Shown here one piece after another: positions 1 to 64,000 of a stretch of DNA of 64,000 nucleotides. The DNA is from Squalus acanthias (Eukaryota). The translations under genes were made by a program, and so were the position numbers. The stretch lies in NCBI GenBank assembly GCA_030390025.1, contig JASTWF010000048.1, forward strand, positions 1,860,001-1,924,000. The letters are read 5' to 3'. How positions within the stretch are numbered: the first letter of the stretch is position 1; each line of letters starts with the position of its first letter. The notes below the pieces were generated by a model, which worked only from the letters and a program-made list of their open reading frames with translations, made no database searches and was not told the origin of the DNA.

Positions 1-43
1 GGGCCGACCGTGTAACAAATTTGTCAAGTTGCGCATGACACAA

Positions 44-150
44 GTGCTGCCAACTAGTGGCGTAAATAAGCACTGAACATCTATCTCGAGCTGGCACCTG
101 CTGGCGAAACTTCAGCACTGAAGTTCCATATCGAGCTGTCAATTTGCAAT
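44..150 (-). promoter_or_regulatory. Tandem CTCF motif array, distal part (family-A V1 unit)
   Basis: ~44-bp units: gtgctgccaactagtggc (44-61) plus agcactgaa (69-77), and gagctggcacctgctggc (88-105) plus agcactgaa (114-122). Reverse complement matches the CTCF core CCASYAGRKGGCRS plus the upstream module. Confidence 0.6.
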
Positions 151-164
151 TTAATCTGAATGGA

Positions 165-680
165 GCAAAGTTAATGTCAAGTCCTCAGAGAGGGCGCAGA
201 AGAGATTCACTCGACTGCCACCAGGAATGCAGAGATTAAGTTACGTGGAGAGAGTGGATAAGTTGAGTTTGTTCTCCATAGAGCAGAGAACCATGCGCGA
301 AAATTTGACAGAGGTGTTCAAAATCATATATGCTTTGATTAGATTAAATCAGGAGAAACTGTTTGCAGTGGCAGAAGGGACGGTAAACAAAGGGCACAGA
401 TTGAAAGTAATTGGCAAACGAATCAGAGGGGAAGATGAGGAGATGTTTTATTTATGCAGCGAGTTGTTATTATCGTGAATACATTGTCTGAAAGAGCGGT
501 GGAAGCAGATTCAAAAATAACTTCCCAAAGCGTATTGAATATATACGTAAAGGGGAAGAATTTGCTATATGGGGAAAGAGCAGGGGGGAGTAGTAGTAAT
601 TGGATAGCTCTTTCAAAGAGCCGGTACAGTCACGGTGGTCCGAATGGCCTCCTTCCGTACTGGATCATTCTGTGGTGCGA
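165..680 (+). mobile_element. CR1-like LINE 3' fragment interrupting the CTCF array
   Basis: ORF 227-478 (LSYVERVDKLSLFSIEQR..LTEVFKII..GHRLKVIGKR) is a typical CR1 ORF2 C-terminus, followed by a 3' tail. Confidence 0.8.
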
Positions 681-684
681 TGAT

Positions 685-755
685 CTGGTCGGCAGAAACT
701 TTGCACTGAACTTTCATCTAGTGCTGCCACCTGGTGGCAGAAAGTGATCACTGAA
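685..755 (-). promoter_or_regulatory. RSS-proximal CTCF motif(s) of V1
   Basis: gtgctgccacctggtggc at 721-738 (rc GCCACCAGGTGGCAGCAC) with atcactgaa at 747-755, 36 bp from the RSS nonamer. A partial unit precedes it. Confidence 0.75.
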
Positions 756-774
756 CTCCCATTCATCCGCTGCA

Positions 775-813
775 GGTTTTTGTAGCTGGGGAGCCGCTTT
801 CTCAAACGCTGTG
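775..813 (-). other. 23-RSS of V1
   Basis: CACAGCG - 23 bp - ACAAAAACC. Confidence 0.95.
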
Positions 814-1821
814 CGATACTACAGCACAGTAATAGACAGCGGTGTGAGACGGAGAGGCGGTGCTCAGTTCCAAAGTAAACAGCGTATTGCTGATTCTTTT
901 GGCCGTAACAGACTCGGACGTGTATTTCCTAGTATCACCTTCGCCAGCAGAAGAGAAAAGAGCTTCTAATGGCCGGTCGGGTTGTTGTCTGTACCAGAAC
1001 ATGGTATAGCCAGTATTCGTCAACGTGCATCTGAGTGTGGTCGACTCTCCTGCTCCAATCGATAGGATAGTTGGCGACTGCTCCACGTACGAGGCGAGTA
1101 TTCCTGTCGAAAGGAACATCGATTAGATTCTTATTCCCATCAATAATTGAATAGGCAGGGATTACATCTAAAAAATAACTTGCATTTCTACAGTCCGTTT
1201 CGCGACCCCAGGACGTCCCAAAGCGCTTCAAACCAAGGAAGAACTTTTAGAAGTGTGGTCACTGTTGTAATGTAGTCATCGCTGTCGCCAAATTTCCCAC
1301 AGCAAGATCCCACACTGAGCAAGATGAAAACTTGGTGTTTATAGGTGCTCGATGCGGGATAGATATTTGATAATCTACGTCCACCTGAGAGGGCAGCTTT
1401 AATTAATTTCCGAAAGATGCCACCTGCGACGGTGCAGCACACCCTCAGTACTGCCCATCCGACACTCCAGCGCTCCCACAGTACTGCCCCCTACGATATT
1501 GCAGCGCTCCCTCAGTACTGCCCGCTCCGACATTGCAGCGCTCTCTCAGTACTGCCACTCCGATGGTGCAGCGCTCCCTCAGTACTGTCCAGTCCGACAG
1601 TGCAGAACTCCCTTATTACTGGCACTGGTAGCGTCAGCCTTGATTTTGTGCTCAAGTTTCTGTAATGAGACGCGATCCCGCGACCTTCTGACTCGGTAAC
1701 AAGAAGGCAATCATCTGAACTACAGCTGACATTATAGTACATTATTCGATAAAGTTTGTTACTTTGACTTACGTGGGATCAATGAAGCCATCAAGATTAG
1801 ATAATGAGTTTTAAGAAACAT
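814..1821 (-). CDS. TRBV: TCR V segment V1 (family A), probably TRBV, functional
   Basis: Leader exon 1773-1821 (MFLKTHYLILMASLIP, GTAAGT donor). V exon 814-1103 after a CAG acceptor: ILASYVEQSP..LRC..MFWYRQ..HTAVYYCAVVS. Followed by a 23-RSS. Confidence 0.9.
1170..1740 (-). mobile_element. SINE in V1 intron with internal 33-bp repeat expansion
   Basis: The same interspersed repeat recurs in the introns of V13, V17 and V19 and elsewhere. Several cagtactgcccctccgacagtgcagcgctccct-like units lie at 1425-1620. Confidence 0.65.
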
Positions 1822-1938
1822 GATTTATTCATTCGACGCTGGCTCGCTGTGTGAACGAGTGCACCTCTATACCACGTCTAAAAGCCGTTTCTCTGTTGCA
1901 TCTGTTTAAGTAAGGAGCATCCGGTTATTATTGTTATA

Positions 1939-1953
1939 TGACGTCACTTCCTG
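1939..1953 (-). promoter_or_regulatory. V1 promoter ETS-CRE element (TCR Vbeta decamer)
   Basis: rc CAGGAAGTGACGTCA, containing AGTGACGTCA, about 120 bp upstream of the ATG. Confidence 0.75.
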
Positions 1954-3009
1954 CGAAACCCACCCATCATCCCATTACTTCGGTCGTTTAGCATCTTCAT
2001 ATAATGATACAGCAAAGATGACAACGATAGATTTAATCGAGGTGTTCAAATTTCTGAGCGGTTTTGATAGAGCAGACTGGAAAAATTGATTCCTCTGCGG
2101 GCAGGCTCGGTGACCAGAGGCCACAGATTTAATGTAATTGGGGAAAATTCAACTGGTAGTTGAGGAGACAGTTTTTTACGCAGCAAGATTTTATGTTCGG
2201 GAATGCATTTCCTGAAATGGTGCTGGAGACAGATTAATTGGTAACTTTCCAAGGGAATTGGACATAAACTTGAAGAGGATAAAAACAGGGCTGTGGGCAA
2301 TGAGCAGGTGTGTGGGAATAATTGGATAGGAGAGGCCAAAACCAGGGGCCATAAGCATAAGATAGACATTAATAAATCCAATACGGAATCAGGAAACAAA
2401 TAATTACCCAGAGAGTGGTGAGAATGTGGAACTCGCTACCACAGGGAGTGGTTGAGTTAAATAACACAGCTGCATTTAAGGGGAAGATCGATAAGCACAT
2501 GAGGGTGAGATGAAGGAGAGAGGGAGGAGACTCGTGGGAGGCTAATTGGATCGCTCTTTCAAAGAGCCGGCACGGACTGGACTGACCGAGTGGCCTCCTT
2601 CTGTGCTGTAGGATTCTATGATTCTATAAAACACGGATCATTGTTGAGTCAAAGTTCTCTCTTGTTTCTTCGCTGGACTGAACTTCTAGTTTCTTTGAAA
2701 AAACACTTCAAAAGGCGCCTAGAGTCTGATAGAGAAGTGGGTAAACGGTAATCAACAGATTTTGTAACCGCCGTTAGGAGGCAGGTGTCTTAGTGAAAAA
2801 CATAACTGGGGAGCATCTCGCCTTTGCACAGTATGAAACATTCATGACACGTTTAAGGGTTCTAAGATGAATTATTTGCTATGTGTATGGGGCTGTTCGC
2901 CTTAGTGAAGGTTAAGAAGAGTTTTACCGGAATGGTACCAGGGATGTGGGACGTCATGTTTGAGTAGAATTATTTTTTCACAGCGAGTTGTTTTGACATG
3001 GAATGCACT

Positions 3010-3765
3010 ACAACAACAACAACTTGGATTTATAGAGCGCCTTTAACGTAGTAAAACATCCCAAGGCGATGCACAGGAGTATTTTAAGGCAATCAATTTG
3101 ACACCGAGCCACATAAGAATAAATTAGGACAGGTGAACAAAGAGGTATTAGGATCGTCTTAAAGGAGGGAAGAGAGGTAGCGAGGCCGAGAGGTTTAGGG
3201 AGGGAATTCCAGAGCTTAGGGCCCAGGCAGCTGAAGGCACGGCCACCAAAGGTGCAGCGATTATAATCAGGGATGCTCAAGAGGGCAGAATTAGAGAAGT
3301 GCAGATATCTCGGGGGCGTTCTGGGGCTGAAGGATATTACCGAGATAGGAAGGGGCGAGGACATGGAGGGATTTGAAAACAAGGATGAGAATTTTGAAAT
3401 TGAGGCGCTGATTAACCGGGAGCTAATGTCGGTCAGCGAGCACAGGGGAGATGGGCGAACGGGACTTGGTGCGAGTTAGGAAACGGCCAGCCGAGTTTTG
3501 GATGACCTCAAGTTTAGGTAGGGTTGAATGTGGGAGGCCAGCCACGAGTGCATGGGAATATTGAAGTCCAGACGTAATAAAGGCATGGATGAGGGTTTCA
3601 GCAACGGATGAGCTGAGGCAAGGACGGAGACGGGCGATGTAACGAAGGGGGAAATAGGAAGTCTTTGTTAAGCTGCGGTATTGTGGTCGGAAGTTGATTT
3701 CCGGGTCAAATATGACAACAAGGTCGCCAAAACTCTGGTTCAGCCACAGACAGATGTTAGACAGA
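3010..3765 (-). mobile_element. L2/CR1-clade LINE 3' fragment nested in a CR1 fragment
   Basis: ORFs 3008-3382 and 3423-3809 (IARLRPCLSSSVAETLIHAFITS; GGRAFSCLGPKLWNSLP) with a (TTG)n tail. It splits the host sequence ggaatgcactac|ctgaaagggtgg. Confidence 0.8.
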
Positions 3766-4410
3766 CTACCTGAAAGGGTGGTGGAAGCAGATTCAATAGT
3801 AACTTTCAAAAGGGTAATCGTATAAATATTTGAAGGGGAAGGAATTGCAGGGTTATTAAGAATTAGAATAATTCGAGAGGCCTTTCAGAGAGCCGGCACA
3901 GGCTAGATGGCCCACCTCTTTGCTTCATCATTCTATGATTTGATGATAATCAGCGCATCTCTCGTCACTATTGCGACAGCGCAATTAAGAGGAGTGTTGT
4001 GCATCTCCTCTGTTGGCCTGGGCTTGGAAATTATTCACTGTTATAATTGGGAGGTGTGTGTAACTCTTTCCCATATTCCTCCGTTCGCACTTTCAACTCT
4101 ACCAGCAACCCATTTCCCTCACCAAGTTAAAGGCTNNNNNNNNNNNNNNNNNNNNNNNNNNNNNNNNNNNNNNNNNNNNNNNNNNNNNNNNNNNNNNNNN
4201 NNNNNNNNNNNNNNNNNNNNNNNNNNNNNNNNNNNNNNNNNNNNNNNNNNNNNNNNNNNNNNNNNNNNNNNNNNNNNNNNNNNNNNNNNNNNNNNNNNNN
4301 NNNNNNNNNNNNNNNNNNNNNNNNNNNNNNNNNNNNNNNNNNNNNNNNNNNNNNNNNNNNNNNNNNNNNNNNNNNNNACATCTCCCATAGTTGTTTCCTG
4401 TTCCTTTTGG

Positions 4411-4449
4411 GGTTTTTGTTCAGACCCTCCATCGCTCTGAGTCCCTGTG
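4411..4449 (-). other. 23-RSS of V2
   Basis: CACAGGG - 23 bp - ACAAAAACC. Confidence 0.9.
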
Positions 4450-5361
4450 CAGACTCCAGGCTCAGTAAAACACGGCCGAGTGATTTGCCGACTGGCTGGT
4501 GGATTCCAGGTAAAAGTGGGTGTCGTCGGGTCTCCTGGCGTTAAAACCGTCCACCTGACTGGAGGGAGTGACCGTTTGTTTGAAGCTGGAGTAGAAAAGG
4601 TTCTGAGGCTCCCGGTCAGGAAGACACCGGTATCAGTAGAAATATGAGTTCGCTGCTGCTTCTGTGTTAAGGCACTCGATGCTAACTTGTGTGCCCGGGG
4701 AACTGGATAAGGAAGCGGGGATCTGTTGGATCAGCACGGCCCCCGTATCTGTAAATACCGAGAAAGAGAGAGAGAGAGATAAACCCAGGGGAAATCTAAA
4801 CATCGACACACGCCATGAATGGGCAATGTAAGGAAGAGAGAGAGGGGGAGAGAGGGAGTGAGTGAGAGAGAAGCAGAGAGAGAGCGAGAGACCGAGAAAG
4901 AGAGCGATAACACTCGGGACAATTCACAAATTGACAGCCGACGTGAAGGAGCGCACGGGGAAATAGAGAGAGACAGAGAGAGATACAAAGATAGACAGAG
5001 TGAGTGAATGAGAGAGATACAGAGAGAGGGTCAAGGGAGAGACAATTTGACAGGCAGGTAGAGAGACCGAAAGACAGAAGGACGGCGAGAAACTGACAGA
5101 CAGAGATACAGACTCAGAGAGTGTGTGAGAGTGTGTGAGAGAGACAGAAAGAGAGAGAGAGTGAGAGAGACAGAGAGAATGAGAGCAAATTATAGAGATA
5201 GAGAATCGACACCAAACCGGGGACTGAAGGTGCCCACGAGGCGATAAGTCCCCAAATTGGACAGACGGGGTAATAACAGTGAGGATCACTGAAAGCTCAC
5301 AGCCCAGCTCCACCTTACCCGTTAACACCAGCAACACAACCCAGAGCTGTGACACAGCCAT
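4450..5361 (-). pseudogene. TCR V pseudogene V2 (family B)
   Basis: Leader 5319-5361 (MAVSQLWVVLLVLT). V exon 4450-4748 reads AVLIQQIPAS..IECLNTEAAANSYFY*YRCL..HSAVFY*AWSL, with TGA replacing the conserved Trp (4633-4635) and the second Cys (4462-4464). Confidence 0.9.
4760..5200. repeat. GA-rich low-complexity intronic tract
   Basis: Degenerate (GA)n/(GACA)n. Similar tracts at 9010-9350, 40900-41290 and 53460-53890. Confidence 0.85.
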
Positions 5362-8300
5362 CTCTGGAGGGAGAAAAATCCGGGTGAATATTGTGTGAAA
5401 TCACTGAGCCGATTTATTGTAGAATATCTCCAAGTTCTGAGCACCGAGTGGAATTTAATGTCCCCTCTCCTCCAAGGTTAAATGGGCGGGGCCAATCTCT
5501 CTTTACTTGTTCATTGGCTCCTACATCAGTGGCACATAAATCGGTGATCTTACGGAGTTTCAACTAGGCGATCTTAGTGATGGCGCGAAGTTATTGCAGT
5601 GAAGTTCCCCAACAGTCAGTTTTGGATCCATTAATCTTTGCAAATTTGAGAATGGACCTAGACTCGGGTGCAGGGAGCAATATTATAAAGTTTGCAGATT
5701 AAACGAAACTTTGCAAACCCGGATATCATGGGTTAAGTTACGAGGAAAGATTACACAAATTAGGGTGGTATTCCCTCGAATTTAGAAGGCTGGGGTGATC
5801 GGATCGAAATTTTCAGGATATTAAGGGGATCAGCTAGGGTTCATCGAGAGAAGCTATTTCCGGTGGTTGAGGATTGTAGGACATGGGGACATAGTGTAAA
5901 AATTAGAGCCAGACATTTCAGAAGTGAAATTAGGGAACACTTCGAACACAAAGAGTGGTAGAAGTTTGGAACTCATTCCGCAAGCAGAAGGAGAAGGGTA
6001 GCAGGCGCATGGGAACACCACCACATCCAAGTTCCCCTCCAACTCACATACAATCGTGACATAGAAGTATATCGCCGATTCTTCATTGTCGCTGGGTCAA
6101 AATCCTGGAACTCGCTCCCTAAAAGCACAGTGGAAGCACCTTCACCACACGGACTGCAGCGGTTCAAGAAGACGGCTCACCACCACCTTTCCAAGGGCAA
6201 TTAGGGATAGGCAATAAATGCCGGCCTTGCAAGGGACGCCCACATCCCATTTAAAAAACGAATATAAAACCAAAATTGATGCTGGACCAATTGTTAATTT
6301 TAAATCGGGGATTGATAGCTTTTTGTTAACCAGAGGTGTTAATTGATATGGGGCACAGGCGGGTATATGGAGTTAGGTCGTAGGTCAGTCATGATCTCAC
6401 TGAATGGTGGAACAGACTCGAGGGGCTGAATGGCCTACTCTTCTACCTATGTTCCTATGTTCCTAGAGTAGTAGATATTGATGAGGATAGTTATAGGCTT
6501 CAGGATGACATAGGCAGGACGGTGAAATCGGCAGAAGCATGGCAGATGGAGTTCAACGCGGAGAAGGGTGAAGTGATGCACTTTGGGAGGACTAATATGG
6601 ACGAACAGGATACTATAAATGGCACGATTTCGAAAATTGTCGATAAGCAGAGGGACCTTGATGTCCACATACACAAATCGTAAATGTGGCAAGGCAATTT
6701 GATAAGGTGTTTGAAAAGCATATGCTTTACTAAATGGAGGCATAGAACTTAAAATCAAATCGATCAGGCTAAAATGATTAACATCGCGAGGTAGGCCTCA
6801 GCTGGAGTGTTGGAGCGGCATTACTGTGGGAGTGCTGCACTGTCGGCGGGGCAGTACTGAGGCAGTGCTGCACTCTCGCTGAACAATCATAGAGCCCTAG
6901 AAAGTTACAGCACAGAATGAGGCCATTCTGGGCACTACATTTCAGGAAAGATGTAAAGACCTCAGAAAGGAGGTTTGCCTGGTTGTTACCAGGGATGAGG
7001 GATTTCAGTGAAGTGGAGAGGTTGGAAAAGTTGGAATATAAGTTTTCCAGGCAATGAGAGGTTTTAATAGAGTCGATAGAGCAAACTTACTCCCTCTGGC
7101 GAGTGGATCAAACACCAGAGGTGCTCCTGATGTAGCACCTACCCATTCAGACGAGGAAGACTCCAAGATCAACTTCGGCCTGTCCTGGCCCTTTATTTAT
7201 CCCTCAACCACTAATACTGAACAAAAACAGATGATCTTGTCGTTATCGCAAACAGCAGTGGTGCTAGTACTGAACCTTGGTAAACAACAATGTATACCTC
7301 CCTCCACAACTCTCTGTTTTATATCCACATGCCAATTTTGTATCCGTACTGGTCCTTCCCCTTTTATCCCATGGGATTCAAACATCAGTCAATTAGTTGG
7401 GTCAAAGTGCTCGCTTGTTCCAGTTAGTGCAGGTTTCAGTACACTTATGGTAAACGGAAACTAAAGGGTTAAATACTTCGCTGCCCTAAACTGCATTCTT
7501 GGAAAAGACTTCAAAAGGCCCCGAGAGTCTTATACAGAAGTAGGCTAACGGTTTTCAACAGATTCTCAAACTGCCTTCAGCAAGCAGGTGTTCCGACGAG
7601 AAAAGCATCTTGGGAGGCGTCTCGTCTTTGCACAGTATGAAACATCGGTGACACGTTTAAGTGTTCAAAGATTCACCATTTACTAATTTTTATGGGGTGT
7701 TGCCCCTTATGGCAGTGAAGGGCAAGGGGAGATTTGAAAGAGCTGTTCAAAATCACGAACGGTTTTGATAAACTAAATAAGGAGCAACTTGTATCTAACG
7801 GCAGCAGGGTCGGTAACCAGAGGAGACCAGATTAAGGTAATTTTCAAAAGAACCAGATGAGTAGAATTGTTCTTTCACCGAGTTGTCTGGAATTCACTGC
7901 CTCAAAGGGTGGAGGAAGCAGATGCAGGAGTATCTTTCAAAAGGGAATTGGATGAACACTTCAAGGAGAACATTTTTCAGGGCTGTGGGGAACGGGGCAG
8001 GAGAATGAAACTATTTGTATTCATATTTCAAGGAGCCAGAACCATTAACCCCACCTTGTAATCTGCTTGTAAAAATGTAAAGGATATATGAATGAGAAAT
8101 TACTCCAAAACATTCATACATCAATTTTAATATTTAATAATGTATTGAAATAATCAAAAGAGAACCAGAATATGAATCAATAACAACAATATCAAACCAT
8201 GAATTGTCATTTATTTAAAGGGCATTATCTAAGGAACAGATAAATAGATAGATAGATAGATATAGATATATATATATATATAGATGGATCGATAGATCGA

Positions 8301-8607
8301 TANNNNNNNNNNNNNNNNNNNNNNNNNNNNNNNNNNNNNNNNNNNNNNNNNNNNNNNNNNNNNNNNNNNNNNNNNNNNNNNNNNNNNNNNNNNNNNNNNN
8401 NNNNNNNNNNNNNNNNNNNNNNNNNNNNNNNNNNNNNNNNNNNNNNNNNNNNNNNNNNNNNNNNNNNNNNNNNNNNNNNNNNNNNNNNNNNNNNNNNNNN
8501 NNNNNNNNNNNNNNNNNNNNNNNNCACACAGACCCACAGACAGACAGAGAGGCAGATCAATCTCCCACAGTTATTTGTCTCTAACAGCAGCTTCCTGCCC
8601 CCTTTGG

Positions 8608-8646
8608 GGTTTTTGTTGAGCTCCCCCAACCAACCGAATCACTGTG
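8608..8646 (-). other. 23-RSS of V3
   Basis: CACAGTG - 23 bp - ACAAAAACC (consensus). Confidence 0.97.
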
Positions 8647-9684
8647 CAGTCCCCAAGCGCAGTAATACACGGCCGAGTGATTTGCACGCAGGCTGGATGA
8701 TTCCAGGTAGAAGTGGCTTTCGTCGGTTCTCCTGGCGGTGAAACCGTCCACCTGACCGGAGGGAGCCACCGACCAACGGACGTTGGAATGGAAAAGTTTC
8801 TGAGGCTCCCGGTTGTGATGCCAGCGGTACCAGTAGAAAGAGGAGCTAATAGTTGCATCTGTGTAAAGGCATTCGATGCTAAGCGGAGTGCCCGGGGAAT
8901 TGGATATGGAAGCGGGGGTCTGTTTGACCAGCACGGCCCCCACATCTGTAGAACAGAGAGAGGTGTAAACGCAAGAAAAATCTACAGATTGACAGAGTGA
9001 CACGAAGAAGGACACGAGGGGGAGGAGAGAGGGAGAGAGAGGGGGAGTTATTGTGATTCGCAGTGCTACAGAGAGAAATATGGAGTGCGAGAGACAGAGT
9101 GTGAGGGTGATACAGATTTCGAGAGAGAAGGAAAGAGACAGATACGGATAGAGAGAGGAGCATAGAGAGACACAGATCAAACTACGGCAATCTATATATA
9201 GCCGCCGGGAAGGAACACAAGAGGAGAGAGAGAGACAGAGCGCGCTAATAAATAGAAAGCGAGAGAAAGACAGAGCGCGTAAGAGAAAGAGAGACAGACA
9301 GACAAAGAGGCAGCCAGAAAGAGAGACCGACAGACAGAGAGACTGGCAGACANNNNNNNNNNNNNNNNNNNNNNNNNNNNNNNNNNNNNNNNNNNNNNNN
9401 NNNNNNNNNNNNNNNNNNNNNNNNNNNNNNNNNNNNNNNNNNNNNNNNNNNNNNNNNNNNNNNNNNNNNNNNNNNNNNNNNNNNNNNNNNNNNNNNNNNN
9501 NNNNNNNNNNNNNNNNNNCGGAGGAAGCGAGAATCTACACCAACAGGTGAAAGAGACCAGGATGGGATTAAATCCAAAGGGGGACATGCGGGGTAATAAC
9601 ACTGAGGATGACTGAAAACTCACAGTCCATCTATATCTTACCTGCTAACACCAGCAACGCAACCCAGAGCTGAGACACAGCCAT
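8647..9684 (-). CDS. TRBV: TCR V segment V3 (family B), functional
   Basis: Leader 9642-9684 (MAVSQLWVALLVLA). V exon 8647-8945: VGAVLVKQTPAS..IECLY..FYWYRW..HSAVYYCAWGL, open frame. The intron contains an N gap. Confidence 0.9.
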
Positions 9685-10044
9685 CTCTGGAGGGAGAAAG
9701 ATCCGGGTGTTTATGTTGTGAAATCACTGAGCCGTTTTATTGTAGAATATCTCAAATTCTGGGCACTGAGTGAAATTTACTGAGACCTCTTCTACAATGC
9801 GAAGTGTTCGGATGGGCGGGTCCATTCTCTCTTTAATTGTTCATTGGCTGCCAAATCGGGACTTTTCATTTCCTGGGCAGGGCTGCTGAGGTCGCCGGGT
9901 AATCGGCGGTCTGTTTCATCCCTTTGGTGCCGGAGTCTGGAGTTCTTTAAACCTGCAACAACCCAAAGGCTCCAGCTGAGATTGCGATGATGGTGAGGGT
10001 AGAGAAAATGGAGTTATACTGTCTGTCTGATTCATTCAATGCAT

Positions 10045-11065
10045 AACCACTGAGTGAGGGTCTTTACTCTGTATCTAATCAGTGAGTGAGGATCTGTACT
10101 CTGTAACTTATCAGTGAGTGAGGGTCTTTACTCTGTATCTAATCATTGATTGAGGGACTTTACTCTGTATCTAATCATTGATTGAGGGACTTTACTCTGT
10201 ATCTAATCAGTGAGTGAGGGTCTTTACTCTGTAGCTAATCAGTGAGTGAGGGCCGTTACTCTCTGTCTAATCAGTGAGTGAGGGTCTTTACTCTATCCAA
10301 TCAGTGAGTGAGGATCTTTACTCTGTATCAAATCAGTGCGTGAGGGTCTTTGCTGTGTATTTAATCAGTGAGTGAGGGTCTTTACAGTGTATCTAATCAG
10401 TGAATAAAGGTATTTACTCTGTGTCTAATCAGTGAGTGAGGGCCGTTACTCTGTGTCTAATCAGTGAGTGAGGGTCTTTACTCTATCCAATCAGTGAGTG
10501 AGGATCTTTACTCTGTGTCAAATCAGTGAGTGAGGGTCTTTGCTGTGTATCTAATCAGTGAGTGAGGGTCTTTACTCTGTATCTAATCAGTGAGTGAGGG
10601 TATTTACTCTGTATGTAATCAGTGAGTGAGAGTCTTTGCACTGTATCTAATCAGTGAGTGAGGGTCTTTACTCTGTATCTAATCAGTGAGTGAGGGTATT
10701 TACTCTGTATCTAATCAGTGAGTGAGGGTATTTACTCTGTATCTAATCAGTGAGTGAGGGTATTTACTCTGTATGTAATCAGTGAGTGAGAGTCTTTGCA
10801 CTGTATCTAATCAGTGAGTGAGGGTCTTTACTCTGTATCTAATCAGTGAGTGAGGGTATTTACTCTGTATCTAATCAGTGAGTGAGGGTATTTACTCTGT
10901 ATCTAATCAGTGAGTGAGGGTCTTTGCACTGTATCTAATCCGTGAGTGATGGTATTTACTCTGTATGAAATCAGTGCGTGGGGTTAATTACACTGTATCT
11001 AATCACTGAGTAAGGCTCTTTACTCTGTATCTAATCAGTGAGTGAGGATCTTCATTCTGTATCAA
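10045..11065. repeat. 32-bp minisatellite, roughly 30 copies
   Basis: Unit tactctgtatctaatcagtgagtgagggt(c/a)tt. Period 32 (aatcagtg at 10681 and 10713). Confidence 0.95.
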
Positions 11066-11211
11066 AACAGTGTATGATGGGCTTTACTCTGCAGCTGAGC
11101 TATGCTGTCGCGTCTCGACCACCCCACCCCCGCCCCACGCCCTCGGGGATAACACCTTCGCCAGCAATCCTGCGACTGGATCGGTCCTGAACCCCGTTCT
11201 CTGCTGGACCG

Positions 11212-11250
11212 GGCTTTTGATGCACCGCCCCGGCTCCTTGTGTCACTGTG
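11212..11250 (-). other. 23-RSS of V4
   Basis: CACAGTG - 23 bp - TCAAAAGCC. Confidence 0.85.
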
Positions 11251-11525
11251 AAGACTCCAGCTGCAGTAATACACCCCCGAGTGGTTCGCTCGCAGGCGGG
11301 CCGTTTGCAGGTGGAAGGTGGAGCCGTCCAGTTCTCCCGCCGTGTCGATGCGCCCGGTATTCGGAGGGAAGAAAAACAGCGACAGTTCTCCGTCTGGGAG
11401 CTGGCGTTACCAGGAAAGCACTGTGTCGATGGAGCCCTCTGCATAACATCGGATCTGCAATGAGGATTGCCGGGGTTAGGAGATTACAGGTGGAATTTGC
11501 GGAACATTGCCGCAAGCCACACCGG
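11251..11525 (-). pseudogene. TCR V pseudogene V4 (B/G-related)
   Basis: LQIRCYAEGSIDTVLSW*RQLPDGELSLFF..FHLQTARLRANHSGVYYCSWSL. Stop in WYRQ, disrupted FR1, shortened CDR2 region. A donor remnant GTAAGT lies near 11609-11614. Confidence 0.85.
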
Positions 11526-11620
11526 CTAATATGAGGAAAGTAATGTGGTTAAAATACAGTGGGCGCTCACATTCGGAGCCAAACTGAGCCGTGGCATTGC
11601 AGAGGGTGACTTACTGTGAA

Positions 11621-11725
11621 AGCTCCTCTTTCTACTGGTACCGCTGGCATCACAACCGGGAGCCTCAGAAACTTTTCCATTCCAACGTCCGTTGGTCGGT
11701 GGCTCCCTCCGGTCAGGTGGACGGT
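11621..11725 (+). repeat. Inverted 105-bp copy of V3 CDR1-FR2-CDR2
   Basis: Exact reverse complement of 8743-8847 (SSSFYWYRWHHNREPQKLFHSNVRWSVAPSGQVDG). Confidence 0.95.
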
Positions 11726-12454
11726 GGACAGCGGATTAGATGTATTGCGATTAATGGTTTGCACAAGAGAGACGAGCGAAGTTTTGTAAAAAGAATCTGC
11801 TCTCCCGCCAGCTGCGTGGCGGCTTTATCGAACTCCTGTTCTGTTTGGCTGACAGCTGCAGCCCGCTCACTCCAAGCCCCTTCTCCTTGCAGTCTGATTG
11901 ACAGCTAATGATCCCTCGCCCCGACCCCGCCCCTCCCGGCTTCTCTTCTCTAACGAGGTCGCTCAACCCTGGTAACATGCTGATAAACCGCCCCTTCACC
12001 TCCTCTGCTCAAAGGAGAACAATCCCAGTTTCTCTTGTCTCGCCACACAACTGATGTCCCTCGATGCTGGTAACATTCTGGTACAACTCCTCGGAACCCT
12101 CTTTGAGGCCTTGACAGCTTTTCTAAAAGGTGTTTGGATACAACACTCCATCTGGAGTTCAGGAAAGTTGTTTCTCAATGTTTAATCATGAAAACAAATC
12201 GAACGTTGTTGTCAGAAAGTTGTTGCTCAATTAAATTCTTGCACAGCACCAGAAATAAAGCAGCAAGTTGGAGAATGTTGTAAAGCATTGTGGCGGTGAG
12301 ATGCACTCTGGTGGGTGCTGTTTTTTCAAATAAAGTATCACAAATAATTTACAGAGGACATTCTGCCAACAGGTCCATACCGGTGTTTATGATGCACACG
12401 AGCCTCCTCCAAACCCCATTCATTTAAACCCATCAACATACCGTTCTATTCATA

Positions 12455-15160
12455 AAAACATAAGAAATAGGAGCAGGAGTAGGCCATTTGGTCCTTCGAG
12501 CCTACTCCGCCATTCAATAAGATCATGGCTGATCTTCTACCTCATCCCCACTTTCCTGCACTATCCCCATATCCCTTGATTCCCTTAATATTCAAAAATC
12601 TATGGATCTCTGTCTTGAATATACTCAACAACTGAGCCTCCACAGCCCTCTGGGGTAGATAATTCCAAAAATTCAACACCCTCTGAGTGAAGAAATTTCT
12701 CCTCATCTCTGTTCTAAAAGGCCGAACCCTTATTCAGAGACTGTGACCCCTTAGTTCAAACTTCCATGCCAGGGTAAATCCTCCCTGCATTTAACCTGTT
12801 AAGCCCTGAAAGAATTTTGTATGTTTAAAATCCTTCTCCTTGTGCTTATCTTGTTTCCCCTAAAAAGTGTCTACGCGATTCAACTCGATTATTCCCTGTG
12901 GCAGCGAATTCCACATTCTAACCACTCTCTGGCTAAATATTTTTCTCCTGCATTTCCTATTGGATCGATTAGCGACTATCTTATATTTATGGGCCCTAAT
13001 GCTGGTCTCCTCTGCAAGTGCAAACATCTTCTCTATCTCTACCCCATCAAACCCTTTCATATTCTTAACAATCTCTATCAGGTAACCCCTCAGTATTTTC
13101 GTTTCTAGAGAAAAGAGACACAACATGTCCAATCTTTTCTGATAGTTATAAGCTCTCAGTTCTGATATCATTCTAATAAATATATTTTGCAACTTCTCCA
13201 GTGTCTCTATATTTTTTATATAACATAGAGACCAGAACTGTTCACAGTATTCCAAGTGTGGTCTAACCAAGGTTCTATACAATTTTAACATAACTTCTCT
13301 GCTTTTAAATTCTATCCCTGTAGAAATGAACCCCGTGCTTTGTTTGCTTTTTTTATGAGCTTATTAACCTGTGTCGCTACTTTTAGTGATCTGTGTATCT
13401 TTTCCACCAGATCCCTCTGTTCCTCTGCCCTAATTAGACACTTATTTTCTCAGGAGTGTGTGGCTTCCTTATTCTTCCTACCAAAATGTATTACCTCGAA
13501 CCATTCTATATTGAAATAACAACAGAAAACGCTGGAAAAACTCAGCACGCCAGGCAGCATCCGTGGAGAGAGAAAGAGAGTTAACGTTCCAGGTCGATGA
13601 CCTTTCATCAGAACTGGGAAGAGCAGGAAATCAAATAGATTTAAGGCCAGGGTAAAGCTGGGAAAAGGGGGAGGGGATAAAGGAACAAAGGGGGAGATGA
13701 AGAGACATTAAGAGACATTAAGAGATATGCAAGGCTAGATGTGGTGTTAATGTGAGAAAGATTTAGGCTGAAAGAAGTGTGAAATCCACTGGCAGAATGA
13801 AGGACAGCTGCCAGCTTCTAGGAGGAAAAAAAAGGTGGGGGGGTGGCAAATAAAAGGGTGGAAAAAATAAAATATAAATGTGATTGGAGCTGAGGTTATG
13901 ATCTAAAATTGTTGAACTCGTTATTGAGTCCAGAGGGCTGTAGCGTGCCTAAACGAAAGATGAGGTGCTGTTCCTCGAGCTTACGCTGCGCTTCCGTGGA
14001 ACAATGTAATAGGCCGAGGACGGTGAGGTCAGAGTGGGAGTGAAGCGGTGAATTAAAGTGACAGGCGACCGGGAGCTCTGGGTCCCCCTTACGGACTGAA
14101 CGGAGGTGTTCCGCAAAGCGGTCACCCAATCTGAGTTTGGTCTCCCCAATGTAGAGCAGACCACATCGTGAGCAGCGAATACAGTATACTAAATTGCAGG
14201 AAGTACAAGTAAATCGCTGTTGCACCTGGAAGGGGTGTTTGGGGCCCTGGACAGTGGGAAGAGAGGAGGTATAAGGGCATGTGTTGCATATATATTCTAT
14301 ATTGAAGTTCATTTGTCAATTACGAGCCCATTCTGACAGTGTATTAATGTCTGCCTATATTTGCTGCAGTCCACCTCTGTATTAACTACATCCCCCAATT
14401 TGGTGTCATTCGCAAATTTTAAAATTGGACTTCCGATTCCCGAGTCAAAATCGTTTATGTAAATGGTGAAAAATTGTGGTCCCAGCACCGATCCTTGTGG
14501 AACACCACTTCTCGCTATTTGTCATTCTGAGTAACTACCTTTAACCCCAACTCTCTGTTCCTGTTTGTAGCAAGCTTGCTCTCCATTCTGCTACTTGTAT
14601 TCTGACTCCAAATGTTCTGATCTTAGTCATGAGTCTGATATGAGATTCATAGTCGAAGGCTGTTTGGAAATCCAAATAGCTTACATCTACATCATGACCC
14701 ATATCTACCCTTTCAGTTACGTATTCAAAGAATTCAACAAGGTTGGTCAAGCATGACCTTCCCTTTTGTAATCTTCTTTATCATAGACTCTTAGCTGCTC
14801 TTTCTTATTTTTTCTGTTTCTAGATTTTTTATGAGACCTTTGAGCAAGGATTCCATTATCTTACCTATCACCGACGTTAGGCTAATTGAGCTGTAGTTCC
14901 CTGGACTTGTTCTGTCTCCCTTTCTAAATAAAGCAATTACATTGTCTGCCCGCCAGTCCTCTGGCACTATTCTAATGAATTTATAGAAATGTAATAGTAA
15001 CTTCTTTATGTTTGCGCAGATGTAATCCATCCGGACCAAAGGTTTTATCCTCTCTAAGTTCGAATAGTTTGTAAGTATCTCCCCCCTTTCTATCTTAAAA
15101 GTATTTATATCCTTGTTGATATCTTCTTCTAATTTCATGAACACCAAGTTAGTTTCCCTG
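12455..15160 (-). mobile_element. Decayed CR1 LINE (RT region), interrupted by a Penelope element
   Basis: ORFs 14791-15147 (PEDWRADNVIALFRKGDRTSPGNYSSISLTSVIGK), 14541-14750 (YLDFQTAFD) and 12860-13291 (LYRTLVRPHLEYC). Confidence 0.9.
13516..14293 (-). mobile_element. 5'-truncated Penelope-like element (GIY-YIG endonuclease)
   Basis: ORF 13896-14312 (FTCTSCNLVYCIRCSRCGLLYIGETKLRLGDRFAEH). Flanked by the 13-bp direct repeat attctatattgaa (13503-13515 and 14294-14306). Confidence 0.9.
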
Positions 15161-16224
15161 GTAATTACGGACCAGACCAGGTTCAGCCTTAAATTAAGGT
15201 CAGTTTCATTCGCACAGCGTCAGAGGCGGAAGTCGCATCAAACAGTTGCAATCGCTTCTATATTAACTCAACAAAATTCACAGCAAAAGTTAATACTGGG
15301 CCAGAGAATTTAGCATCTGATTTCGATGGCATTTGAATTAAAATAAAGTTAAATGCCTNNNNNNNNNNNNNNNNNNNNNNNNNNNNNNNNNNNNNNNNNN
15401 NNNNNNNNNNNNNNNNNNNNNNNNNNNNNNNNNNNNNNNNNNNNNNNNNNNNNNNNNNNNNNNNNNNNNNNNNNNNNNNNNNNNNNNNNNNNNNNNNNNN
15501 NNNNNNNNNNNNNCATTGTCGGGAATTGGAAAGGATATCGAATCTGCGGATTGGATCATTAAGGGGAATTTTAGTTCTGCTGCGGCATTGCTCATTCGGT
15601 GACAAATCAGAATGTGGCGTTGGCTTCAATGGAGCAACATCGCCAGGTAGAGACCAGAACGTGCAACTACAAGCAACTAGGACTTGGTGATTTTTCCCAG
15701 TGCAACCAAGTACGTCAGTCTTTTCAAGACTAATCTTGAAATAGATCCGCCTTCCAACTTTCTCCTCTGCTTCAGATACTTACATTTGCTACATTGATTA
15801 AAATAGAATGTCCAGTACACAGTCAGGCATTCGGCCGAATTCATCTGTGCAGGTGTTTATGCTCCACACGACCCTTCTCCCACCTCTCTTCATCTCACCC
15901 TTTCAGCATATCCTTGTTTTCCTTTCTCCCTCGTATGTTTATCAAGATTGCCCTTAGAGCATCTTTGCTATTTACCTCAACTATTCACTGCGGTAGCGAG
16001 TTCCACACACTCTGTGGAAAGAAGTATCTCCTGAATTCCTTTTTGGATGTATTCTTGACTATTATATTAAACTTGATTTGGTCTCCCCCACAAGTGAAAA
16101 CATCTTCTCCTGGTCTAACCTTTCAAACATTTCATAATTGTAAAGCCCTCTATTAATCATCCTTCAGTCTTCTCATTCTAGAGTCTTTGCTGGTAGATTT
16201 AATCACACCGTACTCTTAAAGTGA

Positions 16225-17130
16225 GGTCCAACCAAGTTATATGGAGACCAGTACTGTGTACAATGCTCCATGTGCAGTCTAACCAAGGTATATGGAGACC
16301 AGAACGGTGCACAGTGCTCCAAGGGTTGTCTACCAAGATATATGGAGAACGGAAGTGTACACAGTGCTCGAAGTGTGATGTAACCAAGGTATATGGAGAC
16401 CAGAACTGTGCACAGTACTCTAAGTGTGGTCTAACCAAGGTATATGGAGACCAGAACTGTGCACAGTTCTCCATGTGTGGTCTAACCAAGGTATATGGAG
16501 ACCAAAACTGTGCAGAGTGCTCCAAGTGTGGTCTAACCAAGGTATGCAGAGACCAGAACTGTGCACAGTGCTCTAAGTGTGGTCTAACCAAGGTATATGG
16601 AGACCAGAACTGTGCACAGTGCTCCATGTGTGGTCTAACCAAGTTATATGGAGACCAGAACAGTGCACAGTACTCTAAGTGTGGTCTAACCATGGTATAT
16701 GGAGACCAGAACTGTGCACAGGGCTCCAAGTGTTGTCTAACCAAGGTATATGGAGACCAGTTCTGAGGACAGTGCTCCACGTGTGGTCTAACTGTGGTAT
16801 ATGGAGATCATAACCGTGCACAGTGCACCAAGTGTGGTCTACCAAGGTATATGGAGACCGTAACTGTACACAGTGCTCGAAGTGTGGTCTAAGCAAGGTA
16901 TATGGTGACCAGAACTTTGCACAGTGCTCCTAATGTGCTCTAATCAAGCTATATGGAGACCAGAACTGTGCACAGTGCTCCAAGTGTGACCTAACCAAGG
17001 GAAATGGAGACCATAACTGTGCACAGAGCGCCAAGTGTGATCTAACTAAGGTATATGGAGACCAGAAATTCGCACAGTGCTCCAAGTGTGAACTAACCAA
17101 TCTATATGGTGTCCAGAACTGTGCACGGGG
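16225..17130. repeat. 51-bp minisatellite derived from CR1 ORF2, about 17-18 copies
   Basis: Unit ccaaggtatatggagaccagaactgtgcacagtgctccaagtgtggtctaa, translating to repeats of TLVRPHLEHCAQFWSPY. Matches CR1 at 13230-13272. Confidence 0.95.
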
Positions 17131-18263
17131 CGCTGTTCCCTATAAATTTACAGGAGTTTGAGAGCATGTTGTGTGAGGTCATTTGTCTGAGTGCCACGTG
17201 ACTCTGAAGCACGATATCCCATCAGCAGCTGCACAGAAATACACCACCACATCTGTGCCTTTAATGCTTTCGATCATCAGGGAGGATTTCCTATTCTCTC
17301 TAGTCCTCGTCGTAGCAAATCCGCTCTTAAAACACTGAAGATACTGAGCTTCACTTCATCAATGAATGGATCTGAGTAACACTTCTCGCCGGCGGGCGGA
17401 CGATAACACAGCACGTTATTGCGAAGCGTTCTGTTCTGCTCACAGTTCAGTTCGGTGCATCCTCGCTCGATGAGTCATTGATGCACCACATCGGCCGGTG
17501 AACCAACTGGAAACAGGAATGGCTGGGAAAGAATTAGGACGGTTTGCGTTATACTTGCGACGGTAGATGCCAGAGTTGCACTAAATTACCGATGGAAATT
17601 AAGGCTCGCTCCTAATTTCCTACAAGCACCTGGGAAAACGCAGCTGTAAAATACAACGTAAAACTCTGCAAACACGCATCTGGGTGAAAATATTAAAAGG
17701 TTAGACTAATAGTAATGACATTTGTGGTCCAAAAAATGAACATATTTTAGAGCCAACTATCTTATATTAAATCATTGACTGCCTGTATATCATTTCATAG
17801 CGGTGACATTAACGAACTGCATTATTTAGATCGTCATTTATCGGTTTTAGTTGATCAAGTCTAAAACATTGAGATCGAGTGAATTTTAACATCCTCATTG
17901 CCAGTAAGAAAAGAGCGCAGACAAGGATATTGACTCACATATTTCAGGGGATCTAAGACACCTTTCTTTCTTTCTTTATTTCCTTTCTTCCTTCTGTCCT
18001 TCTTTCCTTCTTTCTTTCCTTCTTTCTTTCCTTCTTTCCTTCTGGCATTCTTTCCTTCTATCTTTCCTTCTTTCTTTCCTCCTTTCTTTGATTCTTTCTT
18101 TCTGTCTCTCATTTCCTCGCACCTTCTCTTATTTCCTGTCATTCTGCCCTTGTTAAACGTGCAAGAATCGTGTGTAACCAGGTGGAAATAGCCGGTGCAG
18201 CGTGCATATATTAGCCATTGTCACAGCTCTTGTTATTCAGGGAGTTGGGTTGTTCACTCTGCT

Positions 18264-18302
18264 GGTTTTTGTACTGGCACTCGCGCAGTCTGCAGCGCTG
18301 TG
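18264..18302 (-). other. 23-RSS of V5
   Basis: CACAGCG - 23 bp - ACAAAAACC. Confidence 0.95.
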
Positions 18303-19198
18303 CTCACTGGCTGCACAGTAATACACGGCTGTATCCGCAGCCTTCACCTTGAAGATCTTCAGGGTGCACTTTTTATCCTCGGGTCTTATAATCTCGACCT
18401 CCTTCTCAAAGTTTTCTTCAAAAGTGGCTGGAATTCCAGTACGAGAATATGCTATAAGGTTGAGGCTCTGACCGGCGTACTGCCGATACCACAGCATGAC
18501 AGTCTTGCTGCTGTCGTTCTGGTAACAGTTTAATTCTACTGGTTCACCTTTATTTATTGTTACTGTACTTGGCCATTGGTGTATCACCTCTGCGAATGAT
18601 TTACCTTAAACAATAAGGAGAACGTTTAAGTAGTTCAGTGCATCATGTAACATATGATAGANNNNNNNNNNNNNNNNNNNNNNNNNNNNNNNNNNNNNNN
18701 NNNNNNNNNNNNNNNNNNNNNNNNNNNNNNNNNNNNNNNNNNNNNNNNNNNNNNNNNNNNNNNNNNNNNNNNNNNNNNNNNNNNNNNNNNNNNNNNNNNN
18801 NNNNNNNNNNNNNNNNNNNNNNNNNNNNNNNNNNNNNNNNNNNNNNNNNNNNNNNNNNNNNNNTTTCAGCCAGACAAATTGAACTAGAATTATAGAAAAT
18901 TTACCATTAAAAAGACAATTTTCTATTCGAGTTACGAAAATATAGTTAAGAAAACTATTTTAAATTTAATTTAATTAAGACAAGTTATTCACAAACATAT
19001 TCCGTTCAATTATCAAGTTAAATTACAAAGGTTACGCAACAGTTAATAAGTTATGTTACGGCATGAGAATACCATTGGCAGAAAGAGTTAATAGTGATGA
19101 AAACACAAATAACATTTTAGCGCATGTATCGTTATAAACGAAGAATACTTACATGGAAACAGCGGCCAGAGGATAATGAAGAGAATGTCTAATTGCAT
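18303..19198 (-). CDS. TRBV: TCR V segment V5 (family C), functional
   Basis: Leader 19153-19198 (MQLDILFIILWPLFP). V exon 18303-18604: EVIHQWP..LNCYQNDSSKTVMLWYRQYAGQSLNLIAYS..DTAVYYCAASE. Resembles mammalian TRBV20/29. TGACATCA at 19271-19278 upstream. Confidence 0.92.
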
Positions 19199-20547
19199 CC
19201 TGCAAGCTGGGGGCTGAATCCGCTACTGGACAAACTGCAGGCAGCTGAAGTTAAAACTGTCAGCCGTAAATGACATCACGAGAAGTTATGTTCCCTTTCG
19301 ACCCGTGACTTCCTGAATGACATAATATTCAGACCACCTGGTCTAAAGCTGAATGAGACAGCAACGAGTTCTGGTCCCTGCGGGTGACATTGTATGTGTC
19401 TGTCTGATGTTGGATGGGGCGAGTTGGGCAACTGGCTCAGTTGCCTAGACGATTGGATCGCTTTGTGGTCGAGTTCCAGCGATCTGTCCTGCTATGGAGC
19501 TCTTCCAGTTCCTTGTACGATGCAGGAAGAGAGGGCGAGTAAATGTGATGAGAAATGTGTTTTGACTTGGACGGTTAATTACTAGGGGCTGCTCCTTTGA
19601 ACGACCCGTTTCCCTCCTGTAATCTCTATGCCTGAATGGAAGTGGTTTGGTCCAGAGGGAGTTCTACTGTGGGGTTCCCCGAGCTTTAGAAATCAGTGTC
19701 TAAGCTGTAATAACCCAACACGGCAGCAGGTCCATTGGAAACACAATCACCTCCAAGTCTCCCTCCAGGTCACATACACACCGTCCCAATTTGGACATAA
19801 ATCGGCCGTTCCTTCAGCGACGATGGGTCAACATCCTGGAACCCCCTTCCGAACAACGCTGTGGGGGCACCTTCGCCAACGGGACAGCAGCGGCTCAAGA
19901 GAAGGCCCACCACCACCTTTTCAAGGGACAACTCGGGATGGGCTATCAATCTCGGTCTTGCCAGCGACGTCCACATCCCGAGAATGAATACAAAGAAAAT
20001 AATCTTTATTTAACTCAAACTTTCTGATATTTTTTGATACTAGCGCTGTTCAGCAATTTAGCCCTTGCACCTTCACTTAACTTTCGCATAAAAACGTGGG
20101 GTGTTTATGTTTGATAAAAAGGATTTCATAGGGTAGATGGAGAGAAATTATTTGCTCCGATGGGAAATTCCAGAAAAATGTAAAATAAACTTAGAGCTCT
20201 GCTCTCCTGGGATGATGTCAGGAAGCACTTATTCAGACAAAATTAGGTGGAAATCAGAGACGGTCTCCCCAAACAGCTGTTGAGGCTGGGGGTAAATTGA
20301 AAAATGTCAAAACTGATACGAATAGATTTTTGTTAGGCAAAGGTATTAAGGATTTTGAAACCAAGCCGAGGAGATGCAGTTAAGATACAGATCAGCCATG
20401 ATCAAATTGAATGGAGGAACAGACTCGAGGGGCCACTGGTCTACTCCTATTCCTATGTAACAGGCTCGAGGGGCCAACTGGTCTACTCCTATTCCTATAT
20501 TGTTATGAGTCTGCAAGTTTTAATGCAGGCTTCCTCTTGTTATACCA

Positions 20548-20565
20548 GAGCTCCCCCTAGCGGTG
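20548..20565 (-). promoter_or_regulatory. CTCF motif downstream of V6 RSS
   Basis: rc CACCGCTAGGGGGAGCTC. Confidence 0.55.
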
Positions 20566-20782
20566 CCTGATAGAAGTTGATTACATTGAAATGACAGCCG
20601 CGTTGAACAGGGCAAACTCGTATCCCCCAAGTATAATGATAACCCAACGTCTGTTTTCAGGAAGGAATTAACTGGTTCAACACAAATGAATATTATAACA
20701 GCGGATAGATGAATGTCGTGCGCGTTAAGCGTGCGACGGTAGGTGTGAGATTTCCGGCATCTTTCTGTTCGTTGTTATATTG

Positions 20783-20821
20783 AGTTTTTGAACCGGCTCT
20801 GCGCTTGTTTGCATCGCTGTG
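20783..20821 (-). other. 23-RSS of V6
   Basis: CACAGCG - 23 bp - TCAAAAACT. Confidence 0.9.
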
Positions 20822-21740
20822 CTGTGTAGTAGCGCAGTAATAGGCCGCCGTGTCAGTCGGCTCAGCGCTCAGTATTTTCAGCCTGCAGGACTTAGTATCA
20901 GGTCTCTTTAATTCAAACCTCTCCTTGAATCCATCCTCATGTGTTGGCTCGCTGCCGGATACCGAGGCCGCCATGAGCTGCAACCCTGTCCCGCTGTACT
21001 GCCGGTACCAGTACATCCTTGCATTGCTGGTGTCGTTCTGGTAACAGTGCATTTCCACCTGTTGACCCATTCCAACGGACAACCATCTCCCCCACTGGTG
21101 GACGATGGAACATCTAGATGGGGCTGAAGAACAACAATGAAAGGGGATACAAAGAGGTGCCAAATTGAAATCAGAAATGTGGGACAAGTGTTTCATCAAA
21201 TCCGAGAAAAGCTGACTGAACGATGGGTGTTGGATTAAATACATGGCCCGATGTAGCACCGACCCATTCAGACCAGGAAAACTCCAGGATCAGCTTCGGC
21301 CTGTCCTGGGCCAATATTTATCCCTCAAACACTATCACTAAACAAAAACAGATGAACTGGTCATTATCATATTGCTGTTTGTGTGAGCTTGCTGTGCGCA
21401 AATTGGCTACCTGCGCTTCGTATATTATAACAGTGACTACACTCTAAAAGTTGTAAAGCACTTTGGAACATCCTGAGCTCGTGAAGGGCGCTATAGAAAT
21501 GCAATTTCCTTCCTTCCTTTATTCCGGTCTTTTCTGAGTTAGAGGTGGGACTGGGGCGTGATGCTCCCTGTTCTTATTAGAATCCGGACTGCTATCAAAC
21601 TAAAGCAGAGCAACCGCGACAGGAACAATCACAATTTGAGAAGTCACAAGTGAGTTGACAACTGAAAAAATCCCACCACAGCGAAAATACTTACATAAGA
21701 GAAACAGGAAAAGGGAACACACCAAAGTGGTAGAGGTCAT
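20822..21740 (-). CDS. TRBV: TCR V segment V6 (family C), functional
   Basis: Leader 21695-21740 (MTSTTLVCSLFLFLL). V exon 20822-21123: IVHQW..MHCYQNDTSNARMYWYRQYSGTGLQLMAAS..DTAAYYCATTQ. Confidence 0.9.
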
Positions 21741-22224
21741 GCTGTCAGGCGTTCAGCAGATGATGTGTCCTCGTATTCACTCCTCTGTCAACTACCCCAA
21801 GCTGCTACTTCCGCCTCCGTTTCTTTTGTCTGGTAATCAGGAAGCGACATCACCGTCCAGCGGAAGAAACTCTATTTGTCCTTGCATGTTTTTTAGCGGC
21901 TTGATGCGGTAACTGTAGACAACGGAATGTACCTAAGATTTAACTAATTCGCTCTCAGTCGCGGTGCACTTTATACATCTGTGAAATAGTTTCATTTCCT
22001 ATGTTTCAACCCGACGATTGCCTTGACAAAATAAAGCAGTAAAAATACAATTGAGATAAAATTGATATTTTTATAATTATATTATTATATATATATCAAA
22101 AATTCTGACTGACATGTTAAGGATTTTGTTTTGACAACAAAAATTTGCTACTGACTCTGCAAAGAATTACATAGTATTTGGCAATGGGACAAAAAATCAA
22201 GTCTTTCGGCAATTCAGAACCTCT

Positions 22225-22870
22225 CTGACAGTACAGCACTCCCTCAGTACTGCATCCGCTACACTGCAGCGCTTCCTCATTACTGCCCCTACGACACTGC
22301 AGTGCTCCCTCAGTACTGCTCCCTCCAACATTACAGCACTAACTCAGTACTACCCCTCCCACAGTGCAGCCCTCCTCAGTACTACCTCTCTGACAGTACA
22401 GCACTCCCTCAGTACTGCACTTCCAACAGTGCAGCCCTCCCTCATTACTGTCCCTACGACAGTGCAGCGCTCCCTCAGTTCTTCCCCTCCGACAGTGCAA
22501 CGCTCACTCAGTACAGCCCTTCCGAGAGTGCAGTGCTCCCTCAGTACTGTCCCTCCGACAGTGCAGCACTCCATCAGTACTACCCCCTGAGATTGCAGCG
22601 CTCCCTCAGTACTGCCCCTCCGACAGTGCGGCGCTCCCTCACTACTGCCCTCCGACAGTGCCGCGCTCCCTCAGTACTCCCCCTCCGACAGTGCAGCGCT
22701 CCCTCAGTAATGTCCTTCCGACAGTGCGGCGCTCCCTCAGTACTGCCCCTCCGACAGTGTGGCGCTCCCTCAGTACTGCCCCTCCGAGAGTGCGGCGCTC
22801 CCTCAGTACTGCCCCTCCGACAGTGCGGTGCTCCCTCAGTACTGCCCCTCCCACAGTGCAACCTTCTCTC
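22225..22870. repeat. 33-bp SINE-derived minisatellite
   Basis: Unit cagtactgcccctccgacagtgcagcgctccct. Confidence 0.95.
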
Positions 22871-23414
22871 AGTGTTGGCATCCAGCGAGTGTCAGCTGGA
22901 TGCTGGGGCTTACATGACTGGAGTGGGATTTGAACCCACGACATATCGACTCAGAGGGCGAGCATGGTATTCTGATTGGTGCCTGCAGCTCATCAAAGAA
23001 GACACATATCCCAGCAAGCATCTGATCTGCATTCTTTGACCTTTATATAAGCTTTGGTCATATGCCTAAGATGTTATCAGTTCACCAATCTTTAAATGAG
23101 AACAGATGCACTGTTTACTGTTTCTTGTCCAACTATTGGTACGTTCACTAGGATTTGAGGATGCAAATTGAAGGTTTGAAGAAAAGGTCCGCTTTTTCCT
23201 GCAAATCTTTTCACGTCTGGACATCTCGTCACGTGATGTCGTTCCATGGATCCCACGGCTATTAATGGAAATAGAGCAGAGGACTTCTCCCCAATGTCCT
23301 GGTCAATATTTATCTGTCAACCAACTTCTCCGAAAAAACTGATTATCTGGTCATTCATCTCATTGCTGTTTGTTGGATCTTGCTGTGCGCTGATTGGCTA
23401 TTACCCCATCATAG

Positions 23415-24390
23415 TATGATTGCTGCCTACTCCATCACATTGTGATTGACTGCCCCGCCTCCTCAAAGTCTGATTGACAGCCCCGCCTCCTCACATCTGA
23501 TTGACAGCCCCGCCTCAGCACAGTCTGATGGACAGCCCCGCCTTCTCGCAGTCTGATTCCCAGCCCTGCCTCCTCACATCTGATTGATAGCTCCTCCTCC
23601 ACAGAGTTTGATTTACAGCCCCGCCTCCTCACAATCTGATTGACAGTCCCGCCTCCTCATATGCTGATTGACAGCCCCGCCTCCTCATATTTTAATTAAA
23701 AATCACAAGCTTTCAGAGCGCTGCTCCTTCGTCAGGTGAAGTGAAGAGATACATATAGGCACAGCATATATAGTCAGAGAACACAGCCAGATGATTACAG
23801 TTAATCTTTCCAACTGCCCTTTATCTCTTCGCCTTCACCTGACGAAGGAGCAGCGCTCCGAAAGCTTGTGATTTCAAATAAACCTGTTGGACTATAACCA
23901 GGTGTTGTGCGACTTCTCAAATATGTCCATCCCAGTCCAACACCGGCATCTCCACATCACAGTATAATTGACAGCCCCACCTGCTCAATGTTTGTTGTAC
24001 AGCCCCAGATCCTCAAAGTTTGATTGAACCCCTGGGCTGCCTCACAATCTGATGGTCAGCCCGTCCCGCACCCTTAGATTCGGACTGACAGGACCGCTTT
24101 CCCTGACAGTATGCTTAACAGCCCCGCCCCACACAATCTGATTGAATGCCCCACCCCTCAGACTTAAGACAGCCCAGTCCCCTCAGCCTGAATGGCAGAT
24201 CTGCCCACTCACAGTCTGATTGACATCTTCGGTTCCCTCACAGTCTAACTGACTGGCCCGAGCCTCAGACTGTGAGGGGCCGGGGCAGTCAATTAGACCT
24301 TGAGGGAGCCGAAGCTGTCAATCAGGCTGTGAGGGTCGCTGTAATCGATTAGACTGTGAGTGACATCTTCGGCTCCCTCACAGTCTAATT
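23415..24390. repeat. ~28-bp TGATTGACAG/CCCCGCC minisatellite, interrupted by a Penelope remnant
   Basis: Unit tctgattgacagccccgcctcctcaca at 23471, 23498, 23637, 23665 and others. Degenerate continuation after 23960. Confidence 0.85.
23697..23960. mobile_element. Penelope-type terminal-repeat remnant with inverted arms, each carrying a minimal hammerhead motif
   Basis: Arms at ~23697-23750 and ~23823-23876 are reverse complements. Motif TCAC-CTGACGA-AGGAGCAGCGCTCC-GAAA-GCTT-GTGA at 23835-23871. Confidence 0.65.
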
Positions 24391-24394
24391 GAAG

Positions 24395-25420
24395 ATGGTT
24401 GTGGTGGTTGAAGGTCCTTCATCACAACCCCAGGACGTCGCTGCAGGAGTTCTCCGGGCAGTGTTCTAGGCCCAAACATCTTCATTTACTTCATCAATGA
24501 CCTTCCCTCCAACATAATGTCAGAAATGTAGATGTTAGCTAAATCCTACACATGTTTAGTGCCATTCACAACTCCTCGGATAATGAAGCAGTCCATGCTC
24601 GCATGCAACATGAGCTGGACAACGTACAGGTTTGGGCTAATAAGTGGCAGGTAACATTCGCGCCACAGAAGTGCAAGGCTGTGACTATCACCACCACCGA
24701 GTGTCTAACCACCATCCTGTGACATTGAACGGCATCGCCGAATCACCCCCCATCAACATCCTGGGGGTCATCATTGATCAGAAAGCTAACTGGATCAACC
24801 ACATAAATATTGTGGAAACAAGGTGGTGCATTCTGGGCGAGTGTCTCACCTCCTGACTCCACAAAACCTTTCTAGCATCTACAAGGCACAAGTCAGGAAT
24901 GTGATGGAATAATCTCCACTTGCCTGGATGAGTGCAGCTCCAACAGCATTCAAGAAGCTCGACCCCATCCAGGAAAAGGCAGCCGGCTTGATCAACACCC
25001 CATTCACCACCTTAAACATTCACTCCCTCCACCACCGGCGAACCGTGGCTGCAGTGTGTACCATCTACAAGATGCACTGCAGCAACTCGCCAAGGCTTTA
25101 ACGGCAGCACCTCCCAAAACCGCGAGATCTTCCATCCAGAAGAGCAAGGGTAGCAGGCTCATGGGAACACCTCCACCTCCAAGTTCCTCTCCAAGTCACA
25201 CACCATCCTGACTTTGAAGAACATCGCCGATCCTTCATCGTCGCTGGGTCAAAATCCAGGAACACCCTACCAAACAGCACTATGGGAATATTTTCACCAC
25301 ACGGACTGCAGCTGTTCAAGAAGGCGGCTCACCAGCACCTTCTCAAGGGCAACTAGGGATTGGCAATAAATTCTGGCGTTGCCATCGACGCACACGTCCC
25401 AGAAGCGAATTAAAATAAAA
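24395..25420 (+). mobile_element. Non-LTR retrotransposon 3' fragment
   Basis: Degenerate RT C-terminal coding (ELDNVQVWANKWQVTFAPQKC). Its 3' tail recurs at 5985-6260, 19720-19990, 27390-27810, 31240-31750 and 39320-39670. Confidence 0.8.
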
Positions 25421-25881
25421 GATCTCTCACTTCTGAGTCAGAGCTTTGTGTGTTCAAGTCCCACTCCAGTGACATGAGCAGACATATCTAAGCTGAGGCA
25501 GTGTTGCACTTTCGGAGGGGCCGATCTGAAGGAGTGCTGTACTGTCAGAGGGGCCACACTAAGGTGCACTACCGAAGCTTCAGTTCTGGCCAATGTTTAT
25601 CCCTCAACTAACATCACTAAGCATAACTGTTGATCTGGTCATTATCATATTGGCTGTTTGTGGGAGCTTGCCTTGCATGGATTTGCTGCGGTGTTTCCTA
25701 CATTACCGCAGTGACTAGACTTAAAAATGTGGCGTAATTGGCGTTTAAGCTTTTCAGCACGCCCCGAGGCCGTGACACGCGCCATAGAAATGCAAACTCG
25801 TTCCATCCTTTAGTAATGAAGTCGACTAATGGGGACCCCTTCACAGCTGGTGATGAGCGCACGGTAGGAGGCGACGGAGAA

Positions 25882-25920
25882 GGTTTTTGTATCAGTCTGC
25901 GGCAGTTTTGTACCGCTGTG
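25882..25920 (-). other. 23-RSS of V7
   Basis: CACAGCG - 23 bp - ACAAAAACC. Confidence 0.95.
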
Positions 25921-26367
25921 CGTTACTCGCCGCGCAGTAATAGATCGCAGAGTCTGACTGTTCGGAGCCGTTCAGGTGCAGAGTGAACTGGTTGTTGGCA
26001 GCCTCGAGATGCACTGCGAATCGCTTCTCGAAATCGGGCCCACAGCTGCCGTACTCACTGCACATCCACTCTAGCGCGCCGCCCTTTTGCCTGTACCAGA
26101 ACATGTTGTAGCTGCTCATGCCACCTCCCTCCAAACTGCAGCCGAGAGTGATCGTCTGTCCCGGTGGAATAGCGGCCGCGGCTGGAGACTGGACCATAGT
26201 GGGTGCCGCCCGGACCACTAGATTAGATATTCAAAAAAAAGGCCTGTAAATGCAAGCTCTTCCTTTCTATTTTACTGTTGGCAAAGTATAGTTTAATGCT
26301 TACCACAGATCGGCAGAACGAGTGTCAACGTGACCAAGGTTGGGAGCAGTGTAGACGAGAAACACAT
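25921..26367 (-). CDS. TRBV: TCR V segment V7 (family D, C-x5-C CDR2), functional
   Basis: Leader 26304-26367 (MCFSSTLLPTLVTLTLVLPIC), 86-bp intron. V exon 25921-26217: MVQSP..LGCSLEGGGMSSYNMFWYRQKGGALEWMCSEYGSCGPDF..DSAIYYCAASN. Confidence 0.9.
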
Positions 26368-27083
26368 TGTCCTTCTCACGCAGTGAAACAGAGCCTTTGC
26401 GACAGCAGGCCACACATCAAATTTATCTCCTCGAAGGAAATGCCACCGCTGGTGACGAATTATGCGGGAGGGTCGAGCAGCCAATCGTGTGTTTGGGCCA
26501 CGCAAGATTGAACATATGAGACGCGGTTCCTTTGATGACGTGGTGTTTGCAAAATCGCAAGCTAAGAAGCAAGATCATACCATGCAATCGTCGAATCTTG
26601 AAGCGCAGAAGGAGACCATTCGGCCCATCGAGCCTCTGCTGGCTCTTTGAGAGAGCTATCAAATTGGATCCACTCCTCTGCTCTTCCGGATACCCCTGCA
26701 AATTGCATGTTTGGTACATCCTTCTTTCTAGCCTACTTTTTTTTCTTGCTGTCTTTCGTTGCTTGTTTCCATGTTGATTTCCCTTTCTCTCCCTTTCTCT
26801 CATTTTTTTCTTGTGTTCCTCATTACTTTGCTTCTTTCTTTCTGCCCAGCCTTCATACATTGATTTATGTCTTCCGTCCTTTCAAGCCAATTTGCATTCT
26901 CTTCCATTGATAAGAAGTGAAATTATTTGGACTGCAGTGCACCAGAGTTGAGGTCGAAGATCAGCCATGCTCATATCGAAAGGCGGAGCAGGCTCGAGGG
27001 CCGATTGGCCTATTCTTGCTCCTATTGCTTATGTTCTCATCAAATGATGACATTCTAGTGAGAATGGAGTATATGTGGTGCAG

Positions 27084-27101
27084 CAGTGCCATCTAGTGGT
27101 G
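27084..27101 (-). promoter_or_regulatory. CTCF motif in the family-D duplication unit
   Basis: rc CACCACTAGATGGCACTG. Paralogues at 30910-30927 (mutated), 34881-34898 (intact) and 39131-39148 (degenerate). Confidence 0.6.
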
Positions 27102-28429
27102 TAGTAGTATACGACACTTAAGGAGCACATGACAATAATAAAGAAGGCAAGATTGACTTGCATTTATATAGCGCCTTTCACGAACACCGGACGTCTGTAG
27201 CGCTTTACAGAATACAAAGTACTTTTGAAGTGGAGTCACTGTTGTAATGTGGGAACCGCGGCAGCCAATTTGCGCAAAGCAAGCTCCCACAAACAGCAAT
27301 GTGATACTGTCCAGATAATCTGTTTCTGTCCTGTTGGCTGATAGTCTCGAAATTAATAGGTTCAGAGCGTTTATATATATATTTTATTCTTTTGAGGGAA
27401 GTGGGCTTCGCTGGCAAGGCCTCCATTTATGGCCCATCCCCAATTGCCCTTCAGATGGTGGTGGGGAGCCGCCGTCTTGAACCGCTGCAGTCCGTGTTGT
27501 GAAGGTATTTCTACAATGCTATTAGCAAGGGAGTTCCAGGATTTTGCCTGCTGCCCTTGTCCTTCTCGGTGGAATAGGTCGTTGGGAGGTGCTGCCGAAG
27601 AAGCCTTGGCGAGTTGCTGCAGTGCATCTTGTAGATGGTACACACTGCAGCCACGGTCCGCTGGTGGTGGAGGGAGTGAATGTTTAAGGTGGTGGATGGG
27701 GTACCGATCAAGCGGGATGCTTTGCCCTGGATAGTGTCGAGCTTCTTGAGTGTTGTTGGAGCTGCACTCATCCAGGCAAGTGGAGATTATTCCATCACAC
27801 TCCTTACTTGTGCCTCCATAGAGACGGTGACGTAATAAAACGTCACAAAGCGCTTCGCAGGTGCGTAAATCAGGCTGAATGTGACACCGAGCCACATAAG
27901 GAGATATTAGGTCAGCTGACCAACAGCGCAGTCGAAGATGTAGGTTTTAGTTGTGTTTAACAGAGGGAGAGAGATGCGGAGAGATTTAGGGAGCGAATTC
28001 CAGATCCTAGTGCCCGGACAGCTGAAGGCAAGGCATTCAATGGCAGTTGAAAATAGGGGATCCGGAAGGGGCTGGATTTGGAGGATTACAGAGATCTCGG
28101 AGGGTTCTGGGGCTGGAGGAGTTAGGGAGGGTGCGAGGCCGCGGAAGGATTTGAAACCAAGGATGATAATTCTAACATCGCGTGACGTTGCTGATTGATG
28201 TGTGAACTGGATTTGGTGCGAGTTTTGAAAATGGCAGCAGAGTTTCGGATGAGCTGAAGTTTAGGAGCAGGCAAGGTGGTAGGTCTTCCAGGAGATCATG
28301 GGAATATTCTGTAGCAGAATTCGTCTACAACGAAATTAGTTCACTCCAAACCCAGATATGAGTTGAGGAAATCGCCATTTTGCGGTTCAAATTCATCTGT
28401 TCCTCCTAAGCTTGCTGCACTTACCTTAT

Positions 28430-29045
28430 AGAATCATAGAATGGTTACAGCACAGAAGGAGACCATTCGGCTCTCTGCAAAAACACTTCAGCTAGTCCCA
28501 CTCCCCCGCCCTTTCCCCCTAGCCCTGCATTATTTTTCCGTTTAGGTACTTTACCAATTCCCTTTCGAAAGCCACGATTGCATTTGCCTCCACCACCTCC
28601 TCAGGCAGAGCATTCCGTATCCTAACCACTCGCTGCATAAAAAAAGTTTTTCCTCATGTCGCCTTTGGTTCTTTTGCCAATCAGCTTGAATCTGTGTCCT
28701 TTGGTTCTTGACCCTTCCGCCAATGGGAATTGTTTCTCTTTATCTACTATGCCTAGACCCCTCATGATTTTGAACACCTCTATCAAATCTCCTCTCAACC
28801 TTTCCTGCTCTAAGGTGAACAACACTAGACTCTCGAGTCTATCCACGTAACTGAAGTCCGTTATCCCTGGAACCATTCTTGTAAATGTTTTCTGCAACTT
28901 CTCTAAGGCATTCAAATCCTTCGTAAAGTGCGGTGGTCAGAATAGGACAGAATACTCCAGTTCAGGCCGGACCAGTGTTTTATACAGATTCATCATAACT
29001 TCCTTGCTTTTGTATACTATGCCTGTATTTATGAAGTCCAGGATG
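28430..29045 (-). mobile_element. CR1 3' fragment (duplicated at 32370-33005)
   Basis: ORF 28622-28915 (ALEKLQKTFTRMVPG..RGDLIEVFKIMRG). Confidence 0.85.
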
Positions 29046-29578
29046 TCATGACTCTATTCCAAAATGTTATTTGGAATGGTGCACGTTTTCACAGCCGTGG
29101 CTCGTTTAGTAGACCTCTCGCCACTGAGTCAGAGGGTCGTGTGTTCAAGTCCCACTCCAGAGTCATGGTCAGACATATCTAGACTGAGGCATTGTTGCAC
29201 TTTCGGAAGGGCAGTGACGAAGGAGTGCTGCACTGTCAGAGGAGCCACACTAAGGGAGTGTTGCACTGTCAAAAGTACAGTTCTGGTCAATGTTTATCCC
29301 TCAACCAACATCACTAAGCAAAACTGATGATCTGGTTACTATCATATTGTCTTTTTGTGGGGGCTTGCTGTGCATGGATTGGCCGCGGCGTTTCCTAAAT
29401 TACAGCAGCGAAAAGACTTAAAAAAACGACGTCATTTGCGGTTAAGTTTTTTAGCACGCCCCGAGTTCATGACCCGCGCCATACAGATGCAAACTCGTTC
29501 CTTCCTTTAGTAATTAAGTTGTCCAGAGGGGACCCCTTCACAGGTGGCATAGAGTGCACGGTGGGAGGCGGGGGAGAA

Positions 29579-29617
29579 GGTTTTTGTATCAGTCTGCAGC
29601 AGTTTTGTACCGCTGTG
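29579..29617 (-). other. 23-RSS of V8
   Basis: CACAGCG - 23 bp - ACAAAAACC. Confidence 0.95.
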
Positions 29618-30064
29618 CGATACTCGCCGCACAGTAGTAGGTCGCAGAGTCTGACTGTTCGGCGCCGTTCAGGTGCAGAGTGAACTGGTTATTGGCAGCC
29701 TCGAGTTGCTTTGCGAATCGCTTCTCGAAATCGGGCCCACAGCTGCCGAAGGCACTGCACATCCACTCGAGCGCGCCGCCCTTTTGCCTGTACCAGAACA
29801 TGGTATAGCTGCTCATGCTCGCTCCCTCCAAACTGCAGCCGAGAGTGATCGTCTGTCCCTGTTTAATAGCCGCCGCGGATGGAGACTGGACCACAGTGGG
29901 TACTGCCCCGATCCCTAGATTAGATATTCAACAGAAAAAGGCCTGTAAGTGCAATCTCTTCATTTTTTTTACTGTTGGCAATGGATAGTTTAATGCTTAC
30001 CACAGATCTGTAGAACGACCGTCAACGTGACCAAGGTTGGGAGCATTGGAGAGGAGAAACCCAT
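29618..30064 (-). CDS. TRBV: TCR V segment V8 (family D), functional
   Basis: Leader 30001-30064 (MGFSSPMLPTLVTLTVVLQIC). V exon 29618-29914: ..SMSSYTMFWYRQKGGALEWMCSAFGSCGPDF..YYCAASI. Confidence 0.9.
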
Positions 30065-33000
30065 GGCCCTGCTCAAGCACTGAAAGAGAACCTTAGCGAC
30101 AACAGTTTACCACTAAAATTGCTCTCCTGGATTGTAATGCCGTTGCTGACGAACTCTGAGGGAAAGTCGAGCAGCCAATCGTGTTGTACCACCGGAAGAT
30201 TGAAGACGTGTGTCGCATTTCCTTTGATGACGTGGTGTTTGCAAAATCGCAAACAAAGAAGCAAGATCATATCATACAATCGTGGAGTCATAAAGCGCAG
30301 AAGCAGGGCATTCGGCCCATCGAGACTGTGCTGGCTCTTTGAGAGAGAGATGAAATTGATTCCACTCCTCTGATCTTTCCGGATAGCCCTGCAAATTGCA
30401 TGTTCGGTACATCTGGCCAAACCGGCTTGGTTATGCGATCCATCTTTTTTTCTTTCCTACTTTGTTTTCTTTCGTTATTTCTTTGCTTCCTTCCTTGTTT
30501 ATTTACATTTCTCTCCCTTTCTGCCCTTTTTTTTCTTTTGCTTCTCATTACTTCCCTTCTTTCTTTCTGTCCTGCCTACATTCATTGCTTTGTCTCTTAG
30601 GTCCTTCGAAATCAATTTGCCTTCTCTTCCAATGATATCAAGTGAAATATTGCGCTTCACTTCACCAGAGGGCTATGGATGCTCAGCCGCTGAGCATTTT
30701 CAAGACGGATAGCGATATATTTTTGGACACTGTGGGAATCAAGGAATGTGGGGATAATGCGGGAAAGTGGAGTTGAGATCGAAGATCAGCCATTCTCTTA
30801 TTGAATGGTGGAGCAGGCTCGACGGGCCGTGTGGCCTACTTCTGCTCCTATTGATTACGTTCTCATGAAATGATTAAATTCCAGTGAGAATGGAGTATAT
30901 GTGGTGCAGCAATGGCATCTAGTGGTGTAGTAATATATGACACGTAAGGAGCACGTGACAATAATAAGGAAAGCAAGAATAACTTGCATTTATACAGCGC
31001 CTTTCACGACCACCGGATGTCTCAACGCGCTTTACAGCCGACGAATTACTTTTGAAGTGGTGTCACTGTTGTAATGTGGGGAAAGCGGCAGTCAATTTGC
31101 GCACAGAAAGCTCCCACAAACAGCAATGTGAAAATGACCAGATCGTCTGTTTTTGTCATGTTGGTTGCTAGTCTCGAAATTGACAGGTGCAGATCATTTA
31201 TATATATATATATATATATACATATCTACATATCTTATTCGTTTATGGGATGTGTGCGTCGCTGGCAAGGCCAGAATTTATTGCCCATCCCTAATTGACC
31301 TTTAGAAGAAGGTAGTGAACCGCCGTCTTGACCGCTGCAGTCCGTGTGGTGAAGGAACACCTACATTGCTATTTGAGACTGAGTTCCAGGATTTTGAACC
31401 AGCGACGATGAACGATACGCGATATAATTCTAAGTCAGGATGGTGTGTGACTTGGAGGGGAACTTGGAGGTGGTGGTCTCCCCATGCGCCTGCTGCCCTT
31501 GTCCTTCTCGGGGGAAGAGGTCACGGGTTTGGGAGGAGCTGCCGAAAAAGAGCCGAGATGCTGCAGTGCATCTTGTAGATGGTAGACACTGCAGCGACGG
31601 TACGCCAGTGATGGAGGGAGTGAATGTTTAAGGTGGTGGATGGGGTGCCAATCAAGCGAGCTGCTTTGTCTTCGATGGAGTCGAGCTTCTCGAGTGTTGC
31701 TGGAGCTGCACTCATCCAGGTATTTGGAGAGCATTCCATCACACTCCTTACTTTTTCCTCTATAGCGTCTGTGACGTAGGAAAACGTCACAAAGCGATTT
31801 GCAGGAGCGTAAGTCAGGCCGAATGTGACACCGAGCCACCTAAGGAGATAAAAGGACAGCTGACCAAAAGCTCAGCCGAAGAGGTAGGTTTTAGGAGCGT
31901 TTAAAAGAAGGAGAGGCCGAGAGGTTTAGGGAGGGAATTCCAGACCCTGGGGCCCAGACAGTTGAGGGCACGGCCGCCAATGGTGGAGTTGAAATTCGGG
32001 GATGCGGAAGGGGCCGGAATTAGAAGAGTGCAGAGATCTCAGAGGGTTGTGGGGCTGGAGGAGATAGGGAGGGGGCGAGGCCACGGATGGATTTGAAACC
32101 AAGGAAGATAATTCTAAAATCGCGACGTTGCTGATTGATGTGTGAACGGGAAGTGGTGCGGTGTTTGATACCGGGAGCAGAGTTTCGGATGAGCTGAAGT
32201 TTAGGATCGGGCAAGGTGGGAGGCCTTCCAAGAGATCACTGGAATAGTCTGCAGCAGAATTCGGCTACAACGAAAATAGTCCACTCCTAACGCAGATATG
32301 AGGTGAGGAAAACCCCATTTGTGCGGTCCAAATTCAGCTGTTCATTCTAAGCTTGCTGCACTTACATTATCGAATCATAGAATGGTTACAGCACAGAAGG
32401 AGGCCATTCGCTCCGTCGAGCCCGTGCCGGCTCTCTGCAAAAACACTTCACCTAGTCCCACTCCCCCGCCATTTCCCCGTAGCCCTGCATTATTTTCCCG
32501 TTTAGGTACTTATCCAAGTCCCTTTCGAAAGCCACGATAGAATCTGCCTCCACCACCCTCTCAGGCAGTGCATTCCAGATCCTAACCACTCGCTGCATAA
32601 AAAAAGTTTTTCCTCATGTCTCCTTTGGTTCTTTTGCCAATCACCTTGAATCTGTGTCCTTTGGTTCTCGACACTTCCGCCAATGGGAACAGTTTCTCTC
32701 TATCTACTCTGTCTAGACCCCTCACGATTTAAATACCTCTATCAGATCTCCTCTCAACCTTCTCTGCTCTAAGGAGAACAACCCCAGCTTCTCCAGTCTA
32801 CCAAGTAACTGACGTCCCTCATCTCTAGAACCATTCTTGTAAATCTTTTCTGCACCTTCTCTAAGGGCTCCAAATCCTTCCTAAAGTGCGGTGGTGAGAA
32901 TTGGACACAATACTCCAGTTGATGCCGGAACAATGCTTTAGAAATGTTCTTAATAACTTCCTTGCTTTTGCACTCTCTATCTGTATTTATCAAGCCAAGG

Positions 33001-33532
33001 ATGCCATGACTCTATCCCAAAATGTAATTTGGAATGCTGCAAGTTTTAGCAACCATGGCTCGTTTGGTCGACCTCTCGCCACTGAGTCAGAGGGTCGTGT
33101 GTTCAAGTCCCACTCCAGAAACATGGTCAGACATATCTAAGCTGAGGCAGTGTTGCACTTCGGAGGGGCAGTGCTGAAAGAGTGTTGCACTCTCAGAGCG
33201 GTCACACTAAGGGAGTGCTGCACTGTCGAATGTTCAGTTCTGGACAATGTTTATCCCTCAACCAACATCACTAAGCAAAACTGATGATCTGGTCATTGAC
33301 ACATTGGCTGTTTGTGGGAGCTTGCTCTGCATGGATTGGCTGCGGCGTTTCCTACATTACGGCAGCGACTAGACTTTAAAATATGGCGTCATTGGCGGTT
33401 AAGCTTTTCAGCACGCCCCGAGGTCATGACCCGCGCCATGGAAATGCAATCTCGTTACTTCCTTTCGTCATCAATTTATCCAGATGGGACCCCTTCACAG
33501 GTGGCGATGAGCGTACGGTGGGCGGGACAGGA

Positions 33533-33571
33533 GGTTTTTGTATCAGCCTGCGGCAGTTTTATGTCGCTGTG
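33533..33571 (-). other. 23-RSS of V9
   Basis: CACAGCG - 23 bp - ACAAAAACC. Confidence 0.95.
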
Positions 33572-34028
33572 CGAGACTCGCCGCACAGTAGTAGGTTGCA
33601 GAGTCTGACTGTTCGGAGCCTTCCAGATGCAGAGTAAACTGGTTATTGTCAGCCTCGAGTTGCACTGAGAATCGCTTCTCGAAATCGGGCCCACAGCTGC
33701 CGTAGGCACTGCACATCCACTCAAGCGCGCCGCCCTTTTGCCGATACCAGAACATGGTGTAGGTGCTCATGCTCGCTCCCTCCAAACTGCAGCCGAGAGT
33801 GATCGTCTGTCCCGGTGGAACAGCGGCCGCGGATGGAGACTGGACCACAGTGGGTGCTGCCCGGACCCCTAGATTAGATATTCAACAGAAAAAAAGGCCT
33901 GTAAATGCAAGCAATTCCTTTTTTGTAACCGTTGGCAATGGATAGTTAAATGCTTACCGCTTACCACAGATCACTAGCACGAACGTTAACGTGACCAAGG
34001 CTGGAAACATTGTAGACGAGAAACACAT
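33572..34028 (-). CDS. TRBV: TCR V segment V9 (family D), functional
   Basis: Leader 33965-34028 (MCFSSTMFPALVTLTFVLVIC). V exon 33572-33868: ..SMSTYTMFWYRQKGGALEWMCSAYGSCGPDF..YYCAASL. Confidence 0.9.
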
Positions 34029-35294
34029 CGCTCCTCTCACGCAGTGAAACAGAGCTTTTGCGACAGCAGGCCACACACTAAATTGCTCTTCTCGAATGGC
34101 AACGCCACCGCTGGTGAAGAACTATGCGGGAAGGCCGAGCAGCCAATCGTGTGATTGGACCACGCAATATTGAACACATGAGACGCGTTTCCTTTGATGA
34201 CGTGGAGTTTGCAAAATCGCAAACAAAGAAGAAAGATCATACCATACAATCGTCGAAACATGAAGCTCAGAAGGAGGCCATTCGGACCAGCGAGCCTGTG
34301 CTGGCTCTTTGAGAGAGCTCTCGCACTGGTTCCACTCCTCTGCTCTTTCCGGACACTTCTGCAAATTGCATGTTCGGTACATGTAGCGAAAGCGCCTGGG
34401 TTGAGCTGCCCATTTTTCTTTTCTTTCATACTTTTTTTATTCCTTTCTTCCTCTGCTTCATTCCTTGTTTATTTCCCTTTCTCTCCCTTTCTCTCCTTTG
34501 TTCGTTTGTTCCTGATTGCTTTCCTTCTTTCTTTCTGCCCTGCCTCCATTCATTGCTTTTTTCCTTCGTTCCTTCCAAGCCTAGTTGCCTTCTCTTCCAT
34601 TGTTAAGAACTGAAATTATTTGGGCTTCACTACACTAGACGGTTGTGGATGCTCAGTCGCTGAGCATTTTCAAGACTGATAGCGATAGATTTTTGTAGAC
34701 GAAGGGAATCAAGGGATATGTGGGATAATGCGGGAAAGTGGAGTTGAAGTCGAAGATCAGCCATGCTCATATTGAATGGTGGAGAAGGCTCGACGGGCAG
34801 TATGGCCTACTTCAGCTCCGATTGATTGTGTATTCATGAAATGATTAAATTCCAGTGAGAATGGGGTATATGTGGTTCAGCAGTGCCATCTAGTGGTGTA
34901 GTTGTATATGACACTTAAGGAGCACATGACAATAATAAAGAAAGAAAGACTTGCCTTTAGAAAATGCCTTTCACGACCACTGGACGTCTCAAAGAGCTTT
35001 ACAGCCAACAAAGCACCTTTGAAGTGGAGTCACTGTTGTAATGTGGGAAACGCGGCAGCCAATTTGCGCACAGCAAGCTCCCACAAACAGCAATGTGAAA
35101 ATAACCCGATCGTCTGCTTTTGTCATGTTAATGTCTACTCCCGAAATTGATAGGTTCAGAGCATTTACATATATATATTTTTATTCGTTTATGGGATTTG
35201 GGCGTCGCTGGCAAGGCCAGTATTTATTATCCATCCCTAATTGCTCTTCAGAAGATCGTGGTGAGCCGTCATTTGATAGATTTGATTTGGCTAA

Positions 35295-37645
35295 ATCGTG
35301 GGGCAGTACTGAGGGTGTTCTCCAATGTCGGAGGGACTGACCTGGGGGAGCACTGCTGTATCGGAGGGGCAGTACTGAGGGATGGCTGCACTCTCGAAGA
35401 GGCAGTATTGAGGGTGCGCTGTACTGTCGGAGGGGCAGTACTGAGGGTGCGCTGCACTGTCGGAGGGGAAGTACTGAGTGATCGCTGCACTGAGTGAGGG
35501 GCAGTACTGAGGGGTCCGCTGCACTGTCGGAGGGGCAGTACTTAGGAGCGCCGCACTGTCGAAAGGGCACTGCTGAGGGAGCGCTGCACTTTCGGGGAGC
35601 CAGTACTGAGGGAGTGCTGCATTGTCGGAAGAGCTGCACTGAGGGAGCGCTGCACCGTCGGAGGGGCTGCAATAAGGGGGCGCTGCAATGTTGGAGGGGC
35701 AGTACTGAAGGAGCGTTGCACTATTGGAGGGGCAGTACTGGGGGTCCGCTGCACTGTCGGAGGAGTAGTACTGAGGGAGCGCCGCACTGTCGGAGAGGCA
35801 GTACTGAGGGAGCGCTGTAATGTACGAGAGGCAGTCTTGAGGGAGCGCTGCACTGTCGGAGGGGCGTTACTGAGGGAGCGCTGCAGCGATGGAGGGGCAG
35901 CTCTGAGGGGCCGTTGCAATATCGGAGGGGCAGTACTTAGGAGCGCCGCGCTGTCTGAGGGGCAGTAATGAGGGAGTGCTGCAATGTGGCAGGGGCAATA
36001 TTGAGGGAGCCCTGCATTGTCGGAGGGGCATTACTGAGGGAACTCCACAGTTGGATAGGCAGTACTGAGGGAGATCTGCACTATCGGAGGTGCAGTACCG
36101 GGGGCACGCTCCACTGTCCGAGACGCAGTACTGAGGGAGCGCTGCACTGTGTGGAAGGCAGTACTTCGGGAGTGCCACACTGTGGGAGGGGCAGTATTGC
36201 GGGAATGTCGCACCGTGGAAGGGGCAAAACTGAAAGATTGCTGCACTGTAGGAGGGGAGTGTACTGAGTGCGTGCTGCACTGTGGGATGGTCGGTACTGA
36301 GGGTGCGCTACACTGTCGGAAGGGCAGTACTGAGGCGGCGCTGCAATGTGGGAGGTGCAGTATTGAGGGAGTGCGGCACTGTTGGAGAGGCGGTACTGAG
36401 GGATCGCTGCACCATCGGAGGGGCGATACTGGAGGGGCGCTGCACTGTCGGTGGGGCAGTACTGAGGAGCAGCGTGCTGTCGGGGGGGCAGTAATGAGGG
36501 AGCGCTCCAATGTGGAAGCGGCAGCTCTGATGGATCGCTGGACTGTCAGAGGGGCAGTACTTTGGGAGCGCTGCAGTGTCGGAGGGGCACTATTGGGGGA
36601 TTGCTGCACTCTTGGATGGTCAATACTGAAAGTGCGCTGCACTGTCGGAAGGGCAGTACTGAGGGAGTGCTGCACTGTAGGAGGTCATTACTGAGGGAGT
36701 GCTGCACTGTAGGAGGGCAGTACTGAGGGATGGCTGCAATTTAAAGGGGAAGGACTGAGGGAGCGCTACACTGACGGATGGACAGTACTAAGACAGCGTT
36801 CCACTGTCGGAGGGGCAGTATTGAGGGATGGCTCCACTGTCGGAGGGGCAGTACTGAAGGAACGCTGCACTGTTGGAGGGACAGTACTGTGGGTGCGCGA
36901 CACTGTCGGAGGGTCAGTACTGAGGGAGTGCTGCACCGTCGGAGGGGCATTACCGAAGTGGCACTGCACTATCGGAGGGGCAATACAGGGGGTGCGCTGC
37001 ACTGTCGGACGGGCAGTACTGAGGGAGAACTGCACTGTCTGAGGGGCAGTACTGAGGGAGCACTGCAATGTGGGAGGGGCAGAATTGAGGGAGCGCTGCA
37101 GAGTCGCTGATGCACTACTGAGGGATAGCAGCATTTTATGCAGGGCAGTACTGAGGGACCACTGCATTGTCGGAGGGGATGTACTGAGGGTGCTCTGCAC
37201 TGTCGGAGGGGCAGTATTGAGGGAGCGCTGCACTGTGGGAGGGGCAGTACTGAGCAAGTGCCGCAATGTGGGAGGGGCAGTACTAAGGGAGCGCCGCACT
37301 CTCGGAGAGGTTGTACCGAGAGAGCTCTGCGCAGTGGGAGGGGCAGTATTGCGGTAGTGCTGCACTGTGGGAGGGACTGTCTGAAGGAGTGCAGCACTTT
37401 CGGAAGGGCAGCACTGAGGGAGGACTGCCCTGTCGGCGGGGCAGTGCTGAGGGAGTGCCGCACTGTCGGAAGCGCAGTACTGAGGGAGCGCTGCACTGTC
37501 GGAAGCGCAGTACTGAGGGAGCGCTGCACTGTCGGAGGCGCAGTACTGAGGGAGCGCTGCACTGTCGGAGGGGCAGTACTGAGGGAGTGCCGCACTGTCG
37601 GAGGGGCAGTACTGAGTGAGCTCCGCACTGTAGGAGGAGCAGTCC
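35295..37645. repeat. 33-bp SINE-derived minisatellite, about 2.3 kb
   Basis: Unit gcagtactgagggagcgctgcactgtcggaggg, the reverse complement of the 22.2-kb array. Ends in ordinary SINE body sequence. Confidence 0.95.
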
Positions 37646-37838
37646 TTAGCAATGTTTATCTCTCTACCAACATCACTAAAAAAAATCAGATACTCTGGTC
37701 ATTACGGGGACTATTTGTAGGAGTTTACTATTTAGAAATTGGCTGCTGCGTTTAGCACGCCTTAGAAATGCAAATTGCTTCGCTAGATTACTGAGTTGTC
37801 TGGACGGCACCGATGAGCGCACGGTGGGAGGGTGAGAA

Positions 37839-37877
37839 GGATTTTGTATCAGTCTGCGGCAGGTTTGTGTCGCTGTG
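37839..37877 (-). other. 23-RSS of V10
   Basis: CACAGCG - 23 bp - ACAAAATCC. Confidence 0.92.
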
Positions 37878-38543
37878 CGAGACTCGCCGCACAGTAATAG
37901 TTCGCAGAGTCTGTCAGCTCGGAGCCTTCCAGGTGCAGAGTCAACTGGTTGTCTGCTGCCTCGAGTTTCACTTTGAATCGCTCCTCGAAACCGGGCCCAT
38001 AGCTGCCGAACTCATTGCACACCCATTCTATGGCGCCTCCCTTTTGCCTGTACCAGTGCAATCTGAAGCTGCGTTTGCTTGCTCCCTCCAAACTGCAGCC
38101 GAGAGTGAGGGGCTGTTGCCGTCGAATAGCGGCCGCGGCGGGAGTATAGAACGCAGTAGGAGCAGCCCGAATACCTAGATTAGATTTAAACAAAGAAAGC
38201 GGTTTAGAATCATGGAAGGAATATCTTAGCTTAAAACCGTAGAATCGTGAAGCACAGAAGTAGGCCATTCGGCCCATAATGCCCGTGCCGACACTGTGAA
38301 AGAACTATTTTGCGAGTGGCTTTTTCCCTTGCTCTTATCCCGTAGTACTTCAAATCCCCCATTCAAGTATTGATCCAATTTCCATTTTGGAACTTATTAT
38401 TGGATCTACTTTCACTTGCATAACAACGCAATTTCTTTCGTTTACTCTGCCAAAGGATATTTCAATGCATTGCACTGACAACAGAACCAATGTCCGAGCG
38501 ATAAGGCGACAAAGATTAATAACATTCGAGATGAGAAACACAT
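37878..38543 (-). CDS. TRBV: TCR V segment V10 (diverged family D), open frame
   Basis: Leader 38480-38543 (MCFSSRMLLIFVALSLGHWFC, weak GTCAGT donor). V exon 37878-38174: LGCSLEGASKRSFRLHWYRQKGGAIEWVCNEFGSY..YYCAASL. Confidence 0.78.
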
Positions 38544-39722
38544 CGCCCCTTCTCAGGAAGTGAGAGTCAGGGTTACTCAGCGACAACCTGTCGCCTGTAA
38601 AATTGCTCTCCTCAACGGAAATGCCACCGGTTGTGACGAACTGCACGTACGTATTGAGCAGCTCATCTTGTGATTGGACCGCACAAGTCAGCAGATTGAA
38701 CAAATGAGAAGCAGTTCCTTTACTAGCATTGTTTTTGCGAATACATCAAAATAGAAGGAACATTATAGCACGGAATCATAGAATGATACAGTGGCGAAGG
38801 AGAGCTGCCCAAGTAGTCCCAATAAACCTGCTCTGTCCCCATATTTCTGCATATTGTATGTTCGCTATTTCTAGCAAAATAAACCGGGTTAGGAAAACAC
38901 TCTTTCTTTCTGTGTTTCTTTCTCTCTCCTTCTTTCTCTCCTTCTTTCTCTCCTCCACTTTATTTATTTCTTTATTTCTTCCTTCCTTACCACGCTTCTT
39001 ACTTCATTTTTTTCTTTCCTTCTTTCATTCCTATTTTTCCTCCTTTCTTCCATGTAAAATTGCTTGATCTTCTGCTGATTAGAAATTAGATGCTTTGTGT
39101 TCCAGTGAGAATGGAGTACATGTGAGGCAACATTGTCATCCGGTGGTGCAGTCGCATCTGACACTTAAGAAACACATGAAAATAATCTCGCAATTAATAG
39201 GTTAAGAGGAAGTCATCCGACATTGCTAACCAACTTTCTTTAAGAAGAATACATTTTTTCACTATTTTCAGCAAATATTTGGCCTTCTGAGCTGAGAAAT
39301 GACATGAATTGTTAAGGCTCACTGTGGCTGCATTGTGTACCAGCTACAAGATGCAACTCGCTGAGGCTTCTTCGACAGCACCTCTAACATGTAGAACAAC
39401 AAGGGCCAAAGGTGCAGAGGAACACCATCGCCTCCAATTCCCCTCCAAGTCACACACTATCCTGACTTGGAAATAAATCACCGTTCCTTCATTATCGCTG
39501 GGTGAAAATCCTGGAACTTCGTCCTAAACAGCACCGTGGGAGTACCTTCACCAGACCTACTGCAGCGATTCAAGAAGGTGGCTCACCACCACCTTCTCAA
39601 GGGCAGTTAGGAATGGGCAATAAACACGGGCATTGCCAACGAAATCCACATCCCGTGAAAGAATTAAAAAAATTCGGTTCCTTTATATCGCCGCTGGCGA
39701 GAGGTGCCTTTCTTCCTCAGTG

Positions 39723-39761
39723 AGTTTTTGTCACGACGCCCTGCATTCTTAGAACACTGTG
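39723..39761 (-). other. 23-RSS of V11
   Basis: CACAGTG - 23 bp - ACAAAAACT. Confidence 0.95.
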
Positions 39762-40577
39762 CGCGCCCCTGTACTCTTTGTGCGCCACACAGTAATAAAT
39801 GCCGCTGTCTTGGGCCCGGGTATTAGTCAGGGAGACCCTGTAAGTGTTGTTTTCAGGGGCGAATTGGACGCCAATCCTATTTCTGTAGTTAGGTGAAGAA
39901 AAGACACCCAATCTGACGGAATCCAGGCGGTCCCCGATCTGCACGTACCAGTCGAGCCAATAGTTACTCATGTTGCCCGGCCCGATGCTGCAGTCGAACA
40001 CGGCTTCCTCCCCTGGAACCTGGACGGTGGCCGACGGGAACTGGACGACGAGTCTTTGGGAACGAACATCTGAAAGATTATGTAAAAAAACAGTCAGGCA
40101 GATCGATCGTAGATGTACAATAGTGGGTGGCAGGGAATATGAAAGGGACAGAGGCTGGAGCCGAAGAAAGAGAAAAGGAAAGAAACAAATTAGTTTTTCT
40201 GAAATGGCGGTGTTATCTCCTCGCTTCTATTTGCTCTACAGGTTATACGTCGGGTTTATTGAACTGATGCAAGTATAAACGCGCCAAACTCGAAAGTGGA
40301 AAGGACAAAGACAAACGAGCTCAATCTGGATCTGAAAGAGGGCATTTAAATAATTTTCGTATGATCCTCTATCAGAATAAGTATAACTTTTACTCGGATC
40401 AAAGAACAGCAAAGTATTTGAATTTGGTTAACGAAGTACAATATATCAATATATAACGTCATCAATACGAACATTAATTGTCGTTAACCCGATAGCAATG
40501 TTACGAAATGGACGAATAGGGTTTACTGTCTCATACATACAAGAATTGGACAGCAGAAATATGGAAAGCCAATACAT
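39762..40577 (-). CDS. Divergent V segment V11 (family E) with long germline CDR3
   Basis: Leader 40541-40577 (MYWLSIFLLSNS, GTATGT donor). V exon 39762-40069: VRSQRLVVQFPSATVQVPGEEAVFDCSIGPGNMSNYWLDWYVQ..DSGIYYCVAHKEYRGA. TGACATCA (rc) at ~40622-40629. Confidence 0.85.
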
Positions 40578-41354
40578 AACGAGAATTGTCTTCCGGTAAT
40601 AGTTCAGCCTCCTTTGCAAACTGATGTCAAACTACTTTCAGGTCGTTTTCAGAGGAGGATGGTCTCGATAAAGATTGTACTCGCGCCACAATGACCGTTG
40701 CGTCGACGACTGGTAAATAAATGAACTGCTTCTGCACTTGGAGCGAGCGCTGGGAACGCCCACCGCAAAACTGCGCACGCAACGCCTCCAATCATATGTT
40801 CGATGCAGTGCGCTGCCAACAGCGCACCAATGGAACCATTGATGGGAAGAGAGATGTAAACCCGGAGACCGTCCCAGGTTCCCGCCCACAGATGGAGAGA
40901 ATGGTTGAAAGAGAGAGACTGGACGAGAGAGGGACCGAGAGAGGCAGAAAGAGAAAGAGACTGACAGACTGACAAAGACGTATGGAGATTCAAAAGAAAC
41001 GAGGTGATACAGAGAATGAGAGAGACTGGACGAGAGAGAGAGTGAGAGGGTGAGATAGACAGGGGCAGAGGGCGAGCACATGAGGGAGGGAGAGAGACTC
41101 AGAAATGGAGGGAGAGAAAATGATAGCGACAGAGAGAGAATGAGACAGGGACAGACAAAGAGAGAGAGGGAGCAGAGAGAGAGCGAGAGAGAGATAGCAA
41201 GAAAGAGAGGAAATAAGCGAGTAAAAGAGTGCCAGAGAGAGATTGAGAGAGAGAGAGCAACAGAGAGACAGAGGGACAGAGAGGAAGAAAGCGATTTTGC
41301 AAAAAAAAAGAATGAATACTACGTTTATAAAAAATCGGGCAAGACTCGGTTGGA

Positions 41355-41455
41355 ATGCAATTGTGAGAAGTCGCACGACACCAGGACATCGTCCAACAGT
41401 TTTATTTGAAATCACAAGCCTTCGGAGCGCTGCTCCTTCGTCAGGTGAAGTGAAA
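41355..41455 (-). mobile_element. Penelope-type terminal-repeat fragment with a mutated hammerhead motif
   Basis: Reverse complement of 23830-23920. The core reads CTGACGA..GAAG. Confidence 0.6.
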
Positions 41456-41674
41456 TTGTTAGAGGTTAGACGGCGAGCGTCGAGTCTAATGAAACAGTTC
41501 ATAGATTCGCGCAATGTTTTCATGAAGTTAGAATCTACTGGATCAAATGGGAGTCATCCCGATATTTGTGGATCGAATGAGCGGTCGGGAGACTTCCGGT
41601 GTTCGTGGTGTCGCGGTGTCACCGTCTGACAGTTGAGACGATCGCATTGATCATGCTTTGGGTCTGACTGAGGG

Positions 41675-41713
41675 TCTTTTTGTCAAAGAGAGGCGGTGTT
41701 TTCACACGCCGTG
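41675..41713 (-). other. 23-RSS of V12 (degenerate)
   Basis: CACGGCG - 23 bp - ACAAAAAGA. Confidence 0.8.
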
Positions 41714-41995
41714 CATGACAGCGCGCAGAAGTAGGCCGCGGTGTCCGACTGAAAGGCTCCGGTTGGTTCCAGATTAAACTCGGTGTCGCTAGGTCTCTGG
41801 GCTTTAAAGGGTCCGGACGTGTAATCGGAATCGTGGTCGGTCCCGGCGGATTGGAACAGAGCCTCGAGTTCCCGGTTTGCCCCTTGTCGGTACCAGTACT
41901 AGGTGCGATAGTTAGTGTTCCTCAGGATACATCTCATTACGGCCGAATTTCCTTCGGGAACGGACACAGTAGGCGGCGACTGGTCAATGAACGAA
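41714..41995 (-). pseudogene. TCR V pseudogene V12 (family-A-related)
   Basis: SFIDQSPPTVSVPEGNSAVMRCILRNTNYRT*YWYRQGANRELEALF..DTAAYFCALS. TAG at 41899-41901. The 5' end abuts a CR1 fragment (41995-42280) and no normal acceptor is visible. Confidence 0.88.
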
Positions 41996-42654
41996 AACTG
42001 TTTCTCACTCCCTACTCTATCAAAACCCGACAGATCTTTCAACACCTCTAATAAATCTCCCGCTACTCTTCTCCCCAGTCCAAGTTTCTCCAGTCTCTCC
42101 ACATAACTCAAGATGCCCATCCCTGGTACCATTCTTGTAAACCTCTTCTGCACCCTTTGAAAGGTCTTTAAATCTTTCCTAAAGTGTGGTTCCCAAAAAT
42201 GGACACAAAACATCAGATGCAGTCTAATTAGTGATTTATAAATGATTCCCGTAACTTCCTTGCTTTTGTACTCTATGCAAGTGCGAATCTATGCTTTCGT
42301 TGCGTGTTGCAGCCGAATCTCAACAGATATTGTTATATATACATATATATATATTCCCACTTTTAGATCGGTGCATTAAAGGGACTTAGCTTGAATTAAT
42401 GCCATCGAAAAGACTAAATATGATACTTCCCCAAATATGTTCAGTTCCTTAGACAAGGGCAGTCTGGGGGCGCCAGTCTGCAAAGATAGACTCTGGGCTT
42501 TACCCCACGGCAGAGTTGGAAAAGCTTTGAAGCCGCGGGTTGCGGAATGACGTTTCAGCTTGACACATTTGGTTGCACGCTCGCCTCTGAGTCAGAAGAT
42601 CGTGGGTTGAATTCCTGCTCCAGGGACTTGTGCACAAAATTGAAGGAGACGATC

Positions 42655-43030
42655 TTTGAGGGAGCGCTGCACTATCGGAGGGGCAGTACTGAAGTAGCAC
42701 TGCACTGTCGGAGGGGCAGTATTGAGGCAGCGTTAAACTGTCGGAGGGTCAGTACTGAGGGAACGCTGCCCTGTCGGAGGGGCAGTACTGAGGGAGTGCT
42801 GCACTGTCGGTGGAGCAGTACTGAGAGTTTGCCACACTGTCGAAGCTGCAGTACTGAGGGTGTGCTGCACTGTCGGAGGAGCAGTAGTGAGAGTTTGCCA
42901 CACTGTCGGAGGGGCAGTACTGAGGGAGCGCTGAAATCTCGGAAGGGCACGAATGAGCGTTTGCAGCATTGTTGTTGGAGCAGTACTGAGGAGTGGCATT
43001 GTAGGAGGAGCAGGACTAAAGTAGTGCTGC
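42655..43030. repeat. 33-bp SINE-derived minisatellite inside a SINE
   Basis: Same unit as 35295-37645. Confidence 0.9.
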
Positions 43031-43725
43031 ACTACCGGACATGTGAACGCTCTACTGCTGGAGGTGGCGTCTTTCGGATGAGAGGTTTAACCGAGGCCCC
43101 GTCTGCCCTCTGAGGTGGACTGAAAAGTTTCCATGGGTGCTATCGGAAGAAGCGCAGCAGCGATCTCGCCGGTGCCCTGGGCCAATATTTATCGCACAAC
43201 CAATATTACTAAAACAGATTAACTGGTAATTTTTGTAATTTCTGTTTGAGGGATCTTGCTGTGCGTAATTCGGCTGTCGCTTTTGCTGCATTACAACAGT
43301 GACTACACTGTAAAAGTACTCCAATCGCTGAAACCTCTTCTGGAAGTCCCGGGGTCGTAAAAGGCGCTATATAAATACAATTATTCCTTTCTTTCTTTAT
43401 GTCCACCTCAGGGGGCAGATGGCAAAATTAGTTTTAAAGTGACACCTCCGACAGTGCAGCACTCCCTCAGTACTGGCACTGTAGTGTCAGCCTGGATTAT
43501 ATGCTGAGGCCTCCAGAGATGGGTGCGGGGTTGAAACCTTCACCGTCTGACTCGGACGTGAGAGGGCTATCACGTGAGCCAAAGCTGACACCGAGTATTG
43601 AAAGCTGAGACTTGTGCTGTATTTGAGCTCGTCCCTACAGCCAGTGGCGCTGAATGAAAAGGCAGCAAGGGCTCTGTCAGTCGGTCCGAGTGTGCAACAG
43701 CTTTTTAAATCTGTGCATGACACAA

Positions 43726-43880
43726 GTGCTGTCAGTTAGTGGTGGAATGTTAGCACTGACCTTCCATCCAGGCTGCCACCTTGTGGTGAGATGTAAACAC
43801 TGAACTTCCAATCAGTGCTGCCATCTGGTGGCGGATAGTAGGCACTGAATTGCAATCCAATGCTGCCACCTGGCGACATA
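43726..43880 (-). promoter_or_regulatory. Tandem CTCF motif array, distal part (V13 unit), 4 units
   Basis: Cores at 43726, 43771, 43815 (gtgctgccatctggtggc) and 43860, period 44-45. The first three are followed by (a/g)cactga modules. Confidence 0.7.
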
Positions 43881-43889
43881 AACTTAACG

Positions 43890-44600
43890 GTACAACGTTG
43901 ACGGGGGGCGGAACACAGAGACCTGCGGGCAGAAGTATACAAGTCTTCTAAATCCGCAGGGTCAGTTGAGAAGGTTATTAAAAAAAAAAGCGGAATCCTT
44001 GGCTTCGTAAACAAAGGCATAGAGTATTAAAGCAAGGAAGTTGGGGTTAAACTTTATAAATCACTATTTATACCCCAGCTGGAGTTTTGTGTCAAATGCT
44101 GGGCTCCCCGCTTTCGGAGGGGTATCAAGTCCTTACAGTGAGTGCACAGGAGATTTACTAGAAAAGTAGCAGGGATAAGGGACTTCACTTATGTAGAGAG
44201 ACTAGAGAAGCTGAGGTTCCTCTGCGCAGATCAGAGACGAATAAGGGGGAACTTATAGGAAGTGTTCAAAATCATGAAGGCTTTTGATAGAGTAAATAAA
44301 GAGAAACTGTTTCCAGTGGCAGAAGGGTCGATAACCAGAGGACATAAATTTAAGGACCAGATAGGGATATGATGAGTTGTTTTTTTGTAGAGCGAGCTGT
44401 TATGGTTTGGAATGCACTGCCTGAATGGGTGGTGGAAGCAGATTCAATAAGAAATTTCCAAAGGGAATTAGATACACACCTGAAACGGGCGTTCACTGGG
44501 CTATGGGGAAAGGCACGGGATTGGGCCCCTTTGAAAGCAACGGTATATGCACGTGGGGCAGAATGAACTCCTTCCGTGCTGTATCATTCTTGTAATTCTA
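43890..44600 (+). mobile_element. CR1 3' fragment inserted in the CTCF array
   Basis: Degenerate CR1 ORF2 C-terminus (ORF 44369-44566 VMVWNALPEWVVEADSI) with a ttctatg tail. Confidence 0.85.
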
Positions 44601-44601
44601 T

Positions 44602-44672
44602 GCCGTGGTGGCAGAATAGTTGCACTCAAATCAAATCTAATGCTGCCACCTGGTGGCGTACAATGTGCACTA
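44602..44672 (-). promoter_or_regulatory. RSS-proximal CTCF motif(s) of V13
   Basis: atgctgccacctggtggc at 44640-44657 plus a partial unit at 44602-44627. Confidence 0.75.
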
Positions 44673-44693
44673 CTCTCCCATTCAGCCGCTGCA

Positions 44694-44732
44694 GGTTTTT
44701 GTAGCTGGTGAGCCGCTTTCTCAAACGCTGTG
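44694..44732 (-). other. 23-RSS of V13
   Basis: CACAGCG - 23 bp - ACAAAAACC. Confidence 0.95.
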
Positions 44733-45654
44733 CGATACTACAAGCACAGTAATAGACAGCGGTGTGAGACGGAGAGGCGACGCTCAGTTCCAAAGTAAAC
44801 AGCGTACTGCTGGTTCTGTCGGCCTTAAAAGACTCGGTCGTGTACTTCGTAACATCACCTGCTAGAGCAGAATAGAAAAGAGCTTCTAATGCCCGGTCGG
44901 GTTGTTGTCTGTACCAGTACATATAGGGATAGCCAGTATTCGTCAGTGTGCATCTGATCGTCGTCGACTCTCCTGCTCCAATCGATAGGACAGAAGGCGA
45001 CTGCTCCACGTACAAGGCGAGTATTCCTGTCGAAAGCAACATCGATTAGTTTCTTATTTTTGTCAATAATTGATTTAAGCACGGACTACAGAGAAAAAGA
45101 ACTTCCATTCATAAAGCGCATTCACGACCTCAGAATTTCATAAAGCTCTTTACAGCCAATGAAGCGCTGATTAAAGTGTAGTCATTGTTGTAACGTAGGA
45201 AAGGAGACAGCCAATTTGAGCACAGTAAGCTCCCACATATTACATTGAAATAAATGACATGTACTTCTGCTTTTTTGGTGTTTGTAGTGGGATTCATGTT
45301 GGCCCAGGACACCGGCGACAGCTTCGCTGCTCTTCTTCTAATACTGCCCTGGGATCATTTACGTCCACCTGAGAGGGCAGCTCGGTTTAACTCCTTATCT
45401 GAAACATGGCCCCTCCGAAATTACAGCACTCCCTCTGTGCTGGTCTCGGGAGTGTCAGCATAGATTTTGTGCTCAAGTCTCAGGAGCAAAACTCGAACCT
45501 AAAACGTTTGATTCAGAGGCAAGGATTCTACCAGCTGAACAACAACTGACATTATAATACATCATTCTACAAAGACCTCTGTTAAAGTTTGTTACTTTGA
45601 CTTACGTGGGATCAGTGTCACCATCAACGTTAGATAATAAACTTCATGAAACAT
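44733..45654 (-). CDS. TRBV: TCR V segment V13 (family A), functional
   Basis: Leader 45606-45654 (MFHEVYYLTLMVTLIP). V exon 44733-45026 ending HTAVYYCACSI. Confidence 0.9.
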
Positions 45655-45772
45655 GATTTATTCATTCGACAATGGATCACTGTGCGAACTAGTGCAGCTG
45701 AATACAAAGTTTAAAAGCAGTTTGTCGATTGGATCTGATTAAATATGAAGCATCCGGTTGTAATTGGCACTG

Positions 45773-45787
45773 TTACGTCACTTCCGG
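45773..45787 (-). promoter_or_regulatory. V13 promoter ETS-CRE element
   Basis: rc CCGGAAGTGACGTAA. Confidence 0.7.
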
Positions 45788-47309
45788 TGCAAAACACGCC
45801 CCATCCCACTCCTTCGCTAGTTTCGTAACTTCATAGAACCGTACAGCACAGAACGTTAAGGAAAGGACAAATAGACGTGTTAAATATTACGATTAGTTTC
45901 GATAGAGTTGAAAGGGAGAATCTAAATCCACTGGCAGGAGGGTCGTTAACAAGAGGGCAGAGGTTTAAGATGATAGGCAAAAGGACCAGCGGGGAGATGA
46001 GGAGACGTAAATTTTATTGCAGAGAGTAGTCATGATCTGGAATGCATTTCCTGAGATTGCGATGGAAGCAGATTCAATAATAACTTATTCAAGGGAATTG
46101 GATATAAACTTGATAAGAGAGAAACAGGGCTATGCGGAAGCAGCAGGGGAGAGGGACTAAATTGAAAATCGTGCATAAAATTAAAGGCCTTATAAGATAT
46201 ACACTCATTAATCCAAGAGGGAATTCAGGAGTAACCTCTTCACCCAAAGTGTGGTGAGAATCTGAAACTTGCTACCACATGGGGTGTTTGGGTCAAATAG
46301 CATAGTTGCATTTAAGGGGATGCTAGATAAGTACATGAGAGAGAAAGGAAGAGAAGGATATGCTAATGCGTGTACTTGAAGAGGGGTAGGACGAAGCCGG
46401 TGGGGGTCAAATTGGATAGGTCTTTCAAAGAGCCGCATCAGACCAGACGGGCCGAATGGCCTCCTTCAGTGCTGCAGGATTCTATGATTCTTGGAAAAAC
46501 GGAACGTTGCTGGGAAAAATGCTCTCCTGTTTCAGGCAGTGCAGGTTTGAGTTCCTATGTGCTGAGCGAGAATTCAAGGGTTAAATACTTTGCAGAAATG
46601 AATTCGCAGATTCTTTGAAAAACACATCAAAAGGCGCCTAGAGTATGTTAGAGAAGTGGGTAAACGGTTTTCAACAGATTCTGAAACCGCAGTTAGGATG
46701 CAGGTGTACGGGAGACAAACATATCTGAAGATGCCTCTCGCCTTCGCACAGTGTGAACCATCTGTTAGAATTGCAAGGTTTCTAACATTAACTATTTCCT
46801 AATTGTATGCGGTCTTCTCCTTCGAGCAGAGAATGTAAGGCGCAGCTTTACCAGAATGGCACCAGGAATGAGCGACTCCAGTTTACTGGAGACGCGGGAG
46901 AAGCTGGTGTTGTTCTGTCTGCAGCACGCAATCTGGTTCTTAAATGAAGATAATGTCTTAAAAGAACGACATTCAGTCCGTTGATACATCAAATTTTAAT
47001 TAATTAAAATCAATTTGTAACCTATTCAAGTTAGTTAGATCGATNNNNNNNNNNNNNNNNNNNNNNNNNNNNNNNNNNNNNNNNNNNNNNNNNNNNNNNN
47101 NNNNNNNNNNNNNNNNNNNNNNNNNNNNNNNNNNNNNNNNNNNNNNNNNNNNNNNNNNNNNNNNNNNNNNNNNNNNNNNNNNNNNNNNNNNNNNNNNNNN
47201 NNNNNNNNNNNNNNNNNNNNNNNNNNNNNNNNNNNNNNNNNNNNNNNNNNNNNNNNNNNNNNTCTATCTATCATTAGAACTGGTTAGGCGGTAGTGTCTG
47301 AGACGGGCG

Positions 47310-47348
47310 GGTTTTTGTAGCACGGTTCAGTCTGAATGTGTCCCTGTG
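47310..47348 (-). other. 23-RSS of V14
   Basis: CACAGGG - 23 bp - ACAAAAACC. Confidence 0.92.
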
Positions 47349-48451
47349 CATCACTGCAGGCACAGAAATACCGCGCCGTGTCGTTCTGCCGCACCATCGA
47401 TATCTTCAGATCGAAGGAGTTATCTGCAGTTTTCTTGGCCCAAAATCTCTCCGTGATGCCCTCCGACCTGGTCGGGTCACCTCCATGCACCGCATACAAG
47501 AGGTCCTGGAGACCCAGGCCCGGGAGCTGACGGTACCAGTACATATAAGCATCAGTGCCGCGTTGGGTACACGGGATAGTCACAGACTCGCCCTCTCTCA
47601 CCGACACATACTCCCGGGACTGCACTATCTTCTGAGACCCGCCAACTCCTGGAAGGAAAAAAGAAGTGAACAGCCAAGAAAGACAGTTATTTCCCCCGAA
47701 ATTATACCCACTAACCTGTTTAATTATTAGCTGTTATTTGACTGATGTTCCCTATTGCCGCGCACTCTAGCTTTTCATTTCAATCGATGTACTTTCTGTA
47801 TTTTCACATTAATCTAATTGAGCTGACCAAAGGATTGGATAGGCTAGATAGGGAGAAATGATTTCCTCTGTCTACCCTATGAGCCCCCTGTTCCTATGCT
47901 CCTTAACAGACACATTCTACCGGCTCGACCGCACGACATTCTTGTTTTAGACGATTTGGCAAAACAAAATTAATAGTCAAAAGCCGCAGGCACTTGTAGT
48001 TAGACAGGAGCTAATAGGTTTAGTGGGGCTGTCCTTATAATATGGATTGGCGTGGAAATGTCACTCACTGGTTCAACTATTATAGAAGAATCCCTGTTAA
48101 CTAAATGTCTATCCCGACCTTATTTAACACAATTGATCTCCTTTAAGTGTCACTAAACAGATATAGTCTACTTGCTCCAACAATCCTGTTCTCTTCCTTT
48201 CCTTTGTTCTTTCTTTCGTTTCAGCTATTTTTTTCGGTCTTTCTTTTTTCTTTCTATCTTTCTATCCATCTTTTTATCTCATCCATCCATTCATTCTTTA
48301 TCTTTTTGTTGAAAATTAAAAATAGTTGTGTATGCTCTTTAATACATTCTTATTCCGAAAGCTAAAGGCCTCCATGTGACACCGGGCTTTCGCTTTACTT
48401 ACCCGCCAATAGGAACAGCGGCAACGTGATGGACAGGAAGCAAGTCCGCAT
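47349..48451 (-). CDS. TRBV: TCR V segment V14 (family F), functional
   Basis: Leader 48403-48451 (MRTCFLSITLPLFLLA). V exon 47349-47648: SQKIVQSREYVSVREGESVTIPC..MYWYRQLPGLGLQDL..DTARYFCACSD. Confidence 0.9.
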
Positions 48452-48794
48452 GGTCCGGGACAGAGTGTCTGTGACCGGGAGCTCCTCGACCAACAAGCTG
48501 TTCAGAGACTGGTGCAATGAGACTGTGGTGTGCAAGATCCGAACTGGCGCGTGTAAACGGCAACGTTCTCTATCGTTCATAAGAAAACATTGACCATACA
48601 ATGCACTGCCCCTCCCTCTATGACTGGCAGCCCCGCCCCTCACTCGATGATTGATAGCACCGTCCGTCCTCTATATTTGACTGCCGCGTCATATTTCCCT
48701 GAATGACAGCCCCTCCCCACCGTCTCCAATGAAAAACCCGGCCCCTCGCGCTCTGATTGGCAGGAAGTAGAACAGATGGGAACCGGGAGTTGCA

Positions 48795-49620
48795 AAGGCG
48801 ACACAGAGATAAAGTGAGCGGGCAAAGCAATGGAAGAAGGAACAGTGGAAGAAGTGGACAAGTGCGAGGTCATCCACTTGGGATCTTAGAAAGATAGATC
48901 AGAGTATTTTCTAAATGGTGTGAAGCTAGAAATTTCGGTAAGCAGGGGTATTTAACTGCCCAGGTAAACAAATCACTAAATGCCGGTAGACAGGGAAAAA
49001 AGGAATCAAAAAGGCTAAAGGGATGTTGTCCTTTATCTCAAGGCGTCTGGAATATAAACGGCAGGAAGTTATTCTTCTGTCATGTAGAGAATTGGTCAGA
49101 CCCCATCTGGAGTACTGAGTTCAATTCTGGGTACCGCACCTCAGGAATGATATATTAGACTTGGAGGGGTTTGCAGCGCAGATTCACCAGACTGATACCC
49201 GGGACTGAGAGGGTTTAATTGTGAGGAAGGATTGCAAAACGTGGCCTATATTACTTTGAATAAAGAAGATCAGTGCTGAACTGATTGAGTTTTGTAAATG
49301 TTGAAACAGTTTGATAGGGTAGATGGAGACAAAATATTTCCTCTGGTGGGGGAGTCCAGAACTAGGTGGAACAGCTATAAGTTAGAGTTAGGCGGTTCAG
49401 GCATTGTGTCAAAAATCACCTCTTCACACAATGGTAGTGAAAATGTGGAAAGATCTCCTCCCCGAATCTTTTAAGGCTGAGGGTCAATTGGAGCTTTCAT
49501 GACTGTGATTGATAGATATTTGTTGTGTAAGTGTATCGAGGTTCATGGAGCAAATGCGGTTAGAAAGAATGAAGATACACATCAACCATGATCTCCTTGG
49601 CTGGCATTGCAGTCTCGAGG
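48795..49620 (+). mobile_element. Decayed CR1 fragment (similar copy at 51195-52070)
   Basis: Degenerate ORF2 motifs (LVRPHLEY, RFTRLIPG) and a 3' tail. Confidence 0.8.
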
Positions 49621-50337
49621 GGCTGAATGGGCTCCTCCTGTTACAGTGTAACAGGCTTTTGTGGCTGAATGGGCCTACTCCTGTACCTGTGTACACGGTC
49701 CCAAAGGGGCTCAAGGACTACTCCTGTTCATATGTAACAGGCTGAGCTGGACTGAATGACCTCCTTCTATTCCACTTTAAACCGTATTACAAGCAAACGT
49801 GCAGTTCATGGTACTAGAGCGCCATCTATAGTCTCCGTGGTGAAAGTCAACACACTGTCAGTGTGTAAAATCCCGACAGTCTATTTACATCCTTTGCTTC
49901 TTTCTATCATTCTTTCCTTGTTNNNNNNNNNNNNNNNNNNNNNNNNNNNNNNNNNNNNNNNNNNNNNNNNNNNNNNNNNNNNNNNNNNNNNNNNNNNNNN
50001 NNNNNNNNNNNNNNNNNNNNNNNNNNNNNNNNNNNNNNNNNNNNNNNNNNTTTCTTTCTATCATCCTTTCTTTTCTGCCTTGTTTCTATCTGTGTATCAT
50101 TCTTTCTTTCTATTATTCTATCTTTCTTTCTATCTTCCTTTCGTTCTATCGCTATTCACTCCATAAAACGTAATCTTTCATTACAACTTTCTCAGTGCCT
50201 TTTTTCTCTTTTTATCACTTTTACTGGAACCCGCTTCTTGATCTGGTCAAAAGCATGTTCGCTCTGCTTAAATTAAACGAACAGTACTCAGCACAGAACG
50301 GTTTTATCTCAAACAGGTGTTTCCTGCCGCCTTTGGG

Positions 50338-50376
50338 GGTTTTTGTTCAGCTCCTCCATGTCTCTGAGTCACTGTA
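50338..50376 (-). other. 23-RSS of V15 with defective heptamer
   Basis: TACAGTG - 23 bp - ACAAAAACC. Confidence 0.9.
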
Positions 50377-50882
50377 CAGACTCCAGGCGCAGTAATAAAC
50401 GGCCGAGGGATTCGCCCGCAGGCTGGAGGACTTCAGGTTGAACTCTTTGTCATTCGGTCGCTCGGCGGTGAAACCGTCCACCATCCCCTCTGGATTCACA
50501 ATATTGGTACCCCCGGAGATAAACATGGATTGCGGCCCCTTCCCCGGGTCCTGTCTGTACCAATACATGTAACTGCTACTGGCACCCTCCAAGTTGCACT
50601 TTAGATCGACACCCTCCCCAGCAAATTTGGAGACAGCGGCGGGAATCTGGCGGATAGTCTGCGAGTTCGCGTCTGAGAAAGAGACAGGGAGAGGAGAAGA
50701 TTAGTAAACAGGGGCATTCTGGGTTGTGGGGAAAGAAAGAAGTAAAGGACGAGAGAAAGAGAGAAAGAAGGAAACAACGAAGGAAAGAAATAAATAGTAA
50801 CGAATGGTTGTTAACAAAGATTATTGTGTGAAAAAAATCACTTACATTGAAATACAATTATGAAACTCAGTAACAGATACAT
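50377..50882 (-). CDS. TRBV: TCR V segment V15 (family G, TRBV30-like), intact ORF but probably non-rearranging
   Basis: Leader 50846-50882 (MYLLLSFIIVFQ). V exon 50377-50672: ANSQTIRQIPAAVSKFAGEGVDLKCNLEGASSSYMYWYRQ..SAVYYCAWSL. Confidence 0.85.
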
Positions 50883-52108
50883 CTTTAACTTGAAGATTTA
50901 CTTTTAGAAATGAAACCAGCGAAAACAAGAGCGTTGCGTCTTGTGAGGATGCAACACGTTCTTTTAAAATTACTCAGGAAACCATGACGAGCGTAAGGAA
51001 GTGATTCAGGCCCCCCGCCCATCTGTCACTGAAAACACCGCTCCTCCACTCCCAGGCTGGTTGACAGCCTCGCCCCGCCTAGGCTGATTTACAGACCCGC
51101 CCTCACTCCGTGAAATATAGTCCCGCCCCCGATACTGATTGACAGTCCAGCCCCTCCCTCTCTGTTTGGCAGTAAGTGGAGCAAACGGGAGCAGGTTTCA
51201 AAGTTGACCTAAACAGCTGACGTGAATGAGAAAAAAACAGCGGCAGGTAGAGTTTAACGTGGAACGTGGGCAAGTATGAGGTCATCCAATGGGGACCTGA
51301 GGAAGAAACATCTGAGTATTTTCTAACTGATGAGAAGCTGGAAACTGTCGAGGAGCAAAGAAATTTAGTTGGCCAAGTAGACAAATCACTAAAAGCCAGG
51401 ATAGAGGTGCAAAAAGGAATCAAAGAGATTAATGCAATGTTGCCCTTTATGTCAAGGAGGCTGGAATACAAACGGGAGGAAGTTATGCTTCAGTTGGGCA
51501 GAGCCCCGGTTAGACTCCATCTGGCAAACTAGGTACAGTTCTGGGGAACGCACCTCAGGAAGGACGTTTTGTCCTTGGAGGGAGTGCAAGGCAGATTCAC
51601 CAGAATGATACCAGGGCTTAGTGGGTTAAATTATGAAGACAGGTTGTATAGAATAGCCTTGTCTGCCCTTGCGTATAAAAGATTGAGGGGTGAACTGATT
51701 CAGTCTTTTAATGTGAAAAGAAATTGATAGGGTAGATCGAATGAAAGTATGTCCACTGGTGGCGGAGTCCAGAACAAGGAGGCATAACTTAACAATGAGA
51801 GCTAAGCCTTTCAGGCGTGAGGGCAGGAAGCACTTCTTCACACAAAGGGCAGTGAGAATCTTCAACTCTCTGCCCGAAAACGATGTGCGTGCCGGCGGTC
51901 AATTGGAGATTTCTAGACCGAAATTGACAGATTTTTTTCTTGGTAAGCAGATCAAGAGATAGGAAGACAAAGCGGGTCGATGGATTTAATATATGATCCA
52001 GCTCGATCCAATTGAATGACGAAGTAGGCTTGGAGAGCTGAATGGCCTCCTCCTGTTCCTGTGTTCCTGTAAACCATGTTCCAGACACTGATGTGTTTCA
52101 TGGTCCTG

Positions 52109-52125
52109 CAGCGCCCTCTGCTGTC
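52109..52125 (-). promoter_or_regulatory. CTCF motif in the family-G duplication unit
   Basis: rc GACAGCAGAGGGCGCTG. Paralogues at 49818-49833, 57912-57928 (rc GGCCAGGAGATGGCGCT) and a degenerate copy at ~62903. Confidence 0.6.
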
Positions 52126-52939
52126 ATTGTGGAGAAACAGAGCGTCAGTCGACCAAAACCNNNNNNNNNNNNNNNNNNNNNNNNNNNNNNNNNNNNNNNN
52201 NNNNNNNNNNNNNNNNNNNNNNNNNNNNNNNNNNNNNNNNNNNNNNNNNNNNNNNNNNNNNNNNNNNNNNNNNNNNNNNNNNNNNNNNNNCATATTTCCT
52301 TCCTTTTCTCTTTGTCTCTCTTTCTTTCTGTCTTTCAATTTCTCTCAACCTTTCACTCTCTCTTTCATTCCTTCTTTCTTTCTTTCCTTCTTTCTTTCTT
52401 CCTTTCTTTCTTTCGTTCTTTCTTTCTCTATCCTTTACTTTTTCTTTCTCTATCATTATATTGTTCTATCTTTCTTTACTTCCATCTTTATTTCCTTCTT
52501 TCCTTTCTTTCTTTTTGCATTGATTATTTTCATTTGTTTTGCTCAGAGCCAACTACACCTACCATTTAAAGCCAGTGACCTCGGCTGACTGAATGTGCTC
52601 AACTCTTCAAACAGGGCAGGTTGATGTTGTGTCCGATCAGCATCATCTTCTTTTCCTTTCACCCGCCATGTGCTTATCTAGCTTCCCCTTAACTGCAACT
52701 GTGTCATTCGTCTCCACTACTCCCTGTGGTAGCGAGTTCAACTTCTCGCCATTCTCTGGGTAAAGAACTTTCTCCTGAATTCCCTATTTGGACTTATTAG
52801 TGACTATCTTATATTTATGACCCCGAGCTTTTGTCTCCCTCACAAGTGGAAGCATCTTCCCTACATTTAAACTATCGCACGACTTTCATAATTTTCACTA
52901 TCAAGTCACCCCTCAGTCTTTTCTTTTCTAGAGAAAGCA

Positions 52940-53075
52940 GCCTTCCCCGGATATTGTCTGTGCCGGAACATGTTAGGGTTACTGACAGACTTCACAGAGC
53001 ATTTCAGGTTCACACGCTCCCGAGGTAATTTGCAGACAGCGGCGGGAGTCTGGCGGATACTCTGTGAGCTCACAT
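52940..53075 (-). pseudogene. V16, 5' half of a family-G V
   Basis: VSSQSIRQTPAAVCKLPRERVNLKCSVKSVSNPNMFRHRQYPGK, then a CR1 tail. No RSS. The leader remnant near 53230-53267 has ATT for ATG. Confidence 0.85.
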
Positions 53076-54287
53076 CTGGGAAAGAGACGGGCAGAGAAGG
53101 AGGTCAGTAAACGGCGTCATTCGGGCAATGGGGAAAGGGAGCATTAGCGAAAGAAAGAAAGAGAGATAGATAGAAAGAAAGAAAGTAAATGGAGGTTGTC
53201 AGCAATAATTATTGTTTGAAAATCTCTCTTCAGGTGGATCAAGTTCAGCAGACACAGTAACAGATAAATCTTTTATTTTAATGTTTAATTCTAATGAGGG
53301 AAGGAGCGAGAGCAGGAGCATTGAGTGTTGCGAAGAGACAAAGCGCTCTTTTCAAAGCATTGAGAAAAACATGAAGAGCATAAAGAAGCAATAGAAGGAC
53401 GGTTACACCCTCTTACTCCAGTACAAACAATCGGAACCGACGTGTTTGCCAATGTCTCCCCCTTTCTCTCTCTGTCTTTTAATATCAATCTCTCTTTTTC
53501 TCTCTCGCTGTTCATCCGGCTCTCTATCTGCATCTCTCCCTGTCTGGCTTTGTATGTTTTGTCTCTCTCGCTCTATGTCTCTCTATACATGTGTGTGTCT
53601 CTCTATGTCTGTCTTTCTGTGTATTTCCCTCTTGTCTCTCTGTCTATCTCTCTCTCTGTCTCACTTTATCTCCTGTCTCTCGCTCTCTGTCTCTCTTTCT
53701 CTCTGTCTCTCTTTCACTTGCTTTCTCTCGATCTCTGTCTCTCTCTTTCCTCTCTCTGTCTCTCTTTCGTCTCTCTGTCTCTCTTTCATTCGCTTTCTCT
53801 CTCTCTTTGTCTCTCTCTTTCCTCTCTGTCTCTGTCTCTGTCTCTGTCACTCCCTCACTCACAAACTCTCTCTCTCTCGCTTTTTCTCTCTACTAAAGCA
53901 AACTGAATTGAAAGATAAACGTGGGCTGACCAGAGCTGATCTCCAGACTCAGACGGTGGAACAGGAGTGAGAGACACGCGGTCCCACACACTTCCATCAA
54001 CCTCCGTTCCTCCTGACGCTTCTACAAGTGCACGGATTGGTTACTCGTTGCAGGGCGGGGATGACGTATGATGTCAGACGTCGACGCCTCACTATCTTGT
54101 CCCAAGTCATTTAATGCGTGGAGGGCAGAGTTGGGAATAGGGGATGCGAGGGGAGGGAGAGGATGGCGTAGGAAAGTACAGAGGAGAGGAGTGGAAGGAG
54201 TGAAGGAGAAATCAAGCACTGAACTAATAGCTAGTGCTGCTACCTGGTGGCGGAAAATGAGCACTGAGCTCCCATTCATCCGCTGCA

Positions 54288-54326
54288 GGGTTTTGTAGCT
54301 GGGGAGCCGCATTCTCAAACGCTGTG
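54288..54326 (-). other. 23-RSS of V17
   Basis: CACAGCG - 23 bp - ACAAAACCC. CTCF motif gtgctgctacctggtggc at 54234-54251. Confidence 0.92.
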
Positions 54327-55248
54327 CGGTACTACAAGCACAGTAATAGACAGCGGTGTGAGACGGAGAGGCGGCGCTCAGTTCCAAAGTAAACAGCGTA
54401 GTGCTGATTCTTTCGGCCTTAAAAGACTCGGCCGTGTAGCTCGTAACAGGACCTGCTCCAGCAGAATAGAACAGAGCTTCTAGTGCCCGCTCGGGTTGTT
54501 GTCTGTACCAGAACATTACGGGACGGCCAGTATTCGTCAGCGTGCATCTGAGCGTGGTCGGCTCTCCTGCTCCAATCGATAGGACAGAAGGCGACTGATA
54601 CACGTACGAGGCGAGTATTCCTGTCGAGTGTTACATTGATTAGTTACTTATTTTTGTCAATAATTGATTAGAGCGCCGGCTACAGAGAAAGAGAACTTCC
54701 ATTCATAAAGCTGCATTCACGAGCACAGAAAGTCGAAAATCTCTTTACAACCAATGAAGTACTGATTAAAGTGTAGTCATTGTTGTAATGAAGGAAAGGA
54801 GACAGCCAATTTGAGCACAGCAAGCTCCCACATACTGCATTGAAATAAATGACCAGTACATTTGTTTTTTGGTGTTTGTTGTGGGATTAATGTTGGCACA
54901 GGACACCGGCGACAACTTCGCTGTTCTTCCTTCAATAGTGCCCTGGGATCATTTACATCCACCTGAGAGGGCAGCTCAGTTTAACGCCTTATCTGAAAGA
55001 TGGCACTTCCGAAAGTGCAGCACTCCCTCAGCGCTAGTCCCGGGAGTATCAGCATAGATTTTGTGCTCAAGTCTCAGGAGTAAGACTGAAACCCATAACC
55101 TCTGATTCCGAGGAGAGGTTTCTACCAGCTGAACACGAGCTGACATTATAGTACATTATTCCACAAAGACCTCTGCATAAGTTTGTTAATCTGACTTACG
55201 TGGGATCAGCGTCACCATCAACGTTAGATAATGAGCTTCATGAAACAT
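54327..55248 (-). CDS. TRBV: TCR V segment V17 (family A), functional
   Basis: Leader 55200-55248 (MFHEAHYLTLMVTLIP). V exon 54327-54620 ending HTAVYYCACST. Confidence 0.9.
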
Positions 55249-58200
55249 GATTTATTCATTCGACACTGGCTCGCTGTGTGATCGGGTGTAGCTCCATTCC
55301 ACGTTTAAAGGCAGTTTCTCTGTTGAATCTGATTAAACACGAAGCATCCGGTTGGAAATGTCACTCTTACGTCACTCTCTGTGTAACTTACGCTCCATCC
55401 CATTCGTTCGGTAGTTTAGCAAATTCACAGATCCGGACAGCACAGAAGGTTAAGGAGAGAACTAATAGAGATGTTCAAAATTAATAAGGGTTTTGATAGA
55501 CTTGATCGGGAGAAACGATATCGACTGGCAGGAAATCGTTAACCAGAGGGCACAGATTTAAGATAATGGGCAAAAGAACCAGTGGGGAGATGAGGAAACA
55601 TAAATGTTATTACACAGCGAGTTTTCATGATCTGGAATGTATTGCCTGAACGGGCAGTGGAAACAGATTCAATAATAACTTTCAAAAGTGAACTAGATAT
55701 AAACTTGAAAAATAAAGTGAACACAGGTCTTTGGGGAATGAGCAGGAGAGCCAGACTAAATTAACAGGAGCGACCAAAACTAAGGGTCACAAATATAAAA
55801 TAAACACTAATAAATCCAACAGAGAATTCAGGAGTAATATCTTTACCCAAAGTTAGCTGGGAATGTAGAAATTGATACCACATGGAGTGGTAGAGGGAAA
55901 TAGCATAAATGTATTTAAGCGGAAGGTAGATAAGTATTTCAGGGAGGAAGAAATAGAAGGATATGATGATGGGGTGGTCGAAGAGGGGTGGGATGAAACC
56001 CGAGGGGGTCTCGTTGGGTAGGTTTTCAAAGAGACGGCACAGGCGCGATGGGCCGAATGGCCTCCTTCGGTGCTGTACGGTTTTATGCTTCTATAAGACA
56101 CGCAACATTGTTGGGACAAAGTGCTCTCCTGTTTCAGGCCGTGCGGGTTTCAGCTCCTGTGTGCTGAACGAGAATTCAAGGGTTACATTTTTTACTGGGT
56201 TGAATTCGCAGAATCATTGAGAAACACATCAAAAGGTCCCTAGAGCCTGATAGAGAAGCGGCTAAACGGTTGTGAACAGATGCTGAAACTGCCGTAATGA
56301 GGCAGGTGTCCCGGTGACAAACGTATCGAGAGGCGCATCTCGACTTTGCACAGTGTAATAGTGCGGTGACACGTTTAGGGATTCTAAGATTAACAATTTC
56401 CTATTGGGATGAGACAGTTCAACTTAGAGCAGAGAAGTTTAAGGGGAGAATTGGTAGATGTTTTCAAAATCATGAAGGTTTTGATGGAGTAATTAAGGGG
56501 AAATTGTCTCCAGTGGCCGCAGGGTCGGTAACAAGAGGAGGCAGATAAAAGGTGATTGACAGAAGAACCAGAGGGGGAGATGAGGAGAATGTGTTTACTC
56601 TGCGAGTTGTTATGATCTGGAATGCACCATCTGAAAGGACGGTGGAAGAAGGTTCAACAGTAACTTTCAAAAGTGAATTGGATAAAATCTTGAGGGGAAA
56701 ATTTACAGGGCTATGCGGAAAGAGAAGGAGGACTGGGACTAATCGGACAGCTCTTTCAAAGAGCCGGCACAGTCACAATGGGCCGACTGGAATCCATCTG
56801 TGCTCCATCTGTGGTGCATCATTCTAAGGTTCTTTGATAATCAGCGCATCTCTGGTCACTACCGCAATCCGACAAATCGGGGAGGGTTCTGCACCCCCTC
56901 TGCTGAGGTGATCCTGGGAATTATTCTGAGGAATAATCGCGAGGTACGTGTGACTCCTTCCCATTTTCCTTTGTCCACTCTTTCAACTCTGCTGTTAACC
57001 CATTTAACCCTCCGCCTCAAGTATCTTAAGGGAAAGGACATCCACACCGTTAATACAGCATGCTTATTGAAAAATAATCAATTGAATTCATCAAAGGTGA
57101 CAGAAGATAGTTAGATAGATAGATAGAATCAGAGAGAGAGATAAATAGAGCTATAGATATGTTCCCTCTCTCCCGATCTATCTATCANNNNNNNNNNNNN
57201 NNNNNNNNNNNNNNNNNNNNNNNNNNNNNNNNNNNNNNNNNNNNNNNNNNNNNNNNNNNNNNNNNNNNNNNNNNNNNNNNNNNNNNNNNNNNNNNNNNNN
57301 NNNNNNNNNNNNNNNNNNNNNNNNNNNNNNNNNNNNNNNNNNNNNNNNNNNNNNNNNNNNNNNNNNNNNNNNNNNNNNNNNNNNNNNNNNNNNNNNNNNN
57401 NNNNNNNNNNNNNNNNNNNNNNNNNNNNNNNNNNNNNNNNNNNNNNNNNNNNNNNNNNNNNNNNNNNNNNNNNNNNNNCGGACGGGCTGAGAGATAGGGC
57501 TCAGATGTTTAAATTATGAAGGCAGGCTGAGGATTAATTGGAACTTTCATGACTGAGATTGATAGATATGTGTTGGGTAAAGGTATCTAGGTAGATGGAG
57601 CAACGTTGAGTAGATGGAGTTGAGACATACATCAGCTATTATCTAATTGAATGGGAGTTCAGGCTCGAGCGGATCAACTGCCTCCTCTTTTTCCTAGGTA
57701 ACAGGCTCGAGTAGTTACCCGGCCTTCTCCTGTCGCTGTGTAACTGGTTCGATTGCCATATTTCCACTTCCTGCTCTTACGTAACATGCTAGAGGAATGT
57801 ATGACCTCTTCCTGTTCCTGTTAAACAGGCGCAATGGGATTGAATGGCCTCCTCTTAATCCTGTCTTCAGAGCAAAACATATGTAATCAACGGAGTGTTT
57901 CGTGGTCCTAGAGCGCCATCTCCTGGCCCCGGTGAGAACGCAAACACGGGTTTAAGCGTGTAAAATCCACGAGTCTTTTTATTTTAGTTCCTTCTTTATA
58001 TCTTCCTCTCATAATTTCTACCATTCTTCTAGTCTTTCTTTCGTTCTCTCTTTCTTTCAATCCTTTTTTTCTTTCTTGATATCTATTACTTTTTTTCTAT
58101 CCATCTACCTTTCATTCTATCATTCTGCAGTACATCTAACTTAATCTTTCTTTGCACCTTCTTCGGTTCCTTTATATCTAATGGTCATAGAGGTAGGCTT

Positions 58201-58788
58201 TAAGGAGCGTCTTAAAGGACGATAGAGAGGTAGCGAGGCGGAGATTTTTTGTGAGGGAATTCCAGTGCTTAGGGCCGAGGCAACAGAATGCACAGCCACC
58301 AGTGGTTGAGCGATTATTGTCAGGGATGCTAAGGAGGGCAGAATTCGAGGAGCGCAGATATCTCGGGCGGTTGTGGGGCAAAAGGAGATCACAGAGATAG
58401 GGAGGGCCGAGGCCATGGAGGGATTTGAAAACAAGGATGAGAATTTTGAAATCGAGGCGCTGCTTAACCGGAAGCCAATCTTGAAGATCTCTATCAGGTC
58501 ACCCCTCAGACTTCTCCTTTCTAGAGAAAAGAGATCCAGCCTGTTCAGCCTTTCATAACTTCTCAGTTCTGGTATCATTCCTGTTATTCCTGATTTTCAG
58601 TTACTTCAGTGCCTTCACATCTACTCTCTCTCGTTAAATCAAACCCGTCTCCTCTTCTTCTCAAAAGCACGGTCTTTCTCCAAAATAAACCAAACAGGAC
58701 GCAGCACTGCGCGGTTTTATATTAAACAGTTGTTTCCTGCCGCCTTTCGAGTATTTTTTGAGCTCCTCCATCTCTCTGAGTCAATGTG

Positions 58789-58972
58789 AAGACTCCAGGC
58801 GCAGTAATACACGGTCGAGTCATTCGCCCGCAGGCTGGTGGACTTCAGGTTGAAGTTGTAGTCATTCGGTCGCTCGGCGTTAAAACCATCCACCGCCCCC
58901 TCTGCAGTTACACTTTGTACAGTTAGGGACATAAACATCAACTGCGGCTCCTTCGCTGGATATGAGTTCACG
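58789..58972 (-). pseudogene. V18, family-G V with internal deletion
   Basis: VNS|YPAKEPQLMF..YYCAWSL lacks 37 codons (FR1 to WYRQ) relative to V20. Acceptor is CAA. RSS at 58750-58788 is CACATTG with a decayed nonamer. Confidence 0.88.
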
Positions 58973-60116
58973 TTTGAGAAAGAGTCGGGGAGGAGGTCAA
59001 TAAACAGGGACATTCGTGGCAATGGAGAAAGAAAGAAAGAAATAAATAGAGACAGAAATAAAGAATGAAAGAAAGAGAAACGAAAGAAAGAAAAGAAGGA
59101 AGAAAACCTAAAGAGAGGTTATTAACAGGAATTATTTTTTGAAATAGTCCCTTATGTGACAGACTACGTAGACTAGGCTTATAGTCCATTGAGTATAGAA
59201 GATTGAGCAGTGATCCTACTGAGGTGTTTAAAATGTTAAAAGTATTGGAGACTGTAGATAGAGAGAAGGTATTCCCTCTGGTGAGGGGCAGTCCAGAACT
59301 AGGGGCCATCAGCTGAGCATTAAAGCGAGGCAGAACAAGGGTCATATCTGGAGGCACCTCTTGACACAATGAATAATGAAAATCTGCAGTTCTCTCGCCC
59401 AAAGTGCTGTTGAGGCCAGAGGTCAACTGGAGATTTAAAAACTTCGATTTTTGTTGGGTAAAGGTATCATGGGTTATGGAACCAGCTGGAGTTTTGGTTC
59501 CGATACTGAACACCACATTATCGGAAGTATATGAAGCCTTTAGAGAGGGTGCAGAGGAGATTTAATAAATGGTACCAGGGACAAGGGTCTTCAGTCACAT
59601 TCAGAGACTAGAGAAGATGGGATTGTTCTCCTTCGGGCGGAGATGATTAAGGGGGCATTTAATGGAAGTGCTCAAAATCATGAAGTGTTTTGTTGGAGTA
59701 AATCAGGAGAAACTGTATTCAGTGGCAGTAGCGTCGGTCACCAGTGGGCACAAATTTAAGGACCGGATAAGGCTATAATGATGTTTTTTTTTAAATTGTA
59801 GAGCGAGCTGTTCTGGTTTGGGATGCATTGCCCGAATAGGTGGAGGAAGCAAATTCAATAATAAATTTCCAAAGGCAATTGGATACACACTTGAAGCGGG
59901 ACGTTTACTGGGCTGTGGGGCAAAGGCACGGGAATCGGACTAATTGGATAGCTCGTTGAAAGTCCCGGTACAGGAAGGTGGGGCAGAAAGACCTCCTTCC
60001 GTGCTGTATCATTCTATGATTCTATGACATGGTGGCAGAATATTTGCACGGAAATAAGGTCTTGTGCTGCCACCAGGCGGCGGGAAATGAGCATTAACTC
60101 CCATTCATCCGCTGCA

Positions 60117-60155
60117 GGTTTTTGTTGCTGGGTTGCCGCTTTCTCAAACGCTGTG
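60117..60155 (-). other. 23-RSS of V19
   Basis: CACAGCG - 23 bp - ACAAAAACC. CTCF-like gtgctgccaccaggcggc at 60064-60081. Confidence 0.95.
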
Positions 60156-61029
60156 CGATACTACAAGCACAGTAATAGACAGCGGTGTGAGACGGAGAGG
60201 CGGCGCTCAGTTCCAAAGTAAACAGCGTAGCGCTGCTTCTTTCGGCCTTAACAGACTCGGACGTGTATTTCGTAACAGCACCTGCTGTAGCAGAATAAAA
60301 AAGAGCTTCTAATGCCCGGCCGGGTTGTTGTCTATACCAGTACATTTGGTTATAGCCAGTATTCGTCAGCGTGCATCTGAGCGTGGTCGACTCTCCTGCT
60401 CCAATCGATAGGACAGAAGGCGACTGGTCCACGTACGAGGCGAGTATTCCTGTCGAATGCAACATCGATTAGTGTCTTGTTTTTGTCTATTATTTATGCG
60501 CGGACTACAGAAATAAAGAACTTCCATTCATTAAGCGCATTCAAGACCTCAGAAAGTCACAAAGCTCTTTACAATCAATGAAGTACCGATTAAAATGTAG
60601 TCATTGTTGTAATGTCCGAAAGGAGGCAGCCAATTTCAGCACAGCAAGCTCACACATACTGCATTGAAACAAATGGTTAATATTGGCCCAAAACACCGGC
60701 GGCAACTTCGCTGCTCTTCTTCATGGGATCATTTAATGTCCACCTGAGATGGCAGCTCGGTTTAACGCCTTATCTGAAAGATGGCACCTCCGATAGTGCA
60801 GCACTCCCTCAGCGCTGGTCTCGGGAGTATCAGCATAGATTTTATACTCCAGCGTCAGGAGTAAGACTCCAACCCAAAACTTTTGATTCAGAGGCAGGTT
60901 TTCTACCAGCTGAACAAGAGCTGACATTATAATACATTAAACTACAAAGACCCCTGCATAAATTTGTTAATTTGACTTACGTGGGATCAGTGCCACCATC
61001 AACGTTAGATAATAAGCTTCAGGAAACAT
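60156..61029 (-). CDS. TRBV: TCR V segment V19 (family A), functional
   Basis: Leader 60981-61029 (MFPEAYYLTLMVALIP). V exon 60156-60449 ending HTAVYYCACSI. Confidence 0.9.
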
Positions 61030-63274
61030 GATTTATTTATTCGACACTGGCTCGCTGTTGGATTGAGTATAGCTCAATACCACTTTTAAAGCCGGTTTGT
61101 CAGTTCGATCTGATTAAATACGAAGCTTCCGGTTGTAATTGTCACTCATACGTCACCTCCTGCGTAGTCAACGCTTCATCCCATTCCTTCGGTAGTTCAG
61201 CAACGTCATACAATCCTGCAGCACAGAAGGTTAAGGAGAGAACTAATAGACGTGTTCAAAATTACGAATGGTTTTGACAGAGTTGATAGGAAGAGACTAT
61301 ATCCACTGGCAGGAGGGCACAGATTTAAGATAATTAGCAGTAGAACCAACGGGAAGATGAGGGGACATAAATGTTATTACTGACAGTTGTCATGATCTGG
61401 AATGCATTGCCTGAAATTGCGGTGGAACCAGTTTCAATAATAACTTCCCAAAAGGGAATTGGATATAAACTCGATAAGGAAAAAAAAAGTGCTACGGGGA
61501 CAGAGCAAAGGAGTGGGACTCAATGAATAAGAGGGACCAAAACTAGGGACGTTATGAGATATACACTAATTAATCCAATAGGGAATTCAGGAGAAACCTC
61601 TTTATCCAAAGTGTGGTGAGAATGTGGAACTTGCTAACACGTGGAGTGGTTGAGCCAAATAGCATCGTTGCATTTAAGGGGAAGCTAGAAAGTACATGAG
61701 TGATAAAAGAATAGAAGGATATGTTAATGGTTGTATTGAAGAGGGATATGACGAAGCCCGGGGGGGTTAAATTGGATAGATCTTCAAAAGAGCCGGAACG
61801 GACCCGATGTGCCGAATGGCCTCCTTCAGTGCTGTCGGATTCTGATATTAGGAAAAACGGAAAGTTGCAGGGAAGAAATGTCCTCCTGTTACATGCCGTG
61901 CAGGTTTCAGTTCCTATGTGCTGAACGAGAATTCAAGGGTTAAATTTATTGCTGGGATGAATTCGCAGATTCTTTGAAAAACACATCAGAAGGCGCTTGG
62001 AGTCTTATAGTTAACTGTTTATCGGTTTTCAACAGATTCTGAAACTGCCTTCATGAGACAGGTGTCCCGGATACAAACATATCTGAAGCTGCGTCTCGCC
62101 TTCGTACAGTGTGAAACATCGGTGAGATGTTTAAGGGCTCTAACATTAACTGTTTCCTAATTGTATGGGGTGTTCTCCTTAGAGCAGAGAAGGTTAGGCC
62201 TAGATTTATCAGAATGGTACCAGGGATGAGGGACTTCAGTTATGTGGAGAGACTGGAGAAGCCGGGATTGTTCTCTCTACAGAAGTGAAGGTTAAGGGGA
62301 GATTTAATAGAATTAGTCAAAACGATGAAGGATTTTGATAGAGTAAATAAGGAGAAACTGTTTCCACTGGCAGAAGGTTCGGTAACCAGAGGTCACAGCT
62401 TAAATATAAGTGGAAAGAGAACCAGAGGGCGAGATAAGTAGAATTCTTATACTCAGCAGGTTATGTTCTGGAATGCACTGCTTGGAAGTGTGGTGGAAAC
62501 AGATTCAAGATAGACTGTTTTGATAGCTCTTTCACAGAGCCAGCACAGACTGGATGGGTCGAATGGCCTCCTGTTGTGTTGTATAATCGGAGCAAATGCT
62601 GTTAGATAGATGGAAGATACACATCACCCATGATCTAATTGGCTAGCAAAGCAGAGTCGAGAGGTTGAATGTCCCCCTCTTGTTCCGGTGCAACAGGCTG
62701 GAGTGGCTGTGTGGGGCTCCTCTAGTTACTGTGTAACAGGCTCGTGTGGCTGAATGGGCCTACTTCTGTACCTGTGTATACGGTCTCGAGGAGGCTTAAT
62801 TGCCTTCCCCTGTTCCTATGTAACAGGCGCAAGGGGACTGAATGGTCTCCTTCTGTTCCATATTAAACAATATTACAAGCAACCGTGTGGTTCATGCACC
62901 TAGAGTGACCTCTTCAGTCTCTGTGGAGAAAGAAAACACAGTGTCAGTGTGTGAAAGCACGACAGTCTTTTTACTTCATTTCCTTCTTTTTATCATAGTT
63001 TCTTCTTCCTTTCTTTCTGTCTTTCTGTCTTCCTTTCTCGCTGGTTTCTTTCTTTACAACATTCTTTCTTTCTATCTTACTTTCGTTCTATCGCTTTTCA
63101 CTATATTTATTTCATTCTTTCCAGCTTCTCAGTGCCTTTTTTAATCTAATTTCTCACTTTTATTCTAGCCCGTCTATTCTTCTTGTCAAACACTCGTTCG
63201 CTGTGCAAAATAAACCCAACGCGACGCGGCACCGAGCGGTTTTATCTTAAACAGGTGTTTTCTGCCGCCTTTGG

Positions 63275-63313
63275 GGTTTTTGTTGAGCTCCTCCATCTCA
63301 ATGAGTCAATGTG
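63275..63313 (-). other. 23-RSS of V20
   Basis: CACATTG - 23 bp - ACAAAAACC. Confidence 0.92.
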
Positions 63314-63803
63314 CAGACTCCAGGCGCAATAATACACGGCCGAGTTATTCGCTCGCAGGCTGGAGGACTTCAGGTTGAACTCGTTGTCATTTGGTCGCTC
63401 AGCGGCAAAACCGTCCACCGTCCCCTCTGCAGTGACACGTTGTACAGTTAGGGAGATAAACATCAACTGCGGCTCATTCCCTGGATATTGTCTATACCAG
63501 TACATGTAAGGGTTACTTGCTCCCTCCACAGAGCATTTCAGTTCCATTTCATCACCAGGAATTTTGGAGACAGCGGCGGGAGTCTGGCGGATGCTCTGCG
63601 AGTTCACATCTGGGAACGAGACAGGGAGAGGAGGAGGTCATTAAACAGGGACTACCGGTCACCGGAAAAAGAAAGAATACGGAATGAAAGAAAGAATAAA
63701 GACAGAAAGAAAGAAAACGTAAAGAAAGGCTATTAACAAGAATTAATTTTTGAAATAGGTCCTTACAGGGAAAGAATATCATTAGACCCAGTAACATATA
63801 CAT
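63314..63803 (-). CDS. TRBV: TCR V segment V20 (family G, TRBV30-like), functional
   Basis: Leader 63767-63803 (MYMLLGLMIFFP, GTAAGG donor). V exon 63314-63609: VNSQSIRQTP..LKCSVEGASNPYMYWYRQ..RPNDNEFNLKSSSL..YYCAWSL. Confidence 0.92.
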
Positions 63804-64000
63804 TTTTTGCTGGAAGCTTTTCTCTTAACAATGAAAAGAGCGAGAACAGGAGAGTTGTGTCTTGTGAGGTTCCAACCCGCTCTGTTCAAATCATTGAGGA
63901 AAGCATGAAGAGCGTGAGGAAGTGATGCAGGTTTGGACTGTCCAACCCCTACCTCCCTGATTGACAGCCCCGCCTCTCCCTCTCTGATTGGCAGGCCAGC

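Follow-up and report, generated by a model that had tools for sequence, protein, structure and literature searches.

An intact, divergent TCR-beta V segment with a 27-nt germline CDR3 end in Squalus acanthias

We describe a V segment of Squalus acanthias (contig JASTWF010000048.1) whose germline end, 27 nt between the second Cys and the RSS, is 11-15 nt longer than in every other family that we counted. We call it the long-tailed V, and give its coordinates in the window, i.e. the whole stretch of 64,000 nt that was analysed; positions elsewhere are those of the contig. On the features that can be tested from sequence and model (locus position, intact signals, V-set fold), this segment is a member of the TRBV genes. 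The explanation that best fits our comparisons is that of an intact, divergent shark TCR-beta V whose extra tract was, somewhat more probably than otherwise, copied by local duplication from its own heptamer-spacer region, and not brought in by a D.

The segment and its locus

The signals of the long-tailed V are complete (Table 1). Leader exon, phase-1 GT donor and AG acceptor were all found where the initial annotation had called them intact, and so was the CRE-like element, TGACATCA, which we take to resemble the V-beta promoter decamer. The same annotation had counted 27 nt after YYC followed by a near-consensus 23-RSS; this is borne out by the coordinates, by a nonamer (ACAAAAACT) that agrees with the consensus at 8 of 9 positions and by the existence of a second copy. 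The translated exon scores 30.8 bits against the Pfam V-set profile (cut-off 26). Its structure model has a pLDDT of 85, falling below 50 in the final residues, and the top fold matches of this model are antibody V domains (Z 12.9, rmsd 1.8, 96 aligned), with a TCR delta V also among the matches (Z 11.2, rmsd 2.8, 96 aligned). Neither VNAR nor TCR beta V is among the 50 fold matches listed, an absence from which we draw no evidence. The FR2 Trp carried by the sisters and by the neighbouring V segments is missing. The W-to-C span is 54 residues, the shortest among the families counted (55-60 in the others), which confirms the short FR2/CDR2 noted before, but it is only one residue less than in the neighbouring family. 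A CDR2 loss of the VNAR type was rejected, given this difference of a single residue and the C' strand region retained by the model. About 20 nt past the nonamer, at 39685-39705, there is a degenerate CTCF-like word that by eye is one base off the consensus.

Table 1. Features of the long-tailed V and its surroundings (window coordinates).
Feature	Position	Strand	Remarks
CRE/decamer-like promoter motif TGACATCA	40622..40629	-	52 nt upstream of the ATG of the long-tailed V
Leader exon	40541..40577	-	12 codons + 1 nt; phase-1 donor GTATGT; 37/37 identical in second copy
Leader intron	40070..40540	-	471 nt; AG acceptor; 453/471 identical to second copy, ~70% to three sister pseudogenes
V exon	39762..40069	-	open frame; both Cys and Trp (C23/W41/C104); V-set Ig domain by Pfam and model
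Second Cys codon	39791-39789	-	
Germline CDR3 end	39762..39788	-	27 nt, VAHKEYRGA; between second Cys and heptamer
GCGCACA repeat	39779..39785	-	last three coding bases and first four heptamer bases repeated; possible remnant of a duplicated heptamer
Spacer-like tract	39766..39778	-	13 nt like the family's own RSS spacer; final 7 nt (39766-39772) are the D-like ACAGGGG
23-RSS	39723..39761	-	heptamer CACAGTG 39761-39755 (perfect), spacer 39754-39732 (23 nt), nonamer 39731-39723
3' neighbour V, CAAS family	37839..38172	-	closest related family in genome search, 29-35% identical to the long-tailed V

The length of the tail is exceptional at both scales at which it was counted. There are 16 minus-strand V segments with a 23-RSS in the window, and the 15 others end in 12 or 13 nt; it was thus right that their ends are shorter, but the range of 11-13 nt first given for them was wrong. 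Over 1,664,000 contig bases (420,001-2,124,000 minus 1,420,001-1,460,000; contig 1-420,000 and 2,124,001-2,278,436 also lie outside the scan), we counted 263 V segments whose Cys motif and RSS could both be recognised, leaving out those in which either is broken. Ends of 12 nt (126 segments) and 13 nt (94) prevail, 14 nt is found in 11, 16 nt in 30 and 27 nt in two. The second 27-nt segment is a 98% identical copy at contig 1.605 Mb, 294 kb away, in a duplicated block that is 92-99% identical. Since the same 27 nt and the same RSS recur there, a single base-calling error is unlikely to lie behind the tail. The entire window has in fact a colinear copy (contig about 1.565-1.631 Mb) at 92-99% identity, which reflects either a segmental duplication of recent date or the tandem assembly of two haplotypes. 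In four sequencing runs, contigs under two further organism labels reach at least 99% identity to the 5' part of the V, but none covers 39711-39858.

The long-tailed V stands in a V array 5' of a D-J-C unit whose D is of TRB type (GGGACA core, 12/23 RSS) and whose C has a transmembrane exon. The type of the D core agrees with the available text of PMC11754216, and one V family of the array matches the primer peptides of nurse shark beta V2 (PMC5931798, available text), which argues for a cartilaginous-fish TRB locus. This locus consists of two convergent clusters. Cluster A, on the minus strand and containing the long-tailed V, has its D at contig 1,098,961 (GGGACAGCAACAAC, 14 nt), four J and its C at 1,073,400. 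Cluster B, on the plus strand, has its D at contig 960,540 (GGGACAGGGGGGA), 30 J-like segments and its C at 1,014,600. The D of one cluster is G-rich and that of the other ends in CAACAAC; the C exons are 35% identical. The two clusters hold 175 and 88 of the 263 V segments, with V families common to both. Each has a transmembrane exon with a Lys motif of beta type. Exactly two D-like units were found by a relaxed scan of the 1,664,000 bases, a third D being absent there, and an initial reading of the locus with a single D was overturned by the one in cluster B. A strict D pattern gave no match, and a query with the D-J DNA of cluster A and its C exon at E 1e-20 returned one cluster only. In a PDB search the C exon of cluster A was not discriminating and that of cluster B gave two TCR beta chains among mostly Ig rows; C1-set exons are very numerous in this genome, and clustered. 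A TRB C exon searched against longer proteins gave zero matches.

The segment has the leader exon, V exon and 23-RSS of a conventional TRBV in translocon TRB loci (nurse shark, salmonids, reptiles). It departs from that pattern in having the shortest W-to-C span and 27 nt behind the Cys, where the remaining 261 segments have 12-16. The locus likewise has the conventional D with 12 and 23 RSS and J with 12-RSS, and its opposite orientation of clusters is that of salmonid TRB (PMC10464911, available text). In the literature searched, which leaves subscription journals outside, we found no shark precedent for two convergent TRB clusters, no V of this kind and no germline annotation of a shark TRB locus. 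Some reading frames of the locus are worth recording. An untrimmed 13-nt V end, the whole D and J are in frame for all four J of cluster A (13+14+multiple of 3) and for 22 of the 30 J of cluster B (13+13+lengths of 19, 22, 25 and 28). The second J of cluster B (contig about 961,670-961,740) has a near-consensus nonamer 23 nt from the heptamer and a weaker one 12 nt away, a dual spacing that could be chance or a dual 12/23 signal.

The relatives of the long-tailed V are distant. Protein searches yielded no orthologue at E 0.001 among near-length and longer proteins, and the 139 matches among cluster representatives that they did yield are at most about 35% identical where they align over most of the domain. 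In the genome (150 of 329 candidates scored), all 27 matches to its protein lie on the TRB contig, and it is at most 35% identical to any other family. We built a midpoint-rooted tree of 38 rows, made of 21 V segments of the locus (from 864 kb of the contig, after thinning at 72% identity) and 17 V domains taken out of 15 proteins among the 139 matches, its rows being without a named shark TRA/D, TRG or NAR-TCR set. Here, the two 27-nt copies sit on a long branch and group (95/94) with the CAAS family, with V segments of fish and amniotes, and with a single VH-like row. The group includes a catshark V, Astyanax and Megalops V, and turtle, gar, platypus and opossum V, at 23-34% identity to the long-tailed V; its amniote rows are named only Ig-like in their sources and are presumably TRDV-like. 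The segment is thus grouped with the short-CDR2 V lineage of ray-finned fish TRB and amniotes, from which it differs by its long branch and this low identity. These comparisons suggest a divergent resident of TRB, an import from another locus not being evident among the candidates scored and the rows of this tree. The CAAS family itself is represented between 25900 and 38200 by four tandem V segments with short CDR2, three of which have an extra Cys pair around CDR2 (WMC...SCG); it groups with the short-CDR2 V segments of fish and amniotes and not with the other beta families.

Sister copies and the origin of the extra bases

The long-tailed V belongs to a family of 13 members, namely the two intact 27-nt copies and 11 broken sisters (eight in cluster B, three in cluster A) that are 77-81% identical. 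All 13 keep a like neighbourhood in the array. The frame is lost in every sister, and nine of them have one extra exon base in common relative to the long-tailed V. Their tail is of 18 nt (GASEDA type) and is devoid of the D-like tract; intron identity between the tail types is only about 70%, as measured on three of the 11 sisters. In the 11 sister copies the RSS is interrupted after the fourth spacer base by an insertion of 570-594 nt, which looks to us like a LINE end. Past this insertion, the other 19 spacer bases, the nonamer and some flank match the long-tailed V at 19-22 of 29 positions in all 11 sisters; none of 200 shuffles reached 22/29 for the one sister copy tested. The heptamer is also common to both types. 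The halves of the sister spacer agree with the spacer of the long-tailed V at 17/23, against 3/23 and 6/23 for the two D spacers, and at no more than 10/23 with the 104 other V spacers. Since the sisters carry matching heptamer, spacer and nonamer, the RSS is the property of this V family and older than the divergence of the 27-nt and 18-nt tails. The spacer insertion and the frameshift have been amplified into 11 dead copies over both clusters; V cassettes were therefore presumably copied between the opposite arrays after the insertion event.

The extra bases of the tail resemble the spacer of this RSS. The 13-nt tract matches the sister spacer at 11/13 (P 0.0002-0.001 ungapped, 0.0006-0.003 local) and the spacer of the long-tailed V itself at 10/13 (P 0.02-0.05). 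The D of cluster B gives 9/13 (P 0.10-0.22 by the measure used for spacers), and the 104 other V spacers give at most 9/13, none reaching 10. The repeat of GCGCACA has a P of 0.12 alone, and a gapped alignment of tail to RSS one of 0.02. Because the tract matches the family spacer better than any D, a local duplication is its probable source: duplication or template switch would have copied heptamer-spacer sequence into the coding end. This result must be interpreted with care, as the likeness to the spacer was noticed post hoc among several comparisons and, when local scores are compared, 6 of 86 other spacers match the tail as well as its own spacer does. A clean tandem duplication also misfits, for it needs the loss of 7 bases in the copy and about 12 bases of sister-type tail, and the 27-nt and 18-nt tails can equally be aligned with a plain gap of 9 nt. 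The sister pseudogenes are the only outgroup to all of this. Nor did a donor emerge elsewhere: an 18-mer of the tail is confined to the two copies, apart from a single occurrence on another contig that has one mismatch and is at the control level.

A V end lengthened by local duplication has been described in cattle. In IGHV1-7, an 8-nt duplication extends the 3' end and fixes the first CDR3 residues as TTVHQ (PMC8508064 and PMC5994613, available parts). The long-tailed V would share with it the mode of lengthening, along with the fixed first residues. It differs in being a TCR segment and not an antibody one, in its likely template, an RSS spacer and not coding sequence, and in having no ultralong D.

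Alternatively, the tail might be an ordinary small insertion followed by drift in a little-used member of a decaying family, both likenesses of the extra tract being due to chance. Eleven of the 13 family members are indeed broken by frameshift and interrupted RSS, the long-tailed V itself sits on a long branch and has lost its FR2 Trp, and one 9-nt gap suffices to align both tail types. 'Rogue' V segments, in which the RSS is displaced, have been described in zebrafish TRA (PMC10322711, available text). Against this stand the 11/13 match to the sister spacer (P 0.0002-0.003), the full V-set fold of the model, and the integrity of leader, promoter motif and RSS in the two copies alike. The two copies differ by four silent and two replacement changes (pN/pS 0.15, P 0.027), a sign of selection that rests on six changes and is accompanied by a 300-nt flank better conserved (299/300) than the exon. 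We regard insertion and drift as rather unlikely.

Possible use of the tail in joining

The long-tailed V presumably rearranges like its neighbours, with cleavage at its own 23-RSS and joining to a cluster A D-J. The resulting beta chains would have a CDR3 that starts with up to nine germline residues, three charged and one aromatic, and that before trimming is about 4-5 residues longer than usual (untrimmed C-to-F of 21-25 against 16-20).

A different use, which we consider unlikely, is that the tail, however it arose, has been kept as a stand-in for D. The V would then join J directly (23/12), as the initial annotation had proposed for a hard-wired CDR3, and give a semi-invariant beta chain with a CDR3 of normal length. 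The 27 nt are the sum of a 13-nt V end and the 14-nt D of cluster A, and in all four J of this cluster the number of nt before the Phe is divisible by 3. Hence, blunt V-J joins would be in frame and as long as blunt joins of a 13-nt V end, D and J (16, 17, 20 and 18 residues). But the match of frame alone has one chance in three, the heptamers of two of these four J were assigned by weak motifs, and 22 of the 30 J of cluster B are out of frame with a 27-nt end. The tail is identical in both copies, although zero changes over 27 nt are what one expects at their divergence. Joining of V to J is permitted by the 12/23 rule and D-less beta chains exist in people, but the available text of the same source (bioRxiv 10.1101/2021.03.05.434088) gives direct V-J joining, B12/23, as rare in mice and human lines. 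In addition, the N and P bases of most nurse shark alpha junctions (PMC5931798, available text) would blur any invariance. It is a speculation, and one that we deem improbable, that all these steps took place: that a copy of the recombination signal of this V became coding, that its germline CDR3 thereby grew by exactly one D-length, and that the V now joins J directly, innate-like T cells carrying the semi-invariant beta chain made without D.

The position of the RSS at V ends is tightly held in sharks, as described for TRA in the available part of PMC10322711, so that the long-tailed V, with an end longer by 14 nt and its RSS intact, offers a natural test of D bypass and of a hard-wired beta CDR3. 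Can a shark V-beta bypass D, B12/23 being known from mammals, and have cartilaginous fish hard-wired beta CDR3 loops? The segment also points to a way in which the DNA of a recombination signal may turn into CDR3. If used, it would give receptors a partly pre-written antigen-binding loop; should its end simply be trimmed away, or the segment go unused, it would be no more than a curiosity within a single gene family.

The proposed germline V-D join and the joined genes of sharks

The segment had been proposed to be a pre-joined V-D, a reading that our comparisons do not support: the tail does not match the D of its own cluster, the RSS is owned by the family, the flanks are unmatched and 129 V segments with RSS still lie between the V and its D, with neighbours as in the sisters. 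Two of three tests of such a join went against it, the RSS and flank not being of D type and the intervening DNA being neither removed nor inverted. Comparison with the species' TRBD, which the initial annotation had named as the way to check the join, gave a local score for the tail against the cluster A D that is below most shuffles (P 0.99; 6/14 in register, P 0.39), matches of the sister spacer to the two D spacers of 3/23 and 6/23, and flanks at chance (P 0.26 over 300 nt for the flank of the cluster A D, 0.97 over 60 nt for that of cluster B). A 9-mer of the tail also occurs between D and J1 of cluster A; we set it aside, with a hand estimate of about 0.02 by chance among several comparisons.

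The D of cluster B is closer. It has the 7 nt ACAGGGG in common with the tail (7-mer P 0.03-0.08, local score P 0.04-0.11), at a background rate of such matches in 27-mers of about 1% (17/1910 among V exons and 26/2454 across the locus). Since the RSS predates the split of tail types, a join can be saved only if it is placed before this split and the sisters lost the D core. A 13-nt V end would then have been fused to a 14-nt G-rich D, the RSS of which became that of the family, with a loss of 9 nt in the sisters later. The D-like tract does begin at base 14 of the tail, where a D would, its ACAG lines up in register with the 14-nt cluster A D, and near register the cluster B D is matched at 9/13 (P 0.03-0.04). 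The spacer of the long-tailed V and that of the cluster B D have a 7-mer in common (shuffle P 0.002-0.007); two of 105 V spacers show a 7-mer match. Tail end and RSS together score highest among 193 V units against the cluster B D unit (44.0, the next being 43.5; shuffle P 0.006). The two D spacers are widely diverged from each other, so an old join could be hidden, and germline joining is known in shark Ig genes. Against this, 16 of 104 other V spacers score equally high with the cluster B D spacer, the best match of the long-tailed V spacer is another V spacer (global score 21 against 11.5), and the sister spacer is without the shared 7-mer. The flanks are unlike those of either D, and the matching D belongs to the opposite cluster. 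Moreover, joining in place should have deleted or inverted the array, whereas the 129 V segments and both D-J-C clusters are intact. An ancient join is thus, to our minds, very improbable.

The germline-joined Ig genes of cartilaginous fish (VJ in light chains, VD or VDJ in heavy chains) resemble the long-tailed V in presenting a long germline CDR3 in a shark antigen-receptor gene. They lie in small clusters and have lost the intervening DNA and the V RSS at the joint (PMC2193156, available text), whereas the long-tailed V keeps the RSS of its family and its place in the array.

Two other V segments of the window, with heptamers at 4449 and 11250, are broken and yet have an intact RSS; in one a stop replaces the second Cys, and in the other the frame is shifted.

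What the first reader, a model, noticed from the sequence alone, without database searches (positions are those of the whole stretch)
43726..44672. Tandem arrays of full-length CTCF sites directly behind family-A RSSs
Seen: each family-A V (V1, V13, V17, V19) has a CTCF core (best copies rc GCCACCAGGTGGCAGCA) about 36 bp past the nonamer. It is the first unit of a ~44-bp tandem repeat, with about 6 units for V13 (43726, 43771, 43815, 43860, ~44602, 44640) and about 5 for V1 (44, 88, ~133, ~685, 721). Across units the core and a (g/a)cactgaa module 7-8 bp beyond it are retained while the rest diverges. Established: this spacing matches the CTCF upstream module bound by zinc fingers 9-11, and single RSS-adjacent CTCF elements raise use of proximal mouse Igh VH genes by impeding cohesin-driven RAG scanning. 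Inference: a multimerised, copy-number-tunable stop signal for RAG scanning attached to particular V genes in an early-branching jawed vertebrate. I do not know of such arrays being described.
Basis: partly seen in the sequence, partly recalled or inferred. Interest (0 to 1): 0.82.

Follow-up and report, generated by a model that had tools for sequence, protein, structure and literature searches.

The report
CTCF-site arrays behind shark TCR genes
In a likely shark T-cell-receptor beta locus, one family of V gene segments carries a well-kept binding motif for the genome-folding protein CTCF just behind its DNA-cutting signal, which likely helps loop the segment to its partners as in mice; about a fifth of the family keeps an older, transposon-split row of 4-5 such motifs whose extra copies are mostly worn, so a tunable 'stop signal' is not shown.

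Summary
The array is real but smaller and rarer than reported. The window lies in a 2.28-Mb TCR-beta contig with two tail-to-tail D-J-C clusters and over 300 V segments. 62 of 66 family-A V segments carry a CTCF core about 37 nt past the nonamer, facing their own D-J cluster. The 44-45-bp unit was found nowhere else in the genome. Only 15 of 69 unit clusters have three or more units. A LINE splits unit 2, so V13 has 5 units (not 6) and V1 has 4 (not 5). V17 and V19 have one intact core. The RSS-adjacent core is constrained (0 of 14 changes against 30% neutral divergence, P=0.006). The distal units are weakly constrained at best (8 of 46, P=0.04; no signal within the V1 clade) and have been lost repeatedly. 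Two other organisms hold the V13 array, one copy lacking exactly one unit. Single RSS-adjacent CTCF sites and dense CTCF clusters in human IGH are published. This scan noted the single site before in this genome, and an eight-copy array in another shark genome. Binding and V usage are untested.

The parts
44734..45015 (-). V13 exon, family-A TCR V-beta, open frame
   Evidence: V-set; TCR beta chains among the best single-domain PDB matches
44694..44732 (-). 23-RSS of V13
44666..44674 (-). V13 unit 1 upstream module (degraded here, 5 of 9 to the HOMER consensus)
44643..44656 (-). V13 unit 1 CTCF core, perfect consensus match, faces D-J
44603..44629 (-). V13 unit 2, RSS-side half (module, spacer, first 9 nt of core)
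43877..44602 (+). CR1-type LINE 3' fragment inserted in the core of unit 2; high-copy dispersed repeat
   Evidence: broken ORF2 C-terminus; CR1 label recalled; summed contig depth up to about 1e6 vs about 20 on the array
43863..43876 (-). V13 unit 2, far half of core recreated by target-site duplication, no upstream module
43818..43849 (-). V13 unit 3: module (43841-43849, 7 of 9) plus perfect core (43818-43831)
   Evidence: core unchanged in organisms B and C
43773..43804 (-). V13 unit 4: module plus core with 1 mismatch; absent from one related copy in organisms B and C
43729..43760 (-). V13 unit 5 (last): module plus degenerate core (3 mismatches)
775..813 (-). 23-RSS of V1 (exon lies at about 814-1100)
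724..737 (-). V1 unit 1 CTCF core, perfect
146..682 (+). the same LINE insertion in V1 unit 2, with an internal deletion of about 220 nt (edges approximate)
47..104 (-). V1 distal cores (91-104 and 47-60), 1 mismatch each
54237..54250 (-). V17 single core (1 mismatch); only the module of unit 2 follows
60067..60080 (-). V19 single core with central A>T; matches better on the opposite strand

Best explanation
The first repeat unit behind each family-A V-beta recombination signal is a conserved CTCF motif facing the D-J cluster, and it likely binds CTCF and likely anchors or stalls cohesin loops so that the V segment meets the D-J recombination centre more often; the extra units are a likely ancestral 44-45-bp multimer of that site, split by a LINE and now mostly decaying, adding at most a modest reinforcement in a few genes such as V13. 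Shown: motif, position, orientation, family specificity, the LINE split, repeated loss of distal units, constraint on core 1. Inferred: CTCF binding, loop anchoring, effect on V usage, order of events.
For: 62 of 66 family-A V segments have the core within 150 nt of the nonamer, 48 at exactly the same offset. Core 1 differs at 0 of 14 sites between V13 and the majority of 13 V1-type genes, while the shared LINE differs at 143 of 473 (30%), P=0.006; the module (4 of 9) and spacer (2 of 9) lying between the RSS and the core are diverged, so this is not just a conversion tract from the exon. Across all 66 genes core 1 shows 21 parsimony changes vs 33.6 expected from its flanks, P=0.014. Perfect consensus matches follow the arm: left 21 plus / 0 minus, right 2 plus / 23 minus, about 0.15 expected per strand. 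The sister V family has a different core at +37 in 6-8 of 11 genes, and at least five other V families have their own D-J-facing sites. The same layout is functional in mouse VH (PMC7930373 passages; PMC6746451), and a V-linked CBE promotes Trbv1 recombination (PMC10772921). Relic status of the distal units: 54 of 69 clusters single; states follow clades; degraded V1-type cores; no excess conservation over the LINE within the V1 clade.
Against: No binding, contact or usage data. All family-A sites descend from one ancestral unit, so the 62 copies are not independent. Core 1 (1.5 changes per site) is not better kept than fourfold-degenerate exon sites (1.43), although the tree was built mostly on the exon. 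In the 13 V1-type genes alone core 1 is not significant (4 vs 6.2, P=0.27). The upstream module of unit 1 is not conserved among paralogs (27 changes in 9 sites vs 21.6 expected). In 11 of 62 genes a central A>T makes the reverse strand the better match. Three open-frame family-A genes lack the core. No perfect-consensus partner site lies in the 140-kb D-J-C centre (0 of either strand). Against 'mostly relic': distal modules plus cores differ at only 8 of 46 sites between V13 and V1 types (13.9 expected, P=0.04), and V13 cores 3 and 4 show 0-1 changes in 28 sites in organisms B and C at about 11% background (P=0.04-0.17).
Confidence: 0.6

Rival explanations
1. The number of CTCF units is a selected dial: genes with 4-5 units would stall extrusion more strongly and be used more than single-unit genes.
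For: Module and core are kept between units. Distal module plus core 8 of 46 changes vs 13.9 expected. V13 cores 3 and 4 kept in organisms B and C, and a related copy there lacks exactly one unit. Array genes lie nearer their D (168-805 kb vs 388-1107 kb, copies not independent). 2-4 tandem sites were needed for insulation at Sox2 (as cited in PMC12885311).
Against: 54 of 69 clusters are single. Loss came through a LINE and deletions and is inherited by clade. Units differ from each other at about half of non-motif sites, so the array is not being actively homogenised or expanded. V1-type distal cores are weak and evolve like the LINE within that clade. Distal units now sit 600-900 nt from the RSS.
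Confidence: 0.17
2. The whole element is a neutral old minisatellite that happens to resemble a CTCF site and was carried along by V-gene duplication.
For: One ancestral unit explains all copies. Core 1 is not better kept than fourfold sites in the exon-based tree. The module is variable among paralogs. Three open-frame genes lack the site.
Against: 0 of 14 core changes at 30% neutral divergence. Unrelated V families carry different cores with the same orientation. Motif columns are kept between units while spacers diverge.
Confidence: 0.13
3. The selected feature is the E-box (CAGGTG) inside the core, bound by E2A/HEB-type factors that would open the RSS, not a CTCF site (role of E-proteins at V-beta recalled, not read).
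For: 44 of 62 unit-1 cores hold a CANNTG; 6 copies break the CTCF consensus but keep an E-box.
Against: 18 of 62 lack the E-box. The conserved block spans the full 14 nt, well beyond 6. The other families' sites fit CTCF without sharing this E-box.
Confidence: 0.1

Closest known systems
RSS-associated CTCF-binding elements of mouse and human D-proximal VH genes (7183, Q52, VH81X; PMC6746451, PMC7930373)
   Same: Core at a fixed distance behind the nonamer, tied to particular V families, oriented toward D-J.
   Different: Here the locus is TCR-beta of a likely cartilaginous fish; the distance is about 37 nt (17-19 in mouse, 19 or 48 in human); the site is the first unit of a tandem repeat; binding is untested.
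Human IGH VH-domain CTCF 'hot spots' (3 sites in 100 bp up to 50 sites in 2.1 kb; PMC6746451)
   Same: Dense rows of CTCF motifs within a V domain; 50 in 2.1 kb implies about 42-bp spacing (my arithmetic), close to 44-45 bp here.
   Different: The human clusters are described as not RSS-associated; this array starts right behind the RSS, has 4-5 units and is split by a LINE.
Mouse Tcrb V-region CBEs, especially the Trbv1 CBE (PMC10772921, PMC5859386)
   Same: Same receptor locus type; V-region sites all face the D-J-C region.
   Different: Mouse has 18 single CBEs, only 2 near an RSS, with three convergent partners flanking D-J. Here more than 60 RSS-adjacent sites occur in one family, and no perfect partner was found at the centre, though the two arms face each other.
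Two-part CTCF sites (core plus upstream motif for zinc fingers 9-11; PMC12885311; HOMER motif listed in PMC5859386 Table S3)
   Same: A retained module lies 8-9 nt before the core, the spacing of the 5- and 6-bp-linker classes.
   Different: Only 5-7 of 9 letters match, the G of TGCAG is a T, and the module of unit 1 is not conserved among paralogs.

Membership tests
RSS-associated CTCF-binding element | core matching the CTCF consensus | tested here: met
   of 66 unit-1 positions: 30 perfect, 21 with one mismatch, 12 with two (one spurious), 3 with three; consensus as printed in PMC6746451; no JASPAR matrix was available
RSS-associated CTCF-binding element | fixed distance behind the nonamer | tested here: met
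   48 of 63 scored sites at the same offset, the rest shifted by small deletions
RSS-associated CTCF-binding element | oriented toward D-J | tested here: met
   49 of 62 match better forward, 11 better reverse, 2 tie; arm-wise strand bias
RSS-associated CTCF-binding element | core better conserved than adjacent sequence | tested here: met
   P=0.006 vs LINE, P=0.014 vs flanks; not vs fourfold exon sites
RSS-associated CTCF-binding element | bound by CTCF/cohesin in recombining lymphocytes | not testable with these tools
   no ChIP data
RSS-associated CTCF-binding element | raises use of the adjacent V | not testable with these tools
   no repertoire data
Two-part (11-finger) CTCF site | upstream motif at the 5-6-bp linker spacing | tested here: inconclusive
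   spacing fits, 5-7 of 9 letters match; kept between units but not among unit-1 paralogs; 3 changes in 18 module sites of units 3-4 in organisms B and C
Selected multi-site CTCF array (insulator or super-anchor type) | several strong sites maintained together | tested here: inconclusive
   met by V13 and its duplicate (2 perfect cores plus one with 1 mismatch); not met by the 13 V1-type genes; weak deep-time signal
Dispersed repeat / transposon-borne CTCF site | unit occurs elsewhere in the genome | tested here: not met
   15 of 15 DNA hits and 16 of 16 pattern hits lie on contig C3311; all 103 profile hits form 69 clusters, each behind a family-A RSS; searches can miss diverged copies
TCR-beta locus | V-23RSS, D with 12/23 RSS and the conserved D-beta sequence, J-12RSS, single C1-set exon | tested here: met
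   D at 960.5 kb matches the conserved TRBD sequence at 11 of 12 letters (PMC11754216); the PDB search with C2 was dominated by multi-domain Ig chains and did not decide the chain type

The most novel reading that the evidence does not exclude
Cartilaginous fish evolved a multimerised CTCF site directly behind a V-beta RSS whose unit number (1 to 5 here, 4 vs 5 in related organisms, reportedly 8 in another shark genome) sets how strongly each V segment anchors loops. In this tail-to-tail double TCR-beta locus the two V arms would supply each other's convergent partners around two central recombination centres, giving a natural dose series for testing how CTCF site number shapes V choice.
Probability: 0.17. 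Interest if true: 0.75.

Novelty: new variant of a known kind. Interest (0 to 1): 0.47.

Why it matters
If bound, the RSS-adjacent site would push the CTCF-assisted logic of V-gene choice back to the base of jawed vertebrates and into TCR-beta. The family offers near-identical V genes with 0, 1, 3 or more cores and some with a flipped core, so site number and direction could be tested against usage within one genome. The extra units alone look more like a fading relic than a dial, which lowers the surprise.

Tried and rejected
Six units for V13 and five for V1: rejected, one unit is split by a LINE. Dispersed-repeat origin of the unit: rejected within search sensitivity. Independent LINE insertions in V13 and V1: rejected, both junctions are shared and the flank beyond the array diverges equally, 30-35%. 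A link between core loss and pseudogenisation could not be tested: 63 of 66 family-A exons passed my open-frame test (the 'stop' labels came from a frame-picking error fixed). Comparing the shark module variant with the canonical upstream motif genome-wide had no power (0 vs 2 hits outside the locus). The module as a cryptic RSS heptamer: no nonamer at 12 nt by eye, dropped. Expression: no RNA holder listed; no RNA run was laid. Organism F gave no laid contigs on the array; no proof of absence. The PDB search with the C domain did not discriminate chain type. Literature: ten searches listed no paper on CTCF sites in shark TCR loci or on RSS-adjacent CTCF multimers; the library lacks most subscription papers. 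PMC13433984 has no mention of CTCF. Look-ups of earlier scan notes by sequence and by relatives returned nothing.

Full report
Setting. The window is G000:C3311:1,860,001-1,924,000 in a 3.7-Gb genome. I held 1.944 of 2.278 Mb of the contig; most counts use the first 1.864 Mb. A 23-RSS plus V-exon scan gave 322 candidates, one of them spurious. All left-arm V segments lie on the plus strand and all right-arm V segments on the minus strand. Between them sit two tail-to-tail clusters: D (960.5 kb), 28 J, C (1,014.6 kb, plus), and C (1,073.4 kb, minus), 3 J, D (1,099.0 kb). The first D matches the conserved TRBD sequence at 11 of 12 letters (PMC11754216, passages). This is a TCR-beta locus.

Observation. 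V1, V13, V17 and V19 belong to one family of 66 detected members. The published human consensus CCASYAGRKGGCRS (PMC6746451) gives 13 window matches at up to 1 mismatch against 0.79 by shuffling. With a slightly looser pattern 62 of 66 members have a core within 150 nt of the nonamer. With the strict one, 30 are perfect, 21 have one mismatch, 12 two (one of these is spurious) and 3 three. A profile of the unit finds 103 hits in 69 clusters, all behind family-A RSSs: 54 single, 13 with three hits, 2 with five. Genome-wide, 15 of 15 DNA hits and 16 of 16 pattern hits are on this contig, so the unit is not a dispersed repeat at this sensitivity.

Anatomy. A unit is a 7-9-nt module, an 8-9-nt spacer, the 14-nt core and about 12 nt more. 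A LINE 3' fragment sits inside the core of unit 2: it translates to a broken ORF2 C-terminus (CR1 label recalled) and is very high-copy. A short target-site duplication leaves half a core on each side. V13 and V1 share both junctions; V1 has an internal deletion of about 220 nt. V13 thus has 5 units and V1 has 4. Among the 66 genes, 15 keep the distal units, 20 keep unit 1, half of unit 2 and the LINE end, and 31 keep at most unit 1 and the module of unit 2, three of these having lost the core. These states follow clades on a midpoint-rooted tree, which gene conversion may distort. The remnant of unit 2 in all classes suggests the array is ancestral and was cut back several times (inference). 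Array genes lie 168-805 kb from their D and singles 388-1,107 kb, but duplication history confounds this.

Constraint, unit 1. The LINE serves as a neutral yardstick. V13 differs from the majority of the 13 V1-type genes at 143 of 473 LINE sites (30%), at 0 of 14 core-1 sites (P=0.006), at 4 of 9 module sites and at 2 of 9 spacer sites. Across 66 genes core 1 has 21 parsimony changes against 33.6 expected from its flanks (P=0.014), but is no better kept than fourfold exon sites (1.5 vs 1.43 per site), and the module is not conserved (27 vs 21.6). Within the 13 V1-type genes alone core 1 is not significant (4 vs 6.2).

Constraint, distal units. Between V13 and V1 types, distal modules plus cores differ at 8 of 46 sites (13.9 expected, P=0.04; cores alone 6 of 28, P=0.21). 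Within the V1 clade the distal cores change as fast as the LINE (9 vs 12.3, P=0.22), and they are weak: the penultimate is perfect in 1 of 13, with the conserved GGC read as GCC in 12 of 13; the last has two or more mismatches in 12 of 13. V13 keeps two perfect cores and one with one mismatch.

Other organisms. Of 21 listed runs I laid 7 distinct ones. A second sample of organism A holds the array flank and the RSS-side junction with 2 differences per piece. Organisms B and C (one study, nearly the same differences, so one comparison) hold the V13 array and the LINE junction at about 10-13% divergence. Listed changes fall in spacers, in modules 3 and 4 (3 changes) and in core 5 (2), none in cores 3 and 4. 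Differences near contig ends are not listed and one stays unplaced, so the count is 0-1 in 28 (P=0.04-0.17). A second copy in B and C runs from unit 5 straight into unit 3, lacking exactly one unit (loose ends). Organism E holds a V1-type last unit; organism F gave nothing.

Orientation and context. Perfect matches are 21 plus / 0 minus on the left arm and 2 plus / 23 minus on the right, about 0.15 expected per strand, none in the 140-kb centre. The flip between arms follows from the inverted duplication. More telling is that other V families carry their own, different, D-J-facing sites: the sister family at +37, the largest family about 1.8 kb before the RSS, and families 4, 5, 9 and 10. The family-A core is nearly palindromic, and a central A>T makes the reverse strand the better match in 11 of 62 genes.

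Mechanism. In mouse, a CBE just behind the RSS raises use of proximal VH genes (PMC7930373, passages). In mouse Tcrb, the Trbv1 CBE anchors and terminates loop extrusion, and synapsis does not depend on orientation (PMC10772921: abstract, sections 6 and 8, passages). The likeliest reading is therefore a loop anchor or pause at unit 1 that raises V-to-DJ contact; strict one-way RAG scanning is not required. The distal units are likely an old multimer under weak or lapsed selection. Binding, looping and usage are all inferred.

Prior art. PMC6746451 (abstract, first part of Results, Discussion, parts 1-2 of 3 of the supplement) reports RSS-associated sites at fixed distances in mouse and human VH and non-RSS clusters of up to 50 sites in 2.1 kb in human IGH. 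PMC5859386 (passages, Table S3) gives 18 bound sites in mouse Tcrb, 2 near an RSS, and the upstream-motif consensus. PMC12885311 (passages) describes the two-part site. Ten searches listed no paper on shark TCR CTCF sites or RSS-adjacent multimers; other papers were seen as listings only. Earlier scan notes (unchecked leads) record the single site in this genome and an eight-copy array in another shark genome.

Verdict. A real, family-specific, RSS-adjacent CTCF-type element with a partly decayed tandem extension: a new variant of a known kind. Interest 0.47. The tunable-dial reading stays possible at about 0.17.

Noticed in passing
G000:C3311:960,500-1,099,000 (L067-L070, L031-L040): Two D-J-C clusters lie tail to tail, each fed by its own V arm: 28 J plus C1 on the plus strand, 3 J plus C2 on the minus strand. 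The two C domains are only about 35% identical and the second D differs from the conserved D-beta sequence.
   Followed up: partly
whole contig C3311: Because the arms are inverted, their CTCF motifs face each other across both D-J-C clusters; each arm could serve as the other's convergent anchor.
   Followed up: partly
window 60067-60083 and 10 other family-A genes: One central A>T in the near-palindromic core makes the opposite strand the better match; in 2 genes it is a perfect reverse site.
   Followed up: partly
window 52111-52124; largest V family (109 genes) across the contig: A different CTCF-type core lies about 1.8 kb before the RSS, on the promoter side, facing D-J.
   Followed up: partly
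window 27086-27099 and 34883-34896: Perfect CTCF cores about 1.3 kb before the RSS of another V family, facing D-J.
   Followed up: no
window 41713; sister V family: The sister family has its own core at +37 in 6-8 of 11 genes; the copy in this window has a stop codon and has lost the core.
   Followed up: partly
window 27545-47044 vs G000:C3311:1,593,085-1,612,616: A 19.5-kb block containing V13 has a 97%-identical duplicate; further 95-99% blocks flank it. Real duplication or retained haplotype is not settled.
   Followed up: no
G000:C3311:1,101,120 and 949,691: Single CTCF-type sites about 2 kb before D2 and 11 kb before D1, both facing their D.
   Followed up: no
window 1418-1626, 22223-22860, 35300-37643, 42657-42991: A 33-34-bp tandem repeat family recurs at four places, up to 71 copies.
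   Followed up: no
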